Shown: positions 1-64,000 of the stretch, piece by piece | How the letters are laid out: each line of letters opens with the position of its first letter | Position numbering within the stretch: position 1 is the stretch's first letter | The notes under the pieces: generated by a model | The model's database searches: none | The model's input: the letters and a program-made list of their open reading frames with translations, nothing else | Told to the model about the DNA's origin: nothing | Position numbers and translations under genes: made by a program | From: Longimicrobiales bacterium | GTDB lineage: Bacteria; Gemmatimonadota; Gemmatimonadetes; Longimicrobiales; RSA9 | Length of the DNA: 64,000 nucleotides | Direction of reading: 5' to 3' | NCBI GenBank assembly: GCA_035465395.1 | Contig: DATHRK010000102.1 | Span: forward strand, 191 to 64,190

Positions 1-609
1 CTCGGCCGGGATCGCCGCCCGCACGGCCGCCAGCGCTTCCTGGAAGCGCAGCCATTGGGCGCGGGCCGGACCCGGGTCGGCCGTATCGGCCGAGTGGAAG
101 TGCGAGGAGACGCCGGTCCAGCGGAGCCCGTCGCGCGCGAGCGCCGCGACCCGGGGAGCCCAGTCCGCGGCGCCGTCGTCCGCGAAGCCGGAGCGGCCCA
201 TCCCCGTGTCCACATCGACGTGGAACGACAGCGGCTCGGGCGTCGGGTCCGCGGCCGCCAGCCGCTCCAGGGTCGCGAGGTCCGATATCGTCGGCGTGAG
301 ACGCTCACCGACGACCAGGCCCTCGGCTCCCGGCGGCAGCGGCGCCACGACCAGGATCCGCCCGGTGAAGCCTCGGCGCCGAAGCGCCGCCCCCTCCTCG
401 GCGGTGGCGACGCCGAAGCCCCACGCGCCCACGCCGGCCAGCGCTCCCGTGACGCGCTCGACTCCGAGCCCGTACGCGTCGGCCTTGACCACGGGGAGGA
501 CGCCGTGCCGGGGTCCGGCTCGTTCACGGAGGCGCAGGAAGTTCGCGCGCAGGGCGTCCAGGTCCACCTCGACCCAGGCCCGCGCGCGTCGGTTTGACTC
601 GTCTGTCAT
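1..609 (-). CDS. alr: alanine racemase, 5' part (gene runs off the left edge)
   Basis: Not in the ORF track (no stop inside window). Own translation from ATG 609..607 gives MTDESNRRARAWVEVDLDALRANFLRLRERAGPRHGVLPVVKADAYGLGVERV... VVKADAYGLG matches the PLP-lysine motif of alanine racemases. Codons are GC3-rich throughout. Confidence 0.8.
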   Translation of the reverse strand, partial: MTDESNRRARAWVEVDLDALRANFLRLRERAGPRHGVLPVVKADAYGLGVERVTGALAGVGAWGFGVATAEEGAALRRRGFTGRILVVAPLPPGAEGLVVGERLTPTISDLATLERLAAADPTPEPLSFHVDVDTGMGRSGFADDGAADWAPRVAALARDGLRWTGVSSHFHSADTADPGPARAQWLRFQEALAAVRAAIPAE

Positions 610-779
610 GGCGCGCCTAGTCTCCCGCGCTCGCGCGGCGACCTCCCCGGTCGCCGCAATCCCCCGGCCGGGACAGGAGCGGCGACGGCCTCCATGACCA
701 CGCGAGAGAGGGAGCGGCGGGGTGCGCCGGCGGCCGAACGGCAGCTCGACTTTCGGGCCGGCACACTAGCCTGCGCCCC

Positions 780-1664
780 ATGAGCTCGCAACCGCCCGCG
801 GGGCCAGCCGCGGAGCCGCCGCCCGGCGAGTTGGAGCGGGTCCTGGAGCTGATCCGGCATCTGCGCCGTCACTGTCCCTGGGATGCGCGCCAGACTGCGC
901 GCTCGCTCGTCCCCCACCTCCTCGAGGAGGCCCACGAGGTCGCGGAGGCGATTCGCCGAGGCGCCCCGCCTCCCGCACTCGCCGAGGAGCTCGGCGACCT
1001 CCTCCTCAACGTGGCCTACCAGGTGGTCATCGCGGAGGAGACGGGCGATTTCGACGCCCCGGCGGTCGCGGCGGCGCTCGAGCGGAAGATGGTGAGGCGC
1101 CACCCCCACGTGGACTGGAGCGACTACCCCGTTCCGGAGGGCGCATCCGCCGGGTCGGAAGCGCCGACGTCGGGTACGCACGCCCCCACCTCGGAAGCGG
1201 CGGTCGCCGCCTGGGAGCGGCGCAAGGCGGCGGAACGCGCTCCCGGGGCCTCGTCCCTCGACGGGCTGCCGGCCGGGCTCGATCCGTTGTCGCGCGCCCA
1301 CCGCGTCCAGGACCGCGTCGCGGGCGTGGGCTTCGACTGGGACGACCTGGAGGGACCGGCCGCCAAGATCGCCGAGGAGTTGGAGGAGGCGCGCGACGCC
1401 ATCGCGCGGGCGAGCGGCGGCGACGCGGAACCGGCGGAGGTCGAAGAGGAGCTGGGCGACCTGCTCTTCGCGGTGGTCAACCTGGCGCGCCGGGCGGGCG
1501 TCCATCCCGCCAACGCGCTGGGGATGGCGAACGCGAAGTTCGAGCGGCGCTTCCGCGAGGTGGAGCGCGTCCTCGCCGCGCGAGGCGTCTCGGCCCAGGA
1601 CCTTCCGCTCGCCGAGCTCGACGCCGTGTGGGAAGCGGTCAAGCGGGACGAGCGCGGGGCCTGA
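780..1664 (+). CDS. mazG: nucleoside triphosphate pyrophosphohydrolase MazG
   Basis: ATG at 780; 294 aa with tandem MazG-type helices (LLEEAHEVAEAI, EELGDLLFAVVNLARRAG). Divergent from alr. Confidence 0.85.
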   Translation: MSSQPPAGPAAEPPPGELERVLELIRHLRRHCPWDARQTARSLVPHLLEEAHEVAEAIRRGAPPPALAEELGDLLLNVAYQVVIAEETGDFDAPAVAAALERKMVRRHPHVDWSDYPVPEGASAGSEAPTSGTHAPTSEAAVAAWERRKAAERAPGASSLDGLPAGLDPLSRAHRVQDRVAGVGFDWDDLEGPAAKIAEELEEARDAIARASGGDAEPAEVEEELGDLLFAVVNLARRAGVHPANALGMANAKFERRFREVERVLAARGVSAQDLPLAELDAVWEAVKRDERGA

Positions 1665-1679
1665 GGCCGGCCGCGCGGC

Positions 1680-1705
1680 CCCGGGCCCGCGCGCCGCGGC
1701 CCGGG
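1680..1705. terminator. GC-rich hairpin between convergent mazG and the S9 peptidase gene
   Basis: cccgggcc(c)gcg - cgc - cgcggcccggg forms 11 bp with one bulge and a 3-nt loop, in the 42-bp convergent gap. No U-tract. Confidence 0.3.
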
Positions 1706-1706
1706 C

Positions 1707-4163
1707 TCACTCCGTGACCGGTTCGCCTCCGTCCACGTCGGCGTCGCGCACGTACCTGTTCAGCCAGGTCTCCATCTCCCACAGCATGTGCAGGATGGAC
1801 TCGCGCGAGCGGTAGCCGTGGCTCTCGTGCGGCAGCATGACCAGGCGCGCGACCGCCCCGTGCCCCTTCAGCGCGGCGAAGTAGCGCTCGCTCTGCATCG
1901 GATACGTGCCCGAGTTGTTGTCCGCCGCGCCGTGAATGAGGAGCAGGGGCTCGTTCACGTCGTCCGCGTGCATGAATGGAGACATCGCGAAGTAGATCTC
2001 GGGCGCCTCCCAGTAGGTGCGCTCCTCGCGCTGGAATCCGAACGGCGTGAGCGTCCGGTTGTAGGCGCCGCTGCGCGCCACGCCCGCGCGGAAAAGGTCC
2101 GAGTGGGCGAGCAGGTTCGCCGTCATGAAGGCGCCGTAGGAGTGGCCCGCGATCCCCACCCTGCGCGGGTCGAGAACGCCCCGGCGCACGCCCTCGTCGA
2201 TGACGGCCTCGGCGCTCGCGACGAGCTGCTCGACGAAGGAGTCGTTGGGCTCGATCTCGCCCTCGCCGATGATCGGCATCGAGGCGTCGTCGAAGACGGC
2301 GTAGCCGAGCGTGACGAACGGGACCGCGCCCCAGTAGCTCACGCGATTGAACTGGTAGGGCGAGTCGGTGATCTGCCCCGCCGCATCCGCGCTCTTGTAC
2401 TCCACGGGGTAGGCCCACACGAAGCCCGGCAGAGGATCGTCGGCGCCGGCCGTGTAGCCCGCCGGCAGGTACATCGTCGCGGTGAGCTGGACACCGTCGT
2501 CGCGCTCGTAGACGATCGACTCCTTCTGGACGTCGGCGAGCTGGGGGTAGGGGTGCGGGAACGCCGTCACCGCGACGGGATCGCCCCCGTCGAGGTCGCG
2601 CACGAAGTAATTGGGCGGCTCGGTAACGGACTCTCGGCGCGTCAGCAGTGCCCCATCCGCGAGCAGCGTCACCGGGACTTCGTAATGCGGCTCGGCGGAC
2701 CGGAACAGCTCCACGGTCGTCCCGGTCGCGGGGTCCAGCCGTCGCAGGAACGGCCGGTTGCCCTCCTCCGAGGCGCCGTCCCCGGCCATGAAGATGTCGC
2801 CGTCGTCGATGACGAGCACGCTCGTGCCTCGGCCGGTGGACGCCGTCAGGGGCCGACCGGGGTCCGTGTAGCTGTCCTCGTAGGAACGGTCGAAAAGCGC
2901 CGGGGGGTCGGCAGACGGCCGGTCAGGGGCGATCACGTACGTGCGCGTGTGCCGGTCTCGGAACCAACGCTCCCAGACCAACGCCAGCTCGCCGTCGCCC
3001 CACTGCACGCCCGCGTAGCGCAGCGGTAGGGTGATGAGCTCCTGCGGCTCCGCATCGAAGGGCGCGGCGAGCGCGAACAACCGGTCGCGCGCCTCCGCTT
3101 CGGCGCGCGCGTCGCCGCCGTCCAGCGCCTCGACCCAGGCGAGCGTCGCGTCGGTGTCGGCGCGCCATTGGACGGAGCGGGGTCCGGTGCGCGTCGAACC
3201 GAACGCGGTGGGGATGTTCTCGGCCAGCGGCAGGTCCGCGAGCGCGAACACCTCCTCGCCCGAAGCCATGTCCAGGACCCGGATCGACGTCGGGAAGCGC
3301 GACGCCGGAACGAGGTAGGAGAACGGTCGGTCGATCCACTCCGCGAGCAGGTAGCGCCCGTCCGGCGACACCGCGTTGTCGGAGTACAGCCTCGCCGGGG
3401 CGAGATCGCGGACCGAGCCGTCGAGCCCCGCGACCGCCAGCCGCGACGTCGCGTAGTGCTCGAAAACCGCCTCGTCGCGCGCCGACGCGAGCAGGTCCTG
3501 GTAGGTGCGCGCCGGCGCCTCCTCGCCGTCGGCGTCCTGGATGATCGGGCCGCGCGGCACCACGTCGGCCGCGGGGAGCGGCACGCGGTCTTCCGGCACG
3601 AGCCGCAGCACGAGGCCGCTGCCGTCCGGCAACCAGTCCAGCGCCGACCCGTAGAAGGCGTCGTTGACCGCGGCGTCGACGAGCCGGCGAGCTCTTCCCG
3701 TGGATGCGTCGGCCACCCACGCCTCGATGCGGTCGGGGAGGTCCAGCGTGAACGCCAGCGTCCCGCCGTCGGGCGACCAGCGCACGTTGCGGATGCGCGC
3801 GTCGGCAGGCAGGCCCGCCACCTCCGTCCCGGCGCCGCCCCGGGTCGACTGGAACCGGATGGCGCTCGAGAACCTGGCGCGGCTGGGGCCGTTGTTGGCG
3901 GGGTCGATGCGCAGCCCCGCGAGCCGCAGCTCGTCCCTCGCGACCTCCTCGATGGTGGGCAGGGCCGGCTGCTCCAGGATCGCCATGTGGGCCCGGTCGG
4001 GTGAGATCACGACCGCCGGGGTCGGCGGCGCGTCCACCAGCGCGGCGAGCTGCGGCGAGGGGGTGCGGTACGCCTGCTGCGCCAGGCCGGGCATCGGGAT
4101 CATCGCGTGCGTGACGGTGAGAGCGAGCGCGGCGCCGGTGATGTGGGCGGTACGAGGCATCAT
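1707..4163 (-). CDS. secreted S9-family serine peptidase with N-terminal beta-propeller
   Basis: Start moved to in-frame ATGATG at 4163 (MMPRTAHITGAALALTV, signal-like) inside ORF 1707..4913. SPDG propeller repeats are present. GHSYGAFM nucleophile elbow plus LLIHGAADNN and HESHGY give a Ser-Asp-His triad. Confidence 0.8.
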   Translation of the reverse strand: MMPRTAHITGAALALTVTHAMIPMPGLAQQAYRTPSPQLAALVDAPPTPAVVISPDRAHMAILEQPALPTIEEVARDELRLAGLRIDPANNGPSRARFSSAIRFQSTRGGAGTEVAGLPADARIRNVRWSPDGGTLAFTLDLPDRIEAWVADASTGRARRLVDAAVNDAFYGSALDWLPDGSGLVLRLVPEDRVPLPAADVVPRGPIIQDADGEEAPARTYQDLLASARDEAVFEHYATSRLAVAGLDGSVRDLAPARLYSDNAVSPDGRYLLAEWIDRPFSYLVPASRFPTSIRVLDMASGEEVFALADLPLAENIPTAFGSTRTGPRSVQWRADTDATLAWVEALDGGDARAEAEARDRLFALAAPFDAEPQELITLPLRYAGVQWGDGELALVWERWFRDRHTRTYVIAPDRPSADPPALFDRSYEDSYTDPGRPLTASTGRGTSVLVIDDGDIFMAGDGASEEGNRPFLRRLDPATGTTVELFRSAEPHYEVPVTLLADGALLTRRESVTEPPNYFVRDLDGGDPVAVTAFPHPYPQLADVQKESIVYERDDGVQLTATMYLPAGYTAGADDPLPGFVWAYPVEYKSADAAGQITDSPYQFNRVSYWGAVPFVTLGYAVFDDASMPIIGEGEIEPNDSFVEQLVASAEAVIDEGVRRGVLDPRRVGIAGHSYGAFMTANLLAHSDLFRAGVARSGAYNRTLTPFGFQREERTYWEAPEIYFAMSPFMHADDVNEPLLLIHGAADNNSGTYPMQSERYFAALKGHGAVARLVMLPHESHGYRSRESILHMLWEMETWLNRYVRDADVDGGEPVTE

Positions 4164-4246
4164 CGATGTGCTCCTTCGAGGGGTACGCCCGCCATGATGG
4201 GCAATGGAAAGCGGCGATGCACGCGCGGGGCCCGGCGCCTCTCCGC

Positions 4247-5848
4247 TCAGGGGCGCGCGCGCAGCGCCCGCCCGGCGCCTCGCCCGGCCTCGCCGACGGG
4301 CTCGCCTTCGCTCCACGCGCGCTGGCCGTTCACCCACACCGCGCGCATCCCCGCGGCCGGCACGTGGGGGGCCTCGAAGGTGGCCCGGTCCCGGATCGCC
4401 CCGGGGTCGAACGCGACCACGTCGGCCGCGAACCCCGCCTCGAGGCGCCCGCGCGGGCGCCTGAGGACCTCGCGGTCGTCCAGCCGGAAGATCGACGCCG
4501 TCAGACCCGACATCTTTCGCACGGCCTCCGCCAGGTCGAGGCTGGCGTCCTCCACGACGTAGCGGCCGATCACGCGCGCGAAGGCGCCGTGGCCCCTCGG
4601 GTGTTGCATCGTCGGGCTGCCGTCGGAGGAGACGGCGACGTGCGGGTCGGCGAGGAAGCGGCGCATGACCGGCTCGGCCATGACGAAGTACGCCGCCGAG
4701 GCGCCCCCCGGACCGATGTCGATCAGCACGTCCTCGTAGGGGCGCCCCTCGGCCGCGGCGACCTCGGCCAGCGTGCGCCCCGTGTGCTTCCCCGACCCGA
4801 ACAGCGTGGCCTCGGGACCGTTCCGCCCCTCGACCCGGTTCCGCAGGTGCGCGGCCAGCTCCCCGCGACGCGACGCCACGACCGCGGCGTAGTCGTTGGG
4901 CGGCTTCGCCCACGCCGGGAAGAGCAGCCCGATGCCAGTGTAGCTCGCCACGTAGGGGTAGACGTCGGCGGTCACCGAGATACCCGCGTCACGCGCCGCC
5001 GCCATGCGCGCCAGGAGGGCGCCCGCGCGCGCCGTGTCGTCGGCCAGGACCACCTTGATGTGCGACACGTGCACCCGCGCTCGCGCCCGCCGGCCCTGCT
5101 CCAGGAGCTCGTCCAGCGAGGCGGCCACGCGGTCGGCGTCCTCGCTGCGCATGTGGCTGGTGACCACCCCGCCGGCGGCCGCCACGGGCTCGGCGATCGC
5201 CACGAGCTCGGCGATCTCCGCGCGCGAGCCGGGGTCGTACTCGAGGCCCGTCGAGAGTCCGAACGCGCCGGCCTCGAGACCCTGCTGGACCAGGTCGGCC
5301 AGGCGCGCCAGGTCCGACTGCGAGGGCGCGCCGAAACCGACGCCCGACTCCTCGCGGATGGTGTTGTGGCCGATGAGGTAGGCGACGTTCACGTCGGGCC
5401 GCGCGGCGTCGACCGAATCCAGATGCGCCGCCAGCCCGGCGACAGGCGGACTGCCCCCGTCCTGCCCGAGCAGGATCGTCGTGACCCCCATCGCCAGGAA
5501 GTTGGGGAAGGCCGGATGCGCCACCGGGTCGCCGTGCGCGTGCGCGTCGATGAACCCCGGCGCCACGACGAGTCCGGAGGCGTCGAAGGTCTCGCGCACC
5601 GCGATCGTGTCCGCGTCCACGTCGCCCACGAACGCGATACTGTCCCCCAGGATCAGCACGTCGGCGCTCCGCGCGGGCGCGCCGGTGCCGTCCACGAGGG
5701 TCCCGTTCTCGATCAGCAGACTGTAGGCGTCCGTGAGCGGGACCAGCTCCGCCCCGTTCCCGGTGCAGGCGCCGGCGGGCAGCACCAGCGGGAGGAGGGC
5801 CAGCGGGTGGCACGCGGCGCGGCGCGCCGTCGACGCACGGCCGGTCAC
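4247..5848 (-). CDS. N-acyl-D-amino-acid deacylase (D-aminoacylase family amidohydrolase), probable lipoprotein
   Basis: FIDAHAHGD metal motif and SDGSPTMQHPRGHGAFARVIGRYV are typical of D-aminoacylases. The upstream part of ORF 4247..6106 overlaps asnS. The GTG at 5848 gives a lipobox-type signal (LALLPLVLPAGAC). Start is uncertain. Confidence 0.7.
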   Translation of the reverse strand: MTGRASTARRAACHPLALLPLVLPAGACTGNGAELVPLTDAYSLLIENGTLVDGTGAPARSADVLILGDSIAFVGDVDADTIAVRETFDASGLVVAPGFIDAHAHGDPVAHPAFPNFLAMGVTTILLGQDGGSPPVAGLAAHLDSVDAARPDVNVAYLIGHNTIREESGVGFGAPSQSDLARLADLVQQGLEAGAFGLSTGLEYDPGSRAEIAELVAIAEPVAAAGGVVTSHMRSEDADRVAASLDELLEQGRRARARVHVSHIKVVLADDTARAGALLARMAAARDAGISVTADVYPYVASYTGIGLLFPAWAKPPNDYAAVVASRRGELAAHLRNRVEGRNGPEATLFGSGKHTGRTLAEVAAAEGRPYEDVLIDIGPGGASAAYFVMAEPVMRRFLADPHVAVSSDGSPTMQHPRGHGAFARVIGRYVVEDASLDLAEAVRKMSGLTASIFRLDDREVLRRPRGRLEAGFAADVVAFDPGAIRDRATFEAPHVPAAGMRAVWVNGQRAWSEGEPVGEAGRGAGRALRARP

Positions 5849-5879
5849 GAATGCGACCCGGTCGAGGGCACCCGCCCGC

Positions 5880-7175
<1,296 letters not shown>

Positions 7176-7328
7176 GCCGCGTCGTCTCGTTACTGGGTGC
7201 ACGCGAGCGGGCCGGAACCGGCCCCGGCGACGCGGCCTGCCTGCCGGGGCCGCGGGCGGGGAGCACGGCGCGGACGGCCGCGATCCCTCGATCGGGCCAG
7301 ACTAGAGGAACGACGACGGAGTGTCAAT

Positions 7329-8450
7329 TTGAACCCGAGGCTCGCGGGCGTCCTGCTCGCCATCGTGCTGCTGCTGCCCGGCTGCTCGCGGCGCAATCGG
7401 GCCGTAGAGGTCGACCCCGGCGCCTTCTCCTGGACGACCGTGCAGGGCGATCTCCGGCGCGCGGGTACGGAGCACGAAGCCGTACCGGGCAACCCGAGCG
7501 TCGCCTGGACGGTGGACATCGGCAGGGGGCTCAAATCTCAGCCGGTGGTGCGCCAGGGGGTGCTGCTGGTAGCCGCCAGCAACCGCCTGGTGGCCGCCTA
7601 CTCGGCGCACACCGGCGACCGCTTCTGGGAGCAACGCCCCAACGCGTCGATCAGCGGCGGCGTCGTGTGGCGCAGCGACACGCTCTGGGTGGCGACGGAG
7701 ACCCTCGCGGGTCGCGCGATGGCGCTGGAGTTGACCAAGGGCGACGACTTCTGGGAGCGCGATGTCGGGCCGGCGAGCCACCCGCCGCTCCTGGTGGGTT
7801 CCCGCCTGTATCTCGCCACCGACGACGGCTCGCTGAGCGCGCTGGACGCGGCAACCGGCGAACCGGCGTGGCGAACCCGGCTGCCGGGCGGCGTCGGCGG
7901 CACCCCGGTGCCCCACGGCAGATCGATCGTGGCCGTCGGCGCGCGGGACACCATCTACGTGCTCGACCCCGAGGAAGGCGACATCACCGGCCGCATGGCG
8001 ATCCCGCGCGCCGCGTCCGCGTTGCCCGCGCTGCGTGGCGACCTCCTGTTGTTGCCGCTGCGCGGCGGCGGCCTGGCGGCGGTGGACCTCGCGCTGGGAG
8101 AGGTGCGCTGGAGCGCCGAAGTGGGCACCGACATCCTGGCCACTCCCGTGATCGCCGAGGACGGAACGGCGTACGTGCTGACGACATCGGCCGAGGTCTG
8201 GCGCGTCGCGCCGGAGGCGCGCGAGCCCGTCCGCATCGCCGAGCTCGGCGGAGCCTCGCGCGGATCGCTCACGCTGGTCGACGGCGGGCTGCTCGTCGGC
8301 CGGCTGGACGGCGCGCTGTTCTTCCTCGATCGGTCGGGCCGCGAGCTGTGGCGTCGCGACCTGGGAGGCTCGATTTTCGCACCCGTGGCCGTGGCTGAGC
8401 AGGCGATCTTCGTCCCGCTCCTCGACGGCCGGCTTTCGAAGCTGGAGTAA
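7329..8450 (+). CDS. BamB-like PQQ beta-propeller lipoprotein
   Basis: Only the last 373 codons of ORF 5733..8450 look coding. TTG at 7329 lies 7 nt after GGAG and gives MNPRLAGVLLAIVLLLPGCS (lipobox). Repeated 'dG.l.AlD..tG...W' propeller blades follow. Confidence 0.65.
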   Translation: MNPRLAGVLLAIVLLLPGCSRRNRAVEVDPGAFSWTTVQGDLRRAGTEHEAVPGNPSVAWTVDIGRGLKSQPVVRQGVLLVAASNRLVAAYSAHTGDRFWEQRPNASISGGVVWRSDTLWVATETLAGRAMALELTKGDDFWERDVGPASHPPLLVGSRLYLATDDGSLSALDAATGEPAWRTRLPGGVGGTPVPHGRSIVAVGARDTIYVLDPEEGDITGRMAIPRAASALPALRGDLLLLPLRGGGLAAVDLALGEVRWSAEVGTDILATPVIAEDGTAYVLTTSAEVWRVAPEAREPVRIAELGGASRGSLTLVDGGLLVGRLDGALFFLDRSGRELWRRDLGGSIFAPVAVAEQAIFVPLLDGRLSKLE

Positions 8451-8453
8451 CCG

Positions 8454-8960
8454 ATGCGGACGACCCCTGGACTCCGCAGCCTTCTGCTGCTCGCGCTGCT
8501 CGCGCCCCTGCCCCTGAGGGCTCAGGCCATCGACCCCCCCCGCCCCGACGGCTCGTCGGTCATGGCCTACGCGAAGTGGGGCGCCCTGGGCGCCGCCGTA
8601 ACGGCCGGCGTGATCGGGTTCGCCGCGCACAACGACGCCGACGGCCTCTTCGACGACCTGGAGGCCATCTGCGAGGACGACCCCGTGCGCTGCAGGCTGG
8701 ATGACAACGGCGCCTACATCGACGCGGAGCTGGAACGCCGCTTCCAGGACGTGCTGGACGCCGACGGGCGGGTGCGTACGGCGCTCATCGTGAGTCAGGT
8801 CGCCGTGGCCGCCGCGGTGGCGATGTTCCTGCTCGACCTGGACGCGGACGACGATCCCGACAACGTCCCCTACGATCCCGAACGGGGGTTCGGGCTCCGC
8901 AACAACCCCTCCGACGGTCGCGCCGAGCTGGTCTACGTCCTGCCGCTGGGAAGGCGCTAG
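8454..8960 (+). CDS. hypothetical secreted/membrane protein
   Basis: ATG 3 nt after the previous stop. Signal peptide MRTTPGLRSLLLLALLAPLPLRAQA, two hydrophobic segments, GC3-rich codons. No family recognised. Confidence 0.5.
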   Translation: MRTTPGLRSLLLLALLAPLPLRAQAIDPPRPDGSSVMAYAKWGALGAAVTAGVIGFAAHNDADGLFDDLEAICEDDPVRCRLDDNGAYIDAELERRFQDVLDADGRVRTALIVSQVAVAAAVAMFLLDLDADDDPDNVPYDPERGFGLRNNPSDGRAELVYVLPLGRR

Positions 8961-11068
8961 CCCACGTCGAAGAGCCTCTCCCGCTCGCCGTAACGCGCCT
9001 CCAGGATGCGCGCGAAGGCCGCGTGCTCGGGACGGCGCAGCCCGGGATCCTCGCGCACGATCGCACGCGCCCGGTCCCGCGCCCGCAGCAGCAGGTCCTC
9101 GTCGCGCTCCGGGTCCAGGTGCCGGAAATCCACGGCGCCGTGCTGGCGGGAGCCGAAGAAGTCGCCCATGCCGCGGATACGCAGGTCCTCCCGCGCGATC
9201 TCGAAGCCGTCGGTGGTCCTGGCCATGATCTCCAGCCGCTCGCTCCCGTCCGCGCCGGGCGCCGCGATCAGCACGCAGTAGCTGCTCTCCGCACCGCGCC
9301 CGACCCGCCCCCGCAGCTGGTGCAGCTGCGACAGGCCGAAACGCTCGGCGTGCTCCACCACCATGACCGAGGCGTTGGGGACGTCGATGCCGACCTCGAT
9401 CACCGTCGTCGCGACCAGGATGTCGACCTCGCCCGCGGCGAAGCGGCGCATCGCCTCCTCCTTCTCCGCCGGCGGGAGGCGGCCGTGGACGAGCGCCACC
9501 CTGAGGTCGGCGAACACCTCCCCCCGGAGCCGCTCGTACTCCTCGGTGGCGGCGGCGAGATCGACCTTCTCCGACTCCTCGACCAGGGGATAGACGATGT
9601 AGGCCTGCGCGCCGGCGGCCACCTGCTCACGCACGAACGCGTACACGTCTGCGCGCGCGCGGACCCCGCGAACCGCGGTTCGCACCGGGGTCCGTCCCGG
9701 CGGCATCTCGTCCAATACCGACAGATCGAGGTCGCCGTACACCGTCAGCGCGAGCGAGCGCGGAATCGGCGTCGCGGACATCACCAGCGCGTCCACGTCC
9801 TCGCCGAGAGCCTGCAGTGCCTGTCGCTGGCGCACGCCGAAGCGGTGCTGCTCGTCGGTGATCGCGAGGCCCAGGTCTGCGAACGTCACGGCCTCCTGGA
9901 AGAGCGCGTGCGTGCCCACCGCGAGCCGGGCGGTCCCTTCTGCAAGGGCCTCCAGGGCAGCGCGCCGCTCCCCAGCCGAAAGCCGACCGGTGAGCAGCGC
10001 GGGAGTGAGCCCCAGCGGCTCGCACAGGGTAGCGAGGGTGCGCGCGTGCTGCTCGGCGAGGATCTCGGTGGGCGCCATCAGCGCCGCCTGCCGGCCCGCG
10101 TCCACGACCGCCAGCATGGCGAACAGGGCCACCACCGTCTTACCGGACCCCACGTCTCCCTGCAACAGGCGGTGCATCCGCCGTTCCGAGGCGAGGTCGT
10201 CGAAGATCTCGCGGACCGCGCGCGTCTGCGCGTCCGTCAGGGGGAACGGCAGCGCGCGGTACAGGCTGTCGACGTGGCCGCCCGAGACGCGCTCGTGCGC
10301 CTGGCCGGACCGTGTGGCCCGGATCCGCTCGTAGGCCCGGGCGTGGAGGAGCTGAACGAAGAACGCCTCCCCCCAGGCCAGACGGCGACGGCCTCGCTCG
10401 GCTTCGGCGATCGAGGGGGGCCGGTGCAGGAGCTCGACGGCCTCCGCGAGCGGAGGCACGCGCGCCGCGGCCAGATCGTCGGCCCCGAAGGCCTCCTCGC
10501 TAGCCAACGCGCCGGCGAATCGGTCCAGCGCGTCCGCCACGAGCCGCCGCATCAGCCGCTGGGAGACCCCTTCCGTGGACGGGTAGATCGGGAGAACCCG
10601 GCCTTCGGCGTCGGTCGCCTCGCCCGCGCGCCCCAGAACCACGAACTCGCGGGGCTGGAGCTGACGGCCGTTGTAGAAGCGTACCGGCCCGCTGGCCAGC
10701 AGCGTGTCGCCCGCGCGGATCGTCCTGTCGAGGAACGGCTGGCCCGGCCACGAGCACTCGATCAGCCCGCTGTCGTCGCGCAGCACAGCCTGGAAGATGC
10801 GGAGGCCCCGGCGCGTCGGGATGACCCCCTTGCTCACCACGACGCCTATGACGGTGGCGTCGTCTCCGACCTCCAGCGATCCGATCGGGGCGACGGTGCT
10901 CGCGTCCTCGTAGCGGCGTGGGGCGTGCAAGAGCAGGTCGCGCACCGTGCGGATGCCCAGCCTGTCCAGCTGCTCGGCGCGCCGCGGGCCCACGCCCTTG
11001 AGGAACTGCACGGGCCCGTCGAGGGGGCCGACCGAGCGCGCCGCGGCGCGCTCCCCCTCCCGGCTCAC
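8957..11068 (-). CDS. recG: ATP-dependent DNA helicase RecG
   Basis: 703 aa. Wedge/OB N-terminus, LQGDVGSGKT Walker A, DEQHRFG (DEAH-type) box, QLHQLRGRVGRG motif VI. GTG start at 11068. Confidence 0.9.
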   Translation of the reverse strand: MSREGERAAARSVGPLDGPVQFLKGVGPRRAEQLDRLGIRTVRDLLLHAPRRYEDASTVAPIGSLEVGDDATVIGVVVSKGVIPTRRGLRIFQAVLRDDSGLIECSWPGQPFLDRTIRAGDTLLASGPVRFYNGRQLQPREFVVLGRAGEATDAEGRVLPIYPSTEGVSQRLMRRLVADALDRFAGALASEEAFGADDLAAARVPPLAEAVELLHRPPSIAEAERGRRRLAWGEAFFVQLLHARAYERIRATRSGQAHERVSGGHVDSLYRALPFPLTDAQTRAVREIFDDLASERRMHRLLQGDVGSGKTVVALFAMLAVVDAGRQAALMAPTEILAEQHARTLATLCEPLGLTPALLTGRLSAGERRAALEALAEGTARLAVGTHALFQEAVTFADLGLAITDEQHRFGVRQRQALQALGEDVDALVMSATPIPRSLALTVYGDLDLSVLDEMPPGRTPVRTAVRGVRARADVYAFVREQVAAGAQAYIVYPLVEESEKVDLAAATEEYERLRGEVFADLRVALVHGRLPPAEKEEAMRRFAAGEVDILVATTVIEVGIDVPNASVMVVEHAERFGLSQLHQLRGRVGRGAESSYCVLIAAPGADGSERLEIMARTTDGFEIAREDLRIRGMGDFFGSRQHGAVDFRHLDPERDEDLLLRARDRARAIVREDPGLRRPEHAAFARILEARYGERERLFDVG

Positions 11069-11087
11069 GCCCGGGTCGCCAGTGCCA

Positions 11088-11996
11088 CTACCCCAGCACC
11101 TGCCGCGCGAAGGCGTCGGCGTCGAAGGGCTCGAGGTCGTCCAGCCCCTCGCCGGTCCCGACCCAGCGGACGGGCGCCTCGTGCTCTTCTCTCAGCGCGA
11201 CGATCGCGCCTCCGCGGGCGCTGCCGTCCAGCTTGGTGAGGACGAGCCCGGTCAGGGGCACCGCCTGCGAGAACGTGCGCACCTGCGCCAGGGCGTTCTG
11301 TCCGACGGTTGCGTCGAGCACCATCAGCACCTCGTCCGGCGCGCCCTTCCGACGCTTGCCCAGGACGCGCACGATCTTCCCCAGCTCGGCCATCAGATCC
11401 CCCTGCGTATGCAGGCGGCCCGCCGTGTCGATGATGACCACGTCCGCGCCCCGGGCCTCGGCGGCGTCGACCGCGTCGAAGGCGACGGCGGCCGCGTCGG
11501 CACCCGGCTCGGCGCCCACGAAATCGGCGCCCGCCCGATCGGCCCACACGCGGATCTGCTCGATGGCGCCGGCGCGGAACGTGTCGCCGGCGGCCAGCAG
11601 GACGCGGCGTCCCTCCCGCGCGTGGGCGCGTGCCAGCTTCCCGATAGTCGTGGTCTTGCCGACGCCGTTCACACCGACGACGAGGATCACGTGCGGCGCG
11701 CCCATTGCGCCTGCCTCCCGGGGCGGCTCGAGGATCGCGCCGATCTCGCGCACGACGGCCCGCCTGAGGTCATCCTGCGTCTTCACCGAGCCGCCGCGCA
11801 GGCGCCTCTCGATCTCGTCCACGATGCGGAGCGTCGCGGGGGCGCCGAAGTCGGCCGCGAGCAGAAGCTGCTCCAGGTTCTGCACCGCGTCCTCGTCGAT
11901 CCCCCGCACCAGCACGCCGACGTCCGTCAGCGCGACGTCGACGATCTTCTGCCACAGCGTGCGCCGTTCCTCCCGGGTCCGGTAGAGGCGGCTCAT
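11088..11996 (-). CDS. ftsY: signal recognition particle receptor FtsY (short form, NG domain only)
   Basis: In-frame ATG at 11996 (MSRLYRTREER...) inside ORF 11088..12749. GVNGVGKTTTIGKLA, DTAGRLH and TKLDGSARGG GTPase motifs. ATGA overlap with the upstream gene. Confidence 0.9.
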   Translation of the reverse strand: MSRLYRTREERRTLWQKIVDVALTDVGVLVRGIDEDAVQNLEQLLLAADFGAPATLRIVDEIERRLRGGSVKTQDDLRRAVVREIGAILEPPREAGAMGAPHVILVVGVNGVGKTTTIGKLARAHAREGRRVLLAAGDTFRAGAIEQIRVWADRAGADFVGAEPGADAAAVAFDAVDAAEARGADVVIIDTAGRLHTQGDLMAELGKIVRVLGKRRKGAPDEVLMVLDATVGQNALAQVRTFSQAVPLTGLVLTKLDGSARGGAIVALREEHEAPVRWVGTGEGLDDLEPFDADAFARQVLG

Positions 11997-13933
11997 CTCA
12001 GACCCTCCCGACGCCGCAGGATCCACTCGGCGCACAGCAGGGCGACGACCAGCAGCCACGCCCAGGGCGAGGCGTGCAGAGGGCGCGTGGCGGCCGCACG
12101 GGTCGCGCCGTCCCCGCCCGCGCTGCCGACGTCTTCGAGCGGCGCGGCCGGGCGGGCGAACTCGCGTGTGTACGACTCGACCGTCAGGGCGCCGCGGACG
12201 GATGGTTCCGATCCGCCGGCGCTGCCCTCCCAGGCGTAGTGACCCGGCGGCAGCGCCTCGAGCGCCGCGGCTCCGTCGTCGATCGGGGCCACGCGCACCA
12301 GCGGGGCTCCGCCTCCCTCGGGCGTGAAGGTCACGGTGAGCGTCTCGCCCGGGATCCGCACCGCCCACTCCTGATGCTCGCCCCGCGCGACCACCTGGCG
12401 GAGCGGCCGGATCGGCTCGTCGGCGCGGGTCGTCTCGGCGCCGAGCAGCCACCCCGCCACCGCCGACCAGAGCTGCCGGTAGCCGGCGCGCGACCGCCCG
12501 CCGCGCAGCGACCAGCGCCAGAACCCGGTCGCCAGCGGCGCGGCCCAGCGATCCCGGCCGCGCTCGCCCACGACGAGCACGGGCGTCTCGGGACCGCGCC
12601 GGCCGCGGCGCGCGGCGAGCGCCACGCCGTGCGCCGGGGCGCCCGGCGAGACCGGCCGCACCGCCGACAGCGGCGGCAGCGAGTCGACGACGAGCGATCC
12701 GAGGATCGCCGCCAGGGGCGACGCAGGGGGTTGGTCCGCGAGGTACCATTCCCCGTCGGCCGCGGCGGCGCCGGCCACCGGCAGGCCCGCGGGCGATCCA
12801 TCCTCGGAGGGCAGCAGGACGAGAGGCGGGCCGCCGCGGACCAGATCGCTCGCCCAGTCGGGCAGCGCCGGGCCCGCGCCCAGCAGCACCAGCAGGTCGG
12901 CGCCGCGCGCGACCGAGGCCACGGCGGCCGCGCCGATTCGCCCCGCTCGGGGACCGGCACGCAGCCAGGCGCCGTCAGCGGACGCCAGGTACGAGGCCGT
13001 GCGCAGGCCGGTGGCGGCTTCCAGCGCCGGCAGCAGGAAGCGGGGCTCCCAGTCCGGGCGAAAGGCCAGCACGACGACCCCGCCGCCCTCCTCGGCGACG
13101 CGCATGTACGCGGTTCGCACATCGTCGTCCGCATGCGCCCCTCCCGGCACGACGCGGGCGTCCAGCCGGGCATCGCTGCCCGCGGCGCCGGGGACGGCGA
13201 AGCGCACACGCACGCGGACCAGCCCCCCGGCCGCGGTCGCGGGGATGGACGCCACCCCCAGCAGCGTGTCGCCGTGCCGGATCTCGACGCGCAGGGTCTC
13301 GTCCGAGGCCAGGCCGCGCGTCGCCACGGCCACGGAGGCGTCGGCGCTGTCGCCGGGCTCCCCCCACCGCGGCGCCTCGAACTCGGCGAGCGCGGCGTTC
13401 GGCGCGGGCTCGCCGCTCACCACTTCCCAGCGCAGCTCGATGCCCGCGCGCCGCGCCGCCGACGCCGCCGCGCCCGCGTCCTCCACCTCGCCGTCGGTGA
13501 CCACGACCACGCGTCGCGCTCCGGCCTCGGCGGCGACCCGCACGGCTTCCACCGCGGAGCTGCGGGTGTGTCGGGGGGCGTCCGGTATCGAATCGCTGGA
13601 CAGGGGCTCGGCGCCGTCGCCGAAGAGCAAAACGCGATCGGCCGCCGCCCGCGCACGGCGGACGGCCTCGTCCCACCGCGAGCCGTCCGGCCCGGGGGCC
13701 GTCATGCTCAGGGACGCGTCCAGCAGCACGACCTCACGCGCGGCGCGGTCATCGCCGGACGGCGTGCCCGGATCGAACAGCAGCAGGAGGAGCAGCAGGA
13801 GGGCGGATGCGCGAAGGCCGCCCAGGACCCAGCGGGCCCGGGCGGCCGGTTCGCGCCGCCAGTAATTCACGCCGACCAGCGCGACGCCGACGGCGCCTGC
13901 CAGCAGGAAGGCGGCCCAGGCCGGGCCGCTCAA
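11993..13933 (-). CDS. membrane protein with N-terminal double-TM and VWA-like (BatA-like) domain
   Basis: Two N-terminal TM helices, then VVLLDASLSMTA (DxSxS MIDAS-like) and VVVVTDGEVED. C-terminal anchor WAWLLVVALLCAEWILRRREGLR. TTG start at 13933 overlaps the M23 stop (TTGA). Confidence 0.55.
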   Translation of the reverse strand: MSGPAWAAFLLAGAVGVALVGVNYWRREPAARARWVLGGLRASALLLLLLLLFDPGTPSGDDRAAREVVLLDASLSMTAPGPDGSRWDEAVRRARAAADRVLLFGDGAEPLSSDSIPDAPRHTRSSAVEAVRVAAEAGARRVVVVTDGEVEDAGAAASAARRAGIELRWEVVSGEPAPNAALAEFEAPRWGEPGDSADASVAVATRGLASDETLRVEIRHGDTLLGVASIPATAAGGLVRVRVRFAVPGAAGSDARLDARVVPGGAHADDDVRTAYMRVAEEGGGVVVLAFRPDWEPRFLLPALEAATGLRTASYLASADGAWLRAGPRAGRIGAAAVASVARGADLLVLLGAGPALPDWASDLVRGGPPLVLLPSEDGSPAGLPVAGAAAADGEWYLADQPPASPLAAILGSLVVDSLPPLSAVRPVSPGAPAHGVALAARRGRRGPETPVLVVGERGRDRWAAPLATGFWRWSLRGGRSRAGYRQLWSAVAGWLLGAETTRADEPIRPLRQVVARGEHQEWAVRIPGETLTVTFTPEGGGAPLVRVAPIDDGAAALEALPPGHYAWEGSAGGSEPSVRGALTVESYTREFARPAAPLEDVGSAGGDGATRAAATRPLHASPWAWLLVVALLCAEWILRRREGLR

Positions 13934-15249
13934 GGCCTCGCGGCGCCGCCCGCGGGCTGTGCCAACGCCACCAGGGCCGGCGGAGCAGCCACCGACGGCC
14001 CGGGCAGGAGTCGCGTGCGCTCACGGAGCGCGGCGTCGAAGGCCTCGCGGGCCTCCTCGGGAACGGGCTCGGCGGAGGGCAGAACGACCGTCCGCGGGTT
14101 CACCGGTTTCCCGTGCTGGCGGAACTCGTAGTGCAGGTGGGCCGCGGTCGCGGTGCCCGTGGCGCCCACGTACCCGATCACCTGCCCCTGCTCTACGCGG
14201 GCGCCGGGGCGGATCCCGCGCGCAAAGCCGCGCAGGTGTGCGTAGCGGGTGGTGTAGCCCGCCGGGTGACGGAGGATCACGATGTTGCCGTACCCGCCCT
14301 TGCGACCCGCGAAGTTCACGACGCCGCTGCCCGTCGCGAGCACCGGGGTGCCGGAACGGGCGCCGAAATCGGTTCCCACGTGCGCGCGGTAGATGCCGAG
14401 CACGGGATGGTAGCGGCGCCACGAGAAGTTCGAGGTCACGCGCACGTAGTCCAGCGGGTAGCGCTTGAACGCCGTGCGTAGCGAGTTGCCTTCGGGATCG
14501 AAGTAGTCGGCGCGGTCCTGCAGCTCGAAGCGAACGGCCTGGAAGGGCCTGTCGCGATTGACGAACTCGGCCGCCAGGACCGTGTAGCCGCGCGCGGTCC
14601 CGTCCGGCCGGCCTTCGCGCTCGTACACGAATCGGTAGCTGTCGCCCGCCTGGATGTCGTGGAGGAAGTCCAGCCGATACTCGAAGATGCGCGCGAGCCG
14701 CGTGACCAGTCCGATCCGGTCCTGGATCGGCACGCCTTCGTCGTCGAGCTCGAGCAGCGACTGGTAGAGGGACTGGGCGTCCTCGATCACGCCCGCGACC
14801 GTCACGGTGTCCCACACCACGGGGGTGACCCGGAAGCTGGCGCGCCAGCCCACCATCTCGTCGCGTTCCAGCCGCAGCGCGCTGTCGGCGTTGATCTGCA
14901 GGTCCACCGCGCGCAACGTGTGGTCCTCGATCCACCGGCTGAGCGTCACTTCGGTCCCGGGCCGCAGTCGGCGGGGGCTCTGGTACTCCCTCATGACCAG
15001 CATCAGCGAGGCCTGCTCCACCGATCCGACTCCCGCCTCGCCCAGGAGCTCGGACAGCGTCTGGCCGGAGCCCAGCACGACGGTCTCCGCGACGTCCCGC
15101 GGCTGCGCGTAGACGGTCGCCAGCACGGGCGCCGCCACGGTCTCCGCGGCCGCCGGCGGCGCCGGTGGCTTCGACCAGAACCCCACGGTCCCGACGGCGA
15201 TCGCCCCCACGGCGCCGGCCGCCCAGACCCTCCTCGTCACCCTGATCAT
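13930..15249 (-). CDS. M23-family metalloendopeptidase (murein DD-endopeptidase / EnvC-like)
   Basis: HVGTDFGARSGTPVLATGSGVV, GGYGNIVILRH and GATGTATAAHLHYEF (HxxxD / HxH M23 motifs). N-terminal membrane anchor. Confidence 0.85.
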   Translation of the reverse strand: MIRVTRRVWAAGAVGAIAVGTVGFWSKPPAPPAAAETVAAPVLATVYAQPRDVAETVVLGSGQTLSELLGEAGVGSVEQASLMLVMREYQSPRRLRPGTEVTLSRWIEDHTLRAVDLQINADSALRLERDEMVGWRASFRVTPVVWDTVTVAGVIEDAQSLYQSLLELDDEGVPIQDRIGLVTRLARIFEYRLDFLHDIQAGDSYRFVYEREGRPDGTARGYTVLAAEFVNRDRPFQAVRFELQDRADYFDPEGNSLRTAFKRYPLDYVRVTSNFSWRRYHPVLGIYRAHVGTDFGARSGTPVLATGSGVVNFAGRKGGYGNIVILRHPAGYTTRYAHLRGFARGIRPGARVEQGQVIGYVGATGTATAAHLHYEFRQHGKPVNPRTVVLPSAEPVPEEAREAFDAALRERTRLLPGPSVAAPPALVALAQPAGGAARP

Positions 15250-15289
15250 GCGTTCGCTCGCCCCCCTCCGTGGTCGCCTCGCCCGGGCG

Positions 15290-15305
15290 GGCGCCCGCGG
15301 GCGCC
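15290..15305. terminator. perfect 16-bp palindrome downstream of ftsZ
   Basis: GGCGCCCGCGGGCGCC is its own reverse complement. It lies in the 72-nt gap between the ftsZ stop (15322) and the M23 start (15249). No U-tract. Confidence 0.3.
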
Positions 15306-15321
15306 GCCGGTGCCGCTTCTC

Positions 15322-16497
15322 TTAGTCCATCTGCCGGCGGATGAAGGTTGGGATGTCCAGGTCTCCCAACTGCCCCGTCACGAGCGCCGCCGCGGGCGCC
15401 GCCGCCAGCGGAGCGACGGGCTCCGCGTAGTTGGCGTAGCCGCCGCCGACGGCCGCTCGGCGCGGCTCGCGCTGCGGGCTGCCGAAGCGAGGCCTCAGCA
15501 CGTTGCCATCCTGGCGCGAGCCGAACTCCTCGCGGTAGCCGGCCAGCCCGGTGGCGATGACCGTCACCCGAACCTCGCCCTCGACCATGCGGTCGTGGAC
15601 CGCGCCGAAGATGATCTCGGCTTCGTCACCCGCGGCCTCCTGGATGATCGAAGAGATCGTCGTCACCTCGTCGATCGTCAGGTCCAGGCCGCCCGTGATG
15701 TTGATGAGCACGCCCGCCGCGCCCTCGATCGACACCTCGTCCAGCAGCGGGCTCGCGATCGCCTCATGCGCTGCATCCGCCGCCCTGTTCTCACCGCGGC
15801 CGAACCCGGTCCCCATCAAGGCCGGCCCTCGGTTCCCCATCACCGTCCGCACATCGGCGAAGTCTACGTTGACTTCGCCAGTCACATGAATCAAGCCACT
15901 GATGCCCTGGGTGGCGTGAAGGAGGACCTGATCCGCCTTCTTCAGGGCGTCGCGGAACGTGGTCCCTTTGCCGCAAACCGCCAGGAGCCGCTCGTTCGGA
16001 ACGACGATCATCGTGTCCGCGGCGCGCTTCAATTCGGCGAGCCCCTGCTCGGCCTGGCGCATTCTCTTTTTTCCCTCGAACGCGAAAGGTTTAGTCACGA
16101 TCGCGATCGTCAGGGCCCCGGTCTCGCGGGCGATCTCGGCGATCACCGGCGCGGCGCCGGTCCCGGTGCCGCCGCCCATTCCGGCCGTGATGAAGACCAG
16201 GTCGGAGTTCTCCAGGACCTTGGTCATCTCCTCGCGGCTCTCCTCGATCGCCTGCCGGCCGATCTCGGGGCGTGCGCCGGCGCCGAGGCCGCGCGTGAGC
16301 TGCTTGCCGATCTGGATCTTGAGCTGCGACTTGGACGCCTTCAGCGCCTGGGAGTCCGTGTTCACGCTGATAAACTCGACGCCTTCCAGGGCCTCGTCGA
16401 TCATCCGGTTCACGGCGTTGTTGCCGCCACCGCCGACGCCCACCACGCGCATCCGCGCGTCCCTCAGGATCGTGTCCTCGAACTCGAAGATCATCAT
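15322..16497 (-). CDS. ftsZ: cell division protein FtsZ
   Basis: [32 protein letters not shown] tubulin signature, and C-terminal DIPTFIRRQ peptide. Confidence 0.95.
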
Positions 16498-16588
16498 GCT
16501 CCCGTTCCTCCCCTCAGACTGTCGCCGAGGCCCGTAGGTAACGGACCGGCGTGCCCCATTCCGCTCGCGAGAGACGCCCCCCCGCGGC

Positions 16589-17794
16589 CTAGAAAAACTC
16601 CCTGATCCACGTCACCACCCGCCCCCACGCGCCGCCATCGGCCGCCGACCCGGTGTCCGCCGCGTGCAAGGCCAGGCCGACACCGGTCGCGAACTTCGGT
16701 CGCCGCACGGAGTCCGCGAGGCCCGTCAGGCGCCCTCCCGGCGAGCCAACGCGCACCGGCATGCCGAAGGCGTGCTGGGCGACCTCCACGGTCCCATCCA
16801 GCGTGGCGCCGCCCCCCGTCAGCACGACGCCGGCGCCCAGCGTCTCCCCCTCGTCGACGACGATCTGCTCGGCGACCAGCCCGAGGATCTCGTCCAGGCG
16901 CTGCTCGACGATGTGCGCGATCAGCTCCCGCGAGACGCTTCGCTTCCCCTCCGGCCCCGGGCCCGGCAGCTCGACCGACTCCCTCGGATCCACGAGCTGC
17001 GCGAACGCGACCCCGTGCTGGCGCTTGGCGCGTTCGGCCTCGTGGAACGGCAGCGCGAGGCCCTTCACCAGGTCCGCGGTGACCACCCCGCCGCCCAGCG
17101 GCACCGTGGCCAGCCGCTGGATGCGCCCGTCCCGGTAGACCGCTACCTCGGTGGTCCCGCCGCCGAGATCCACCAGCGCCACGCCGATCTCGCGCTCGTC
17201 TTCGGTGAGGACCGCGCGCGCGGCGGCGATCGGCTCGTGCACGAGCGCTTCGACCGCGTAGCCCGCGCGCGAGACCGCCTTGCGCAGGTTCTGGCAAGCC
17301 GCCGCCTCGGCGGTGATCAGGTAGACCTCCGTCTCGAGGCGCGTTCCTACCATGCCGCGCGGGTCGCGAATGCCCCCCTGGTGATCGACGATGTACTCCT
17401 GCGGCAGCGCGTGGAGGAGCTCCCGGTCGCCCGGCACGACCACGGCACGCGCGACCTCCTGGACCCGCTCCACGTCGGAGTCCACGATTTCTTCTCCGCC
17501 CACCGCCACGATCCCCGCGGAGGAGTTGGCGTCGATGTGCTGCCCGGCGATGCCGACGTGCAGCCGCTCGACCTCGGCCCCGGCCATCAACTCGGCCTCC
17601 TTGAGCGCGCCGCGGACCGACTCCGTCGTCTCCTCCAGGTCGGTCAAGACCTCCCTCCGCACGCCCGCGCTGCCGACCTCGCCGACGCCCAGGACCTTGA
17701 GCGTAGCCTCGCCCCCTTCGAGGACGACCTCGGCGATCACCGCGCACGTCTTCGTAGAGCCGATGTCGAGTCCCGCGACCAGCCGCGTCGTCAT
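16589..17794 (-). CDS. ftsA: cell division protein FtsA
   Basis: In-frame ATG at 17794 ([23 protein letters not shown]) within ORF 16589..18700. Actin-fold motifs ([21 protein letters not shown]). ATGA overlap with ftsQ. Confidence 0.9.
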
Positions 17795-18540
17795 CGCGCC
17801 TCCCCCCTTCGTCCACCGAGGGCCAGTACCACCTGTCCGCTGTAGCGGGCATCCAGCCGGGCGGTCGGCAGAGCGTCGGGACCGCGCTCGAGCTCGGCCA
17901 GGACCACCTCGATGCGCCGCAGCTGCTCGGGTGCGGCCTCCGCCTGGACGAGCACCGACAGGTCCGCGGGCCGCCGCAGCCGCAGCCGCAGTGTGCCGGC
18001 ATCGGCGCGCACCTCCGATACGCGGCCGGCCAGGCCCGGATCGAGGCGGCGGAGTCGATCCCAGTCCGAGACCGCCGCCAGCAGCGCAGGGTCCGCGAGG
18101 CGGCCGTCCGGCAGGACGGCGGCGCCGTGCAGGACGGGCAGGTCCAGCGAACCGTGTCCGGGGGGGATCGGCAGCGCCCGCCCGCTGCCGTCGACCGGCA
18201 CCAGGCGCGGCGTGCGTACGAGCAGCACCGGCTCCGTCTCCTCGATCTCCAGGACTAGCGTCGCCGGCAGCTTGCGCCGGATCTCCACGCCGGCCACGAG
18301 CGGATGCACGAGCAGCGCTTCCCGCCACCGCTCGCGGTCTTCGAAGAGGTTTGCGCCCGCCCGAATCCCCGCGGTCGCCAGCGCGTGGTGCGGCGGCAGG
18401 TTGCGGTGGCCGCGCACCTCCACGTGACGCACCTCGAACGCCGGCACCCGGCGCAGCACGCGAGGCGCCTCGGCCACGCCGGCCGCGACCAGCGCCGCAC
18501 CCGCCGCCACCGCTAGTCCGGTCCCGAGGCCGATCTTCAC
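17791..18540 (-). CDS. ftsQ: cell division protein FtsQ (POTRA domain)
   Basis: N-terminal TM, then FEVRHVEVRGHRNLP POTRA-like segment. Position between murC and ftsA. GTG start overlaps the murC stop (GTGA). Confidence 0.8.
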   Translation of the reverse strand: MKIGLGTGLAVAAGAALVAAGVAEAPRVLRRVPAFEVRHVEVRGHRNLPPHHALATAGIRAGANLFEDRERWREALLVHPLVAGVEIRRKLPATLVLEIEETEPVLLVRTPRLVPVDGSGRALPIPPGHGSLDLPVLHGAAVLPDGRLADPALLAAVSDWDRLRRLDPGLAGRVSEVRADAGTLRLRLRRPADLSVLVQAEAAPEQLRRIEVVLAELERGPDALPTARLDARYSGQVVLALGGRRGEAR

Positions 18541-21107
18541 GCGACCTCCTCGCCGAGCTTGGCGAACAGCGCGGACGCCACCTCGTCGATGTTGCCCGCC
18601 CCCATGACCAGCATGACGTCGCCGGCGCGTGCGGCGCCGCGCAGCGCCACGGGCAGGGTCGCCAGATCGGGGTGGTAGACGACGTGGGCCCCGGCTTCAC
18701 GCGCGGCGTCGGCGACCAGCTCTCCGGTCACCCCGGCGATGGGCTCCTCCCGTGCCGGATAGACGTCGGTGACCCACACCGCGTCCGCGGCGGCCAGAGT
18801 CGAGCCCATGGCGGGCGCGAAGTCGCGGGTGCGCGTGAAGAGGTGCGGCTGGAACACCGCGACGATGCGCCGACCCGGGTGCGCGGCGCGCGCCGCGGCG
18901 AGCGTCGCCGCCAGCTCCGTGTGGTGGTGCGCGTAGTCGTCGACCACCTTCACGCCGGCGCGCTCCCCCAGCACGTCGAAGCGACGCGCGACCCCCGTGA
19001 ACCGTCCGAGGCCCGCGACCGCGGAGGCGAAGTCCGCGCCCAGGTGCCGCGCGGCGGCGAAGGCGGCGAGCGCGTTCCGCACGTTGTGCTCCCCCGGCGC
19101 GCCGAGCCGCACGGTGCCGAGCGGTGCGTCTCCGTCGACCACCGTGAAGGTCGAGCCCTCGGCGTCCGAGCGGACATCGGTGGCGCGCAGATCGGCGGCA
19201 GCGCCGGTGCCGTACGTCACGACCGGCGCACCGGCGTGGCGAGCCGCCAGACGCGCCGCGCCGGGGTCGTCCGCGCACGCGATCAGCAGGCCGTCGGCGG
19301 GCAGCGCCGCGACGTAGGTGTCGAAGGCGTCCTCGACGGCTTCCAGCGAGCCGTAGACGTCGAGGTGGTCGGCCTCGAGGTTGGTGACGATCGCGACGGT
19401 CGGGCGGAGCGCGTGGAACGAGCGATCGTACTCGTCGGCCTCGACGACGAAGAGGTCCCCTTCCCCGAGGCGCAGCCCACCGCCCCAGGCGTCGATCCGG
19501 CCGCCGACCATCGCCGTCGGATCCAGCCCGGCGGCGTCGAGGATCGCCGCCGTCATCGCCGTCGTCGTGGTCTTGCCGTGTGTCCCGGCCACGCCGACGA
19601 CGGTCCCGCGGTTCACCAGCGCGCCCAGCGCGCGGGCGCGCTTCATGACCGGGATTCCGCGCGCGCGGGCACGCGCCAGCTCCGGGTGGTCCGCGGGCAC
19701 GGCCGCGGTCGTGACGACGGCGACCGCGTCCTCCACGTGCGCGGGGTCGTGCCCCTGCTCCACGCGAGCGCCGCGGTCCCGCAGCGCCTTGCCGATCGCG
19801 CCCGGCCGCAGGTCGCATCCCGAGACGGCGCCGCCGCTGCGCAGGATCAGCTCGGCGAGGACCGACATGCCCGCGCCGGCCACGCCCACCAGGTGCACCG
19901 GGCCGGTGCGGGCGAGCGCGACGAGATCCACCTCGTTCTCCGGGTCGCCGCCCCGGTGGACGTGCCCGGCGCCGGCGCCCGCCCGGTCGGCCAGCGCCAG
20001 GACGTCGGCCGCGATGGACTCGGCGGCCTGGGGCCGGGCGCGCGACCGCGCACTCTCGGCGATGCGGGCCCGAGCCGCCGGGTCGGCCGCCAGCTCCATG
20101 AGAGCCCGCCAGAGCCGTTCGGGCGTGGCCTCCGCCTGCTCGAGCACCTGCGCGGCGCCCGCCGCGGCGAGCGCCTCGGCGTTGACGCGCTGGTGGTCCG
20201 CGGCGGCGGTGGGGAGCGGGATCAGGATCGACGGAACCCCCCAGGCCAAGAGCTCGCCCGTAGTGCTCGCCCCGGCGCGTGACACCGCGAGGTCCGCCGC
20301 CGTTAGGGCCGCTGGCATGTCGTTCAGGTAGCCCTCCAGGCGGACCCACTCCGGCGAGCCCGCGGCCGCGAGCTCGTCCCGGACCGCCTCCAGGTGGTCG
20401 GGCCCGGTGACCCACAGCAGGACGAGGTCGGCGGGCGGCGCGGGCAGGTCTCCGCGGGCCACAGCGGCGATCGCGCCGGACAGCGACCGGTTGATCGCGA
20501 GCGCTCCCTGGCTGCCCCCGGTCACGAGCGCCACCGTGGCGTCGGCGGGCAGCCCGAGCCGTGCGCGCGCGCGTGCGCGGTCATCGTCGGCATCCGGTGT
20601 CCGCACCGGCGTACCGCTCTCGAGGACTTCGGTCCCCGGGCCGGGCTTGAGGTGCGCCGCGGCTTCGGGGAACCCGAGGTGGATCTGCCGGGCGCGCGGC
20701 GCCATCCAGCGCGTCACCAGCCCGGGGTAGGCGTTCTGCTCCTGCAGCACGATCGGCACGCCCCGCAGGTGCGCGACCAGCGCGGCCGGCCCGCTCGCGT
20801 AGCCGCCCGTCCCCACGAACACGTGCGGACGGAAGCGCGCGCACAGGCTGCGCACCGCCAGCAGGCTGCGGACCAGCGCCGGGACCAGCCGCCAGTTGCG
20901 CCAGGGCCGGTCGCGGCGCAGCGGCTCGATCGGCAGGAGCGTGTGCGGCACGCCGCGCTCCGGAAGCACGCGCGCCTCGATGCCGCGCCGGGCGCCCACG
21001 AAGTGCGATTCCAGGTCGGCGCGCAGCGCCCGCATGGCCGCCTCGATCGCGAGCGCCGGGTACAGGTGCCCGCCCGTGCCGCCGCCGGCGAAGAGGACGC
21101 GCGTCAT
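18537..21107 (-). CDS. murG/murC: fused MurG (lipid II GlcNAc transferase) - MurC (UDP-MurNAc--L-Ala ligase) reading frame, 856 codons
   Basis: One frame with no stop. MTRVLFAGGGTGGHLYPALA and GGSQGA (MurG), then VHLVGVAGAGMSVLAELIL, GTHGKTTTTAM and DDYAHHHTE (MurC). ATG 21107 overlaps the ftsW stop (ATGA). A possible internal murC start is the GTG at 19931, after GGAGA. Confidence 0.85.
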   Translation of the reverse strand: MTRVLFAGGGTGGHLYPALAIEAAMRALRADLESHFVGARRGIEARVLPERGVPHTLLPIEPLRRDRPWRNWRLVPALVRSLLAVRSLCARFRPHVFVGTGGYASGPAALVAHLRGVPIVLQEQNAYPGLVTRWMAPRARQIHLGFPEAAAHLKPGPGTEVLESGTPVRTPDADDDRARARARLGLPADATVALVTGGSQGALAINRSLSGAIAAVARGDLPAPPADLVLLWVTGPDHLEAVRDELAAAGSPEWVRLEGYLNDMPAALTAADLAVSRAGASTTGELLAWGVPSILIPLPTAAADHQRVNAEALAAAGAAQVLEQAEATPERLWRALMELAADPAARARIAESARSRARPQAAESIAADVLALADRAGAGAGHVHRGGDPENEVDLVALARTGPVHLVGVAGAGMSVLAELILRSGGAVSGCDLRPGAIGKALRDRGARVEQGHDPAHVEDAVAVVTTAAVPADHPELARARARGIPVMKRARALGALVNRGTVVGVAGTHGKTTTTAMTAAILDAAGLDPTAMVGGRIDAWGGGLRLGEGDLFVVEADEYDRSFHALRPTVAIVTNLEADHLDVYGSLEAVEDAFDTYVAALPADGLLIACADDPGAARLAARHAGAPVVTYGTGAAADLRATDVRSDAEGSTFTVVDGDAPLGTVRLGAPGEHNVRNALAAFAAARHLGADFASAVAGLGRFTGVARRFDVLGERAGVKVVDDYAHHHTELAATLAAARAAHPGRRIVAVFQPHLFTRTRDFAPAMGSTLAAADAVWVTDVYPAREEPIAGVTGELVADAAREAGAHVVYHPDLATLPVALRGAARAGDVMLVMGAGNIDEVASALFAKLGEEVA

Positions 21108-22378
21108 GCCGCCGCCCGCCTGCGGCGGTTCCGGCGCGCCGCCACCTGGCGTCGCCGCTCGGCCTGCGTGCGCCTCTCGCGGCCGCGCGCTTCCTCGTCC
21201 GCCGCGCGCGCGAGCGAGATCAGCAGCCCGGCCGCCGCGAGGCAGACGATCAAGCTCGAGCGGCCGTACGACAGGAACGGCAGCGTGAGGCCGGTCGTCG
21301 GCACGAGCGCCAGGTTGACCGCCATGTGCAGCAGCGCCTGGACGACGATGAGATTCGTCAGCCCGATCGCGAGCAACGCTTCGAACGGACCCGCGGAGCG
21401 CCGGGCGATGCGGTACCCGATGAGAGCGAACGCGACGAACGCGGCCAGGATCGCGGCGGTGCCGAGCAGCCCCCACTCCTCGCCGATCATCGCGAACAGG
21501 AAGTCGTTGTGGGGCTCGGGCAGGAAGCCGAACTTCTGCTGGCCACGCCCCACTCCCCGTCCCAGCCACCCGCCGCTGCCGACCGCGATGAGCGCCTGGT
21601 TGATCTGGTAGGCCACGCCGCCGGTGTCTCCGGCCGGATCCAGGAACGCGGCGACCCGGCCCGCGCGGTACGTCGCCCCGCTGATCTGGTGCAGCGCGAG
21701 CGGCGTCCCGACCAGCCCCAGGGCCACGAAATGGGCGGGCCGGCCGCCTGCCGCGAATACCACGAGCGAGGCGAGCATTACGAGGAGCGCCGCCGAGGAG
21801 TAGTCCGGCTGCAGGACGAGGAGCAGCGCGAGGCCGCCCCACACCAGCAGGAACGGCAGCAGCCCCCGGCTGAGGCTGCGTAGCAGCTCGCGCTTGCGCA
21901 CGGCGAGCGCCGCGGTCCACACGATCACCGCCAGCTTCGCAAACTCCACCGGCTGGATCGTGAGGGGCCCGATCGAGAGCCACCGCCGCGCGCCGTTCAC
22001 GCGGGGCGCGATGGTCTCGGTGCCGGGCAGGATCGTGATCAGCAGCAGGACCCCCGACGCCGCCAGAATGGGCCAGGCGAGCGCCCGCAGCAGCGCCGGC
22101 CGAACCTGGGCGCATATCACCAGGGCCAGCAGGCCGGCGGCGCCACCCAGCGCCTGGCGCACCACGAAATGGTAGTCGGGCAGGCCGCGAGACTGCGCCA
22201 TTACGGCGCTGGCGCTGTACACCATCACCAGCCCGAACGCGAGCAGCGCGAGCGTGAGGATCAGCAGCGCGGGGGCCTCCCAGCCGCCCGGGCCCGGCGG
22301 TTCCGGACGCTCGGTGCCGAGCGCATCCATGCCGCGGCGCAGCCGCTCGCGCGCCGCCGACAGGGGCCGCGCGCTCAC
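21104..22378 (-). CDS. ftsW: SEDS-family peptidoglycan polymerase FtsW
   Basis: About ten TM segments and SEDS motifs (PEPHNDFLFAMIGEEWG, LVPTTGLTLPFLSYG). GTG 22378 overlaps the murD stop (GTGA). An alternative ATG is at 22330. Confidence 0.85.
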   Translation of the reverse strand: MSARPLSAARERLRRGMDALGTERPEPPGPGGWEAPALLILTLALLAFGLVMVYSASAVMAQSRGLPDYHFVVRQALGGAAGLLALVICAQVRPALLRALAWPILAASGVLLLITILPGTETIAPRVNGARRWLSIGPLTIQPVEFAKLAVIVWTAALAVRKRELLRSLSRGLLPFLLVWGGLALLLVLQPDYSSAALLVMLASLVVFAAGGRPAHFVALGLVGTPLALHQISGATYRAGRVAAFLDPAGDTGGVAYQINQALIAVGSGGWLGRGVGRGQQKFGFLPEPHNDFLFAMIGEEWGLLGTAAILAAFVAFALIGYRIARRSAGPFEALLAIGLTNLIVVQALLHMAVNLALVPTTGLTLPFLSYGRSSLIVCLAAAGLLISLARAADEEARGRERRTQAERRRQVAARRNRRRRAAA

Positions 22379-23760
22379 GCGGCCTCCCCCGCCCGGGCGA
22401 AGCGCGCGAAACGCTCGCCGCGCTCGGCGTAGTCGCGGAACATGTCGTAGCTGGAGCACGCCGGCGCGAGGAGGATCGCGTCGCCCGGCCGCGCGAGCTC
22501 CTCGGCGCGCGCCAGAATGTCCTCGAAGTCGCCCGCGACCCGCTCGACCTCGACGGCGTCGCCGAGGTCGGCGGCGATCCTGTCGGCCGCGGCGCCGTAG
22601 GCCAGCACGACGCGCGCGTGCTCCCTCAGGGCGGGCGCCAGCGAGGAGTACGGCTCGTTCTTGTGCACGCCGCCGAGCAGCACGACCCCCGGCCCCGGCA
22701 GGCTGCGGATGGCCACCTCGGCGGACGCCACGTTGGTCGCCTTGGAGTCGTTGATCCAGCGGATCCCGTCCCGGTCCGCCACGGTCTCCAGCCTGTGCTC
22801 GAGCGGCCGCGCGGACCGCAGCCCATCCCGGATCGCCTCCAGCGGGGCTCCCACGAGATCGGCGGCCACCGCCGCGAAGAGCGCGTTGGCGACGTTGTGC
22901 ACGCCCAGGAGCGGCAGCTCGTGCTGCGGGACCAACTCCTTCTCCCCCCTCTCACCCCGCAGCACGAGCTGACCGTCTTGCTCCAGCCACCCTCCCCGCT
23001 CATCCGCCCCGGGCGTGCTCGCCACGCGCACGAAGCGACGATCGCCCGGCGCGTCGCCGGCGAGGGCGATCACGTCCCGATCCTCGGCGTTCAGGATCCA
23101 GCGGCTTTCGGCGCTGGCGTTCCGGAAGAGGTTCCGCTTGTCCGCGTAGTAGGCGGCGACGTCCTCGTACCGGTCGAGGTGGTCGGGCGACAGGTTGGTG
23201 ACGGCGCCTATGTCCGGCGAGAAGGTGTCGACGTCGGCGAGCTGGAAGGAGCTCGCCTCGACCACGACCCAGTCGGGCTGCACCTCGCGGAGCGCCACCT
23301 CGCCCAGGGGCGCGCCGATGTTGCCCGCCGCCGGCGCGTCGATGCCGGCTGCACCGAGGAGCTGCGAGGTCAGCGCGGTCGTCGTCGACTTGCCGTTCGT
23401 ACCGGTCACGGCGACGACGCCCCCCCGCAGAGAGCGGTAGCTGAACTCCAGCTCCGACACGCGCGGCACGTCGGCCAGCGCGGGATCGCGGAGGATCGAA
23501 GCCGTGGGCGGGATGCCCGGGCTGACCACGAGCAGGTCGCACGCGGCGAGGCGGGCCGCCGTGTGCCCGCCCAGCTCGGCGTCGCCCCCCAGCCGCCTGA
23601 TCTCGGCAGCCGCCGCCCGCAGCTCGGGAGTCTCGCCCGCGTCGGAAGCGAACACGCGCCGTCCCTGGCGGAGCGCCAGCAGCGCGGCCACACGTCCCGA
23701 GCGTGCCAGGCCCAGGACGCCGACGCTGCGGGGGTCGGCGGCGAGCGACGGGTGCGCCAT
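22375..23760 (-). CDS. murD: UDP-N-acetylmuramoylalanine--D-glutamate ligase
   Basis: In-frame ATG 23760 (MAHPSLAADPRSVGVLGLARSG). VAVTGTNGKSTTT P-loop and WINDSKATN motif. Confidence 0.9.
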   Translation of the reverse strand: MAHPSLAADPRSVGVLGLARSGRVAALLALRQGRRVFASDAGETPELRAAAAEIRRLGGDAELGGHTAARLAACDLLVVSPGIPPTASILRDPALADVPRVSELEFSYRSLRGGVVAVTGTNGKSTTTALTSQLLGAAGIDAPAAGNIGAPLGEVALREVQPDWVVVEASSFQLADVDTFSPDIGAVTNLSPDHLDRYEDVAAYYADKRNLFRNASAESRWILNAEDRDVIALAGDAPGDRRFVRVASTPGADERGGWLEQDGQLVLRGERGEKELVPQHELPLLGVHNVANALFAAVAADLVGAPLEAIRDGLRSARPLEHRLETVADRDGIRWINDSKATNVASAEVAIRSLPGPGVVLLGGVHKNEPYSSLAPALREHARVVLAYGAAADRIAADLGDAVEVERVAGDFEDILARAEELARPGDAILLAPACSSYDMFRDYAERGERFARFARAGEAA

Positions 23761-24866
23761 CACCGGATCTTCAGGCTGCTGAGGGCGAGCAGGCTGGACA
23801 GGACGCCCAGGATCCAGAAGCGCGCGATGATCTTGCTCTCTTCCCAGCCGAGCTTCTCGAAGTGGTGGTGGAGTGGCGCCATCTTGAGGAGCCGGCGCCC
23901 CCGCCCGCGCACCCGCGCGGTCCACTTGAAGTAGGTGACCTGGGCCATCACGCTGATCGCCTCGGCCACGAACACCGCTCCGGCGAGCGCGAGCAGGAAC
24001 TCCGCCTTCAGCAGCACGGCCACGACCCCGAACGCGCCGCCCAGCGCCAGCGACCCGGTGTCCCCCATGAAGACATCGGCCGGGTGGGCGTTGAACCAGA
24101 GGAAGCCGAGCGATGCGCCCGCCAGCGCCGCGCAGAAGATCGCGAGCTCCCCCGCCCCGGGCAGGTAGAGCAGCCCGAGATAGGCCGACGCGTCCGCGCG
24201 CCCGATCAGGTACGCCAGCACAGCGAAGGTGGCCGCGGCGATGGCGGCCAGGCCGGCCGCCAGCCCGTCCAGGCCGTCGGTGAGGTTGACGGCGTTGGAG
24301 CTGCCCGTGATCACCAGCATCACCCATGGCAGGTACAGCGCCTTCCACATCACCAGCATGTAGTCGGCGAGGAAGGGCACCTGCGTCGCGTTCGGCGGAA
24401 ACGGGCTGATGGGCCGACTCATCAGGTAGATACCCACGAGCAGGCCAAGTCCCCCCTGTCCGAGGATCTTGTACCGACCCACCAGCCCTTCCGTCCTGCG
24501 CCGGATCACCTTCAGGTAGTCGTCGAGGAAGCCGATCGCGCCCGTGCCGATGGTCACGCCCAGCGCCAGCAGCGTGAACGGCGTCGTGAGATCGGCCCAG
24601 AGCAACGTGCCGAGCAGCGCGGCGCCGACGATCAGCAAGCCGCCCATGGTGGGCGTGCCCGCCTTGCCCAGGTGCGTCTGCGGGCCGTCATCGCGCACGA
24701 TCTGACCTACGCGCAGCCGCGTGAGCCACCGGATCACCGCCGGTCCCAGCACGAAGGACAGCACGATCGCCGTCGCTGCCGCCATGCCCGCCCGGAACGT
24801 GATGTAGCGGAACAGATTGAAGACGATGTGTCGATCCGCGAGCGGGGCGAGCCAGTGAAAGAGCAT
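23760..24866 (-). CDS. mraY: phospho-N-acetylmuramoyl-pentapeptide transferase
   Basis: 368 aa polytopic protein. GLLDDYLKV-like (FLDDYLKVIRRR), NAVNLTDGLDGLA and APLHHHFE motifs. Confidence 0.95.
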   Translation of the reverse strand: MLFHWLAPLADRHIVFNLFRYITFRAGMAAATAIVLSFVLGPAVIRWLTRLRVGQIVRDDGPQTHLGKAGTPTMGGLLIVGAALLGTLLWADLTTPFTLLALGVTIGTGAIGFLDDYLKVIRRRTEGLVGRYKILGQGGLGLLVGIYLMSRPISPFPPNATQVPFLADYMLVMWKALYLPWVMLVITGSSNAVNLTDGLDGLAAGLAAIAAATFAVLAYLIGRADASAYLGLLYLPGAGELAIFCAALAGASLGFLWFNAHPADVFMGDTGSLALGGAFGVVAVLLKAEFLLALAGAVFVAEAISVMAQVTYFKWTARVRGRGRRLLKMAPLHHHFEKLGWEESKIIARFWILGVLSSLLALSSLKIR

Positions 24867-26293
24867 CAGTGCTGCTCTCCCCTCTCCCCGTTCTCCTCCA
24901 CCGACTCACCCCGACCCACGGATTCGAGGATCGGCAGCAGCCGCTCCAGCGCGACGCCGCGCGATCCCTTCAGCAGCACCACCTCGTCCCCCCCGAGCCG
25001 CTCCGCGAGCACGTCGCCGGCCCGCAGGGGGTCCTCCTCGTCGATCACCTCCGGCGCACCGCTTGTCCCGTCGAAAGCGCCGGCGAAGGCGCCCGTCGCG
25101 ATTACGAGGTCGATGTCCAGGGCGGCGATCCGCCGCGCGGTACGAGCGTGCAGGTCGGCCGCGGCCGGGCCCAGCTCCAGCATCGACCCCAGGACGACGA
25201 CGCGGCCTCCGCCGCGCGGAAGCTCGGCCAGCAACCCCGCGGCGGCCTCGGTGCTCGACGGGTTGGCGTTGTAGCAGTCGGCGAGCACGCGGAGGTCGCC
25301 GTAGCGGATCAACTCGGTGCGCAGCTTGGGCGGCTCGAGCGCTTCCAGGGCGGCGATCGCGCCGTCGGCCTCGACGCCCCAGCCGGTGCCCACGCCGAGT
25401 GCCAGCAGGGCGCTGCGAACGTGGTGGCGGCCCCGGTACCGCATCCGCACCTCCCTATCCCCCCACAGGAACCGGGACCGCCCATCCGCGTCCATTTCCA
25501 CGTCGCGCGCGCGCAGACCTTCGTCGGCGCGCTGCGTGCACCCCGCCACGTGCACGATGTCCGCCAGCTCACGCGCGCGTTCGGCGAGCTCCGGCGGCTC
25601 CTCTCCCACGTACGCCGATCCGCCGGCGCGGAGGGACTCCACGAGGGCGAGCTTCTCCCGCATCACCCCCTCCACATCCCCGAGGCCCTCGAGGTGCCCC
25701 TCCGCGACCGTCGTGATGACCGCTACGTCCGGCTCCGTGATCGCGCCGAGCCGGGCGATCTCGCCCGGGGCGTTCGTGCCGACCTCGACGACCAGCACGT
25801 CGGCGTCGTCGGGAGCCGAGAGCAGCGTCTGCGGCGTGCCTACCAGGTTGTTCAGGTTGGCCGCGGTCGCGTGCACGCGGTACCGCGCACCGAGGACCGC
25901 CCGGGCCATGTCCTTCGTCGTCGTCTTGCCGTTGGTGCCCGTGATCGCACAGACCCGCGCCGAGAGCGACCGACGCCGCTCGCGGCCCAGGCCTCCCAGC
26001 GCCGCCAGCGTGTCGTCGACGACCCAGTAGTCGGGGCCCGTCGGTGCGTCCGAGGCACGGGCCTCCCAGAAGCGGCGGTCCACCACCACACCCCCCACGT
26101 CCCGCGCCACCGCTTCCAGGAGGAACTCGTGCCCGTCGAACCGGTCCCCGCGGAGCGCCACGAACAGCGCGCCCGCCGCGAGTGTCCGGGTGTCCGTCTC
26201 CACGGCCGTATAGGCGGCCGGGCCGTCGCCCGCCCGAGCGATCTCGACGCCGAGCGCGCGCGCCACGCGAGGCCGCGTCCAGAAGCCGCTCAC
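24866..26293 (-). CDS. murF: UDP-MurNAc-tripeptide--D-Ala-D-Ala ligase
   Basis: GTG 26293 overlaps the murE stop (GTGA). ALRGDRFDGHEF and ITGTNGKTTTKDM P-loop. Position between murE and mraY. Confidence 0.9.
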   Translation of the reverse strand: MSGFWTRPRVARALGVEIARAGDGPAAYTAVETDTRTLAAGALFVALRGDRFDGHEFLLEAVARDVGGVVVDRRFWEARASDAPTGPDYWVVDDTLAALGGLGRERRRSLSARVCAITGTNGKTTTKDMARAVLGARYRVHATAANLNNLVGTPQTLLSAPDDADVLVVEVGTNAPGEIARLGAITEPDVAVITTVAEGHLEGLGDVEGVMREKLALVESLRAGGSAYVGEEPPELAERARELADIVHVAGCTQRADEGLRARDVEMDADGRSRFLWGDREVRMRYRGRHHVRSALLALGVGTGWGVEADGAIAALEALEPPKLRTELIRYGDLRVLADCYNANPSSTEAAAGLLAELPRGGGRVVVLGSMLELGPAAADLHARTARRIAALDIDLVIATGAFAGAFDGTSGAPEVIDEEDPLRAGDVLAERLGGDEVVLLKGSRGVALERLLPILESVGRGESVEENGERGEQH

Positions 26294-27804
26294 CACTCGC
26301 CTCCTCCGTTGGCCGCGAGCGGCGGCTCCGGCGCCGGCAGGCCCTCGGCCGCCGCCTCGGCGAGCAGCTCGGCGACCACCTCCCTCTCGTCGAAAGGCAC
26401 GCTCTCGGTGCCGAAGAGCTGGTTGGTCTCGTGGCCCTTTCCGGCGAGGAGCACGAGGTCCCCCGCGCGCGCCCGCTCGAGCGCCATCCGGATGGCCTCG
26501 CGGCGGTCCACCTCGCGCAGATAGCCGGCGTCCATTCCGGCCGTGATGTCGTCCAGGATGCGCTCGGGGTCCTCCGTGCGCGGGTTGTCCGACGTCACGA
26601 TCGCGATGTCGGCGGCCTTCTGGACGGCGCCCCCCATCTCGGGGCGCTTGCCGCGATCCCGATCGCCGCCGGCTCCGAACACGACGATCAGCCGTCCGGC
26701 GACCAACGGACGCAGCGCCTCCAGTACCCGCTCCAGGGCCTCCGGAGAGTGCGCGTAATCGCGCAGCACGGGACACGGTGTCGTGGCGATGCGCTCGAGC
26801 CGGCCGGGCGTCTGCGGCAGGGTCTGCAGCCGCTCCGCGATCTCCCTGCCGGGCCGACCCAGCGCGAGCGCGCAGGTCGCGGCCGCGAGGGCGTTCTCCA
26901 CGTTGAACGCGCCCAGCAGAGGCAGGGCCACCGGCCAGCCGCCGGCGGGCGTGGCCAGGCGGAAGTCGGTCCCCTCCTCGTGCGGCATGACGTCCTCGGC
27001 GCACACCGAGGCGCTCGCGGCCGTCGCGCTGAACGAAAGGCGCCGCAGGGGACGGCTCTCGATCGGCTCCCATGCCGGTTCGTCGGCGTTGTACACCACG
27101 ATCGCCTGCGGACCCAGCAGGTCCAGCAGCCGGAGCTTCGCCTCCAGGTAGGCGCTCTCCGAGCCGTGGTAGTCCAGGTGGTCCCGCGACAGGTTGGTGA
27201 AGGCCGCCACGTCGAATCGGAGCGCGTCGGCGCGGCCCTGATCCAGCGCGTGCGAGGAGACCTCCATCGCCACCGTCCGGATGCCCTTCTCGACGAGAGC
27301 CGCGAGGGTCCGTGCGAGGCCGACCGGCCCCGGGGTCGTGAGCGTGGAGTCGAGGAGGGGCTCGCCGTCCTCGCCGCGCACGCCGAGCGTCCCGATCGAC
27401 GCCGCGCCCTCGCCGACCAGCTGGCGCACGATGGCGACCGTCGTGCTCTTGCCGTTGGTGCCCGTCACGCCGACCAGCGTGAGCGCGTCGGCGGGGTCCT
27501 CGAAGGCCAGCGCGGCCGCGTGCGCCGCCGCCCGCCGTCCGTCGGTCACGAGGAGCTGCGGCACGTCGTCGGCCAACTGCCGCTCCACCAGCAGGCCAGC
27601 CGCGCCGGCCGCCACCGCTGCGTCGGCGAAGTCGTGCCCGTCGGCGCCGACGCCCTTCCAGGCGCAGAAGAGGTCCCCGGTGCCAACGACGCGGCTGTCC
27701 TCGGCGATTCCGGCGAGCGTCGCGTCGCCGCCGCTCCTGCCGCGCAGGAGGCCCCTGGCCTCGAGCCTCTCGGCGACCGCGTCCAGACGGAACGGCCGCG
27801 TCAT
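26290..27804 (-). CDS. murE: UDP-MurNAc-L-Ala-D-Glu--2,6-diaminopimelate ligase
   Basis: ATG 27804 (MTRPFRLDAV) overlaps the ftsI stop (ATGA). VTGTNGKSTT P-loop and GAGGDRDRGKRP with DNPRTEDP (meso-DAP-type DNPR motif). Confidence 0.9.
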   Translation of the reverse strand: MTRPFRLDAVAERLEARGLLRGRSGGDATLAGIAEDSRVVGTGDLFCAWKGVGADGHDFADAAVAAGAAGLLVERQLADDVPQLLVTDGRRAAAHAAALAFEDPADALTLVGVTGTNGKSTTVAIVRQLVGEGAASIGTLGVRGEDGEPLLDSTLTTPGPVGLARTLAALVEKGIRTVAMEVSSHALDQGRADALRFDVAAFTNLSRDHLDYHGSESAYLEAKLRLLDLLGPQAIVVYNADEPAWEPIESRPLRRLSFSATAASASVCAEDVMPHEEGTDFRLATPAGGWPVALPLLGAFNVENALAAATCALALGRPGREIAERLQTLPQTPGRLERIATTPCPVLRDYAHSPEALERVLEALRPLVAGRLIVVFGAGGDRDRGKRPEMGGAVQKAADIAIVTSDNPRTEDPERILDDITAGMDAGYLREVDRREAIRMALERARAGDLVLLAGKGHETNQLFGTESVPFDEREVVAELLAEAAAEGLPAPEPPLAANGGGEW

Positions 27805-29807
27805 CGCGAGGGCTCCGCGATGACCGTCACGATCCGGCCGGGGCCGACCGGGACGTCCGCCAGGGGCCGCGTCTCGCGCACCACGCCCTCGCCCTCCACG
27901 ACGACGCCCAGCCCCAGTCCGTGCAGGCGGCGGGCCGCGTCCCGCACCGGCAGCCCGCTCACGTCCGGGACCGGCACCAGCACTCCCGACTCGCCCGGGG
28001 CCGGCCGGGGGCCGTCCAGCGCGAGGACGAACGGCCCCGCGTTCCGAGCAGGCGACGATGCTCCCACCGCCGGGGCGCTGGACACCAGGCGGACGCCGTC
28101 CGCCGACCACGCGTCCGTGGGGCGGGCCAGGGGTCGCCGGTCGATCGGCGCCGCCCGCGCGGCGAGCAGCGCGGCGAGGGTCTCGCGCGAGACCGGGGCG
28201 GCGGTGGCCCCGCCGTAGTAGGCCCCGCCGGTCGGCTCGTCCAGCTTCACCAGGATCACGAGCTGCGGATCGACCGCCGGAAAGAAGCCGACGAACGTCG
28301 CCGTGTAGGCGCCGGTGCGATAGACGCCGCCCGCGGTCCGGCGCGCCGTGCCCGTCTTGCCGGCCACGGTGAACTCGCCGAGCGACGCACGCTTCCCGGT
28401 CCCGTCGCGGACGACGTCGGCGAGCGCCTCGCCGATCTGGCCCGCGACGCCTTCGGAGACGACCCTGCGGAGCCGGTTGCGCTCGACCGAGCGCACCGCG
28501 CGGCCGTCGGTGCGGCGCACCTCGCGCAGCAGGCGCGGCTCCACGAGGGTGCCGCCGTTCGCCAGCGCGGCGTACCCCATGGCGAGCTGCAGCGGCGTGA
28601 CGGCGACCTCGTAGCCCATCGCCAGACTGGCGCGCGTGTAGGCGGACCAGCGGCCGGGGCGCCGCAGGGTTCCCGACGCCTCGGACGGGTACGGCACGCC
28701 GGTGGGCGAGCCCAGCCCGAACCCACGGAGGCCGTCGTACTGCTGCGCCGGCTCGAGCAGGTCCGACAGCTTCGCCATCGCGATGTTGGACGAGTAGCGC
28801 AGCGCGTCGTGGACGGTCAGCCAGCCGTACCCGTGCACGTCGCGGATGGTGCGGCCGCGCGCCGTGTACACGCCGTGCTCGGCGAACACGCTGTCGTCCA
28901 TCGCCGCGCGCCGGTTCTCGAGCAGCGCGGCCACCGTGAATGGCTTCAGCGTGGAGCCGGGCTCATACGGGTCGGTCACGCCGGTCCAGTGGCGATTGCC
29001 GTCGCGCTGGCGGCTCGCGGCCGCAAGGATGTCCCCGTTCCAGGGGTCGATCAGCAGGAGGTCGCCGCCGCTGGCGTTGTTGTCCCGCACCGCGTCTCGC
29101 AGCGCCTCGTGCGCGATCTCCTGCAGGTCGACGTCGATCGTCAGGACGACGTCGTTCCCGGCCACCGGCTCCGCGACGCGCAGCTCCACCCCGGGGATCG
29201 GTCTACCGGTCGCGTCCCTTCGTACCACCGCGGACCCCTCCTGTCCGCGCAGGAGCGTATCCAGCTCCTGCTCCACGCCCCCGAGCGGGCGCCCGTCGCC
29301 GGAGAGGCGACCCAGAACCTCGAGCCCGAGCTCGCCGTGCGGATGGAACCGCTCCAGCACGCGCTCGAAGTAGACGCCCCGCACGTCGGCGAGGCGCTCC
29401 CGCACGGGGGCGCCGTAGCGATTGGGCAGAACGACCCAGCTTCGCTTGGGGTCCACGGCGCGACGCGCGCGCCGCCGGTCGATACCCAAGGCCTCCACCA
29501 GGGCATCGGCCGTCCCGTCGGGATCCCGCAGCTCGCGAGGAGCCACGGAGATGCGAAAGGCTTCCTGGCTGACGGCGAGAGGCACGCCCTCGCGGTCGTA
29601 GATGGTTCCACGCGGCGCGGGCAGGGCCCGGCGCGCGGCATGCTGTCCCTCGGCCCGCGATTGCCAATCCGCCGTCTGCACCGCCTGCAGCTGGACGACC
29701 CGCGCGGCGATCAGGAGTCCGCCTCCGAGCAGCGCGGCGAGGAGCGTGATGCGTCGTAGTCGGCCCACCGGCGCCGCGTCCGAGCCACCCCGCCGCGCGC
29801 GGCTCAC
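27801..29807 (-). CDS. ftsI: class B penicillin-binding protein FtsI with C-terminal PASTA domain
   Basis: N-terminal TM, STLKP (SxxK), SSN and KTGT transpeptidase motifs. C-terminal VPVPDVSGLPVRDAARRLHGLGLGVVVEGEGVVRETRPLADVPVGPGRIVTVIA matches the PASTA pattern. Confidence 0.9.
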   Translation of the reverse strand: MSRARRGGSDAAPVGRLRRITLLAALLGGGLLIAARVVQLQAVQTADWQSRAEGQHAARRALPAPRGTIYDREGVPLAVSQEAFRISVAPRELRDPDGTADALVEALGIDRRRARRAVDPKRSWVVLPNRYGAPVRERLADVRGVYFERVLERFHPHGELGLEVLGRLSGDGRPLGGVEQELDTLLRGQEGSAVVRRDATGRPIPGVELRVAEPVAGNDVVLTIDVDLQEIAHEALRDAVRDNNASGGDLLLIDPWNGDILAAASRQRDGNRHWTGVTDPYEPGSTLKPFTVAALLENRRAAMDDSVFAEHGVYTARGRTIRDVHGYGWLTVHDALRYSSNIAMAKLSDLLEPAQQYDGLRGFGLGSPTGVPYPSEASGTLRRPGRWSAYTRASLAMGYEVAVTPLQLAMGYAALANGGTLVEPRLLREVRRTDGRAVRSVERNRLRRVVSEGVAGQIGEALADVVRDGTGKRASLGEFTVAGKTGTARRTAGGVYRTGAYTATFVGFFPAVDPQLVILVKLDEPTGGAYYGGATAAPVSRETLAALLAARAAPIDRRPLARPTDAWSADGVRLVSSAPAVGASSPARNAGPFVLALDGPRPAPGESGVLVPVPDVSGLPVRDAARRLHGLGLGVVVEGEGVVRETRPLADVPVGPGRIVTVIAEPSR

Positions 29808-30142
29808 TCGCCCTCCCCGAAGGTCGAGCCCGGTGGGTCGGAGTCGATCTGCAGTAGGACGAGCTCGTCGGATCCGGTCGGCACGTGCAGGCCCAGATGC
29901 GCCCGCGCGAAGGGCTCCACCCGGCCGCGGCTCTCCAGGTACTGGATCTTCCGGGCCAGCTCGAAGTGCTCACCTTTCGCCAGGGCCAGCCCGCGCCGGA
30001 CCTCCTCCAGGGCGCGCAGCGACTCGAGTGCCCGGCTCTGACGCCACACCACGAGGCTCAGCGCCGCCAGCAGAGCCGCGAAGCCCAGCGCGATGCCCAG
30101 GCTCCCCAATCCGCGCCGCCGCGCGGGATCGGGCCGCGTCAC
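29804..30142 (-). CDS. ftsL: FtsL-like cell division protein
   Basis: 112 aa: short cytoplasmic tail, one TM (LGIALGFAALLAALSLVVW), then a coiled-coil segment. GTG 30142 overlaps the rsmH stop. Positional analogue of ftsL. Confidence 0.6.
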   Translation of the reverse strand: MTRPDPARRRGLGSLGIALGFAALLAALSLVVWRQSRALESLRALEEVRRGLALAKGEHFELARKIQYLESRGRVEPFARAHLGLHVPTGSDELVLLQIDSDPPGSTFGEGE

Positions 30143-31068
30143 GCGGCCTTGCGCCAGGCGCGCAGACGCGCGCTTCGCGATCGCGGGTTGGCGGCGACCT
30201 CGGCCGGTTCGGGCCGGATCGGCTTGCGGGTCAGCACGTCTCCGAGCCGTCGGCCTCGGCACGCACACACGGGCAACGCCGGCGGGCAGACGCAGTCGCG
30301 GCTCCACTCGCGGAACGAGTGCTTCACCGCGCGGTCCTCGAGGGAGTGGTACGACAGGACGGCCAGGATGCCGCCCGGCGCGAGCGCATCGCGCAGCTTC
30401 GGTAGCGCCCGCTCGAGCCGCTCGAGCTCGCCGTTGACGGCGATGCGGAGGGCCTGGAAGATGCGCGCCTTGTCGGCGGGCTTCATCGTCGGGCCGAGCG
30501 CGGCGCGCGCGGCACCCACGAGGTCGTCGCTCGTGGCGAAGGATCGGTTGGCCCGGCGGCGGACGATCTCCGCCGCGAGCCTGCGCGCGCGCGGTTCCTC
30601 CGCGTACGCGTGAAAAAGATCGGCCAGGGCGCCCTCGGACCATCCGTTGAGCACGTCCGCTCCGGTCGGACCGTGCTGCTCCTCCCCACCCATCCTCATA
30701 TCCAAGGGCGCGCCTGGCTCGAACGTGAATCCGCGGCCGGCGTCGTCCAGCTGCCTCGACGAGACGCCGAGGTCCAACAGCGCCCCGGCGAGCGGGACGT
30801 CGATCGCTTCGGCTGCGACGTCGAACTCGGAGCGTCGCACCTCGGCGCGGGGCCCGAAGCGGTCCAGACGCCGCCTCGCCTCCTCTACAGCAGCGGGATC
30901 CCGGTCCACCCCCATCACCCTCGCCTCCGCTCCGCGCTCGAGGATCGCCTCCGCGTGCCCACCGCCGCCCGCGGTCCCATCGAAGAACACCCCGCCCCGT
31001 TCGGGGACCAGCACCTCGAGGACTTCGCGCACCATCACCGGCGCGTGGAAGCCCCCGCCCGGGATCAC
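30139..31068 (-). CDS. rsmH: 16S rRNA (cytosine1402-N4)-methyltransferase
   Basis: GTG 31068 overlaps the mraZ stop (GTGA). HAPVMVREVL, DGTAGGGGH, DLGVSSRQLD, FQALRIAVNGEL and SYHSLEDR motifs. Confidence 0.9.
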   Translation of the reverse strand: MIPGGGFHAPVMVREVLEVLVPERGGVFFDGTAGGGGHAEAILERGAEARVMGVDRDPAAVEEARRRLDRFGPRAEVRRSEFDVAAEAIDVPLAGALLDLGVSSRQLDDAGRGFTFEPGAPLDMRMGGEEQHGPTGADVLNGWSEGALADLFHAYAEEPRARRLAAEIVRRRANRSFATSDDLVGAARAALGPTMKPADKARIFQALRIAVNGELERLERALPKLRDALAPGGILAVLSYHSLEDRAVKHSFREWSRDCVCPPALPVCACRGRRLGDVLTRKPIRPEPAEVAANPRSRSARLRAWRKAA

Positions 31069-31496
31069 AGGAAGATCTGCGGCGTGAACTCGCCGAAGTC
31101 TCCTGCCTCCTTTTGCACCGCGCGCTCGAACGCGGCGGGGTTCCAAAGCTCGATGCGGTCGATGGCCCCGATCAGCTGCACCTGCCCGTCGAGACCCGCG
31201 GCCTCCTGCAGGCGGGACGGAATGAGGATCCGTCCCTGGCTGTCGGGGGTGACCTCGACCGCGTTCGCCATCTTGTTGAGGACCCACATGCGCGTGTCCG
31301 GCTTCCGCCGCACCAACTCGCGCAGCCGTTCCTCCACCTCGCTCCAGGTCGTCTCCGGAAAGAGCGTGAGGGCCGGGCCGTTCACCTGCGCCAGGACGAA
31401 CCGCGGTTCCCTCGTGCCTCGACGGAACACGGCAGGCATGCTCACGCGACCTTTCTCGTCGAGCGAGTGCACGAATGAGCCGAGATAGCTCACCAT
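31065..31496 (-). CDS. mraZ: transcriptional regulator MraZ
   Basis: Start at MVSYLGSFVHSLDEKGRVSMP (ATG 31496). Two SpoVT/AbrB-like halves (DEKGRVSMP, DSQGRILIP). First gene of the dcw cluster. Confidence 0.9.
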   Translation of the reverse strand: MVSYLGSFVHSLDEKGRVSMPAVFRRGTREPRFVLAQVNGPALTLFPETTWSEVEERLRELVRRKPDTRMWVLNKMANAVEVTPDSQGRILIPSRLQEAAGLDGQVQLIGAIDRIELWNPAAFERAVQKEAGDFGEFTPQIFL

Positions 31497-31568
31497 GCGG
31501 CTGCCGTGGTCTGCGTCGTCCATGCGGTCTCGATGTTGGGGGAGCCGGCGGGCATTCGTGCCAGGATT

Positions 31569-31625
31569 CCCCATAATCCCCCACTTCTCCCCACTCGGCC
31601 GCCCCATAGTACCCCGCGCCCCCCA
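31569..31625 (-). promoter_or_regulatory. phased TGGGG direct repeats (putative MraZ operator)
   Basis: On the minus strand, TGGGG at 31573-69, 31583-79 and 31593-89 is spaced exactly 10 bp. Further copies at 31606-02 and 31625-21 overlap the promoter and transcription start region. Confidence 0.55.
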
Positions 31626-31634
31626 CTACGTCAA
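31606..31634 (-). promoter_or_regulatory. sigma70-type promoter of mraZ/dcw operon
   Basis: Minus strand reads TTGACG (31634-31629), 17 nt, TACTAT (31611-31606), about 110 nt upstream of the mraZ ATG. Confidence 0.6.
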
Positions 31635-31774
31635 GCCTTTCTCCCACATCGTCCCGACGGCCCGGAAACGGCACCGCCAGCGGCCGGTTCGCCCTCGCAG
31701 GAGGGGCCCCTCGTGGCACCCTCGACTCGCCCACTCGCCGGGCTCCAGGCCGACGACGGGTCAACCGGATGTGC

Positions 31775-31804
31775 GAAGGGCGCCCCCGCTCGGGGACGCC
31801 CTTC
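31775..31804. terminator. GC-rich hairpin in the TPR-gene/mraZ spacer
   Basis: gaagggcgcccc...ggggacgcccttc forms about a 13-bp stem with one mismatch. It lies downstream of the TPR gene on the minus strand. Confidence 0.35.
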
Positions 31805-31871
31805 ACGACGTTGGAATCACCACCGCCCGCCGGTAACCTCAGGGCGCAGGCCGTACGCGCCGGAACGCGAC

Positions 31872-31900
31872 GAGGGGGGCGCCGCACGGGCGCCCCCCTC
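31872..31900. terminator. perfect 12-bp GC hairpin just downstream of the TPR gene
   Basis: gaggggggcgcc-gcacg-ggcgcccccctc. It starts 56 nt past the TPR-gene stop (31956). No U-tract. Confidence 0.45.
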
Positions 31901-31955
31901 GAAATGTCCAGCGATCCCCCGGCGCGTGGCGTGGCCACCGCCGGGTGTGGCGGCG

Positions 31956-33740
31956 TCAGCGACCCCGCCGGATGACCGCCTCCTGAATGTCGATGTACTG
32001 GTCCGTCGCGCTCCGCAGGTTCGCCAGGTTGGCGGCCTGTTCCTGATACGCGCCGGCGTTCCCGAGGTACTGCTTCGCCCGCTGGAACAGCGGCAGCGCG
32101 CGGCGCGCGGTCGCGGCGGTCTCACCGTCCTGCGTCGCGATGCCCCACTGCAGCAGCGAGTAGCCGGCGAAGAAGCTGATCTGCGCGCGGAAGGGCGCGG
32201 ACTCGGCGAGCTGCAGCGCCTCCTCCAGGGCCGGCACCGCGGCGCTCCAGTTCTTGGCCTGGTACGGACCGTTGATCGCGCTCGCGAAGAGCAGGCGCGC
32301 TGCCTCGTCGCCGCCAATGCTGCCGTCGGCGATCGCCCGCTCGAGGTACTGCCGCGCGTCGTCCATGCGCTTCTCGGCGACCAGCCACGACGCGATCAGG
32401 CCGTCGTAGTTGGCGCCCGCGGGGTCCTTTTCCTTGGCCAGGAGCAGCGTCTCGATGGCGCGATCCAGGTCGCCGTTGGTCCGCTGCAGGCTGGCCACCT
32501 GTCGCAGGACCGTCGGGTCGTCCGGATAGAGCGCGATCGCGACCTCGCCGATCTCCGTGGCGCGCGGCCCCTGCCCCACCTTGGGCAGCGCGATCATCAT
32601 GTTCTTCAGCAGGGTGACGTCCGCCGAATCGGGATTCTCGGCGTACACCGGCTCGTAGGCGTCGGCGGCGGTCTGGTAGAGCTCGAGGGCGAGGGCCGAA
32701 TCGGGCATCTCCTGCGTCTCCAGCTGCTGCGCCTGGGCGACGGAGAAGTGCCCGATGTAGAGCTTCAGCGTCGCGTCCTCGGGCGCGTGCTCCACGCCTT
32801 CCTGCGCGAGCGCCAGCGCGGCCGCCGGATCGCCGTTGTTCATCAGGTCCAGCGCGACGCGGATGCGGATGTCGGTGTTCGTCGGGTCCAGCTCCAGCAT
32901 GTGACGGTAGTAGCCCAGCGCCATCTCGCTCTCGCCGAGGAGCGTGGCCGCGTACCCGGCGCTCTGCAACGCCCCTTCGTGCACGGGGTTCTGCTCGAGG
33001 ACGGCGTCGAAGTCGGCGAGGGCTTCGCGCAGACGGGCGTTCCTGGCGGCCGAGTCGCCGTTGGTCCCGTCCATGCCCTCGGCCATGCCGAGCTTGGCAC
33101 GGCCGCGGGCGTACAGGGCGCTGACCATGGTCGGGTTGATCGACAGCGCGGACTCGCAGGTCTCCAGCGCCCGCTCCCACTGCTGGCTGCCGACGTACTC
33201 CACGCATATGGAGGCCCTGCGCAGCTGCTGCACGTAGTTCTGGAAAGCCATGTGGATCCGGGACGCCGCTTCGTCGTCGTCCGAGCTACTGAATTGCGGC
33301 ACGGCGAACGGGTCGCCGCTTCGCGCGCCCTGGAAGCTGGCGTCGACGGTGCGGCTGTTCCCGGCCTTGCTGTACTGGCCGCAGAAGATGATCTCGACGT
33401 TCATCTGGACGGCGAGCTGCCGCCACTGGATGCACCCCATGTCATCCTCGTCGAGACCGTATTTCCGCAGCGCGTCGCGGACCTCGCGCGACTCGACCGA
33501 GACGTGCGTGTCCATGTCGTCGATCAGGTCGCGAAGCTTGTCGGCGACGTCTTCGCCGAAGTCGTCGTCCGCCCCCGCCGCCGGCTCCATGTTGGGGATC
33601 AGCACCTTGAACCGGCCCTGGGCCTGGACGGGCAAGACAAGGACGAATGCCGCCACGAGCGTCAGGCACGGGACGAGCGCTGTGGCGCGCTTGAGGGCGT
33701 CCGGGATCATGGGGTGGTTTCTCCGATCGCGTGTCTTCAT
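31956..33740 (-). CDS. secreted tetratricopeptide-repeat protein
   Basis: ATG 33740 (MKTRDRRNHPMIPDALKRATALVPCLTLVAAFVLVLPVQAQG signal), followed by many TPR-like A/Y/L helical repeats. Confidence 0.75.
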   Translation of the reverse strand: MKTRDRRNHPMIPDALKRATALVPCLTLVAAFVLVLPVQAQGRFKVLIPNMEPAAGADDDFGEDVADKLRDLIDDMDTHVSVESREVRDALRKYGLDEDDMGCIQWRQLAVQMNVEIIFCGQYSKAGNSRTVDASFQGARSGDPFAVPQFSSSDDDEAASRIHMAFQNYVQQLRRASICVEYVGSQQWERALETCESALSINPTMVSALYARGRAKLGMAEGMDGTNGDSAARNARLREALADFDAVLEQNPVHEGALQSAGYAATLLGESEMALGYYRHMLELDPTNTDIRIRVALDLMNNGDPAAALALAQEGVEHAPEDATLKLYIGHFSVAQAQQLETQEMPDSALALELYQTAADAYEPVYAENPDSADVTLLKNMMIALPKVGQGPRATEIGEVAIALYPDDPTVLRQVASLQRTNGDLDRAIETLLLAKEKDPAGANYDGLIASWLVAEKRMDDARQYLERAIADGSIGGDEAARLLFASAINGPYQAKNWSAAVPALEEALQLAESAPFRAQISFFAGYSLLQWGIATQDGETAATARRALPLFQRAKQYLGNAGAYQEQAANLANLRSATDQYIDIQEAVIRRGR

Positions 33741-34084
33741 CAGTAGCGGTCGCGGCACGAGCCGCGGCGCGCGACGTTCTAGATAACCCGTTTCAGGGCC
33801 TTTTGTTCGGGCCTGCGGGCCAAACCGTCGACATTACCCGGCGGTACTTCTTCCCGCAACCCGATTCGTGCGTGCTCCGACCCATCTTCGAAGCAAGGCG
33901 CGGGCCAACCCCGCGCGCTCGGCCGGCAGGACCGCTCTTTGCCTGGCGATGGCGCGCAAAAGGGGGCCGTACGATATTGTGCTCGCCGCCGTGGCGGTCG
34001 CCGCTGCGACTCCGCCTGTGCCGTCCAGGCCTCACCCGGAGAACGCTTCTGTCCCATCACAGTGACAGCTCGACCGACGGCGCG

Positions 34085-35386
34085 GTGATCGCCCACCGCG
34101 CCCATCGCACGGGTCGCGCCCACCGCGCCCGCCGGACGCTCGCGGCGCTGGCGATCGGCACCGCCGTCTGCGTCCAGGCCGGCGTGGCGCAGACGCCGCG
34201 AGCGCCGGTGCAGACCCAGGACTCCGTGGGCCCCGGCGTCTATCTGGTGACCTTCGGACCGGGCGAGGCGATCTGGGAGAAGTTCGGACACAACGGCATC
34301 TGGATCCGCGATCCGGAACTGGGCGTGGACCGGCTCTTCGACTGGGGCCGCTTCTCCTTCGGCGACGGCTTCGTCGGCCGCTTCCTGCAGGGCTACCTGC
34401 GCTACTGGATGGGATCGGGCCCGGCGTCCGCCTATTTCGACCTCTACGAGCGGGAGGACCGGTCCATCTGGGTGCAGGAGCTGGCGCTGACGGCGGCCGA
34501 GCGCCGCTCGCTGCTGGCTTCCCTGAGCGCGCTGGACACCGACGCCAACCGCTTCTATCGCTACAACTACTATCTGGACAACTGCTCCACGCGCGTGCGC
34601 GACGTCCTCGATGCCCTGACCGGCGGAGCGCTGGCCGCGCGCCTTCTCGCGGAGCCGGCGGAGGGCACCTACCGCTTTCACACGCAGCGACTCACGGCCG
34701 GCAGTGCGCTGACCAACGCCGGCCTCTTGCTCGCCCTGGGGCCCCGGGTCGACGCGCCCGCGACGGCGTGGGACGAGGCCTTCGTGCCGATGGTGCTCCG
34801 CGAGCACGTGCGAAACGCGGTCATCGCGGGGGCGGCGGGCGCGGAGCGACCGCTGGTCACACGCGAGTGGACGCTCTACGAGGCCCGCCGGCAGCCGCCT
34901 CCGGACGCGCCGCCGAGGCTGCTCCTGCGCCTGGCCGTCATCGGGCTCGGTCTGGCCCTCGTGCTTGTCGTCCTGGGAGCCCGCGCCCAGGGCGGCGGTG
35001 CGCGCTTGCCGCTGGCGCTCGCGGTGGCGGCGTGGTGCGTCGTCGCCGGCGTTCTCGGCACCCTCATCGCGGGACTGTGGTTCGGCACCGAGCACGTGTT
35101 CACGTACGGCAACGAGAACGTGGCGCAGATGAACCCGCTCTCCCTGGGCCTGGCCGTGCTGGGTCCGCTGGCCGTCCTGCGCGGCCGTCAGACGCGCCTG
35201 GTGGCCCTGCTCGCCGCGGCCATCGCCGCGGTGTCGCTGGCCGGATTCGTGCTCCAGGTGCTGCCCGGGCTGGACCAGGTGAACGGCGCCATCGTGGCGC
35301 TGTCCTTGCCCCCGCACCTGGCCACCGCGTGGGCGCTGCGTGGGCCCCAGGCGTACGGCTGGACGGCCCGGCGCGAGGACGGCTAG
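34085..35386 (+). CDS. DUF4105-like secreted/membrane protein
   Basis: There is no ATG in the coding-looking part. GTG 34085 gives RRTLAALAIGTAVCVQAGVAQ signal. FGHNGIWIRD and NRFYRYNYYLDNCSTRVRD resemble DUF4105. C-terminal TM helices. Start is uncertain. Confidence 0.55.
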   Translation: MIAHRAHRTGRAHRARRTLAALAIGTAVCVQAGVAQTPRAPVQTQDSVGPGVYLVTFGPGEAIWEKFGHNGIWIRDPELGVDRLFDWGRFSFGDGFVGRFLQGYLRYWMGSGPASAYFDLYEREDRSIWVQELALTAAERRSLLASLSALDTDANRFYRYNYYLDNCSTRVRDVLDALTGGALAARLLAEPAEGTYRFHTQRLTAGSALTNAGLLLALGPRVDAPATAWDEAFVPMVLREHVRNAVIAGAAGAERPLVTREWTLYEARRQPPPDAPPRLLLRLAVIGLGLALVLVVLGARAQGGGARLPLALAVAAWCVVAGVLGTLIAGLWFGTEHVFTYGNENVAQMNPLSLGLAVLGPLAVLRGRQTRLVALLAAAIAAVSLAGFVLQVLPGLDQVNGAIVALSLPPHLATAWALRGPQAYGWTARREDG

Positions 35387-35396
35387 CTTTGCCGCC

Positions 35397-35792
35397 ATGA
35401 CCGCTGACGGCCACCGGCATTCTCCGGGCTTTCTCGCGCTGGTCGAGGAGGCCCGCGGGGGGATCCGCGAAACCGACCCACACGGCGTGCACACAGACCT
35501 TGCCGCCGGTGAGGACTTCCACCTGATCGACGTCCGCGAGGACCGGGAGTGGAAACGAGGCCGCATTCCTGGAGCGGTGCATATCGGTCGCGGTGTGCTC
35601 GAGCGCGACATCGAGAAGCGGCTGCCGGACCGCGCGGCTCCGATCGTGCTGTATTGCGGTGGTGGATACCGCTCGGCTCTAGCAGCGGACAGTCTCGCGC
35701 GGATGGGCTACACGCAGGTCCGATCGATGAACGGCGGCTACCGCGGCTGGACCGGCGCCGGCTACCCGGTGGAAACGGATGACCATGGCTGA
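35397..35792 (+). CDS. rhodanese-domain sulfurtransferase
   Basis: ATG 35397. LIDVREDREWKRGRIPGAVHI and active-site loop YCGGGYRS. Confidence 0.8.
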   Translation: MTADGHRHSPGFLALVEEARGGIRETDPHGVHTDLAAGEDFHLIDVREDREWKRGRIPGAVHIGRGVLERDIEKRLPDRAAPIVLYCGGGYRSALAADSLARMGYTQVRSMNGGYRGWTGAGYPVETDDHG

Positions 35793-36393
35793 AGATCGAG
35801 CGCCCAGGCGACTGCCCCTGTTCGTGCTGCCGAGCGTGCTGTATCCGGGCATGCAGATGCCCTTGCACATCTTCGAGCCCCGCTATCGCCGCATGGTGGC
35901 GCGTTGCCTGGAGTCCGATGGGTCGTTCGGGCTCGTTTACCACGACCCCGACGCGTCCGGGCCCTTCCTGATCGACGAGGGCCGCGTCGGCTGCGTCGCT
36001 CGCATCGTGGAGTTCAAGCCGATTCCCGACGGCCGCTCGCTCATCCTCATCGACGGTGTCGACCGCTTCGAGATTCGTGATGGCATCGAATCCGACGAGC
36101 CCTACTACGAGGCGCTCGTCGTCCCCTGGGTGGACCACGCCGCGCCCTCGCCGGCGTTGCGGGCGCGGCGGACGGCGTCGATCGAGCTCTTCCGCGATGT
36201 CGCCACGCGCGCGATGGACCCCGGCGCGGAGCTGCCGGGATTCGATCCCGAGGCCGAGACATCGTTCGCGCTGGCCGAGAGGATCCACCTCGAGATGGGG
36301 TGGAAGCAGGCGCTCCTGGAATCGCGCAGCGAGTTCGATCGGCTGGACCGCATCGATGCGGTCCTGCGGGCCGTTTTCTCCCGCTACGAGTAG
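35779..36393 (+). CDS. Lon N-terminal (LON substrate-binding) domain protein
   Basis: LPLFVLPSVLYPGMQMPLHIFEPRYRRMV is the hallmark start of Lon N-domain proteins. 204 aa with no ATPase or protease part. Confidence 0.8.
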   Translation: MTMAEDRAPRRLPLFVLPSVLYPGMQMPLHIFEPRYRRMVARCLESDGSFGLVYHDPDASGPFLIDEGRVGCVARIVEFKPIPDGRSLILIDGVDRFEIRDGIESDEPYYEALVVPWVDHAAPSPALRARRTASIELFRDVATRAMDPGAELPGFDPEAETSFALAERIHLEMGWKQALLESRSEFDRLDRIDAVLRAVFSRYE

Positions 36394-36537
36394 CGTTTCC
36401 CCCGGGTCGGCGCGCCCTCCGACCGCCCCCTCGACGTGTGGTGTTTTGCAAGCGCCGTAACGCTTTGCGCGCGATCCGCGAGCGTTTCGTACCGCCAAAG
36501 ATCATGTATTACTTTAGTCTTTGTGTCTTAATCATAT

Positions 36538-36547
36538 GTGATATCAC
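36538..36547. promoter_or_regulatory. palindrome GTGATATCAC inside an AT-rich island upstream of the HD-GYP regulator gene
   Basis: Perfect 10-bp palindrome within about 36500..36560, the most AT-rich stretch I saw, about 90 nt upstream of ATG 36633. Confidence 0.3.
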
Positions 36548-36632
36548 GATTTAACGACGCATTGCGATCTCTGGCATGCGCGCTGCTCTTGAAACGTCCG
36601 GCTCCCCGGCCCCACGACCCTGCAAGGGCACC

Positions 36633-37745
36633 ATGCAAGAGATCGAATCGGCCCGAATCCTGATCGTCGACGACGAGCCGGCCAACGTACGGCTCATCGA
36701 ACGGATCCTCCGCGGGGATGGCTTCCACCATCTCGTCAGCACCACGGACCCGACGGAGGTCCTCACGCTCTTCGCACGAGAGAAGCCCGATCTCATCCTG
36801 CTCGACCTGTGGATGCCGGAGAAGGACGGTTTCCAGGTGCTCGAGGACCTGGTGCCGTGGATCCCGCAGGACTCCTACCTGCCGATCCTGGTCCTGACGG
36901 GGGATACGAGCTCGGACGTCAAGGCGCGCGCGCTCCAGGGCGGCGCGAGGGACTTCCTGACCAAGCCCTTCAGCCCCGGCGAGGTGCTGCTGCGCATCCG
37001 CAACCTGCTCGAGACGCGCATGCTCCACCTGCGCCTGGAGGTGCACAACCATCTGCTGGAGGAGATGGTCCGGGAGAGGACCCGCGACCTCCAGCAGGCG
37101 CGCTTCGAGATCCTCGAGCGTCTCGCGCGGGCCGCCGAGTACAGGGACGACCAGACCGGTGAGCACACCCGGCGCGTCGGCGAGATGGCCGGCCATCTGG
37201 CGGCGCGCATCGGCGCGCCGGCCGAGCACGTGGAGCTGATCCGCCGCGCGGCGCCGCTCCACGACGTCGGCAAGATCGGGATCCCCGACGGGGTCCTGCT
37301 CAAGCCCGGCCGCCTCTCTTCGAAGGAGTTGGACCTGATGCGCCAGCACTGCCTCATCGGGGCCAACCTGCTGTCGGGGAGCGGCGTGCCGCTGCTGGAC
37401 GTCGCGGCGACGATCGCACTGACGCACCACGAGCGGTGGGACGGCACGGGGTACCCCGAGGGACTCGAGGGCGAATCGATCCCGCTCGCGGGACGGGTGG
37501 TGGCCGTAGTCGATGTCTACGACGCGCTCGTCCACGAGAGGCCGTACAAGGCCGCGTTCACGCAGGAGGAGGCGATGGCGGAGCTCGAGCAGGGGCGAGG
37601 CACGCATTTCGATCCGCAGGTGGTGGAGGCCTTTCTCGCGATGCTCAGGGAGGGCGAGATCCCCGCGCCGGCCGCACGGCCGAGCCAGGACGTCGAGTTC
37701 GCCCCGATGGCGCAGCCGGAGTCCGACGGGGGCCGGGCGGCCTGA
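36633..37745 (+). CDS. response regulator with HD-GYP c-di-GMP phosphodiesterase domain (RpfG-like)
   Basis: ILIVDDEPANV...DLILLDLWMPEKDG...KPF receiver. Then HTRRVGEMAG, PLHDVGKIGIPD and HHERWDGTGYPEGL (HD and GYP motifs). Confidence 0.9.
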   Translation: MQEIESARILIVDDEPANVRLIERILRGDGFHHLVSTTDPTEVLTLFAREKPDLILLDLWMPEKDGFQVLEDLVPWIPQDSYLPILVLTGDTSSDVKARALQGGARDFLTKPFSPGEVLLRIRNLLETRMLHLRLEVHNHLLEEMVRERTRDLQQARFEILERLARAAEYRDDQTGEHTRRVGEMAGHLAARIGAPAEHVELIRRAAPLHDVGKIGIPDGVLLKPGRLSSKELDLMRQHCLIGANLLSGSGVPLLDVAATIALTHHERWDGTGYPEGLEGESIPLAGRVVAVVDVYDALVHERPYKAAFTQEEAMAELEQGRGTHFDPQVVEAFLAMLREGEIPAPAARPSQDVEFAPMAQPESDGGRAA

Positions 37746-37770
37746 CCCGAGTCCCCTACCCTAGCGCGTC

Positions 37771-40455
37771 ATGTCCGTGTCCTCGCCCGTCCCGCCGGGG
37801 GCGCCGCCGGACCAGCCGGCGGCCAGCCTGGACGAGGTGGAGGGGCCCGAGCCGGTCGCCTCCGCGCTGGACATCGGTTTCCTGCCATCGTGGGAGCAGG
37901 TCCGCGACCGACTCTTCGGGGCGTCGCCCTGGAAGGTGCTCAGCGGACCCATCGCCACCTGCGCCGCGCTCCTCGTGCTGGAGGTCCTCGCGGCGCTGGG
38001 CGTGGATCTCGTACCGATTCCCGTGGTCGCGCTGGTGCTCGTGCTGTACTCCGCGGTCGTCGGCGGACTCCTGCCCGGCGTCGCTGCCGCGGCTCTGGTG
38101 TCCGCGTACTACGCCTACTTCGTGGGGGTACCCGGCGACGGGTTCGGCTCGATCGACCTGCGACCCTTCTACATCCTGGCGACCGCGGCCCCGGCGGCGG
38201 CACTCGCCCCGCGCGTCGTGCGCGACTGGTTCGGCGAGCTGTTCCTCCAGAGCGACACCGAGAAGGGGCGCGCGCTGGAACGCGCGCGCTTCCTCGCGGA
38301 GGCGAACGCGCTGCTGGACACGTCCCTCGGCTTCCCCACCACGGTCGAGCGTCTCACCCGGCTGCCCGTGCCCCGGATGGCCACCTGGACCGCCACCTAC
38401 GTCTACGACCGGCAGGGCACCCTGCGCCGGGTCGCCGTGCAGGCGGATCGGGAAGAGCTGACGCACACGCTGGACAACGCGCTCCGTCGCGCCCCGCTCT
38501 CGCCGAACCACCCGCATCCGCTGGAGGGGGTCGAGGCCGCCGCGGAGAACGGCGAGCCGCTGCGGAAGACGCCGGACGCCCGCGCGCATCTGGCCCTCTA
38601 CGCGCGCACCAACCAGGAGCGCCTCGCGCTGGAGTTCCTGCAGCCGCGCGCGCTGTTGATGGTGCCCATGTACGCGCGCGGCCGGACGGTGGGGACCATG
38701 GTGTTCGCCCGCGCGGGGGAGAACGCAGGGTTCTCGAGGGCGGATGTGGAGCTGGCGAGCGAGTTCTGCATGCGGGCTTCGCTGGCCGCCGAGAGTGCGC
38801 GGCTCTACGACACGGCGGTGGCCGCCCAGGCCGAGGCGGAGGCCGCGTCCGTCCGCGTCAGCGGCATCCTCGAGAGCCTGACCGATGGTTTCCTCGCGTT
38901 CGACGACGGGTGGCGCTTCACCTATGTGAACGGTGCCGGCGAGCGGCTGTGCGGGCGGAGCCGTCAGGACCTTCTGGGCCGGGACTTCTGGGAGGCGTTC
39001 CCGGAGCTGCTGGGCACCCGTTTCCAGCGGGTCTGCACCGAGGCGGCCCAGCAGCGGCGCACGCGTCGCATCGAGCTGCAGATGCACAGCTTCGCGGCCG
39101 CACCCTGGCTCGAGGTCAACATCTTCCCGTCGGTGAACGGCGTGTCCATGTTCTGCCGAGACATCTCCTCGCGGCGGGAGGTCGAGCAGGCGCTCTCGCG
39201 GAGCGAGGCACAGCTGCGTCAATCGCAGAAGATGGAAGCGGTCGGACGGCTCGCGGGCGGCGTGGCTCACGATTTCAACAACATCCTGATGTCGATCATG
39301 GGCTACGCCGAGCTCGTCGGCACCCGCCTGCCCGACGGCGACGAGGGCCTGCGCGCCGACATGACGGAGATCCGGCGTGCCGCCGAGCGCGCCCAGGCGC
39401 TCACGCGGCAGCTCCTGGCGTTCAGCCGCAAGCAGGTGCACGAGCCCCGCCCCCTCGACGTCAACGAAGTGATCGAGCAGGTCCAGCGGATGCTGCGCCG
39501 CCTGATCGGTGAGGATGTCGCGCTCGTCACGCACCTGAGCGCGGAACTCGGCACCGTGCGCGCAGACCCCACACAGATCGAGCAGATCCTCCTCAACCTC
39601 GCCGTCAACGCCCGCGACGCCATGCCGGCGGGCGGAATCCTCACGGTCGAGACGGCCAACGAGCAGGCCGATCCGGCGCGCGACTTCGGCTCGCACGACC
39701 TGACCGGGCCCTGCATACGGATCTCGGTCATCGATACGGGCGAGGGCATAGACGAGGAGGCGCTGCCCAACATCTTCGAGCCGTTCTTCACGACCAAGCC
39801 CAAGGGCAAGGGCACCGGGCTCGGACTCGCCACCGTCTACGGCGTGGTGACGCAGCTCGGCGGTGACATCGCGGTCGCCAGCTCGGTCGGTCGCGGCACC
39901 CGCTTCGACATCCTCCTGCCGCGAGAGGCCGCCGAGCCAGTCCCCCTCGACGCGGACGCCGCCGGATCGCCTCTGGAGCCGGCCGACGTGCCGGCGGACG
40001 CGAGCGCGATCGCGGTCGGTCGGAGGCGCGCTCGCCCCGCCGGACGCGGAATGGACATCCCCACAGAGGGCGGCGGCGGTGTGATCCTGGTGGTGGAGGA
40101 CGAGGACGCCGTGCGCAGGTACGTCTGCGATGTGCTGCGGCTGCGCGGCTACGAGGTGCTCGAGGCCGACCACGGGCTGGTGGCGCTGGAGCTCCTCGCC
40201 GGCGGGGTACGTCCGGACCTGGTGCTGACGGACGTGGTGATGCCGGAGATGGGCGGGCGCGAGCTCGCCGAACGCCTGGTTGCGGACCACCCCGGACTGC
40301 GCGTGCTCTTCATGTCGGGGTACGCGGAGTCGGAGGTGGCACACGAAGGCGCGCTGGACCCCGGCACGGACCTTTTGGAGAAGCCCTTCGGATCGGAAGC
40401 GCTGCTGCAGGCGGTGCGCGCCGGGCTCGCCCGGCCCATCCAGGGTGCCGCCTAG
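37771..40455 (+). CDS. hybrid sensor histidine kinase (TM - GAF - PAS - HisKA - HATPase - REC)
   Basis: N-terminal TM bundle, GAF-like segment and PAS (SLTDGFLAFDDGWRFTYVN). H-box HDFNNILMSI, N-box NLAVNARDAM, DTGEGI and GTGLGLA. C-terminal receiver (VVEDEDAV...LTDVVMPEMGG). Confidence 0.9.
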   Translation: MSVSSPVPPGAPPDQPAASLDEVEGPEPVASALDIGFLPSWEQVRDRLFGASPWKVLSGPIATCAALLVLEVLAALGVDLVPIPVVALVLVLYSAVVGGLLPGVAAAALVSAYYAYFVGVPGDGFGSIDLRPFYILATAAPAAALAPRVVRDWFGELFLQSDTEKGRALERARFLAEANALLDTSLGFPTTVERLTRLPVPRMATWTATYVYDRQGTLRRVAVQADREELTHTLDNALRRAPLSPNHPHPLEGVEAAAENGEPLRKTPDARAHLALYARTNQERLALEFLQPRALLMVPMYARGRTVGTMVFARAGENAGFSRADVELASEFCMRASLAAESARLYDTAVAAQAEAEAASVRVSGILESLTDGFLAFDDGWRFTYVNGAGERLCGRSRQDLLGRDFWEAFPELLGTRFQRVCTEAAQQRRTRRIELQMHSFAAAPWLEVNIFPSVNGVSMFCRDISSRREVEQALSRSEAQLRQSQKMEAVGRLAGGVAHDFNNILMSIMGYAELVGTRLPDGDEGLRADMTEIRRAAERAQALTRQLLAFSRKQVHEPRPLDVNEVIEQVQRMLRRLIGEDVALVTHLSAELGTVRADPTQIEQILLNLAVNARDAMPAGGILTVETANEQADPARDFGSHDLTGPCIRISVIDTGEGIDEEALPNIFEPFFTTKPKGKGTGLGLATVYGVVTQLGGDIAVASSVGRGTRFDILLPREAAEPVPLDADAAGSPLEPADVPADASAIAVGRRRARPAGRGMDIPTEGGGGVILVVEDEDAVRRYVCDVLRLRGYEVLEADHGLVALELLAGGVRPDLVLTDVVMPEMGGRELAERLVADHPGLRVLFMSGYAESEVAHEGALDPGTDLLEKPFGSEALLQAVRAGLARPIQGAA

Positions 40456-40466
40456 AGGGGGCGCCC

Positions 40467-40652
40467 CTACTTGCCCCCGCCCTTCGGACGGAGCGCGTAG
40501 AGCGCCGCAAGGATGGCCAGCGCCGCCAGGATGAACAGCCAGGACGTCTCGTAGTTGTCGACGATGCCCGACACCACGCGCTTGATGAACGTCCAGATGG
40601 CGTCGAAGATGCGCAGCAGAAACTGCCCGAAGCGGATCAGGAACCCTTCCAT
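40467..40652 (-). CDS. small membrane protein (61 aa), last gene of the EPS operon
   Basis: ATG 40652 is 3 nt after the upstream stop. GC3-rich codons, one C-terminal TM (WLFILAALAILAALYAL), tail RPKGGGK. Confidence 0.5.
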   Translation of the reverse strand: MEGFLIRFGQFLLRIFDAIWTFIKRVVSGIVDNYETSWLFILAALAILAALYALRPKGGGK

Positions 40653-40655
40653 TGT

Positions 40656-42425
40656 CTAGCCCTCCCGCGCCGCCGCCGTATCCGGCGCAGGCGCCTGTAG
40701 TCGCAGGTCGTACCGCTCCCCGGCGGCCAGGTCGGGCAGCATGACGCGCACCCGTTCGCGGCCGGCCCGATCGACGAGCAGGACGGCGCCGGTCAGGTCC
40801 CTCCGGCCACCGTTGACGACCGACAGCGTGGCGTCGGCCGGCCCGGCTTCCACACGTACCGCCGCGCGATCACGCCACCACGCGGCCGCGTGCGCCGCGG
40901 TGCCGGCCCAGAGCGTGGAATCGCCCGCGACCTCGTCCATGACGGCAACCAGGACGGGCAGCAACTCTCCCCTGCCCAGGCTGTGCGTGTGCGTGCCCAT
41001 CACGAAGAGCCCGCGGAACTCGGCGACCCTGTCGACGTCCCCGAGGAAGCGGGACACGAGCTCGCCACGATCCCGCACGCCGTCCACGCTCAGGTAGTGG
41101 AAGTCGTCGGGCGTCGCGCGCACGATCAGCACCAACGAGTCGGACCCCAGCGGCACGATCTCGGGGCCGGCGCTGCGCAGGTCGCTCGTGCCGTAGACGT
41201 ACTCCCCGCCCGCCGCTCGCCACGCGCCCAGCGTGCGCGCGTCGGGCAGGCCGCCGCCCGTATGGTAGCCGACCACCTCGGCGCCGGCAGCCCGCGTGAG
41301 CGCGTCGCGCGCGTCGCTCAGCCTGCGGGCGCGGCGCTCTTCGGGGCCCTCCTCGATGCGCTCGCCTTCCGCGGGGCGCAACCCCACCTCGCCGGCAAGG
41401 GCCGCCGCGCGCAACGCGTCGCCGTGGTCGCGCGCCGCCGTCGCGGACGCAAAGAAGGTGACGGGCGCGCGACCGGCGGCCGCGGACGCCACGTTGCGAA
41501 CGTCCTCGGGCCGCGCCTGCACGTCCTGCGCGATCACGACTCCGGCGCGCGCGCCGCCGGGCCAGGCGGCGATCTGGGCCACCGGGCGGCCGGCGGCCCA
41601 GAGCACCGCGTTGGTGGCGATGCGCCGGGCGACGTCCCGACTCCAGCCGGGCTCCACGTGGTTCAGCGCGAAGCCGAAGATCACGGCGCGGCCCGGGCCC
41701 ACGAGCGTGCGGGCGATGGCGCCGTCGAAGAACCGCTCCTCCGCGTGGGCGCGCGGCGATCGTTCGAAGTCGCCGTAGTACACGTCGCGTTCCTGGCTGC
41801 GGAACACGAACTGGTACGCCGCGGGCCGGACCTCGACGCGGGCGCCCGGCGGTACCCCGGCGGCGAGCACCGTCTCACCCAGCGCGATGGCGTAACGGCT
41901 GCCCTCGGGATCACCCAGCTCCGCCACGGCGGCCGGCCCGCCCACCAGCCCGTAGAGCAGCGTGTCGGCCGTGGGCTCGCAGACGCGGTCGCCGAAGCCG
42001 ACGGGCCCCACCGCCACGATCCCGCCGCCAGCCCCCAGGTGCCGCACGACCAGGTTGCGTTGCGCCGCGCCGAGGCAGGCGCCCCAGGGCAGCACCAGCG
42101 CCGTGGCCTCGCCGGGGCCGACGATCCGCGCTCCGGCATCGCGCAGCAGATCCCGCCACGCGCTGACCTCGGCGTCGTAGAAGCCGGGCGGCGTCGCGCG
42201 CAGGTTCTCCGGCTCCTCCAGCAAGGCGACGGCCGTGCCCTCCAGCGAACCGGAGGGAATCGCCGACGGGAGCTCCCCCGGAGCGCTCACGGGACCCGGC
42301 TGCGGCGTCCCGACGAGGCCCGTGGTCGGAGGTAGCGTGCGCCATAGCCAGAATCCCCCCCCGATCAGCGCGAGGAGCAGCGCGGCGCCGAGGAAGCCGG
42401 CGAGCAGGCGTGGACGGCGCGCCAT
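40656..42425 (-). CDS. membrane-anchored periplasmic protein with CE4 (polysaccharide deacetylase)-like C-terminal half; PgaB positional analogue
   Basis: N-terminal TM. The C-terminal half has a CE4-like strand pattern (APVTFFASATAA, VVGYHTGGG, GLFVMGTHTHSLG), but the canonical DD/HxxH metal motifs are not evident. Operon context with the GT2 synthase. Confidence 0.5.
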   Translation of the reverse strand: MARRPRLLAGFLGAALLLALIGGGFWLWRTLPPTTGLVGTPQPGPVSAPGELPSAIPSGSLEGTAVALLEEPENLRATPPGFYDAEVSAWRDLLRDAGARIVGPGEATALVLPWGACLGAAQRNLVVRHLGAGGGIVAVGPVGFGDRVCEPTADTLLYGLVGGPAAVAELGDPEGSRYAIALGETVLAAGVPPGARVEVRPAAYQFVFRSQERDVYYGDFERSPRAHAEERFFDGAIARTLVGPGRAVIFGFALNHVEPGWSRDVARRIATNAVLWAAGRPVAQIAAWPGGARAGVVIAQDVQARPEDVRNVASAAAGRAPVTFFASATAARDHGDALRAAALAGEVGLRPAEGERIEEGPEERRARRLSDARDALTRAAGAEVVGYHTGGGLPDARTLGAWRAAGGEYVYGTSDLRSAGPEIVPLGSDSLVLIVRATPDDFHYLSVDGVRDRGELVSRFLGDVDRVAEFRGLFVMGTHTHSLGRGELLPVLVAVMDEVAGDSTLWAGTAAHAAAWWRDRAAVRVEAGPADATLSVVNGGRRDLTGAVLLVDRAGRERVRVMLPDLAAGERYDLRLQAPAPDTAAAREG

Positions 42426-42434
42426 CGTGGTCGG

Positions 42435-42680
42435 TCAGTCGGTCCGGGACGCGTCGCCCGCGGGCGGATCGCCGCCGTCTCCCTCGTCCACCCGCTCCAC
42501 CAGGCCGGGCAGGCGGACCCGCTCGAAGAACATCGGTCCGTCCTGCTCGACCTCCGCGACCGCGGGGCGGCGGCGCTCCCGCACGCGGAAGGCGCCGTAG
42601 CTCATGGCCGCCAGCGTGATCGTCACGACGATGGTGACGACCATGACCAGCACGATGACCTCGAGAACGTTCACGTTCAT
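42435..42680 (-). CDS. small single-pass membrane protein (81 aa) coupled to the GT2 synthase (PgaD/IcaD-like position)
   Basis: ATG 42680 overlaps the GT2 stop (ATGA). MNVNVLEVIVLVMVVTIVVTITLAAMSYGAF TM, then a charged tail. It is hidden inside shadow ORF 42435..43490. Confidence 0.5.
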   Translation of the reverse strand: MNVNVLEVIVLVMVVTIVVTITLAAMSYGAFRVRERRRPAVAEVEQDGPMFFERVRLPGLVERVDEGDGGDPPAGDASRTD

Positions 42681-44014
42681 GCGGTCCTTCCCACTCGCTC
42701 GAGCTTGCCCCACGACATTTCCAGCTTGAACGCCTCCTCCACGGAAGCGAGCAGCTTGGCGACGTCGATGAACAGGATGAAGAAGAAGCGGTAGATCACC
42801 GCCAGCGGCACCAGCGACAGGTCCTCGCCCTCGATCGCCACCGTGTGCAACGCCGCGGCGACGTCCAGCAGGGTCAGGAGGAGCCACCAGCTGACGACGT
42901 AGGCGCCGGCGTCGAAGGCGAGGAAGATGCCGACGAAGAACAGGTTTCCGACCACGTTCATGAACGGCCAGATGACCGCCTCGAAGAGCATCATCGCGAC
43001 CGACAGCCAGACCGCCGCATCGGTGCGGGTACTGATCAGCGCGCCGCGGCGCTTGCCGATGGCCTGGAGGATGCCGCGGGTCCAGCGGTAGCGCTGGCGC
43101 AGCAGCCCCATCAGCGTCTCGGGCGCCTCCGTCCATGCGATGGCGTCCGGGGCGTATTCGATGCGGTAGCCGTGGGTCAGGATCTTGAGGGTGAGGTCGG
43201 CGTCCTCTGCGAAGGTATCGCTGTCGTATCCGCCGATCTGGCGCAGGACGTCGCGCCGAAACACCCCGATCGGTCCCGGAATGATGTTGACCGCGCGCAG
43301 GAACCCCTGCGCCCGCCGCGGCATGTTCAGCCCCTCGATGTACTCCAGCGCCTGCAGCCGGCTCCAGATGTTGCGTCGGTTCTCGACCTTCACGTTGCCC
43401 GCGACGGCGGCCACGCGGCGGTCGCGGAAGTGGCGCATGGTGGCGCGCAGCGAGCCCTTGGCGAGCGTCGAATCCCCGTCGATGCAACACACGAAGGGGA
43501 AGCGCGCCAGCGCGATGCCGGTGTTCAGCGCCGCGGCCTTGCCGGCGTTGGCCTTGCTGATCACGCGCACCACGGCCCTGCCGTGGCGGCCCTCCAGCGC
43601 CGAGGCCCTGGCCGCGGTGTCATCGGTGCTGCCGTCGTCGATGACGAGGATCTCGAGCCGCGGATAGTCCAGCCTGAGCACCGACCGGATCGCGTCCTGG
43701 ATCACCCGGCCCTCGTTGTAGGCGGGAATCAGCACCGACACCGGTGGCAGCATGGCGGGGGCCGCCTTGCGCTCCTCCTCCGGCCCGATGGCCTGCTCCA
43801 CGTGCTGGAGGTAGCCCAGCCACAGGAGGCCCACGTATCGGATCACCAGGATCCCCAGGAAGAGGATCAGGATCACGACGGTGGCGCGCACCAGCACGTT
43901 CTGGATATCCGGCGGCGCGAAGAACGACCAGATCAGCACGGACAGGACGCCGGCGAGCGCCACCACCAGCAGCACGCCGGAGATGAACAGGAGCGTGTAG
44001 CGCGGCCGCCTCAT
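42677..44014 (-). CDS. processive family-2 glycosyltransferase (PgaC/IcaA/NodC-like polysaccharide synthase)
   Basis: VLIPAYNEG, VIDDGSTDDT, CIDGDS, FAEDADLT and QRYRWTRG (QxxRW), flanked by TM helices. ATG 44014 overlaps the upstream stop (ATGA). Confidence 0.85.
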   Translation of the reverse strand: MRRPRYTLLFISGVLLVVALAGVLSVLIWSFFAPPDIQNVLVRATVVILILFLGILVIRYVGLLWLGYLQHVEQAIGPEEERKAAPAMLPPVSVLIPAYNEGRVIQDAIRSVLRLDYPRLEILVIDDGSTDDTAARASALEGRHGRAVVRVISKANAGKAAALNTGIALARFPFVCCIDGDSTLAKGSLRATMRHFRDRRVAAVAGNVKVENRRNIWSRLQALEYIEGLNMPRRAQGFLRAVNIIPGPIGVFRRDVLRQIGGYDSDTFAEDADLTLKILTHGYRIEYAPDAIAWTEAPETLMGLLRQRYRWTRGILQAIGKRRGALISTRTDAAVWLSVAMMLFEAVIWPFMNVVGNLFFVGIFLAFDAGAYVVSWWLLLTLLDVAAALHTVAIEGEDLSLVPLAVIYRFFFILFIDVAKLLASVEEAFKLEMSWGKLERVGRTA

Positions 44015-46179
44015 GGCCAGAGTGGCCTCGTCACCCACTGGACGCGCAGCAGCGCGCCCCTATAGCCAGGCTCGAACGCGGCCCCGGTCCAGTCCAGGGA
44101 CGCCAGCACGTCCCAGCCGTCGCCCGCCAGGTTCACGTCCAGCCCCGCACCCAGGAAGAACACCTCCTCGTCGAAGAAGCGGCGCTCCGGACCGCGCTCG
44201 CGCACGAAGACGTAGGAGGGCCGCACGCGCAGTCCGACGAAGCGGTCCGGGTCGATCTTGCGCTCCCAGGCCAGGCCCACGCTCGGCGCCAGATAGTAGT
44301 CGGGAGTCCAGTACAGCGGCTGGCCGTCCAGCGCGGGGGAGTCGCCCGTGGTGCCGATGAAGCTCAGCCCGGCGAGCGCCGCGAAGCCGCCGCCGAGCGG
44401 GCGGCGGACATCCGTGGAGGCCCCGATCCGCCAGGTCTCCCCCAGCTGCGAGGTCAGGAATTCGGTCTCGGTCGCGACGGAAATACGCCACTTCCCCGCG
44501 CCCGTGTGCACGGCCGCGGTGGCCAGATTGGAGAGTGCGTCGGCGGCCAGCGCCGCGGTGGTCGCCGCGCGACGGACCGCGGTGCCGAATTCGTAGCGCG
44601 CCTCCAGTCGGGTGCCGGGGCGGGCGTCCCACGTCACGCCCGCCAGGGCGGTCGGAAAGATGCCCGCGTGGTCGAACGCGTGGAAGCCGACGCCCAGGGT
44701 GAGCCACGCGTTCTCCGACGTGGTGAAGCGCCCCTGGCCGCGCAGCGCGAAGCCCGCGGTGAGGAGGTCCAGCTCCTTGGCCTGCCGGCCCGCGACGGCG
44801 TCCGACTGGACGCCCACCGACCACACGCGGGTGTCGCCGAACCAGGTGCGCGTCACGGTGTTGGAGTACCAGAGGAAGCTCTGGTTGTCCCCGAAGGTGT
44901 GGTTCGTCGCTTCCCACCGGCCGATCGGGGGCACCGAGGCCTCCGGCCGGGGCGGTGCCGGGGGCTCCAGGGCCGCTTGCGCGAGCGCCAGCCCCGTGCG
45001 GCCGCGCTCGTCGCGGGGGCGCTCGTCGAGGGCCCGCTGGTACAGGGCGAGCGCTTCCTCCTGCGACCCGCGCCAGCGCTCGATGTCGGCGGCGAGCAGC
45101 AGCGCGTCCGCGTCCCGCGGCCGGGCCGCGAGGGCCACCCGCAGGTCGGCGAGGGCGTCGTCCCAGCGCTCCTGTTCCGCGTACAGACGGGCGCGCTCCA
45201 GGCGCAGCGCCGGATCGTCGCCCTCGCGCAGCAGCGCCTCGTACAGCGCGAGCGACTCGTCCGTGCGGAGCGCCCAGGCGAGGGCGCGCGCGGTGCGCAC
45301 GCGCGTCCCACGGTCCGGCGTGGCGCGCTCGGCGTAGCGGACCAGCGCGTCCGCCGTCGCCGCGGCCGAATCCGCCTGCGCCGCCACGGCCGCGTACTCC
45401 AGCCACAGCGAGTCGGGGAATTCGCCGCTCCAGGCGGCGTAACGCATGTGGAGGACGGCCTCCCCGAAGCGCCCCTCGCGGGCGAGCGCGCGGCCCAGCC
45501 ACAGGCGCTCGCGGGGGGCGTCGCGCTCGGCCAGCCAGCGGGCCGCTTCGGCCGCGGTGGGCTGGAGCGAGCCGCGCAGCTCGCGGAGCAGGCGCGTCGC
45601 CTCCACGTCACCCGGCGCGAGCGCCAGCGCCTGGCGGGTGGCGTCCAGCGCCCCCGACGTGTCGCCGGCCCACCAGCGGTAGCGCGCCACCTCGAGCCGC
45701 AGTCCGGCGTCGCCGGACCGCTCGGCCAGCAGGGGCTCCAGCATGCGCGCCGCCGCGGCCGGGTCGTCGCCCAGTGCGAGCGCGCGGGCGTGTTCGCGGC
45801 GCACCGACGGCGTGCGCTCGGCGGGCGCCAGGCGCGCGTACTGCCGGGCCGCCTCCGCGTAGTTCGCCCGCCCCACGGCCGCGCGCGCCCTGTCGAGCGG
45901 GGTGCCGGGGTTGCCCTGCGGCGTGATCGGCGCAGCGGGCCGCTCCGGCCGCTCGTCCACGATGGCGGGCAGCGCCGCGCGCTCCGCTCCCCGCGGCTCC
46001 GCCGACCGGATCGGCTCGCGGGCGCCCGCGCTCCGGGCGATGGGGTTGCCGTACACCTCGCTCTCGGACAGGCCCGCTGGCGGGTCGTAGAGGACGTAGA
46101 GCGCGCCCATGCTGACGATCAGCACGAGGACCGCCAGAAGGACGAGCCGCGGGAGGTAGCCGCCTCCGCCTCCGGCCAC
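44011..46179 (-). CDS. TPR + C-terminal beta-barrel protein (PgaA/BcsC-like exopolysaccharide export porin candidate)
   Basis: GTG 46179. N-terminal anchor and about 350 aa of TPR-like helices. The C-terminal 300 aa have alternating-hydrophobic strands and aromatic-rich turns, ending LLRVQWVTRPLWP. Confidence 0.6.
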   Translation of the reverse strand: MAGGGGGYLPRLVLLAVLVLIVSMGALYVLYDPPAGLSESEVYGNPIARSAGAREPIRSAEPRGAERAALPAIVDERPERPAAPITPQGNPGTPLDRARAAVGRANYAEAARQYARLAPAERTPSVRREHARALALGDDPAAAARMLEPLLAERSGDAGLRLEVARYRWWAGDTSGALDATRQALALAPGDVEATRLLRELRGSLQPTAAEAARWLAERDAPRERLWLGRALAREGRFGEAVLHMRYAAWSGEFPDSLWLEYAAVAAQADSAAATADALVRYAERATPDRGTRVRTARALAWALRTDESLALYEALLREGDDPALRLERARLYAEQERWDDALADLRVALAARPRDADALLLAADIERWRGSQEEALALYQRALDERPRDERGRTGLALAQAALEPPAPPRPEASVPPIGRWEATNHTFGDNQSFLWYSNTVTRTWFGDTRVWSVGVQSDAVAGRQAKELDLLTAGFALRGQGRFTTSENAWLTLGVGFHAFDHAGIFPTALAGVTWDARPGTRLEARYEFGTAVRRAATTAALAADALSNLATAAVHTGAGKWRISVATETEFLTSQLGETWRIGASTDVRRPLGGGFAALAGLSFIGTTGDSPALDGQPLYWTPDYYLAPSVGLAWERKIDPDRFVGLRVRPSYVFVRERGPERRFFDEEVFFLGAGLDVNLAGDGWDVLASLDWTGAAFEPGYRGALLRVQWVTRPLWP

Positions 46180-46182
46180 GAA

Positions 46183-47766
46183 TCAGCTCCCGCCGGCGAC
46201 GGGTCCCGGTCGCGCGGAGGCGCCGTTCTCCAGCCAGCCGATCACGCCTTCCCGATCCGCGGGATAGGAGAACAACGAGGTGTGATCCAGATCCGCGAGC
46301 CCCGGCTCGGCCGACACCAAACGGGTCAGCAGGGCGCGCACGTGCTTGCGGTGGATGTCGTGGAGGTAGAGCGCGACGCGCCCGTCTTCCATCACGGCGA
46401 CGAGGTCGCCGTCGCGCACGCGCAGCCGCTCCAGCAGGAGGCGGCTGGCTTCGGTGGCGCTGAGGTCGGCGGGGCCGAGCTCCACGAGCGCGAAGTAGGC
46501 GTGCCGGGCCCCGTCCACGTGGCCGCGCAGGATCGAGCGGAACGCGCCCGGCTCGAGCGGCACGAAGTCGCCGGAGTCGCCGGTCGCCTGCTCGGCAGGT
46601 GGTCCCGCGGCGACGGCGCCCTCCGCCAGGCGCCGGTGCCCCCGGCTCCGGGCGTTGTCGATACGCGCAAGCAGCTCGGACGGCCCCAGCGTGTCCTCCA
46701 GGAAGTCGTCGCCGCCGGCCCGCAGCCCCTCCGCGCGGGTGTGCCCGCGCAGGCCCCGCGTGGAGGAGACGAAGAGGATCGGCGCGCCGTTCCCCGCACG
46801 CCGCAGCTCCCGGGTCAGGCTGAGCGCGGGCTCCGGCCGCATCGGGTCCAGCGCCACCAGGAGCGCGCCGTAGTTGGCGGACGCGAGGTCGCCGAACGCG
46901 CGCGCCACCGAATCGAAGGCGTCCAGCTCGTAAGCGTCGCGCAGCGGCGGCAGCCACTCGGGCGGGAACTTGGCGCCCTGGCTGAGCAGCACCACACGGC
47001 GGCGGGTCTCCTCCGGCAGATCGTCGTGGGAGCGCAAGGCGAGCTCTTCGACGATGCCCGCGCCGGGCCGGATCGAGAAGCGCACCGACTCGGTCGACCC
47101 CAGCCGCTGGCGCAGCTTGCGCACGGTCATCTGGCGGGCCGCGCCGTCCAGGTTCTCGAAGTGGAAGATGCCGGCCGCGCCCGCGCTGATGCGGTTGTAG
47201 ATCCGGCGGTAGTAGGTCTCGCTGAGGTCGCCCGGCACCGTGATGAAGGTCGTGCACGGGATCTCGTCGAGGAACTGCGCGAACGCGTCGACCGCCTCAT
47301 CGGCCGCCATGCCGCCTTCCAGCAGCGGCAGTACCGAATCGATCACCAACCGGTGCGGGATCCGGTCCCAGAGTAGCGACTTCAGCTCCTCGAAGACCAC
47401 CGAGGGATCCGCGACGCGGCTGTAATGGCGCTGGAAGTCCAGTCGGTAGCGAAAGAACGCCAGGCGATCCTGGGCGGCCGCGCCCTGCAGGTCGTAGCCG
47501 AGATACTCGGCCTGCGTGAAGAGATCCGCCGGGTCGTCCTGCGTGAGGACGGCGCACGTCTCGTGCGCATCCAGGCCGGTCCCCAGGAAGTGAAGCGCGG
47601 TGGATGTCTTGCCCGAGCCGGGCGCACCGCTGAGCACGTAGTATCGGCCCGAGATCAGTCCGCCGATCCGCTCGTCGAACGGACGAACGCCGGTCGATAC
47701 GGTCTTGGCCTCCGTCGATTGCGCCACGGGGAAGCGCTCCGAGACTGTGGTCCGCATGGTTCCCAT
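46183..47766 (-). CDS. KaiC/RecA-like ATPase fused to pseudo-receiver and degenerate GGDEF-like domain
   Basis: LSGAPGSGKTSTALHFL Walker A and HRLVIDSVLP Walker B. REC-like segment (RRVVLLSQ...LLVALDP...GGDDFLED) lacks the acidic pocket and Lys. C-terminal RVRDGDLVAVMEDGRVALYL has RxxD kept and GGDEF replaced by MEDGR. Start is ATG 47766 or 47757. Confidence 0.7.
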   Translation of the reverse strand: MGTMRTTVSERFPVAQSTEAKTVSTGVRPFDERIGGLISGRYYVLSGAPGSGKTSTALHFLGTGLDAHETCAVLTQDDPADLFTQAEYLGYDLQGAAAQDRLAFFRYRLDFQRHYSRVADPSVVFEELKSLLWDRIPHRLVIDSVLPLLEGGMAADEAVDAFAQFLDEIPCTTFITVPGDLSETYYRRIYNRISAGAAGIFHFENLDGAARQMTVRKLRQRLGSTESVRFSIRPGAGIVEELALRSHDDLPEETRRRVVLLSQGAKFPPEWLPPLRDAYELDAFDSVARAFGDLASANYGALLVALDPMRPEPALSLTRELRRAGNGAPILFVSSTRGLRGHTRAEGLRAGGDDFLEDTLGPSELLARIDNARSRGHRRLAEGAVAAGPPAEQATGDSGDFVPLEPGAFRSILRGHVDGARHAYFALVELGPADLSATEASRLLLERLRVRDGDLVAVMEDGRVALYLHDIHRKHVRALLTRLVSAEPGLADLDHTSLFSYPADREGVIGWLENGASARPGPVAGGS

Positions 47767-48009
47767 CCACCCCAACCCCAGGACAACTTTCGTACCGCCC
47801 TAGTCGGCGCCACGATGGCCCGCGGTTGAGGGACGAACCCTGCCCCGCCCCTGTCCGGCAACGCCGCCGTGGGAACGTCGCGTTACGTCACGCCTGTAAC
47901 GGTCCGTTGCGATCGTCGTAGCCGGTCACCGCGAACCTCTCGCCCGGAGACGACAGCCGCGAGGCGCCGGCACGAGAGGGCCGGCCGCGGCGGCGCCCGG
48001 TGCGAAGCC

Positions 48010-48717
48010 CTACGAATCCGCTTCGTCGCCCTCGCCCTCGTCGCCCTCGCCTTCGCCATCGTCGGATTCGGCCGGCGCGGCCACCGCGCCCGAGCCCGCG
48101 CCGCCTTCCATGACGGCGAGGTCCGGATCGCCGAAGCGGTCCACGCCGATCAGCGCCCGGGTCAGCCCGCGGCGGTCCGCGAAGCCGAGCGTCGCCGAGC
48201 GGTCGGCCGCGACGCCGAGCACGGCGCGCGCCCTGCCGTCCTCGTCAGCGAACGCCAGGTTGCTGACGTCGGGGAGGTGGGCCAGCACAATGCGCTGGGC
48301 TCCCTCCTGGTCCAGGAACGCGATCCCGGGAGAACCGCCCTGGTCGAGGACGGACAGGCGGATACGTACGTTGCCGTCGGTGTCCATCAGGGAAAGCCTC
48401 GCGCTGCCGTCGTCCTCGGCGCGCCACACGCCGCGCACCGCGCCGCTCGCGTCGGAGAGCTGGAACTCGCGGGCGGTGACCGTGGACGCCGCCCACGCCG
48501 GCATGCCGCCGGAACGTAGCTGGAAGAAGTAGAAGGCGGCCGCGCCGAGGGCCAGGACGAGAAGGATGAGAATCACGCCGCCCATGAGGTGGAGCCGGCG
48601 GTTGGAGCGCTCCACGCGCTTCAAACGGTCGACAACGATGTCTTCGAACTCGCGCGCGAGCTCCTCGACCGTCTTCCCCCCGGAAAGAGATCCGGACAGC
48701 CCCTGGTTCACCGCCAT
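48010..48717 (-). CDS. membrane-anchored protein with about five 22-aa periplasmic repeats and an acidic tail
   Basis: ATG 48717. TM LMGGVILILLVLALGAAAFYFF. Repeats of the form L.F.D..G..R..L.V (LSLMDTDGNVRIRLSV, IAFLDQEGAQRIVLAH, LAFADEDGRARAVLGV, LGFADRRGLTRALIGV). Tail ESDDGEGEGDEGEGDEADS. Confidence 0.55.
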   Translation of the reverse strand: MAVNQGLSGSLSGGKTVEELAREFEDIVVDRLKRVERSNRRLHLMGGVILILLVLALGAAAFYFFQLRSGGMPAWAASTVTAREFQLSDASGAVRGVWRAEDDGSARLSLMDTDGNVRIRLSVLDQGGSPGIAFLDQEGAQRIVLAHLPDVSNLAFADEDGRARAVLGVAADRSATLGFADRRGLTRALIGVDRFGDPDLAVMEGGAGSGAVAAPAESDDGEGEGDEGEGDEADS

Positions 48718-48858
48718 GACCCGCTCCGTTCCCGTCGGTATTCCCAGTCGCGCTGCCGCCTCCTGCGCTGCGGCACCGCGATCGCATCGTCCTCAGCCCA
48801 GCCCCCGATCGGGCCTCCCCGCCACGCCTTCCGGCCGCACTCCCTTTTCAGCGGCCTG

Positions 48859-50238
<1,380 letters not shown>

Positions 50239-50271
50239 GGACTCCCCCTCTTGCGAAACGTTGCAGATTCG

Positions 50272-50751
50272 TCATGGCCGGGAGAGCGCGTGCGAATCAA
50301 ACGCGGCGGCCGCACCCACGGTCGCCGGAGCCTCCGGCGGCTCGTGCGCGGCCTGATCCGCGGTACCACCGAGGACCCTGTCCTCCGCGATCGGCTGCCA
50401 AACGAGCTTGTCGCCCACCTGCGTGCCGCTGGCCTCGATCGTTCCCGTCGGGATCTCCAGGGCGTAGTGCGAGCCCTTGATGAACCCCGTGCGGGCGCCG
50501 GGCTGCAGGTCGGAGCGCAGGTGCACGACGGTTCCTTCGGCGTCCAGGAAGACGACGTCGAGGGCGTACTTCATGCCGTACATGTGTACCCCCCGGCAGG
50601 GCACGATCAGCAGCCCCTCCCCCGGTTCGGGGGCGGGACGGCCCAGCATACCGCGCAGGCGGGTCCAGTGGGTGCGCGCGACCGCGACGCGGCCGCCCAG
50701 CACGCTCTGGCGGGTGGCGTTGCGCACCTCGATCCGGGGCATCGCCCCCAT
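50272..50751 (-). CDS. DUF192 (COG1430) domain protein
   Basis: ATG 50751 overlaps the tadC stop by 1 nt. RLRGMLGRPAPEPGEGLLIVPCRGVHMYGMKYALDVVFLDAEG is the DUF192 core pattern. Confidence 0.7.
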   Translation of the reverse strand: MGAMPRIEVRNATRQSVLGGRVAVARTHWTRLRGMLGRPAPEPGEGLLIVPCRGVHMYGMKYALDVVFLDAEGTVVHLRSDLQPGARTGFIKGSHYALEIPTGTIEASGTQVGDKLVWQPIAEDRVLGGTADQAAHEPPEAPATVGAAAAFDSHALSRP

Positions 50752-51692
50752 CAACCGAACCCTTCGCCCGTGACCAGCACCCGGTAGATCTGGATGGCCG
50801 CGGGTCCGAGGATCACGGTGAAGATCGCCGGGAAGACGCAGAACACGAGCGGCGGGATCAGCTTGATCGTGGTCTTCGCGGCGGCCTCCTCGGCGCGCTG
50901 CCGACGCTTCGTGCGCATGGTGTCGGCCTGCGTGCGCAGGGCCGTGGACACCGAGGTACCGAAGCGGTCGGTCTGGATCAGGATGGCCGTGAGCGCGCGC
51001 ACGTCGTCCACCCCCGTCCGCTCGGCGAGGTTGCGCAGTGCCTGCGAGCGCTCCGCGCCGGCGCGGATCTCCAGGTTCACCAGGACGAGCTCCTCGCTCA
51101 TCTCCATGCTGACGTGGCGGATTTCTTCGGCCACGCGCACCAGCGCCTGGTTCAGCCCGAGGCCGGCCTCCACGCAGACGACCATCAGGTCGAGCGCGTC
51201 GGGCAGCGCCTTCTGGATCTGGAGCTTCCGCTTCTTCTGCTTGCGGCCCACGTAGAAGCTCGGCATGACCCAGCCGAGCCCGGCGGCCGCCAGGCCGCGC
51301 ATGAGCAGCGAGCTCGGCTCGGCGCCCGACGCGGCGCCGATGGCCAGCATCGACAGCCCCAGGCCGGCGGTCATGAACAACCGGACGCCCCAGAAGACCG
51401 ACGGGGCGGTCGGGCTCCGGTAGCCGGCCTGCACCAGCCGCTTTCGGATCTCCGCGGAGTCCTCGCGGCTGGCGTCCACCTTGGATCCGAGGCGGCGCAG
51501 GAACAGCTCGAACTGCGCGCGACGGTCCTGCCGGCCGGCCGCCTCCTGGGACACGCCCGCGTAGCCGAGCCGCCGCAGCTCGGACAGCCGCTGCGACACG
51601 GCGCGCGGCTTGTTGGGGGCCAGGTCCATCGCCCCGAGCACGCCGAGTACCACGGTGAGGCCAATGAGGACCGCGATCAGTACGAGACTCAT
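50751..51692 (-). CDS. tadC: Tad pilus inner-membrane platform protein TadC
   Basis: GspF-like domain (LPDALDLMVVCVEAGLGLNQAL) with flanking TM helices. Second platform gene after cpaF. Confidence 0.85.
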   Translation of the reverse strand: MSLVLIAVLIGLTVVLGVLGAMDLAPNKPRAVSQRLSELRRLGYAGVSQEAAGRQDRRAQFELFLRRLGSKVDASREDSAEIRKRLVQAGYRSPTAPSVFWGVRLFMTAGLGLSMLAIGAASGAEPSSLLMRGLAAAGLGWVMPSFYVGRKQKKRKLQIQKALPDALDLMVVCVEAGLGLNQALVRVAEEIRHVSMEMSEELVLVNLEIRAGAERSQALRNLAERTGVDDVRALTAILIQTDRFGTSVSTALRTQADTMRTKRRQRAEEAAAKTTIKLIPPLVFCVFPAIFTVILGPAAIQIYRVLVTGEGFG

Positions 51693-51701
51693 TGCCGCCC
51701 C

Positions 51702-52676
51702 CTAGATGTCGATGTCCACGACCTGGCGGATCCACAGGAAGCCTATCACCTGTAGGATCAGCGCCGCGCCCAGGAAGAACACCCCGAGCGGGTCGGTGAA
51801 CAGCGTCATGATGTACTCGCGGTTCAGGAAGTAGAACAGGATCCCCATGATGATGGGGAGCCCCGCGAGCAGGTATCCCGTCATGCGCCCCTGCGCGGTG
51901 CGCGTACGGATCTCGCGCTGGATCCGGAAACGCTCCCGAATCGTGTGCGAGATACTGTCGAGGATCTCGGCCAGGTTGCCGCCGACCTCCCGCTGGATCA
52001 GCACGGCGGTCACGAAGATGCGCACGTCCAGCAGCGGATTGCGGTCGGCGAGCGACAGCAGCGCGTCCTGAACCGGGAGGCCGAAGCGCTGCTCCTCGAA
52101 GGCGCGGCGGTACTCCTCGCCCAGCGGCGCGGGCAGCTCCTCGGCGACCATCTTGATCCCCGCGGAGAACGGGTGCCCGGCGCGCAGCGCGCGTCCCATG
52201 AGGTCGATCGCCTCCGGAAGCTGCTCCTCGAGCTTGCGCATCCGCCGGGCGCGCTTGCGGACGACGTAGAGGTAGGGCAGACCCGCGCCCACGGTCCCCG
52301 TCACCAGCGCCATCAGCAGGCTGTTGGAGAAGAGGAAGCCGGCGACGAAACCGGCGAAGCCGAAGCCCAGCGTGGCGAGGATGTACGTCGAGATCGTCCA
52401 GGACAGGTCCGCCTGCTCGATCGCCGTCTGGATCCCGCGCATGCGTGTGAACTTGTCGGCGAACGCCTCCAGCGCCGACTGTTCGTGGAGCGGGCGCAGG
52501 AGGTCCGAGCCCACGCCCGAGCGCGCCGCCATGGTCTCGAAGTCCATGTTCTCGAGACGGCTCGCGAGCGACTTGCGGTCGCGCGCGTCGCGCACCGTCT
52601 CGAGTCCGAGGACGACGAAGACGACCAGCGCCGCGACGGCGAGGAAGACGAGGACTGCCCCGAGGGTGGTTCCCAT
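51702..52676 (-). CDS. tadB: Tad pilus inner-membrane platform protein TadB
   Basis: GspF-like domain (LPEAIDLMGRALRAGHPFSAG) with N- and C-terminal TM helices. Directly downstream of cpaF. Confidence 0.85.
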   Translation of the reverse strand: MGTTLGAVLVFLAVAALVVFVVLGLETVRDARDRKSLASRLENMDFETMAARSGVGSDLLRPLHEQSALEAFADKFTRMRGIQTAIEQADLSWTISTYILATLGFGFAGFVAGFLFSNSLLMALVTGTVGAGLPYLYVVRKRARRMRKLEEQLPEAIDLMGRALRAGHPFSAGIKMVAEELPAPLGEEYRRAFEEQRFGLPVQDALLSLADRNPLLDVRIFVTAVLIQREVGGNLAEILDSISHTIRERFRIQREIRTRTAQGRMTGYLLAGLPIIMGILFYFLNREYIMTLFTDPLGVFFLGAALILQVIGFLWIRQVVDIDI

Positions 52677-52679
52677 GGC

Positions 52680-54179
52680 TCAGCCCACCGACTCCAGCCG
52701 GTCGCCCCAGAGCGTCTTCTTTTCCGTCTTCTTGCCGACGGTCTCGGTCGCCTGCTCCTCGTCCATGTCGGTGCCCATCTCGTCGCCGAACAGGAACGAG
52801 GACAGCTTGATGCCGTGCTGGCGCAGGCGGTCCGCGAACCTCGGCCGGATGCCGGTCGAGCGGTAGGACCCCAGGACGTTGCCGTCCTCGTCCAGCCCCT
52901 GCCGGTCGAACAGGAAGATGTCCTGCATGGTGATCACGTCGCCCTCCATGCCCACGATCTCGGAGATCGCGATCACCTTGCGCGTCCCGTCGCTCATGCG
53001 GCTGGCCTGGATCACCACGTCGATCGCCGAGGAGATCTGCTCGCGCATCGCGCGCTCGGGGATGTTCAGGCTGGCCATCGACACCATCGTCTCCAGACGC
53101 GACAGCGCGTCGCGAGGCGTGTTCGCGTGCAGCGTCGTGAGCGAGCCGTCGTGCCCGGTGTTCATCGCCTGGAGCATGTCGATCGCCTCGCCGCCGCGGA
53201 CCTCGCCCAGCACGATCCGATCGGGGCGCATACGCAGCGCGTTGATCACCAGCATCCGCTGGTTGACGGCGCCGTGCCCCTCGACGTTGGGGGGCCGGGT
53301 CTCGAGTCGCACGACGTGCGGCTGGCGCAGCTGCAGCTCCGCGGAGTCCTCGATCGTGACGATGCGCTCGTCCTTGGGGATGAAGCCGCTGAGGATGTTG
53401 AGCAGCGTCGTCTTCCCGGCGCCCGTTCCGCCCGAGATCAGCACGTTGAGGCGGGACTTCACGACCGCCTCCAGCAGCTCGAGCATCTGCTTGCTGATCG
53501 ATTCGTAGCGCAGCAGGTCCTCGCCGGAGAGCGTGTCGCGCTTGAACTTACGGATCGAGACGTGCGGCCCGTCGATCGCCAGCGGCGGGATGATCGCGTT
53601 CACACGCGAGCCGTCCGCGAGCCGCGCGTCCACCATCGGCGAGCTGTCGTCGATGCGCCTCCCGACGGCGCTGACGATGCGGTCGATCACCTGCATCAGG
53701 TGCCGGTCGTCGCGGAACTTGGTGCCGGTCTCGAAGAGCTTGCCGCGCTTCTCCACGAAGACCTGGCGGCCCGTGTTGACCAGCACGTCGGAGACCTCGG
53801 GGTCCTTCATCAGGGGCTCGAGCGGACCCAGGCCGAAGATCTCGTCCAGGACCTTCTCCACCACCTGCTCGCGCTCGACGCTGGCGAGGGGGGTCTCCTC
53901 CTCGTTCAGCAGCTCGTGCGCGGCGCGCTGGATCGTGCGCGCGGCCTCCTCGCGATCCACCTCCTGGAGCGCGGCCAGGTTGAGCCGCTCCAGCAGGTGG
54001 CGGTGCAGGCGCTCCTGCACCGCGCTCAGCTCGCCGCCGGGCGTCGGGCTGGACGGCTCGGCCTTGCCGCCGCGCGCCTTGGCGCGGCGCGCCAGGTCGC
54101 CGGTCCACAGGCCGCCAGCAGCGCCGGCTTCGTTGCCGGCCTTCGGAGCGCCTTCCGTCGGTGTCGTCGGTTCCGTCAT
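52680..54179 (-). CDS. cpaF: Tad pilus secretion ATPase CpaF/TadA
   Basis: [14 protein letters not shown] Walker [13 protein letters not shown] Asp box, [14 protein letters not shown] Walker [14 protein letters not shown] His box. Confidence 0.95.
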
Positions 54180-54199
54180 GGTTCAGGCTCCCCCGGGCC

Positions 54200-55438
54200 T
54201 CACTTCTTGAGGCCGAACAGTCGCTTGAGCGGAGCGGCCAGGCCGCTGTCGCCGTTGGTCGCCGGCGCGCCGGGCAGGTCCACCAGGCCGCCGATGATCG
54301 ATTCGATGTCGCGCGAGTACGGGGAGCGTCCGTTCAGCGTGATCGGCCTGCCCTCGTTGGCCGCCTTGATCGCGGAGCGGTAGTCGTTCGACAGGGTCCA
54401 GTGCACGTCCATGTCCAGGAGCGTGCGGATGTCGTCGATGGTGACCTGGCCGTCGGGGTGGTAGCGGTTCACGACGACGCGGATCCGGTCCATCGAGTTG
54501 TCGTCCAGCCGCTGCAGCACCGGCAGGAGCCGCTTGAGGCTACCGAGCGTGGGCAGGTCCGCCGTCGTGACCACCATGATCTTGTCGGCGGACTCCAGGA
54601 CGCTGAGCATCATGGGCGACAGCGCCTTGGACATGTCCACAACGACGTAGCGGTACGTCTGCCGCAGGAAGTCGATGATCTTGGCCGCTTCCTCCGCGGC
54701 GATCACGTCCGAGCGCTCGGGCCGCAGCGGGGCCGCGAGGACGTCCAGGCCCGAGGGGTGGGACTCCACGTAGGAGCTCACGAGGTTCGGGTCCAGGCGG
54801 TGGAAGTTGCGCGCGAGGTCCAGGAAGCTGAACCGCGGCCGCAGGCCGAGCAGGAGCGCGACGCCCCCGAGCTCCATGTCGAGGTCCACCAGCAGCGTCC
54901 TCTCGCCGGTGGCCTGCTGCAGCGCGACCGCGAGGTTCACGGCCGCGGTCGTCGTGCCGGTGCCGCCCTTGACGGGCAGGAACGCGAAGACCCTTCCGCG
55001 GCTCTCGGCCTCCTGCCCCTGGATCTCGTGCTCCACGAACGAGTGCCGCTTCCAGGCGCGCGAGAGCGCCTCGGTCAGGTCGGTCGTGGTGACCGGCGCG
55101 AGCAGGTACTCGTTCACCCCCGCGCGCATCGCCTGCATGAGCACGTCCGGCGCGAGGCCCGGCCCGGAGCCGATCACGTGGAGGGTCGGCGCCGCGTCGG
55201 CCAGGTAGGCCGCGATCTTGATCGCGGTCTGCGGGTCGTCGCCCATGCCGATCAGGACGACGTGGACGTCCTCGGAGGTCAGCTGGGAGGCGTCCTCACG
55301 CCCGAGCTCCGCCAGCGGTGCCTCGAGTTGGTGGGCGACCTCGATGCGTCGCTTCCCGGGCAGCTCGATCTCGTCCAGCGCCTTGCGCACGGCCGGATCC
55401 ACCCCGACCAGCGCGACGCGCAGGCTGTGACGCGACAT
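54200..55438 (-). CDS. cpaE: CpaE/TadZ: pseudo-receiver + ParA/MinD-like ATPase
   Basis: N-terminal receiver-like domain. FLPVKGGTGTTTAAVNLAVAL deviant Walker A and YVVVDM Walker B. Confidence 0.85.
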   Translation of the reverse strand: MSRHSLRVALVGVDPAVRKALDEIELPGKRRIEVAHQLEAPLAELGREDASQLTSEDVHVVLIGMGDDPQTAIKIAAYLADAAPTLHVIGSGPGLAPDVLMQAMRAGVNEYLLAPVTTTDLTEALSRAWKRHSFVEHEIQGQEAESRGRVFAFLPVKGGTGTTTAAVNLAVALQQATGERTLLVDLDMELGGVALLLGLRPRFSFLDLARNFHRLDPNLVSSYVESHPSGLDVLAAPLRPERSDVIAAEEAAKIIDFLRQTYRYVVVDMSKALSPMMLSVLESADKIMVVTTADLPTLGSLKRLLPVLQRLDDNSMDRIRVVVNRYHPDGQVTIDDIRTLLDMDVHWTLSNDYRSAIKAANEGRPITLNGRSPYSRDIESIIGGLVDLPGAPATNGDSGLAAPLKRLFGLKK

Positions 55439-55537
55439 GTCTATTCCCTTTCCCTATCCCAATCCGCGACCCGGGGAGAGGGCGGCGGTACCCTTCGCCG
55501 GCCCTCGGCATTCACGATCTCTCTGCTAACGCGCTCC

Positions 55538-56875
55538 TCAGGGCGCCGTGTACGGCACCCAGCGATCCTCGTCGATCAGGCGGAGAACCCGCACGTTCGA
55601 TCCGATTGCGGCCCCCCCTCCGCTGCCCGGGACGAAACCCAGGAAGCGCCCGAACAACGGAGCCTTGAAGTTTCGCTCGTCCGGCCATTCCAGGAAGATC
55701 TTGGCAAAATCGGCGACCTCCATCTCGTTCTTGCCCGAGATGGTGCCGTCGGGCTTCACGAGCGGTACCGTCACGACCCGAGGGCTCTTCAGCCAGGTCT
55801 CCTTGGCGACCGGGCCGCTGGGATACCGTACCTCGCCCGTCGTGACTGTGATCGGGTTCCCGTTCGGATCGGTGCCCTGGTAGGTGTACTCGTGCCAGTA
55901 GGCGTCCGGATCCTCGTTCAGCAGCTTCTCCATGGCCTGCCAGGTCGGATTCGGATACAGCCCCGGCTCGTCTTCGATGACGTCGCCGATCTCGAACTCG
56001 ACGGGCCGACACTCCAGGATGTTGGCCGTGAACGAGCTGACCCCCGTGCCGTACCCCGGGATCACGAACGGCATCCAGTGCGAGGACTCGCCCCCGTTGG
56101 GATCCTGGTACTTGACGAGGAGCTCCCGCCCGAAGTCGTCGTGGTAATAGTACCCCTGCACGTCCGCTTGCCCGTTGCGCGCGCTCGTGCCCCAACCGGT
56201 CTGGACGCTCGGGTCGGCGTCGATGCCTCCGTAGGTCTCCCCTTCGTCGAACAGCCAGTTCTCGTACAGACCCGGATCGTTGCCGCTGGCGGAAGGCAGG
56301 TTCCCGGCAGCGTCGCGAAGATCCCAGATCGTATTGGGCTGCAGGTCCGCCTCGTTGTCGTACGTGCCCGTCCCGAACGCAGTCTCCTCCCACAGGTCGG
56401 GAAGGGCGAACGGCTTGACGCAGTCGGTCGTCGCGCTCACCTCGGCCGCGTGGGCCACCGAGACCGTGGCGACCGTCACGTCGTTCACGCCGAAGATCTT
56501 CGCGAACCAGGTGGGCACGGTGCGGGTTGCGGTCACCTTCACCATCTGACTGTCCGGGTTCACCTCGACGGTGATCTCCACCGAGTCGACGTCCTCGTGA
56601 CGGATGGAGTTGGCCTCGGTGAAGCTGAACGCCTCGGCTTCCGCCGGAGCGACCGCATCCAGCGGATTCTCGTGCACCAGGAACAGCGCCGCGCCGGCCA
56701 GCGCCCCGGCGTCGGTAGCGCGCTGCGCCTCGGCCCGGGCGGACAGCATCATCCCCAGGTCGACGCCCAGCGCGACCATGCCGATCAGCACGGGCGCGCC
56801 CAGCGCCACTATGGCCAGCGTCGCCCCGCGTCGATTCGACGCGGGGCGAGCGATGAGACCTATGAGTCGCTTCAT
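55538..56875 (-). CDS. TadG-like pilus assembly / minor pilin-like protein
   Basis: RGATLAIVALGAPVLIGMVALGVDLG N-terminal TadG motif. No vWA domain seen. Start candidates are ATG 56875 (6 nt after GGGGGA), 56881 and 56896. Confidence 0.7.
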   Translation of the reverse strand: MKRLIGLIARPASNRRGATLAIVALGAPVLIGMVALGVDLGMMLSARAEAQRATDAGALAGAALFLVHENPLDAVAPAEAEAFSFTEANSIRHEDVDSVEITVEVNPDSQMVKVTATRTVPTWFAKIFGVNDVTVATVSVAHAAEVSATTDCVKPFALPDLWEETAFGTGTYDNEADLQPNTIWDLRDAAGNLPSASGNDPGLYENWLFDEGETYGGIDADPSVQTGWGTSARNGQADVQGYYYHDDFGRELLVKYQDPNGGESSHWMPFVIPGYGTGVSSFTANILECRPVEFEIGDVIEDEPGLYPNPTWQAMEKLLNEDPDAYWHEYTYQGTDPNGNPITVTTGEVRYPSGPVAKETWLKSPRVVTVPLVKPDGTISGKNEMEVADFAKIFLEWPDERNFKAPLFGRFLGFVPGSGGGAAIGSNVRVLRLIDEDRWVPYTAP

Positions 56876-56915
56876 CTGCATCCCCCTGCCTTTCATCGCG
56901 GCGCCAGGCCAGGCC

Positions 56916-58226
56916 TCAGGGCGTGGGCCGCCGGTCCAGATCCTGATCCCGCAGACCGCGCATCCAGTCCCATGTCCCCGGCTCGCCCGTGGGCATCTCC
57001 GGCGGCACATCACTGGGCTGCACGATGTACGGCGTCACCGTCACCAGCAGCTCCGAGCGGGACTGCTGGGCATCCGTCGAGCGGAAGAAGGCCCCGAGGA
57101 TCGGGATGTCCCCGAGGATCGGAATCTTCGTCACGCTCTTCGCCATCTGATTGTCCACGAGCCCCGAGATGGCCAGCGTCTGGCCCTCCCGCAGCTCCAC
57201 TTCCGTATCCGTCTTCCGCGACAGGATCGTCGGAATCCGGAACCCGTTCAAAATCAGGCCGTTGGCGAAGTCCAGTGACGACACCTCTGGCGCCACCTGG
57301 AGCCGGATCGCGCCCGTGTTCGTGATGAACGGCGTGAACGCCAGCCGAACCCCGAACTCGCGGAACTGGATCGTGACTCCGCCCGTGGTGTTGCCCTGAA
57401 GGATCGGGAACGGAAACTCCCCGCCCGCCAGGAACGTCGCCTCGTTGCCTTCGATCGTGACCAGGTTCGGCTCGGCGAGGCTCTTGAAGTCGCCGCTCTC
57501 CTTGAGCGCCTGGATGATCGCCTCGAGGAACTCGTTGTCCCCCGACAGCATGAACGTCAGCAGCCCGTCCGAGATCGTCTCGCCGAACCAGTCCTCCGAG
57601 TCGTCGAAGTCCAGCTCGTGCGGATTCAGCGTCCGCAGCGCGGAGGCCATGTTCCGCCCGCCGGTGTTCGTCACCTCGGCGAACCGCACCTTCAGCAGGA
57701 TCTGCTCCGCCGAGGGCGACTGGATGTTGTTCACGACCGTCGCGCCGCTCTGCTCGGCGATCTCCACCGCGCGTCGCGCCATTCCCGGACGCGTCACACT
57801 ACCCTGCAGGATGATGTTCGTCCCGCTGGGCACGACCGTGATCGTCTCCCCGGGAAGCATCATCTCGATCTGCCGCTGGATCAGATCCGCGTCGGGCGTG
57901 ACCTCCACGGTGTAGAGCGACACCGTATTGTTCACTCGCCACACGAAGAGGCTCGTCGTCCCGATCTCCATCCCGGTGACGACCAGCTCCCTCAGCGAGA
58001 TCGGCGTCGCGTCCGCGATCGCGTCATCCGCCAGCTGGATCCGCTCCACCTGCGCCGGCTGCAGCACCAGCGCGGACTTGCCCTTGGCCACGCGAATGAC
58101 GTCGTCGGCCTCGGACACGACCTGCTGCTGCTGTGCGACCGCGACGCCCGCGTGCATCATCATCCCGAAGGCCAGTACCAGACCCCAGACGGGATTGGCC
58201 GATCTCCGCATCATCATCCTCCGCAT
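56916..58226 (-). CDS. cpaC: Tad pilus secretin CpaC/RcpA
   Basis: Signal MRRMMMRRSANPVWGLVLAFGMMMHAGVAVAQ. BON-like N-domain and secretin core (FLAGGEFPFP, PILGDIPILGAFFRS, LLVTVTPYIV). Confidence 0.9.
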   Translation of the reverse strand: MRRMMMRRSANPVWGLVLAFGMMMHAGVAVAQQQQVVSEADDVIRVAKGKSALVLQPAQVERIQLADDAIADATPISLRELVVTGMEIGTTSLFVWRVNNTVSLYTVEVTPDADLIQRQIEMMLPGETITVVPSGTNIILQGSVTRPGMARRAVEIAEQSGATVVNNIQSPSAEQILLKVRFAEVTNTGGRNMASALRTLNPHELDFDDSEDWFGETISDGLLTFMLSGDNEFLEAIIQALKESGDFKSLAEPNLVTIEGNEATFLAGGEFPFPILQGNTTGGVTIQFREFGVRLAFTPFITNTGAIRLQVAPEVSSLDFANGLILNGFRIPTILSRKTDTEVELREGQTLAISGLVDNQMAKSVTKIPILGDIPILGAFFRSTDAQQSRSELLVTVTPYIVQPSDVPPEMPTGEPGTWDWMRGLRDQDLDRRPTP

Positions 58227-58258
58227 CACAGTGAACCCCCCCACACCTGAAACGTCGA

Positions 58259-59083
58259 TCAGAACCGCTGGATGGTCCTCTGACCTCCCTTGAGAATCTC
58301 GATCTGCGGAGCCGTCTGCTCCACCCGCGCCCGGGTGGTCGCGGTCCCGCTGGCGCGCCGCGCACGGCCGCCGGTAATCAGTTCCTCCACGCGCGCGCCG
58401 TCCGTCCGGATGGAATCCCCGTCCAGCGTGTTGCGCAGCGCGAGCTGGATCCGCCCCTCGTCGCCGGCGATCACGAGCTGCTCGGCCTGTTCGGGCGTCA
58501 CGAGCACCGTGATCACGGAGGCCACCACGGGCGATCCGTTCTCGTCCGCCTGGATCAACTGTCCGGCGGTGAGCGCCAGTATGTCTTGAAGGACGATCTG
58601 CGAGAGCTTATCGCCACCGTTGGGCGGGTCGACGGTCAGGATCACGTCGACTCTCGTGCCGGGCACGACGAAGCCGGCGACGCTGACCACCTCGTCCACC
58701 CGGATGCTGATGGCGCGCATGCCTTCCGGGATCGTGATCGGCAGGCCGCCGTTCTCGGCGTCGGCCAGCTTGGCCTCGAGGAACGGCTCGTTGACGGAGA
58801 CGGGCCTGGTGACCCCCCGGCCCACCACGTCTTCCACCGCCGTCACGTAGCCGACCGGGACCTGCTCCGACGGCCAGTCGATCAGCGTGACGTCCTCGGG
58901 GCGGACCTTGCTCCCGAGCGGCAGGTCCGTAACCGCGACGGCCACCGGAGTGGTCGTCCGCGTGACCGTCGGTAGTACCGGGCCGCCCTGGCTGCGCAGG
59001 AAGTCCAACGAAAGGTAGGCGGCGATCAGGCCGAACAGCACGGCCACCCCCACCATGATCAACGCACGTCTACGGTTTCCCAT
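58259..59083 (-). CDS. cpaB: Flp pilus assembly protein CpaB/RcpC (SAF domain)
   Basis: ATG 59083. N-terminal TM (ALIMVGVAVLFGLIAAYL), then SAF-like and RcpC C-terminal domains. Position upstream of the secretin. Confidence 0.85.
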   Translation of the reverse strand: MGNRRRALIMVGVAVLFGLIAAYLSLDFLRSQGGPVLPTVTRTTTPVAVAVTDLPLGSKVRPEDVTLIDWPSEQVPVGYVTAVEDVVGRGVTRPVSVNEPFLEAKLADAENGGLPITIPEGMRAISIRVDEVVSVAGFVVPGTRVDVILTVDPPNGGDKLSQIVLQDILALTAGQLIQADENGSPVVASVITVLVTPEQAEQLVIAGDEGRIQLALRNTLDGDSIRTDGARVEELITGGRARRASGTATTRARVEQTAPQIEILKGGQRTIQRF

Positions 59084-59101
59084 GTTCCCCCGTCCCCTCC
59101 C

Positions 59102-59584
59102 CTATTCCTTCCGCATCGTGATCGACGTACGAATCGGAATCGTGCTGTAGCCGGTCATCGAGCTGATGAGCGGCCCGAACATGATCATGCTGTGGGGATA
59201 GTTGATCGTCACGCGCGCGGTGTCGCCGCGCTGTGCGCCCGTCCATGCGCCGCCGGTGGTGCCGGTGGCGGCGATGGTTACCGTCGCGTTGGAGCCCGTC
59301 AGGCCCCCGCGGTTCAAGGCGTTGCGCACGGTGTTGATCGCGTCGGTGGAATCCGCCACGACTCCCGGAGTGCTGCCCACGACGGCCACCCGCGCGCCCT
59401 CCCGGGCCGCGTCCGTCACGACCTGCCAGGACTTGACGATCAGACCGAACTCGACGATGCCGAAGACCAGCAGTAGCAGGATCGGAACGACGAGAGCGAA
59501 CTCCGCGATCGACTGACCCGCGGAGGAACGCCGAAGTGAGCCCACGCGAGAGGCATCCCTCGTCGCGCTCTTGAAGTACCTCAT
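59102..59584 (-). CDS. tadE: TadE-like pseudopilin
   Basis: ATG 59584 overlaps the cpaA stop (ATGA). GQSIAEFALVVPILLLLVFGIVEFG is the TadE N-terminal motif. Confidence 0.8.
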   Translation of the reverse strand: MRYFKSATRDASRVGSLRRSSAGQSIAEFALVVPILLLLVFGIVEFGLIVKSWQVVTDAAREGARVAVVGSTPGVVADSTDAINTVRNALNRGGLTGSNATVTIAATGTTGGAWTGAQRGDTARVTINYPHSMIMFGPLISSMTGYSTIPIRTSITMRKE

Positions 59585-60090
59585 AGCGCGAACCTTGCTA
59601 TCAGGGAGCCGACGGCGATTGCGACGCCGTACGGAATTGTGATGGCGCCCTCCGATCGGAGGGTCTGTCTGTGACCGAACCGTCCGACGGTGACTAGGTT
59701 CAGCACGAGGGCGCCTGTGTTGGAGATGGTCTGACGCAGCAGACCAAGTCGCCATGTAGTATACACCGCCATTGCTCCGCCTATCAAGGCAGTAAACAGC
59801 AGGGCTTCCAGTATTCCAACGGGCCCCATGAACGCTCCCACCGCGGTGATCAGCTTGGCGTCTCCGCCCCCGAACGCGCCCAGCGCGAACAGCGGCAGCG
59901 AGAGGCCGAAGCCGACCGCTCCCCCCAGCAACGCGCCTTGGGGGCTGATACCCCCCGGGCTCAACGAAAGCATCACCCCGATTCCGAACCCCGTTACCGT
60001 GAGGTAGTTCGGGATCGTCCTGTCCTTCAGATCCGACAGCGCGGCGGCCGCCACGAGGGCGACGAGCCAGAAATCAGCCCAGGGCATCAT
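59581..60090 (-). CDS. cpaA: prepilin peptidase CpaA/TadV (A24 aspartic peptidase)
   Basis: SDLKDRTIPN and GGGDAKL catalytic Asp motifs. Five TM segments. Confidence 0.85.
   Translation of the reverse strand: MMPWADFWLVALVAAAALSDLKDRTIPNYLTVTGFGIGVMLSLSPGGISPQGALLGGAVGFGLSLPLFALGAFGGGDAKLITAVGAFMGPVGILEALLFTALIGGAMAVYTTWRLGLLRQTISNTGALVLNLVTVGRFGHRQTLRSEGAITIPYGVAIAVGSLIARFAL
59758..59787 (-). promoter_or_regulatory. candidate internal sigma70-type promoter inside cpaA
   Basis: Minus strand reads TTGATA (59787-82), 18 nt, TATACT (59763-58). It lies within a locally AT3-rich patch, about 170 nt upstream of the tadE ATG. Confidence 0.3.
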
Positions 60091-60123
60091 GCCGTGGTGT
60101 CTCCGGCCTTGCCGTTTGTCGGA

Positions 60124-60303
60124 CTAGCTGTTGGTCGCCTCGTTGATCGCGTCCCGGACGCTGTCGATCGGCTGCGCGATCGCCGTGCGGAAGTCGATCA
60201 AGAGGACGATCATCGCGAGCGCTATGAGGGCCATGAGAACCGAGTACTCGGCCAGGTCCTGCCCGGCCTCGTGGCTCCAGTACCGCTTCAGAATCGTGAG
60301 CAT
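60124..60303 (-). CDS. flp: Flp-family pilin (59 aa), divergent copy
   Basis: MLTILKRYWSHEAGQDLAEYSVLMALIALAMIVLL has the G-x4-EY prepilin motif plus a hydrophobic helix. ATG 60303 inside ORF 60124..60618. Confidence 0.8.
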   Translation of the reverse strand: MLTILKRYWSHEAGQDLAEYSVLMALIALAMIVLLIDFRTAIAQPIDSVRDAINEATNS

Positions 60304-60335
60304 CCCGGTTCCCCACACCCTCCGCCGCGCGAGCT

Positions 60336-60515
60336 TCAGCTCACGCCGGCGCTGTTCAGGACGTTCGTCGCACGGCCGAACGAGTTTGCGATCGCCGTGC
60401 GCAGGCTCGAGATGGCCGTCACCAGTACGACCGCGATCAGAGCCAACAAGAGCGCGTACTCGGCCAGGTCCTGCCCGGCCTCGTCGCGCCAGAACATCCG
60501 CAAGTCCGCATTCAT
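60336..60515 (-). CDS. flp: Flp-family pilin (59 aa)
   Basis: MNADLRMFWRDEAGQDLAEYALLLALIAVVLVTAISSL...NSAGVS. ATG 60515. Confidence 0.85.
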   Translation of the reverse strand: MNADLRMFWRDEAGQDLAEYALLLALIAVVLVTAISSLRTAIANSFGRATNVLNSAGVS

Positions 60516-60574
60516 TTTTCGACCCCCCTCGGTCGGTGCCGTCACCCGGCCTTCGTGACCGGGACCTACGGGCG

Positions 60575-60609
60575 CCGGGACCGGAGACCGCGAGGGCCTC
60601 CGATCCCGG
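60575..60609 (-). terminator. 12-bp stem-loop between the first and second flp genes (attenuator/terminator candidate)
   Basis: Plus-strand CCGGGACCGGAG (60575-86) pairs with CTCCGATCCCGG (60598-609). The match is 11/12 Watson-Crick. The twelfth position is a G-U wobble in the minus-strand RNA. 11-nt loop. Confidence 0.45.
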
Positions 60610-60630
60610 TCTGCCCAACTGATGTCAGCC

Positions 60631-60810
60631 TTAGCTGACGCCGGCGTTGTTGAGAACGTTCGTCGCGCGGCCGAAAGCCGTCACGATCGCGTTCCGCAGG
60701 CCGGTGATGGCCGTCACGAGCACCACGGCCAGCAGCGCCAGAAGCAGCGCGTACTCGGCCAGATCCTGCCCGGACTCGTCCATCCAGAAGTTGCGAATCA
60801 CGGCGTCCAT
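60631..60810 (-). CDS. flp: Flp-family pilin (59 aa), first gene of the tad operon
   Basis: MDAVIRNFWMDESGQDLAEYALLLALLAVVLVTAITGL...NNAGVS. ATG 60810. Close paralogue of 60336..60515. Confidence 0.85.
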   Translation of the reverse strand: MDAVIRNFWMDESGQDLAEYALLLALLAVVLVTAITGLRNAIVTAFGRATNVLNNAGVS

Positions 60811-61061
60811 GGATCGACTACCCTTTCCTGAGTGTGACCTTGCCACCCCGCGGTGGCGCTCAGCTGCTTGCGGGTCGGTGAACCGTCTCTAATGACGTCG
60901 CCCCACCCGTCCCTCGGACCAACCGGTCGACTCGAGGGTCCTGCGTCCTGCACCTTCAACTCGGCCAGTCGGCCTCGTTCCATCCCGACGGTTCGCCGCC
61001 CCTGCGGGGGCGACCGTCCATAGCCTCCACGGACAAGCCGCGCGAGCCAACCGGAACCTTC

Positions 61062-61077
61062 AACAAGTCGCGTGCCA
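61062..61077 (-). promoter_or_regulatory. sigma54-like -24/-12 element upstream of the flp genes
   Basis: Minus strand reads TGGCACG-CGAC-TTGTT versus consensus TGGCACG-N4-TTGCW, with one mismatch at the -12 C. Correct orientation, about 250 nt upstream of flp ATG 60810. Confidence 0.35.
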
Positions 61078-61112
61078 AACTGCTCTTTTGGTCCAAGTCT
61101 TTATTCTTCAAT

Positions 61113-61128
61113 GACTTGGCGACTTGGC
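61113..61128. repeat. tandem 8-mer GACTTGGC x2 in the flp upstream region
   Basis: gacttggcgacttggc read directly. It sits 36 nt upstream (minus-strand sense) of the sigma54-like element. Confidence 0.6.
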
Positions 61129-61187
61129 TACCTCGGCACCGGATTCCCGCCAGTAATAGATCGTTACCTCGATCAGGTACTGTTTTA

Positions 61188-62153
61188 TTACGTGCCCTCG
61201 GCGGTTTCGGCTTGCAGGCCCGCGTCACTGGCGCCGGAAGTCGCGGCCAGGCGGCCCAGGAGCCGCGGCGCCAGCTTCCAGCCCACAATTGCTATACCCG
61301 CTCCCGCCGCGAGATCGATCACCCAGTGCTCGGCGCCGTAGACCAGCGCGAATCCCATGGCCGCCGCGTAGGCCCACCCCAGCACGGCCCAGCCCCGCCC
61401 GAGCCGCGCCACCGCCAGCGCGATGAGCACGGTCAGCGCGGTGTGATAGGAGGGCATCGCGGAAACGTCGTTTCCGCTCGCGTCCTGCCCCAGCTCGTAG
61501 ACCGTCGTCTGCTCGCCCAGCCAGCTGTCGTGCAGGATCCTGGGCGCCTCGCCGATGTGTCCCCCCAGCGCCGCCATCCAGGGCGGCTCGGTGGGTACGG
61601 CCCAGTGGATCGGCAGGCCGATCAGGAAGACGACCACGCCCGCGGCCAACATGCGCTCGGCCCCCGGCCGATCGGCCCGGAACAGCAGCGGGGCCAGCAC
61701 CACGAACGCGAAGAAGAAGCTGACGTAGACCCCGACCAGGAGCGGCTCCGCCGGGGCCAGAGCTCCCGACAGCCAGTCCTGGAGCGCGATCGTGGGCACG
61801 CGCCCGAGGCCGAGCGCCCGATCCAGCACGACCGCATACTCGACGCGGATCGGGGCGAAGCCGTCGTCGGCGAGCCTGCGCAGCGCGACGTAGAGCAGGA
61901 AAACGAGCGGGTAGAGCGCGAGGATCCGCGTGGTCCGGTCGGTGCGCCGCAGAGCCACGAACCCCAGGAGGCCGGCGACGACCACCCAGCTCCACGCGCC
62001 CAGCAGATCCAGCAGGATCGTGAGGTAGAAGCTGATCGCGATGACGAACAGGAGCGCGTAGTGGAGCGGGGTCGCTCCAGCGCGGGCCGCCTCGGTCCGC
62101 GGCGCGGCTCCGGATGCCTGCTCCGGTTCCCGCGGGACCGCCGTCACGACCAT
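61188..62153 (-). CDS. PAP2-superfamily membrane phosphatase-like protein
   Basis: Polytopic protein. C-terminal SAMPSYHTALTVL and GAEHWVIDLAAG resemble PAP2 motifs (SxH, HxxxD). ATG 62153 preferred over GTG 62279 because the intervening 42 codons are Arg/Gly-rich. Confidence 0.65.
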   Translation of the reverse strand: MVVTAVPREPEQASGAAPRTEAARAGATPLHYALLFVIAISFYLTILLDLLGAWSWVVVAGLLGFVALRRTDRTTRILALYPLVFLLYVALRRLADDGFAPIRVEYAVVLDRALGLGRVPTIALQDWLSGALAPAEPLLVGVYVSFFFAFVVLAPLLFRADRPGAERMLAAGVVVFLIGLPIHWAVPTEPPWMAALGGHIGEAPRILHDSWLGEQTTVYELGQDASGNDVSAMPSYHTALTVLIALAVARLGRGWAVLGWAYAAAMGFALVYGAEHWVIDLAAGAGIAIVGWKLAPRLLGRLAATSGASDAGLQAETAEGT

Positions 62154-62383
62154 CGAAAGGGTCCTGTCGCCAGGCCTCCACCCTGCACTCGCCTCACCTC
62201 CCCTAACCGCCACCCTCCGAGCCGCTTCCAAGGTCTCACCGGGCCATCCGCGGCGCAAGCACGACGTGTGGTCCGGCACCCGGGGTGGCCCGGGGGTCGA
62301 CCCGGATGTCAGGTTCGGAGACGGATGCCGGGACGCACAGGGTCGACCGCACGTGCCGAGGGGAGCAGGGTGGGAAGAGGTCG

Positions 62384-64000
62384 ATGAAGATGGCGAAGGC
62401 GGAACAGGACCGGTCAGCGTCGACGAACGCGAACGCTCGCGGCCTGCAGTGGCTCACGCTCCTGGTCTGGACCGCCGCCGTGGCGGGCGCCATCAACGCG
62501 TTTCAGCGGCCCCTCCACGTGGACGTCGGCTTCCTTCTCGATGTCGCCGGACGCGTGCTCGACGGCGAGCGCCTGTACACCGACATCCTCGAGCCCAACC
62601 CCCCCCTCGTCGTCTACCTCATGACGCTCCCGGCCGGGTTCGCCCGGCTCACCGGCGTCGACGCCGTCGTGTGCTTCCGGACGGGCTTCCTCCTGCTCAT
62701 CGCGGCGTCCGCCATCGTGACGTGGTGGGTCGGGCGCCGCTGGCTACCGGCCGGCGCCGCCGGGTTCCTCGCGGCCGCATCCACCGCCGCCGTGCTCCTG
62801 ATCGAGCCCGGGGAGCTCGGACAGAGGGACGGCGCCATGTTCGTCCTTCTCCTGCCCTACCTCGTGGCGGCCGGGGCGCACCGCGCGGGGCATGGAATCC
62901 CTCGCTGGCTCGCTGGGGGGATCGGCGTGGCGGCCGGCGTCGGCATCGCGCTCAAGCCGTTCTTCCTCGTCGTGCTCGCCGCGGTGGAGATTCTCATGCT
63001 CCTCACGCGCGGTGGCGCCGCCGCCCGCCGCGTTGCCGCCGTCGCCGCCTGGACGACGCTCGCGCTCTACGGCGGGTTCGTCGTCCTGTTCCACCGGGAG
63101 TACTTCGGCATCGCCGCGCTGGCCGCCGAGCACTACGCTTTCTTCGCTCCCATCGCCCGCGTCGATCTCGCGGCGCTCGCGCTGATCCTCGGGGCGATCG
63201 CGGCGTGGGGATTCCTGCTCGCGTGGGCGCGGGAAGGCGCCCGCCCGCTCGCGCCGGTTCTGTTTTTCGCGACGGCCGCGGTGCTGTCCTCCGTCGTCCT
63301 CCAGGGCAAGGGATTTCCCTACCACTGGGTGCCCGCGTACGTAGCGACCGTGGCGATGCTCGCGTTTGCCGCGGCGGTGATCGCGCGCCCCGGCCGGCCC
63401 ATGCTGCTCGCCCCCGCGGTGCTGATCGCCATCGGCCTGGGGTGGGCCGCCTGGAGCGCGCACGCGAGCACGGACGAGGCTTGGGCACGGCTGGATCGCT
63501 ATCCCTACCACCTCTCGGCGTTCCAGCGCATTGTCGAGACGGCCGCGCCCGGGGAGCCCGTCCTCAGCTTCTGGGTCGCCCCGGGGTTCCCGCTCGTCAC
63601 GTACTCTTCCGCGACCTGGGGGTCGAGCTTCAGCTCGCACTGGCTGCTGCCGTCGATGAACGTCCGCTCGGGCCGCGGTGGGGACGCCTCGGCGACTCGC
63701 CGGTTCGTGCTGGACGTCCTGGAGCGCGACCTCCGCGGGCGGCGGCCGGGGCTGCTGCTGATCGACCGAGCGCCCCGCTACAACAACCTGGTCGGGTTCG
63801 ACTTCCTCGCCTTCATGCGGTCCGATTCGGCGGTCGCCCAGTCGCTGGATGCCTATCGCGAGCTGACGAGCATCGGCTCCTTCGTCGTCCTCGTCCGGGG
63901 GGACCTGGACCAGCGAATCGAGGTCGCCGGGGCGGGGCCGGGCCGCGTCGACCCGCGGCTACGGTTCGCTACCGTAGAGGAATCAGCCGGTCCCGCACGA
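62384..64000 (+). CDS. large polytopic membrane protein, GT-C (ArnT/PMT-like glycosyltransferase) fold candidate; runs off the right edge
   Basis: Not in the ORF track (no stop). Own translation from ATG 62384, after GGAAGAGG, is open for all 539 codons: MKMAKAEQDRS...LQWLTLLVWTAAVAGAINAF... At least 9 TM helices, then a soluble C-terminal part. Confidence 0.55.
   Translation, partial: MKMAKAEQDRSASTNANARGLQWLTLLVWTAAVAGAINAFQRPLHVDVGFLLDVAGRVLDGERLYTDILEPNPPLVVYLMTLPAGFARLTGVDAVVCFRTGFLLLIAASAIVTWWVGRRWLPAGAAGFLAAASTAAVLLIEPGELGQRDGAMFVLLLPYLVAAGAHRAGHGIPRWLAGGIGVAAGVGIALKPFFLVVLAAVEILMLLTRGGAAARRVAAVAAWTTLALYGGFVVLFHREYFGIAALAAEHYAFFAPIARVDLAALALILGAIAAWGFLLAWAREGARPLAPVLFFATAAVLSSVVLQGKGFPYHWVPAYVATVAMLAFAAAVIARPGRPMLLAPAVLIAIGLGWAAWSAHASTDEAWARLDRYPYHLSAFQRIVETAAPGEPVLSFWVAPGFPLVTYSSATWGSSFSSHWLLPSMNVRSGRGGDASATRRFVLDVLERDLRGRRPGLLLIDRAPRYNNLVGFDFLAFMRSDSAVAQSLDAYRELTSIGSFVVLVRGDLDQRIEVAGAGPGRVDPRLRFATVEESAGPAR

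What the first reader, a model, noticed from the sequence alone, without database searches (positions are those of the whole stretch)
18537..21107. murG and murC share one uninterrupted reading frame (possible bifunctional MurG-MurC)
The MurG part (start ATG 21107) runs with no stop into a complete MurC. The junction reads ...ADVLALADRAGAGAGHVHRGGDPENEVDLVALARTGPVHLVGVAGAGMS. There is no ATG between the domains. The only plausible independent murC start is the GTG at 19931, 5 nt after GGAGA. The locus therefore predicts an 856-aa fusion, possibly plus an internally initiated MurC. Other fused Mur enzymes are known (MurC-Ddl in Chlamydia, MurB-MurC in Verrucomicrobium). I cannot say from memory whether a MurG-MurC fusion has been characterised. 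It would tether a membrane-associated lipid II step to a cytoplasmic ligase.
Basis: partly seen in the sequence, partly recalled or inferred. Interest (0 to 1): 0.6.

Follow-up and report, generated by a model that had tools for sequence, protein, structure and literature searches.

The report
MurG-MurC fusion gene in Longimicrobiales
Two cell-wall enzymes that are normally separate, the lipid II glycosyltransferase MurG and the L-alanine ligase MurC, are truly encoded here as one 856-residue protein, but this kind of fusion is already known from other bacteria, so this is a new lineage of a known oddity.

Summary
On the minus strand, 21107..18537 is one stop-free frame of 856 aa. It holds a full-length MurG (aa 1-367) and a full-length MurC (aa 404-846), joined by about 36 aa.

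It is not an assembly error. An independent assembly covers the junction without any gap. Six other contigs from different sources carry the same fusion at 74-95% identity. Their linkers vary from 17 to 50 aa and are always in frame.

On a MurC tree these fused proteins form one clade (support 100) inside unfused Longimicrobiales (Gemmatimonadota). Unfused relatives have murG and murC in different frames with overlapping stop and start. Their MurG tail plus MurC head equals the short linker, so a small indel probably made the fusion.

Both halves are under purifying selection (dN/dS about 0.07-0.08). The linker drifts.

MurG-MurC chimeras are already described, mainly in Actinobacteria (Cellulomonas gilvus; Shirakawa 2023). 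In my search, 48 of the 150 best 50%-identity cluster representatives were MurG-MurC fusions of many origins. None appears to have been characterised biochemically.

Extra MurC made from the internal GTG at 19931 is possible but unproven.

Verdict: real, ordinary in kind, and a new lineage.

The parts
18537..21107 (-). Fused murG-murC ORF, 856 codons plus the stop TGA at 18537-18539
   Evidence: The identical 856-aa protein is on record in NCBI nr, ENA and Logan on a 75,184-bp contig.
20007..21107 (-). MurG domain (aa 1-367), GT28 N and C halves. The GGTGGH, QEQN, GGSQGA, SRAGASTTGEL and DHQ motifs are present.
   Evidence: TIGR01133 at 268 bits, profile positions 5-351 of 353. Aligns end to end with the solved MurG structures 3S2U, 7D1I and 1F0K. 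AF2 pLDDT is mostly above 90.
19899..20006 (-). Junction (aa 368-403): the MurG C-terminal helix tail, a short flexible linker, and the former MurC N-terminal extension
   Evidence: Not covered by either family model. Variable in sequence and length in relatives, 17-50 aa between LALAD and VDL. dN/dS is about 0.9 against L003, based on only 18 codons.
19941..19967 (-). Predicted disordered core of the linker (aa 381-389, GHVHRGGDP)
   Evidence: The only segment with pLDDT below 50 in the AF2 model. Mean pLDDT is 94.2 but pTM is 0.64, which suggests the relative position of the two domains is not fixed.
18540..19898 (-). MurC domain (aa 404-856): Mur_ligase N, M and C domains, with the P-loop GTHGKTTT, EADEYDRSF and DDYAHHH
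   Evidence: TIGR01082 at 469 bits, profile positions 2-447 of 449. Aligns with E. coli MurC 2F00 residues 16-475 at E=1e-94.
19929..19931 (-). In-frame GTG (Val393), a candidate internal start for a stand-alone MurC
   Evidence: The only start-like codon in the junction. It is GTG in five of the six fused loci examined as DNA (the window, L003, L004, L005, L008) and CTG in L001.
19937..19941 (-). GGAGA, a Shine-Dalgarno-like motif 5 nt upstream of GTG 19931
   Evidence: GGAG/GAGG lies 4-10 nt upstream of 6 of 9 real dcw starts, against about 10% of random in-frame start-like codons.
21104..21107 (-). ATGA overlap of the ftsW stop and the murG start (translational coupling)
   Evidence: ftsW ORF ends at 21104, murG ATG at 21107. 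The same 4-nt overlap occurs in L001, L003 and L004.
18537..18540 (-). GTGA overlap of the murC stop and the ftsQ start
   Evidence: ftsQ-like ORF 17791..18540 starts with GTG. The same 4-nt overlap between the fusion and ftsQ occurs in L001 and L003-L005.

Best explanation
This is a genuine gene fusion in the dcw cluster of a Longimicrobiales (Gemmatimonadota) bacterium. murG and murC have merged into one cistron that is translated as a bifunctional protein of about 90 kDa.

The N-terminal half is a complete GT28 glycosyltransferase (lipid I + UDP-GlcNAc -> lipid II). The C-terminal half is a complete UDP-MurNAc:L-alanine ligase. They are joined by the MurG C-terminal helix, about 10 disordered residues, and the former MurC N-terminal extension.

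The fusion most likely arose once in the ancestor of a small clade. A 1- or 2-nt indel at the overlapping murG-stop/murC-start (ATGA or TGATG in unfused relatives) removed the stop and aligned the two frames. Some descendants later expanded the linker to 44-50 aa.

The expected consequences are inferred, not shown. MurG and MurC would be made in an obligatory 1:1 ratio. The soluble ligase would be tethered to the membrane-associated MurG, and so to the site of lipid II synthesis. Substrate channelling is not expected, because the two reactions are not consecutive.
For: Shown:
- One stop-free frame with both full-length domains.
- No gap or stop in an independent assembly across the junction.
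- The same architecture and synteny (murE-murF-mraY-murD-ftsW-murG::murC-ftsQ-ftsA-ftsZ) in L001, L003, L004, L005 and L008, and in further cluster members from NCBI, JGI, ENA and Logan.
- At least 5 linker length changes, all in frame.
- The fused proteins form one clade with support 100, nested in unfused Longimicrobiales MurC.
- In unfused relatives L006 and L007, murG and murC overlap by 1 or 4 nt in different frames. Their MurG tail plus MurC head is 18-19 aa, equal to the 17-18 aa short linker.
- dN/dS is 0.068 for MurG and 0.081 for MurC against L003, and about 0.2 for deeper pairs, so both halves are constrained.
- Catalytic motifs of both enzymes are kept.
- The AF2 model has pLDDT 94 with only aa 381-389 disordered, and pTM 0.64.
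- No second murG or murC lies in the 64-kb window.

From the literature: Mur enzymes and MurG are reported to interact and co-localise, and chimeras are read as support for a Mur complex (PMC6420597, PMC10214165).
Against: - There are no protein-level data, so translation as a single polypeptide is inferred from the absence of a stop.
- An SD-like GGAG plus GTG inside the junction could also yield free MurC.
- Proteolytic processing of the linker cannot be excluded.
- The rest of the genome could not be searched for stand-alone murG or murC copies, because the genome tools were shut.
- The functional benefit (stoichiometry, tethering) is conjecture. The fusion could be a nearly neutral accident, kept only because breaking it would abolish MurC translation.
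Confidence: 0.82

Rival explanations
1. Two products from one ORF. Besides the fusion protein, ribosomes start at GTG 19931 (Val393), helped by the GGAGA 5 nt upstream, and make a free MurC of about 464 aa. The cell would then have more MurC than MurG. This does not exclude the fusion protein.
For: GGAG lies at spacing 6. Motifs of this kind precede 6 of 9 real dcw starts in this window, against about 10% of random in-frame start-like codons. GTG plus GGAG is kept in L003, L004 and L008. A product starting at aa 393 would contain the whole TIGR01082 match, aa 404-846.
Against: In fused relative L001 the codon is CTG. In L005 the GAGG is only 2 nt upstream. The four positive loci are just two sister pairs. 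The Val/Leu is a conserved residue about 16 aa inside unfused MurC, so the GTG is explained by protein coding alone, and the GGAG comes from Glu codons. Strict in-frame maintenance of the linker upstream of this codon, through at least 5 indels, fits better with MurC translation depending on read-through from murG.
Confidence: 0.25
2. Assembly or sequencing artefact. A missed base or collapsed indel in a very GC-rich metagenomic contig falsely joins two separate genes.
For: GC is 75-80%, so false long ORFs are frequent. Some metagenomic 'fusions' in the hit list (P0041, P0048) have tails that look frameshifted.
Against: An independent Logan contig covers the junction with 0 gaps. Identical 151-nt pieces occur in runs filed under other studies. 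Fused ORFs occur in at least 6 divergent contigs from four sources, with different linker lengths. Both flanking domains are in the same frame in every one.
Confidence: 0.02
3. The polypeptide is made as a fusion but is cleaved in the disordered linker, giving separate MurG and MurC. The fusion would then only enforce equimolar synthesis.
For: The linker is disordered, low-complexity and poorly conserved, which would make it accessible to proteases.
Against: There is no conserved cleavage motif and the linker sequence drifts freely. The characterised MurB/C chimera showed no cleavage in a cell-extract assay, and B. pertussis MurE-MurF was purified and crystallised as a single bifunctional chain (PMC4803751, PMC10214165, PMC6420597). 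Nothing here tests the idea directly.
Confidence: 0.08
4. One half is a decaying passenger, and a stand-alone murG or murC elsewhere in the genome does the real work.
For: The rest of the genome could not be searched.
Against: Both halves score above the curated equivalog cut-offs. Both keep their catalytic motifs. Both have dN/dS of 0.07-0.25. There is no paralogue in the window, and the fusion sits at the canonical dcw position.
Confidence: 0.03

Closest known systems
Actinobacterial MurG-MurC chimeras (e.g. Cellulomonas gilvus; PMC4929429 Fig. 3; PMC10214165: 9% of UniProt Mur chimeras, concentrated in Actinobacteria)
   Same: Same domain order (MurG N-terminal, MurC C-terminal), same dcw position, and a variable linker. 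Cellulomonas examples P0054, P0063, P0064 and P0067 were recovered in my search.
   Different: Independent origin. On the MurC tree the Cellulomonas-type fusions sit inside Actinobacteria, while the window's clade sits inside Longimicrobiales. Identity to the actinobacterial fusions is 41-43% overall. The host here is a Gemmatimonadota lineage, presumably diderm (outer-membrane genes were noted only in an unchecked first-stage note), not a monoderm. The linker is short (17-18 aa between LALAD and VDL) and equals the ancestral tail plus head.
Other metagenomic MurG-MurC fusions (48 of the 150 best 50%-identity representatives)
   Same: Same two-domain architecture and order. Several were seen on many contigs, e.g. 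P0088 and P0096.
   Different: 30-44% identical to the query and spread over the MurC tree. The tree needs at least 12 changes of the fused/unfused state. One large fused group lies next to a Chitinophagales (Bacteroidota) MurC. The window's clade is one separate 50% cluster, represented by P0003.
MurE-MurF chimera of Bordetella pertussis (PDB 8F5D; PMC10214165, PMC6420597)
   Same: A fusion of two neighbouring dcw genes into one bifunctional polypeptide, read as evidence for a cytoplasmic Mur complex.
   Different: MurE and MurF catalyse consecutive steps and are locked head-to-tail by a hydrophobic patch with no linker. MurG and MurC are not consecutive, and here they are joined by a flexible tether.
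MurC-Ddl (Chlamydia trachomatis) and MurB/C (Verrucomicrobium spinosum; PMC4803751)
   Same: MurC fused to another peptidoglycan enzyme. The fusion is clade-specific and monophyletic.
   Different: The partner and orientation differ: in MurC-Ddl, MurC is N-terminal (NF011171 matches only aa 403-847 here). Those fusions have been tested biochemically, whereas I found no such test for any MurG-MurC.

Membership tests
MurG (UDP-GlcNAc:lipid I GlcNAc transferase, GT28; TIGR01133) | Full-length match above the curated equivalog cut-off | tested here: met
   268.2 bits against a cut-off of 250.25, aa 1-367 on profile positions 5-351 of 353. Pfam PF03033 and PF04101 both match.
MurG (UDP-GlcNAc:lipid I GlcNAc transferase, GT28; TIGR01133) | Conserved G-loops and donor-binding motifs (GGTGGH, GGSxGA, the E of the S/TxxE helix, the HQ/QQ motif) | tested here: met
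   GGTGGH 9-14, GGSQGA, SRAGASTTGEL and ADHQ align with the corresponding motifs of 3S2U and 1F0K. HEQN reads QEQN, which is the consensus across the 146-row alignment of MurG/MurC homologues, mostly Gemmatimonadota.
MurG (UDP-GlcNAc:lipid I GlcNAc transferase, GT28; TIGR01133) | Glycosyltransferase activity on lipid I | not testable with these tools
   Needs an enzyme assay or complementation of a murG(Ts) laboratory strain.
[quoted passage not shown] | Full-length match above the curated equivalog cut-off, with all three Mur ligase domains | tested here: met
   468.7 bits against a cut-off of 335.1, aa 404-846 on profile positions 2-447 of 449. PF01225, PF08245 and PF02875 all match. E=1e-94 to E. 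coli MurC 2F00.
[quoted passage not shown] | ATP-binding P-loop and conserved Mur ligase residues | tested here: met
   G508, H510, G511, K512 and T515 (within GTHGKTTT), D558 and E559, D580 and H581, and R708 and R709 are invariant across 68 homologues, including the window's protein.
[quoted passage not shown] | L-alanine-adding ligase activity | not testable with these tools
   Needs an assay or complementation of a murC(Ts) laboratory strain.
MurG-MurC chimera class (as catalogued in PMC10214165 and PMC4929429) | Single ORF with MurG N-terminal and MurC C-terminal, and no stop between them | tested here: met
   The junction is confirmed in an independent assembly.
MurG-MurC chimera class (as catalogued in PMC10214165 and PMC4929429) | Common descent with the actinobacterial chimeras | tested here: not met
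   On the MurC trees the window's clade (support 100) lies inside unfused Longimicrobiales, apart from the Cellulomonas-type clade. It shares the architecture but arose independently.
MurG-MurC chimera class (as catalogued in PMC10214165 and PMC4929429) | Expressed and active as one polypeptide | not testable with these tools
   No proteomic or biochemical data exist for this clade, and none was found in the literature searched for any MurG-MurC chimera.

The most novel reading that the evidence does not exclude
In this presumably diderm lineage, MurC is made only as a tail on membrane-bound MurG. The first committed amino-acid ligation of peptidoglycan synthesis would then take place at the membrane or divisome. 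The repeated in-frame linker expansions (17 to 50 aa) would tune the reach of the ligase within a physical Mur complex. This would be a natural, analysable case for the long-debated Mur 'metabolon'.
Probability: 0.2. Interest if true: 0.45.

Novelty: new member of a known kind. Interest (0 to 1): 0.22.

Why it matters
Natural Mur chimeras are used as evidence that the cytoplasmic peptidoglycan enzymes work as a complex scaffolded by MurG. That idea bears on why Mur inhibitors perform poorly in cells.

This locus adds an independently evolved MurG-MurC fusion in a poorly studied phylum with few cultured members. Its origin is easy to read: an indel at an overlapping stop/start. Its closest relatives are unfused, and there is a natural series of linker lengths.

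That makes it a convenient comparative set, but it does not change what is known. The architecture is already catalogued and turns out to be common in metagenomes.

Tried and rejected
- Sequencing or assembly error: rejected. See the independent contigs and the conserved fusion.
- Chance open frame in GC-rich DNA: considered, because the frame is also open 1 kb upstream of murG. Rejected as the whole explanation, because 79 of 80 related loci have a murG stop and the fused clade keeps the frame through at least 5 indels.
- Common origin with the Cellulomonas fusions: rejected by the trees.
- Internal promoter or terminator between the halves: none found.
- Second murG or murC copy: none in the window. 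The whole-genome search could not be run because the tools were shut.
- Supplement of PMC10214165, to see whether Gemmatimonadota were among its chimeras: not held. The main text does not mention the phylum.
- Names for the other metagenomic fusion clusters: mostly unnamed, one Micrococcales.
- P0041 and P0048 have tails that look frameshifted. P0048 was left out of both trees and P0041 dropped out of them. Neither is among the 48 fused representatives, though the total of 86 fused proteins was not checked for them.
Full report
**Observation**

On the minus strand one frame is open from 22115 to 18537. Starting at ATG 21107, which overlaps the ftsW stop as ATGA, it gives 856 aa (P0001).

Pfam finds both GT28 halves (aa 4-142 and 193-356) and the three Mur-ligase domains (aa 404-838). 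NCBIfam gives murG TIGR01133 at 268 bits (cut-off 250) over aa 1-367, and murC TIGR01082 at 469 bits (cut-off 335) over aa 404-846. Both matches are essentially full profile length. Two complete enzymes therefore share one frame, separated by about 36 residues that neither model covers.

The only in-frame ATG/GTG/TTG in the junction is GTG 19931-19929 (Val393), with GGAGA 5 nt upstream. The next one, Met414, lies inside the MurC nucleotide-binding loop.

**Is it more than chance or error?**

The region is 75-80% G+C. Long open frames are therefore cheap: the same frame stays open 1 kb upstream of murG, and many overlapping ORFs of more than 300 aa exist on both strands. The open frame alone proves little. 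Three other lines of evidence settle it.

- *Independent assembly.* A Logan assembly of a soil metagenome holds a 7,425-bp contig (depth 13.4) that covers 19500-20500 with one substitution (T>C at 20304) and no gap. Runs filed under two other studies (X3 and X4, which gave identical tables and may be one data set filed twice) hold an identical 151-nt piece covering 19929-20079.
- *Conservation.* A database search found fused proteins of the same architecture at 92, 71, 67, 65 and 64% identity over the junction region (P0002 to P0006). That is 74-95% identity overall. A further one lies in a GTDB representative genome, L008, a Longimicrobiales MAG. Cluster look-ups show these sequences on several contigs from JGI, ENA, NCBI and Logan. 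The window's own 856-aa protein is itself on record in NCBI nr.
- *Contrast with relatives.* Of 80 loci fetched from species-representative genomes, only L008 is fused. The other 79 have a stop after murG. These are mostly Gemmatimonadales, plus three other Longimicrobiales and a few loci from other phyla.

**Anatomy and origin**

All fused loci share the order murE-murF-mraY-murD-ftsW-murG::murC-ftsQ-ftsA-ftsZ, with overlapping stops and starts.

In the closest unfused relatives, murG and murC overlap by 1 nt (TGATG, L006) or 4 nt (ATGA, L007) and lie in different frames. In those genomes MurG ends ...LLELVGRN* or ...LALVAG*, and MurC begins with a variable extension of 15-17 aa before (V/L)DL..LAR(T/S)G. 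Tail plus head is 18-19 aa.

In the window, 18 aa lie between LALAD and VDL. P0002 and P0003 have 17. The short linker is thus simply the old MurG tail joined to the old MurC head. A 1-nt insertion or 2-nt deletion at the overlap would suffice to remove the stop and align the frames. This step is inferred.

Other members have 44-50 aa here (P0004 49, L008 44, P0005 47, P0006 50). That is at least five length changes, all in frame.

**Phylogeny**

On a MurC-domain tree, the six fused Gemmatimonadota proteins form one clade with support 100. P0005 is an N-terminally incomplete protein that lacks most of the MurG half, so the script labelled it 'unfused'. The clade is nested among unfused Longimicrobiales sequences. 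The Cellulomonas-type fusions form a separate clade inside Actinobacteria.

A larger tree with named genomes places the window's clade beside L050, L006 and L007 (Longimicrobiales), away from Gemmatimonadales. The fusion is therefore a single, fairly recent event in one Longimicrobiales sublineage.

**Are both halves functional?**

Between the window and L003, dN/dS is 0.068 for MurG and 0.081 for MurC. Deeper pairs give about 0.2. The linker gives about 0.9, though from only 18 codons.

The MurG motifs GGTGGH, GGSQGA, SRAGASTTGEL and DHQ align with those of the solved MurG structures. The MurC P-loop and other invariant Mur-ligase residues are present.

AlphaFold2, run on a 146-row alignment, gives mean pLDDT 94.2. 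Only aa 381-389 fall below 50. The MurG C-terminal helix runs to about aa 382, and MurC begins with a short helix at 395-399 and its first strand at 403. pTM is only 0.64, as expected if the two bodies have no fixed mutual orientation.

No solved structure contains both domains. No second murG or murC lies in the window. The whole-genome tools were shut, so paralogues elsewhere could not be excluded.

**How it most likely works**

*Shown.* There is one cistron with no stop, no internal promoter-like or terminator-like site, two intact constrained domains, and a flexible, drifting linker whose length changes are always in frame.

*Inferred.* Ribosomes that start at the murG ATG, coupled to ftsW termination, read through into MurC and give a bifunctional protein of about 90 kDa. 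This fixes a 1:1 MurG:MurC ratio. It also tethers the soluble ligase to the membrane-associated glycosyltransferase. Because MurC acts early in the cytoplasmic pathway and MurG catalyses the last cytoplasmic-face step, direct channelling is not expected. The published reading of such non-consecutive chimeras is stabilisation of a multi-enzyme Mur complex and co-regulation of enzyme levels (PMC6420597, PMC10214165).

The fusion may also be a nearly neutral accident. Once fixed, it could not be undone without losing MurC translation.

**Internal initiation**

In this window, 6 of 9 real dcw starts have GGAG or GAGG 4-10 nt upstream, against about 10% of random in-frame start-like codons. GTG 19931 has GGAG at spacing 6. 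The motif plus GTG is kept in L003, L004 and L008.

Against this, those four loci are only two sister pairs. L005 has GAGG at a spacing of 2 nt, and L001 has CTG at this codon. The residue is a conserved Val/Leu about 16 aa inside unfused MurC, and the GGAG comes from Glu codons. I rate additional free MurC as possible, at about 0.25, and not required.

**Comparison with what is known**

MurG-MurC fusions were first noted in Cellulomonas gilvus (PMC4929429) and mentioned again in PMC6420597. PMC10214165 counts them as 9% of UniProt Mur chimeras and describes them as concentrated in Actinobacteria. That paper's main text does not mention Gemmatimonadota, and its supplement is not held.

I found no biochemical or structural study of any MurG-MurC chimera in the library and no PDB entry.

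In a full scan of 1.84 billion 50%-identity representatives, 48 of the 150 best hits are MurG-then-MurC fusions at 30-44% identity. Several recur on many contigs. They are scattered on the MurC tree, which needs at least 12 changes of state. One sizeable fused group sits next to a Chitinophagales MurC. The architecture is thus recurrent and not confined to monoderms.

**Verdict**

It is a new lineage-specific instance of an already catalogued kind of Mur chimera. Its modest value lies in the cleanly readable origin and the natural series of linker lengths. Interest is low to moderate.

**Limits**

- No expression or proteomic data were available.
- No whole-genome search could be run.
- The public runs found were kept as Logan contigs, so no raw reads were examined. 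The best holder may be the sample the window was assembled from, so it is not fully independent support.
- dS is partly saturated for the deep pairs.
- The large tree was built with FastTree only.

Noticed in passing
window 16589-18540; L001, L003-L007: murC (or the fusion) is followed directly by ftsQ and ftsA. murB and ddl do not lie between them, in either the fused or the unfused Longimicrobiales relatives. This agrees with a first-stage note on the same genome.
   Followed up: partly
L009-L049 and others: In roughly fifty of the fetched loci, mostly Gemmatimonadales, murG and murC lie in the same frame, separated only by a stop codon and a short spacer. One substitution could fuse them. 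In the Longimicrobiales relatives nearest the fused clade they overlap in different frames.
   Followed up: partly
window 21108-22115 (minus strand): The murG frame stays open for about 1 kb upstream of its ATG, overlapping ftsW in another frame, which gives a spurious 1192-aa ORF. Several other ORFs of more than 300 aa overlap the locus on both strands, an effect of 75-80% G+C.
   Followed up: yes
P0041 (741 aa), P0048 (1303 aa): These two metagenomic 'fusions' (MurG-MurC and FtsW-MurG-MurC-like) have long Arg/Pro/Ala-rich stretches that look like out-of-frame translation. They are probably frameshifted contigs or gene-call artefacts, a caution for counting chimeras in GC-rich metagenomes.
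   Followed up: no
P0088, P0093, P0095-P0097, P0100, P0103, P0105, P0106, P0108, P0115, P0124, P0125, P0128, P0141, P0180: A large, diverse group of MurG-MurC fusion representatives clusters next to a Chitinophagales (Bacteroidota) MurC (L058, itself unfused). This suggests the fusion is common in a diderm lineage, whereas PMC10214165 describes the type as concentrated in Actinobacteria.
   Followed up: partly
window aa 121-125 of the fusion (about 20733-20747): The MurG motif that reads HEQN in E. coli and P. aeruginosa reads QEQN here. QEQNAYPG is also the consensus of the 146-row alignment of homologues, mostly Gemmatimonadota.
   Followed up: no
window 19500-20500: Near-identical sequence turns up in soil, sediment, freshwater, marsh and mangrove metagenomes from several studies, so the organism or close kin is widespread.
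   Followed up: no
P0081 (1127 aa), same 90% cluster as P0006: A longer member of a fused cluster on a 5.9-kb contig. It could be a miscalled upstream start in GC-rich DNA or a further extension. I did not examine it.
   Followed up: no

Follow-up and report, generated by a model that had tools for sequence, protein, structure and literature searches.

The window analysed here, a 64,000-nt stretch of DNA from a Longimicrobiales bacterium, carries on its minus strand a run of closely packed genes, the first of which encodes a multidomain protein that we refer to as the regulator.

46183..47757, minus strand: regulator gene, 524 aa from the ATG at 47757 (ORF list and public gene call)
44011..46179, minus strand: TPR protein of 722 aa whose C-terminal half is not TPR (TPR Pfam matches)
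42677..44014, minus strand: membrane GT2 synthase, PgaC/IcaA-like, 445 aa (Pfam Glyco_tranf_2_3, 6e-39)
42435..42680, minus strand: small membrane protein, 81 aa (found after GT2 in 8 of the 8 loci inspected)
40656..42425, minus strand: signal-anchored protein with a CE4 polysaccharide-deacetylase-like domain, 589 aa (PDB profile matches)
40467..40652, minus strand: last ORF of the operon, 61 aa (gene call)

Spacing between these genes is -4 to +9 nt: the TPR gene begins 3 nt past the stop codon of the regulator gene and the start of the GT2 gene overlaps the stop of the TPR gene by 4 nt. The upstream neighbour lies about 250 nt from the regulator gene, and a scan of this gap for sigma-70 promoters and terminators found none, a result that carries no information for this phylum. 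At the other end of the operon lie divergent genes for a REC-HD-GYP phosphodiesterase and a hybrid kinase. An initial annotation made from the letters of the sequence had taken the regulator gene to be the first of a polysaccharide operon, and the packed TPR, GT2, 81-aa and CE4 genes that follow it bear this out.

The TPR protein has weak matches to the PgaA/PrsT models of NCBIfam and we read it as a putative PgaA/BcsC-type outer-membrane export component. The GT2 synthase matches the NCBIfam PgaC_IcaA model TIGR03937 at 6e-67, scoring 226 bits where the cut-off is 422, and is 50-77% identical among syntenic loci; Pfam and NCBIfam scans found in it neither a PilZ domain nor any other recognisable c-di-GMP receptor. 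The 81-aa protein has a single N-terminal transmembrane helix, an RERR-x-P stop-transfer stretch and a cytosolic 'FFER' motif, all of which recur in 8 loci, and it is a candidate membrane tether or co-subunit. It shares with BcsF one transmembrane helix and a cytosolic tail, a likeness that is topological only, its length being too short for statistics. The CE4 protein, which we regard as a PgaB analogue, matches PuuE (3cl6, 1.3e-5) and, less strongly, a polysaccharide deacetylase (3s6o, 0.012); its orthologue in locus L073 has PF01522 and the gene is syntenic in six loci. The 61-aa ORF had no match by tblastn at 1e-5 in L003-L021. Judged by these predicted products, the operon is a PNAG-like polysaccharide system headed by the regulator gene, and not a cellulose system. 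A literature search found nothing on the exopolysaccharides (EPS) of Gemmatimonadetes or Gemmatimonas.

The order regulator, TPR, GT2, small ORF is kept in 13 of the 14 informative loci (those having at least 3 kb downstream of the regulator gene), down to 28% identity. One homologue, that of L016, has no EPS operon adjoining it. In the window and in L003, Tad genes lie directly upstream; in L074 they follow downstream. They are missing at most loci with 10 kb of upstream sequence (L010, L018, L021, L073). Because this linkage is not conserved, we judge a connection to the Tad pilus to be secondary.

The regulator ORF extends over 46183..47775 counting from a TTG, with candidate ATG codons at 47766, chosen in the initial annotation, and at 47757, chosen in the public call; residue numbers here are counted from the ATG at 47766. 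A public protein of 524 aa (P0001) is identical to the regulator, its gene call having been made on the same contig. The protein collection holds 55 full-length homologues with 37-100% identity, metagenome-assembled genomes (MAGs) add 17 further full-length copies, and about 100 cluster representatives (50% identity) cover both C-terminal domains. By these comparisons the regulator is a genuine conserved gene and not a chance ORF. The named loci are labelled Gemmatimonadota except for two, one with a Gammaproteobacteria label and one unclassified. Nearly all members of the family derive from uncultured MAGs; those of L011, L014 and L015 are assigned to Gemmatimonas.

The domains and motifs of the regulator are as follows.

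47047..47709, minus strand: KaiC/RecA-like P-loop NTPase domain, residues 20-240 (Pfam PF06745, 1.6e-22)
47605-47628, minus strand: Walker A GAPGSGKT, residues 47-54 (translation)
47533..47538, minus strand: D77-D78, lying where KaiC has its catalytic Glu-Glu and RecA its E96 (RecA alignment)
47335..47352, minus strand: Walker B strand RLVIDS with D143 (D143 in 72/72 relatives)
47110..47118, minus strand: K217-L-R219 (K217 in 72/72, R219 in 69/72)
46642..47001, minus strand: pseudo-receiver domain, residues 256-375 (family profile and AF2 model)
46738..46749, minus strand: R340-G-H-T343 in the pseudo-receiver (hhalign onto the second I-site of BcsE, R306-A-T-D309)
46216..46560, minus strand: reduced GGDEF-fold domain, residues 403-517 (AF2 of the isolated domain and Foldseek)
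46405..46422, minus strand: R449-V-R451-D-G453-D454 (translation and hhalign)
46378..46392, minus strand: MEDGR in the beta2-beta3 hairpin, at the place of GG[DE]EF in active cyclases (translation)

All the motifs quoted in the initial annotation (GAPGSGKT, RLVIDS, LLVALDP, FLED, MEDGR, RDGD) lie where it had put them in the minus-strand translation, and the order that it had proposed, a RecA/KaiC ATPase followed by a pseudo-receiver and a degenerate GGDEF domain, agrees with Pfam (1.6e-22), the family profile, AF2 and Foldseek. Pfam and NCBIfam scans of the regulator sequence gave KaiC alone above threshold. The full-length AF2 model has a pLDDT of 84, and a pTM of 0.53 that leaves the inter-domain geometry uncertain.

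The N-terminal domain (AF2 pLDDT about 90) is matched to PDB KaiC by the family profile at 1.3e-37. Its Walker A motif is conserved throughout the family, with G50, G52, K53 and T or S at 54 in 72/72 relatives and G47 in 71, the remaining one having a gap. Where KaiC has its catalytic EE the regulator has Gln-Asp-Asp; D77 aligns onto RecA 'DAEH', which we take to hold the catalytic Glu of RecA, residue E96. The D77 position is acidic in 70/72 relatives (D in 64, E in 6) and D78 is D in 67/72. From the KaiC family consensus, we read K217 and R219 as a KaiC-type Lys/Arg-finger pair at a subunit interface. Thus Walker A, Walker B, the catalytic carboxylate and the K-x-R pair are each kept in 69-72 of the 72 relatives. 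Among 26 distant representatives Walker A is gone in five, and ATP binding is therefore dispensable in some members. A true KaiC clock protein is ruled out by the single domain and by NCBIfam circ_KaiC scores of 27-43 bits, far under the equivalog cut-offs of 408-546; weaker NCBIfam matches are to KaiC_arch and ArlH.

The second domain has a (beta-alpha)5 topology in the AF2 model, that is, a receiver fold, and the family profile matches PDB receiver domains down to 5e-13; the Pfam receiver model PF00072 is sub-threshold on the regulator sequence (0.04; 14.5 bits, the cut-off being 30.2). Its phospho-acceptor pocket is incomplete, with Ser-Gln in place of the acidic pair and Glu or Thr instead of the Lys, a loss that had been recognised in the initial annotation. 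The accompanying claim that the phospho-acceptor Asp is kept does not extend to the family, since D307, the residue at this position in LLVALDP, is Asp in just 43 of the 72 relatives. R340 is invariant (72/72) and position 343 is T in 52 relatives and D in 18. The RxxD of the second BcsE I-site (R306ATD) is accordingly absent from the pseudo-receiver of the regulator, which reads RGHT; the named members of the branch with D343, and so with RxxD, are MAGs of Gemmatimonadaceae, Gemmatimonas and Gemmatimonadales.

No significant GGDEF HMM match was found in the regulator sequence, PF00990 being absent both there and in a scan of 28 family members; weak GGDEF_2 matches occur in 14 of the 28. We accordingly base the assignment of a GGDEF fold on predicted structures. 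AF2 of the isolated third domain (pLDDT 92, pTM 0.86) gives an alpha-beta-alpha-beta-beta-alpha-beta-alpha topology with a single helix between beta1 and beta2, and all but a few of the top 50 PDB matches in Foldseek are to GGDEF domains (probability 0.9-1.0, TM 0.5-0.6), among them BcsE 6tj0_B (rmsd 2.8 A) and PelD 4etz/4euv/4dmz. An analogy to PelD-type degenerate GGDEF proteins, drawn in the initial annotation, is thus sound at the level of the fold. The GGDEF domains of BcsE and PelD are likewise reduced by one helix, the substrate-binding P-loop and alpha1 having been lost (PMC7439463).

The RDGD tetrad (46405-46416) within R449-D454 aligns by hhalign onto the BcsE I-site R415-T-G-D418. 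It had been described as an intact RxxD, which holds for this sequence and fails as a family feature: the R451 position is R in 22 relatives, K in 13, E in 18 and D in 8, so that Arg or Lys together account for 35/72. What is invariant is RxxxGD, with R449, G453 and D454 in 72/72. Since R451 is poorly kept and 20/72 relatives are without R/KxxD in either C-terminal domain, family-wide binding of c-di-GMP via the classical I-site is not supported. Binding of c-di-GMP by the regulator is therefore no more than plausible. Across the family, RxxD in the pseudo-receiver and an R or K at the GGDEF-fold I-site seem to complement each other.

To our knowledge, BcsE is the sole structurally characterised protein with this tripartite layout of NTPase, pseudo-receiver and degenerate GGDEF domains. 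In a Foldseek search with the full-length regulator model, BcsE chains were the best five PDB matches (9fnn, 9fp0, 9fo7, 9fp2; chain identity confirmed), ahead of KaiC, with E-values of 4.6e-21 to 1e-18 over 530-546 columns, a score that could reflect three common folds in one order, summed. Alignment of the regulator family to BcsE by hhalign gave an E-value of 5e-5 and a probability of about 68% over 403 collinear columns, and also paired the linker 'QP..G' with BcsE 'TQPLKLRG'; the two C-terminal domains alone gave 2e-4 and 47%. The BcsE/GIL model PF10995 (CBP_GIL) did not match the regulator at E<=10 and was outside the 25 most-matched of 54 families in the Pfam scan of 28 members. In an exhaustive profile search with the two C-terminal domains, BcsE was not within the top 150, the search drifting to ordinary receiver proteins after about 100 family representatives. 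Taken as a whole, profiles and models suggest that the regulator is a distant relative of BcsE in which the ATP-binding motifs have been kept, and that the tripartite layout itself is already known. The initial annotation had not recognised this architecture; since it is that of E. coli BcsE, a characterised protein whose structure has been solved (PMC7439463, PMC11470070), the claim of novelty is weakened. What is still new is that a BcsE-type protein has its P-loop intact and is linked to a PgaC-like instead of a BcsA synthase. A literature search found nothing on BcsE-like proteins or on the combination of KaiC-like domain, receiver and c-di-GMP.

On balance we think it probable that the regulator is a cytosolic protein of the BcsE type that regulates a synthase-dependent exopolysaccharide secretion system and serves as its scaffold. 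Its N-terminal domain, unlike that of BcsE, would still bind ATP and probably hydrolyse it slowly. Walker A and B, the acidic residue and the Lys/Arg pair are under purifying selection, and ATP would therefore control oligomerisation, the oligomer being either a ring like that of KaiC or a dimer like that of BcsE. The pseudo-receiver would not be phosphorylated; instead, its R340 and the GGDEF-fold residues R449, R451, G453 and D454 would form a joint nucleotide-binding surface, homologous to the two I-sites of BcsE and most likely binding c-di-GMP. The loaded regulator would then dock on the inner-membrane synthase, possibly via the cytosolic tail of the 81-aa protein, much as BcsE is tethered by BcsF, and docking would promote the assembly or activity of GT2.

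A rival reading, which we consider unlikely while still giving it real weight, is that the regulator is an ATP-dependent KaiC-like switch for the EPS machinery that does not sense c-di-GMP. The pseudo-receiver and GGDEF-fold domains would then be protein-protein modules, with RxxxGD and R340 contacting a partner protein or another ligand. The variability of the I-site Arg and the relatives that have no R/KxxD speak for this reading, the ATPase motifs are the best-conserved features of the family, and the reduced GGDEF domain of BcsE itself has a c-di-GMP-independent partner interface, through which it binds BcsQ (PMC7439463). However, R449, G453, D454 and R340 are invariant exactly at the positions where BcsE binds c-di-GMP, and an HD-GYP gene adjoins the operon. 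It counts further against such a switch that, with a GT2 that has no PilZ domain or recognisable receptor, it leaves the system without an identifiable c-di-GMP input. Far less probable is a regulator that serves the Tad/Flp pilus cluster or acts as a KaiC/RadA-like housekeeping ATPase, its position in the EPS operon being incidental: the Tad genes in the window, L003 and L074 and the orphan L016, with no nearby EPS genes, speak for it, but Tad linkage is mostly absent, TPR-GT2 linkage is present in 13/14 loci, and 3 nt separate the regulator gene from the TPR gene, compared with about 250 nt on its upstream side. Least credible of all is an active response-regulator diguanylate cyclase with an ATPase domain that makes c-di-GMP for the synthase, which the GGDEF-fold matches and a receiver-GGDEF order like that of PleD and WspR would suggest but which is ruled out by the missing GGDEF motif (MEDGR, variable in the family; PF00990 unmatched) and P-loop/alpha1, beta1 and beta2 being separated by one helix less than in a canonical GGDEF domain, the reduction seen in BcsE and PelD (PMC7439463), and a receiver whose acidic pair and Lys are missing and whose phospho-Asp is not conserved.

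Returning to a BcsE-type regulator, these comparisons suggest that the tripartite protein has a longer history and a wider distribution than type II cellulose systems, that in some BcsE-type systems at least ATP may act as a genuine regulatory signal, and that a separate BcsE-like sensor may serve PNAG-like systems in which no c-di-GMP receptor has been identified. The natural variants of the family, with the I-site Arg present or absent, the pseudo-receiver RxxD present or absent and the P-loop kept or lost, could indicate which residues let a degenerate GGDEF and receiver pair bind c-di-GMP. All support for the regulator reading is computational. More speculatively, the form with a functional ATPase might lie near the ancestral state of BcsE, with ATP binding or hydrolysis by the KaiC-like domain coupled to c-di-GMP binding at a non-canonical site of the pseudo-receiver and GGDEF-fold domains (RxxxGD and R340), the two together gating the assembly or activity of a PgaC-like synthase and the 'FFER' protein acting as a BcsF-like tether; we hold this extended proposal only tentatively. 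If it were true, BcsE-type regulators would be an ancient phylum-spanning polysaccharide-secretion module, and not an enterobacterial cellulose-synthase add-on, and P0280 with its intact receiver, the regulator family, P0224 with its lost P-loop, and BcsE would form a stepwise degeneration series. BcsE has been proposed to have originated by fusion of smaller subunits within proteobacteria (PMC7439463).

BcsE (YhjS), the GIL c-di-GMP sensor of type II cellulose systems in E. coli and Salmonella (PDB 6tj0, 6ybb, 9fnn, 9fo7), shares with the regulator a length of about 520 aa, a RecA/KaiC-like N-terminal domain, then a pseudo-receiver and then a reduced GGDEF domain, as well as the I-site x-G-D and the pseudo-receiver I-site Arg at equivalent positions. 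Both are encoded by the leader gene of a synthase-dependent polysaccharide operon with a gene for a small single-transmembrane protein. Sequence identity between the two is about 13-16%. In BcsE, Walker A is destroyed and the N-terminal domain is catalytically incompetent, and the literature views it as a dead NTPase with a role limited to dimerisation and BcsF docking, whereas Walker A and B, the catalytic acid and the K/R pair are conserved in the regulator. The I-site Arg of the GGDEF domain, unlike in BcsE, is not conserved in the regulator family, which has instead an invariant Arg two residues upstream. The synthase of the regulator operon is PgaC-like, whereas that of BcsE operons is BcsA-PilZ, and BcsA/PilZ, BcsQ, BcsR and BcsG are not present in the regulator operon. 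BcsE belongs to the Enterobacterales; the named MAGs with the regulator are labelled Gemmatimonadota.

PelD of Pseudomonas aeruginosa (PDB 4etz, 4euv, 4dmz) has a degenerate GGDEF domain without alpha1 and P-loop, as in the regulator, and senses c-di-GMP through RxxD, activating a synthase-dependent EPS system. PelD sits in the inner membrane, has transmembrane helices and a GAF domain and lacks an ATPase and a receiver domain, whereas the regulator has neither transmembrane helices nor GAF. The single-domain KaiC-like ATPases (archaeal ArlH/FlaH, SSO2452, PH0284) and KaiC CI share with the regulator the P-loop, the Walker B Asp and K-x-R. Compared with KaiC, the regulator has a single such domain and not a CI-CII tandem, Asp-Asp for the catalytic Glu-Glu, and a fusion to the pseudo-receiver and GGDEF-fold domains; its context, unlike that of KaiC and ArlH/FlaH, includes neither a clock nor an archaellum.

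In content the regulator operon resembles the poly-beta-1,6-GlcNAc systems PgaABCD and IcaADBC: it encodes a PgaC-like GT2 followed by a small membrane protein, a TPR protein that is putatively of the outer membrane, and a CE4-like deacetylase, with all matches under the equivalog cut-offs and a different gene order. Its small protein has one transmembrane helix and differs in this from PgaD, which has two and which we take to be the co-polymerase subunit of c-di-GMP sensing in E. coli. In PNAG secretion by E. coli, this sensing involves a separate co-polymerase subunit plus the synthase (PMC11470070), whereas the candidate sensor in the regulator operon is a separate BcsE-like protein.

The regulator is encoded on the minus strand, and translation confirmed the position of every motif that the initial annotation had quoted for it:

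46183..47775, minus strand: regulator open reading frame (ORF list)
47605-47628, minus strand: GAPGSGKT
46405-46416, minus strand: RDGD
46378-46392, minus strand: MEDGR
within the regulator, minus strand: RLVIDS, LLVALDP and FLED (all motifs from the translation)

An identical public protein (P0001, 524 aa), labelled 'ATPase domain-containing protein, Longimicrobiales bacterium', starts at ATG 47757; residues here are counted from ATG 47766, the start taken in the initial annotation. At a G+C of ~72% spurious ORFs are abundant in the window. Judged by sequence comparison, this ORF is genuine. Protein searches recovered 55 full-length homologues (37-100% identity) and genome MAGs a further 17 full-length copies, 15 labelled Gemmatimonadota, one Gammaproteobacteria and one unclassified; ~100 representatives at 50% clustering cover both C-terminal domains.

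The proposed succession of KaiC/RecA, receiver-like and GGDEF-fold domains was borne out. The N-terminal domain matches Pfam KaiC (1.6e-22, residues 26-242), and the family profile finds KaiC structures at 1e-37. For the middle domain (REC*, residues 256-375) the single sequence gives a sub-threshold match to Response_reg (E 0.04), the family profile matches solved receiver domains at 5e-13, and 20 of 28 family members match PF00072 (best 2.3e-7). The C-terminal domain (GGDEF*, residues 403-517) of the target had no useful HMM match (GGDEF_2, 0.29); 14 of the 28 members match GGDEF_2, with a best E-value of 2.7e-4. An AF2 model of the full-length regulator from a 28-sequence alignment contains three well-ordered domains (pLDDT 84), and the C-terminal 140 residues modelled alone (pLDDT 92, pTM 0.86) adopt an alpha-beta-alpha-beta-beta-alpha-beta-alpha topology with a single helix between beta1 and beta2. 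When this isolated model was compared with the PDB by Foldseek, GGDEF domains made up nearly all of the top 50 matches, which include a T. maritima cyclase (1e-3), BcsE (6ybb_E, 9fnn_U, and 6tj0_B at rmsd 2.8 A) and PelD (4etz, 4euv, 4dmz). This matches the loss of the P-loop and alpha1 described for BcsE and PelD (PMC7439463).

The initial annotation did not recognise this architecture; it has already been characterised in BcsE, so the central claim of novelty fails. In E. coli BcsE a RecA/KaiC-like, catalytically dead N-domain is followed by a receiver that cannot be phosphorylated and then by a degenerate GGDEF domain (Zouhir et al. 2020, PMC7439463). BcsE chains, their identity verified, take the first five places among the PDB matches of the full-length model (E 4.6e-21 to 1e-18, 530-546 aligned columns) and rank above every KaiC entry. 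When the family profile was compared with one from enterobacterial BcsE, a single collinear alignment covered 403 columns, target 22-474 against BcsE 8-438 (E 5e-5, probability 68%); REC*-GGDEF* alone reaches E 2e-4. In this alignment BcsE R415TGD falls on the regulator's RDGD, 'LRATDE' on 'LRGHTR' (R306 with R340) and 'TQPLKLRG' on the linker 'QP..G'. Pfam GIL (PF10995) is absent from the target's matches at E<=10 and from the 25 most-matched of 54 Pfam families across 28 family members. The regulator is probably a remote relative of BcsE, outside the curated GIL model.

Walker A is destroyed in BcsE (PMC7439463), whereas it is conserved in the regulator family: in 72 aligned relatives, the defined positions of G-x-x-G-x-G-K-[TS] are kept in all (72/72) save for one gap at G47 (71/72). 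Walker B D143 and K217 are likewise present in 72/72, R219 in 69/72, and the position matching the RecA catalytic Glu or the KaiC Glu-Glu is Asp or Glu in 70/72. By sequence, then, the ATPase motifs are alive in this family. P-loop loss has occurred within it too, as in BcsE, since 5 of 26 more distant representatives lack the P-loop (21 keep it) and one of the five, P0224 (locus L076; GSGHF), still lies in the same TPR-GT2-small-ORF operon type. Another distant relative, P0294, has also lost the Walker A Lys-Thr (GPAKL).

The middle domain is a pseudo-receiver. As first described, Ser-Gln replaces the acidic pair, at a position variable across the family, and the conserved Lys is replaced by Glu or Thr; the phospho-Asp said to be kept is present in the target, but position 307 holds Asp in just 43 of the 72 relatives. 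In P0280 (locus L075), a distant relative, the receiver is canonical throughout (Pfam 8.7e-21); this protein also bears a 'VREGD' motif, matches PF00990 weakly, and suggests how a less degenerate ancestor may have looked.

BcsE binds c-di-GMP through R415TGD of its degenerate GGDEF domain (PMC7439463), and a second I-site, R306ATD in REC*, brings affinity up to about 140 nM (PMC11470070). The target has R449, R451 and D454 in GGDEF*, and R340 and Thr343 in REC*. Its RxxD (RDGD) is real but not family-wide, residue 451 being R in 22, K in 13, E in 18 and D in 8 of the 72 relatives; RxxxGD is invariant (R449, G453 and D454, each 72/72). R340, the counterpart of BcsE R306, is also found in 72/72, and position 343, matching BcsE D309, is T in 52 and D in 18. 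These 18 sequences have a true BcsE-like RxxD in REC*; where named, they come from Gemmatimonadaceae, Gemmatimonas or Gemmatimonadales MAGs. R or K occupies the GGDEF* position in only 1/18 of them and in 32/52 with Thr, and 20/72 have neither R/KxxD motif. Because phylogeny confounds the pattern, we do not take it to mean compensation between the two sites.

Gaps of +3, -4, -4, +9 and +3 nt separate the regulator and five downstream genes:

first after the regulator, minus strand: TPR protein, 722 aa
second, minus strand: PgaC/IcaA-like GT2 (6e-67, under the equivalog cut-off)
third, 42435-42680, minus strand: 81-aa single-TM protein
fourth, minus strand: 589-aa protein with a CE4 deacetylase-like domain (PuuE 3cl6, 1.3e-5; its L073 orthologue carries PF01522)
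fifth, minus strand: 61-aa ORF

Of 14 loci that extend 3 kb or more downstream of the regulator, 13 keep its order with TPR and GT2, down to 28% regulator identity. The sole informative exception is an orphan homologue (L016, 6212-7903, 31% identity) followed by DAO/Rieske and GFO/IDH/MocA oxidoreductases and no EPS genes. The 81-aa ORF is conserved after GT2 in L003, L008, L011, L014, L017, L021, L073 and L074; the encoded protein has a single TM helix followed by 'RERRxP', 'FFER' on the cytosolic side and a variable tail, and its family shares Y-x-A-[FY]-[KR]-[VL]-R-E-[RA]-R-x-P and a near-invariant 'FFER'.

Two convergent genes on the opposite strand at the operon's 3' end are a possible local c-di-GMP input:

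within 36633-40455, plus strand: 894-aa hybrid histidine kinase (GAF-PAS-HisKA-HATPase-REC, CckA-like)
within 36633-40455, plus strand: 370-aa REC-HD-GYP protein (NosR-family c-di-GMP phosphodiesterase, 3.7e-55, below cut-off)

A Tad/Flp pilus assembly cluster (50272-55438, minus strand) lies directly upstream on the regulator's strand, with two genes, conserved only in L003, standing between:

54200-55438, minus strand: CpaE/TadZ-like ParA ATPase (also a weak CBP_BcsQ match, 2e-6)
52680-54125, minus strand: CpaF
51702-52676, minus strand: TadB
50751-51692, minus strand: TadC
50272-50751, minus strand: DUF192 protein
48859-50238, minus strand: 459-aa AAA+ ATPase (weak matches; anti-phage IteA 3e-11, far under cut-off)
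48010-48717, minus strand: 235-aa single-TM protein with a highly acidic Gly/Glu/Asp C-terminal tail

Positions 12001-14000 are a local composition outlier (G+C 0.786 against about 0.72 elsewhere in the window, AT skew +0.21 against about 0).

Our analysis, based wholly on computation and uncultured genomes, demonstrates fold order, motif conservation and operon linkage. In our proposed model the regulator would act on the GT2 synthase as a BcsE-like cytosolic protein. Its N-domain would bind ATP and thereby control oligomerisation; the conservation of K-x-R suggests an inter-subunit site of the KaiC type. REC* and GGDEF* would display an Arg/Asp surface homologous to the BcsE dual I-site, whose most likely ligand would be c-di-GMP, a prediction to which we give roughly even chances for this protein. 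Such an input fits a synthase without PilZ and the phosphodiesterase and hybrid kinase at the operon end. That the I-site Arg is poorly conserved favours instead an ATP-only switch with C-terminal domains that merely bind partners, which we consider less likely. A Tad-pilus or housekeeping role is unlikely: Tad genes accompany the homologous operon in L003 and L074 and are absent near most other loci, a sporadic linkage, whereas TPR-GT2 linkage is nearly universal. An active cyclase is excluded, the GGDEF motif and P-loop being missing.

Four findings are new. This BcsE-type protein retains conserved ATPase motifs, and it is paired with a PgaC-like, PNAG-type operon. It forms a family of some 100 clusters in which nearly every named member carries a Gemmatimonadota label, and both of the family's I-site-like motifs vary naturally. 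Our literature search found no paper on such a BcsE-type family. It should be of use to researchers of c-di-GMP receptors and synthase-dependent secretion. Unlike the cellulose (Bcs) system, the operon has no BcsA/PilZ, BcsQ, BcsR or BcsG and looks like a PNAG-type system. The topology of the 81-aa protein is like that of BcsF (63 aa, one TM and a cytosolic tail), which tethers the BcsE N-domain by beta-strand addition (PMC11470070), and by analogy it could be a membrane tether for the regulator.
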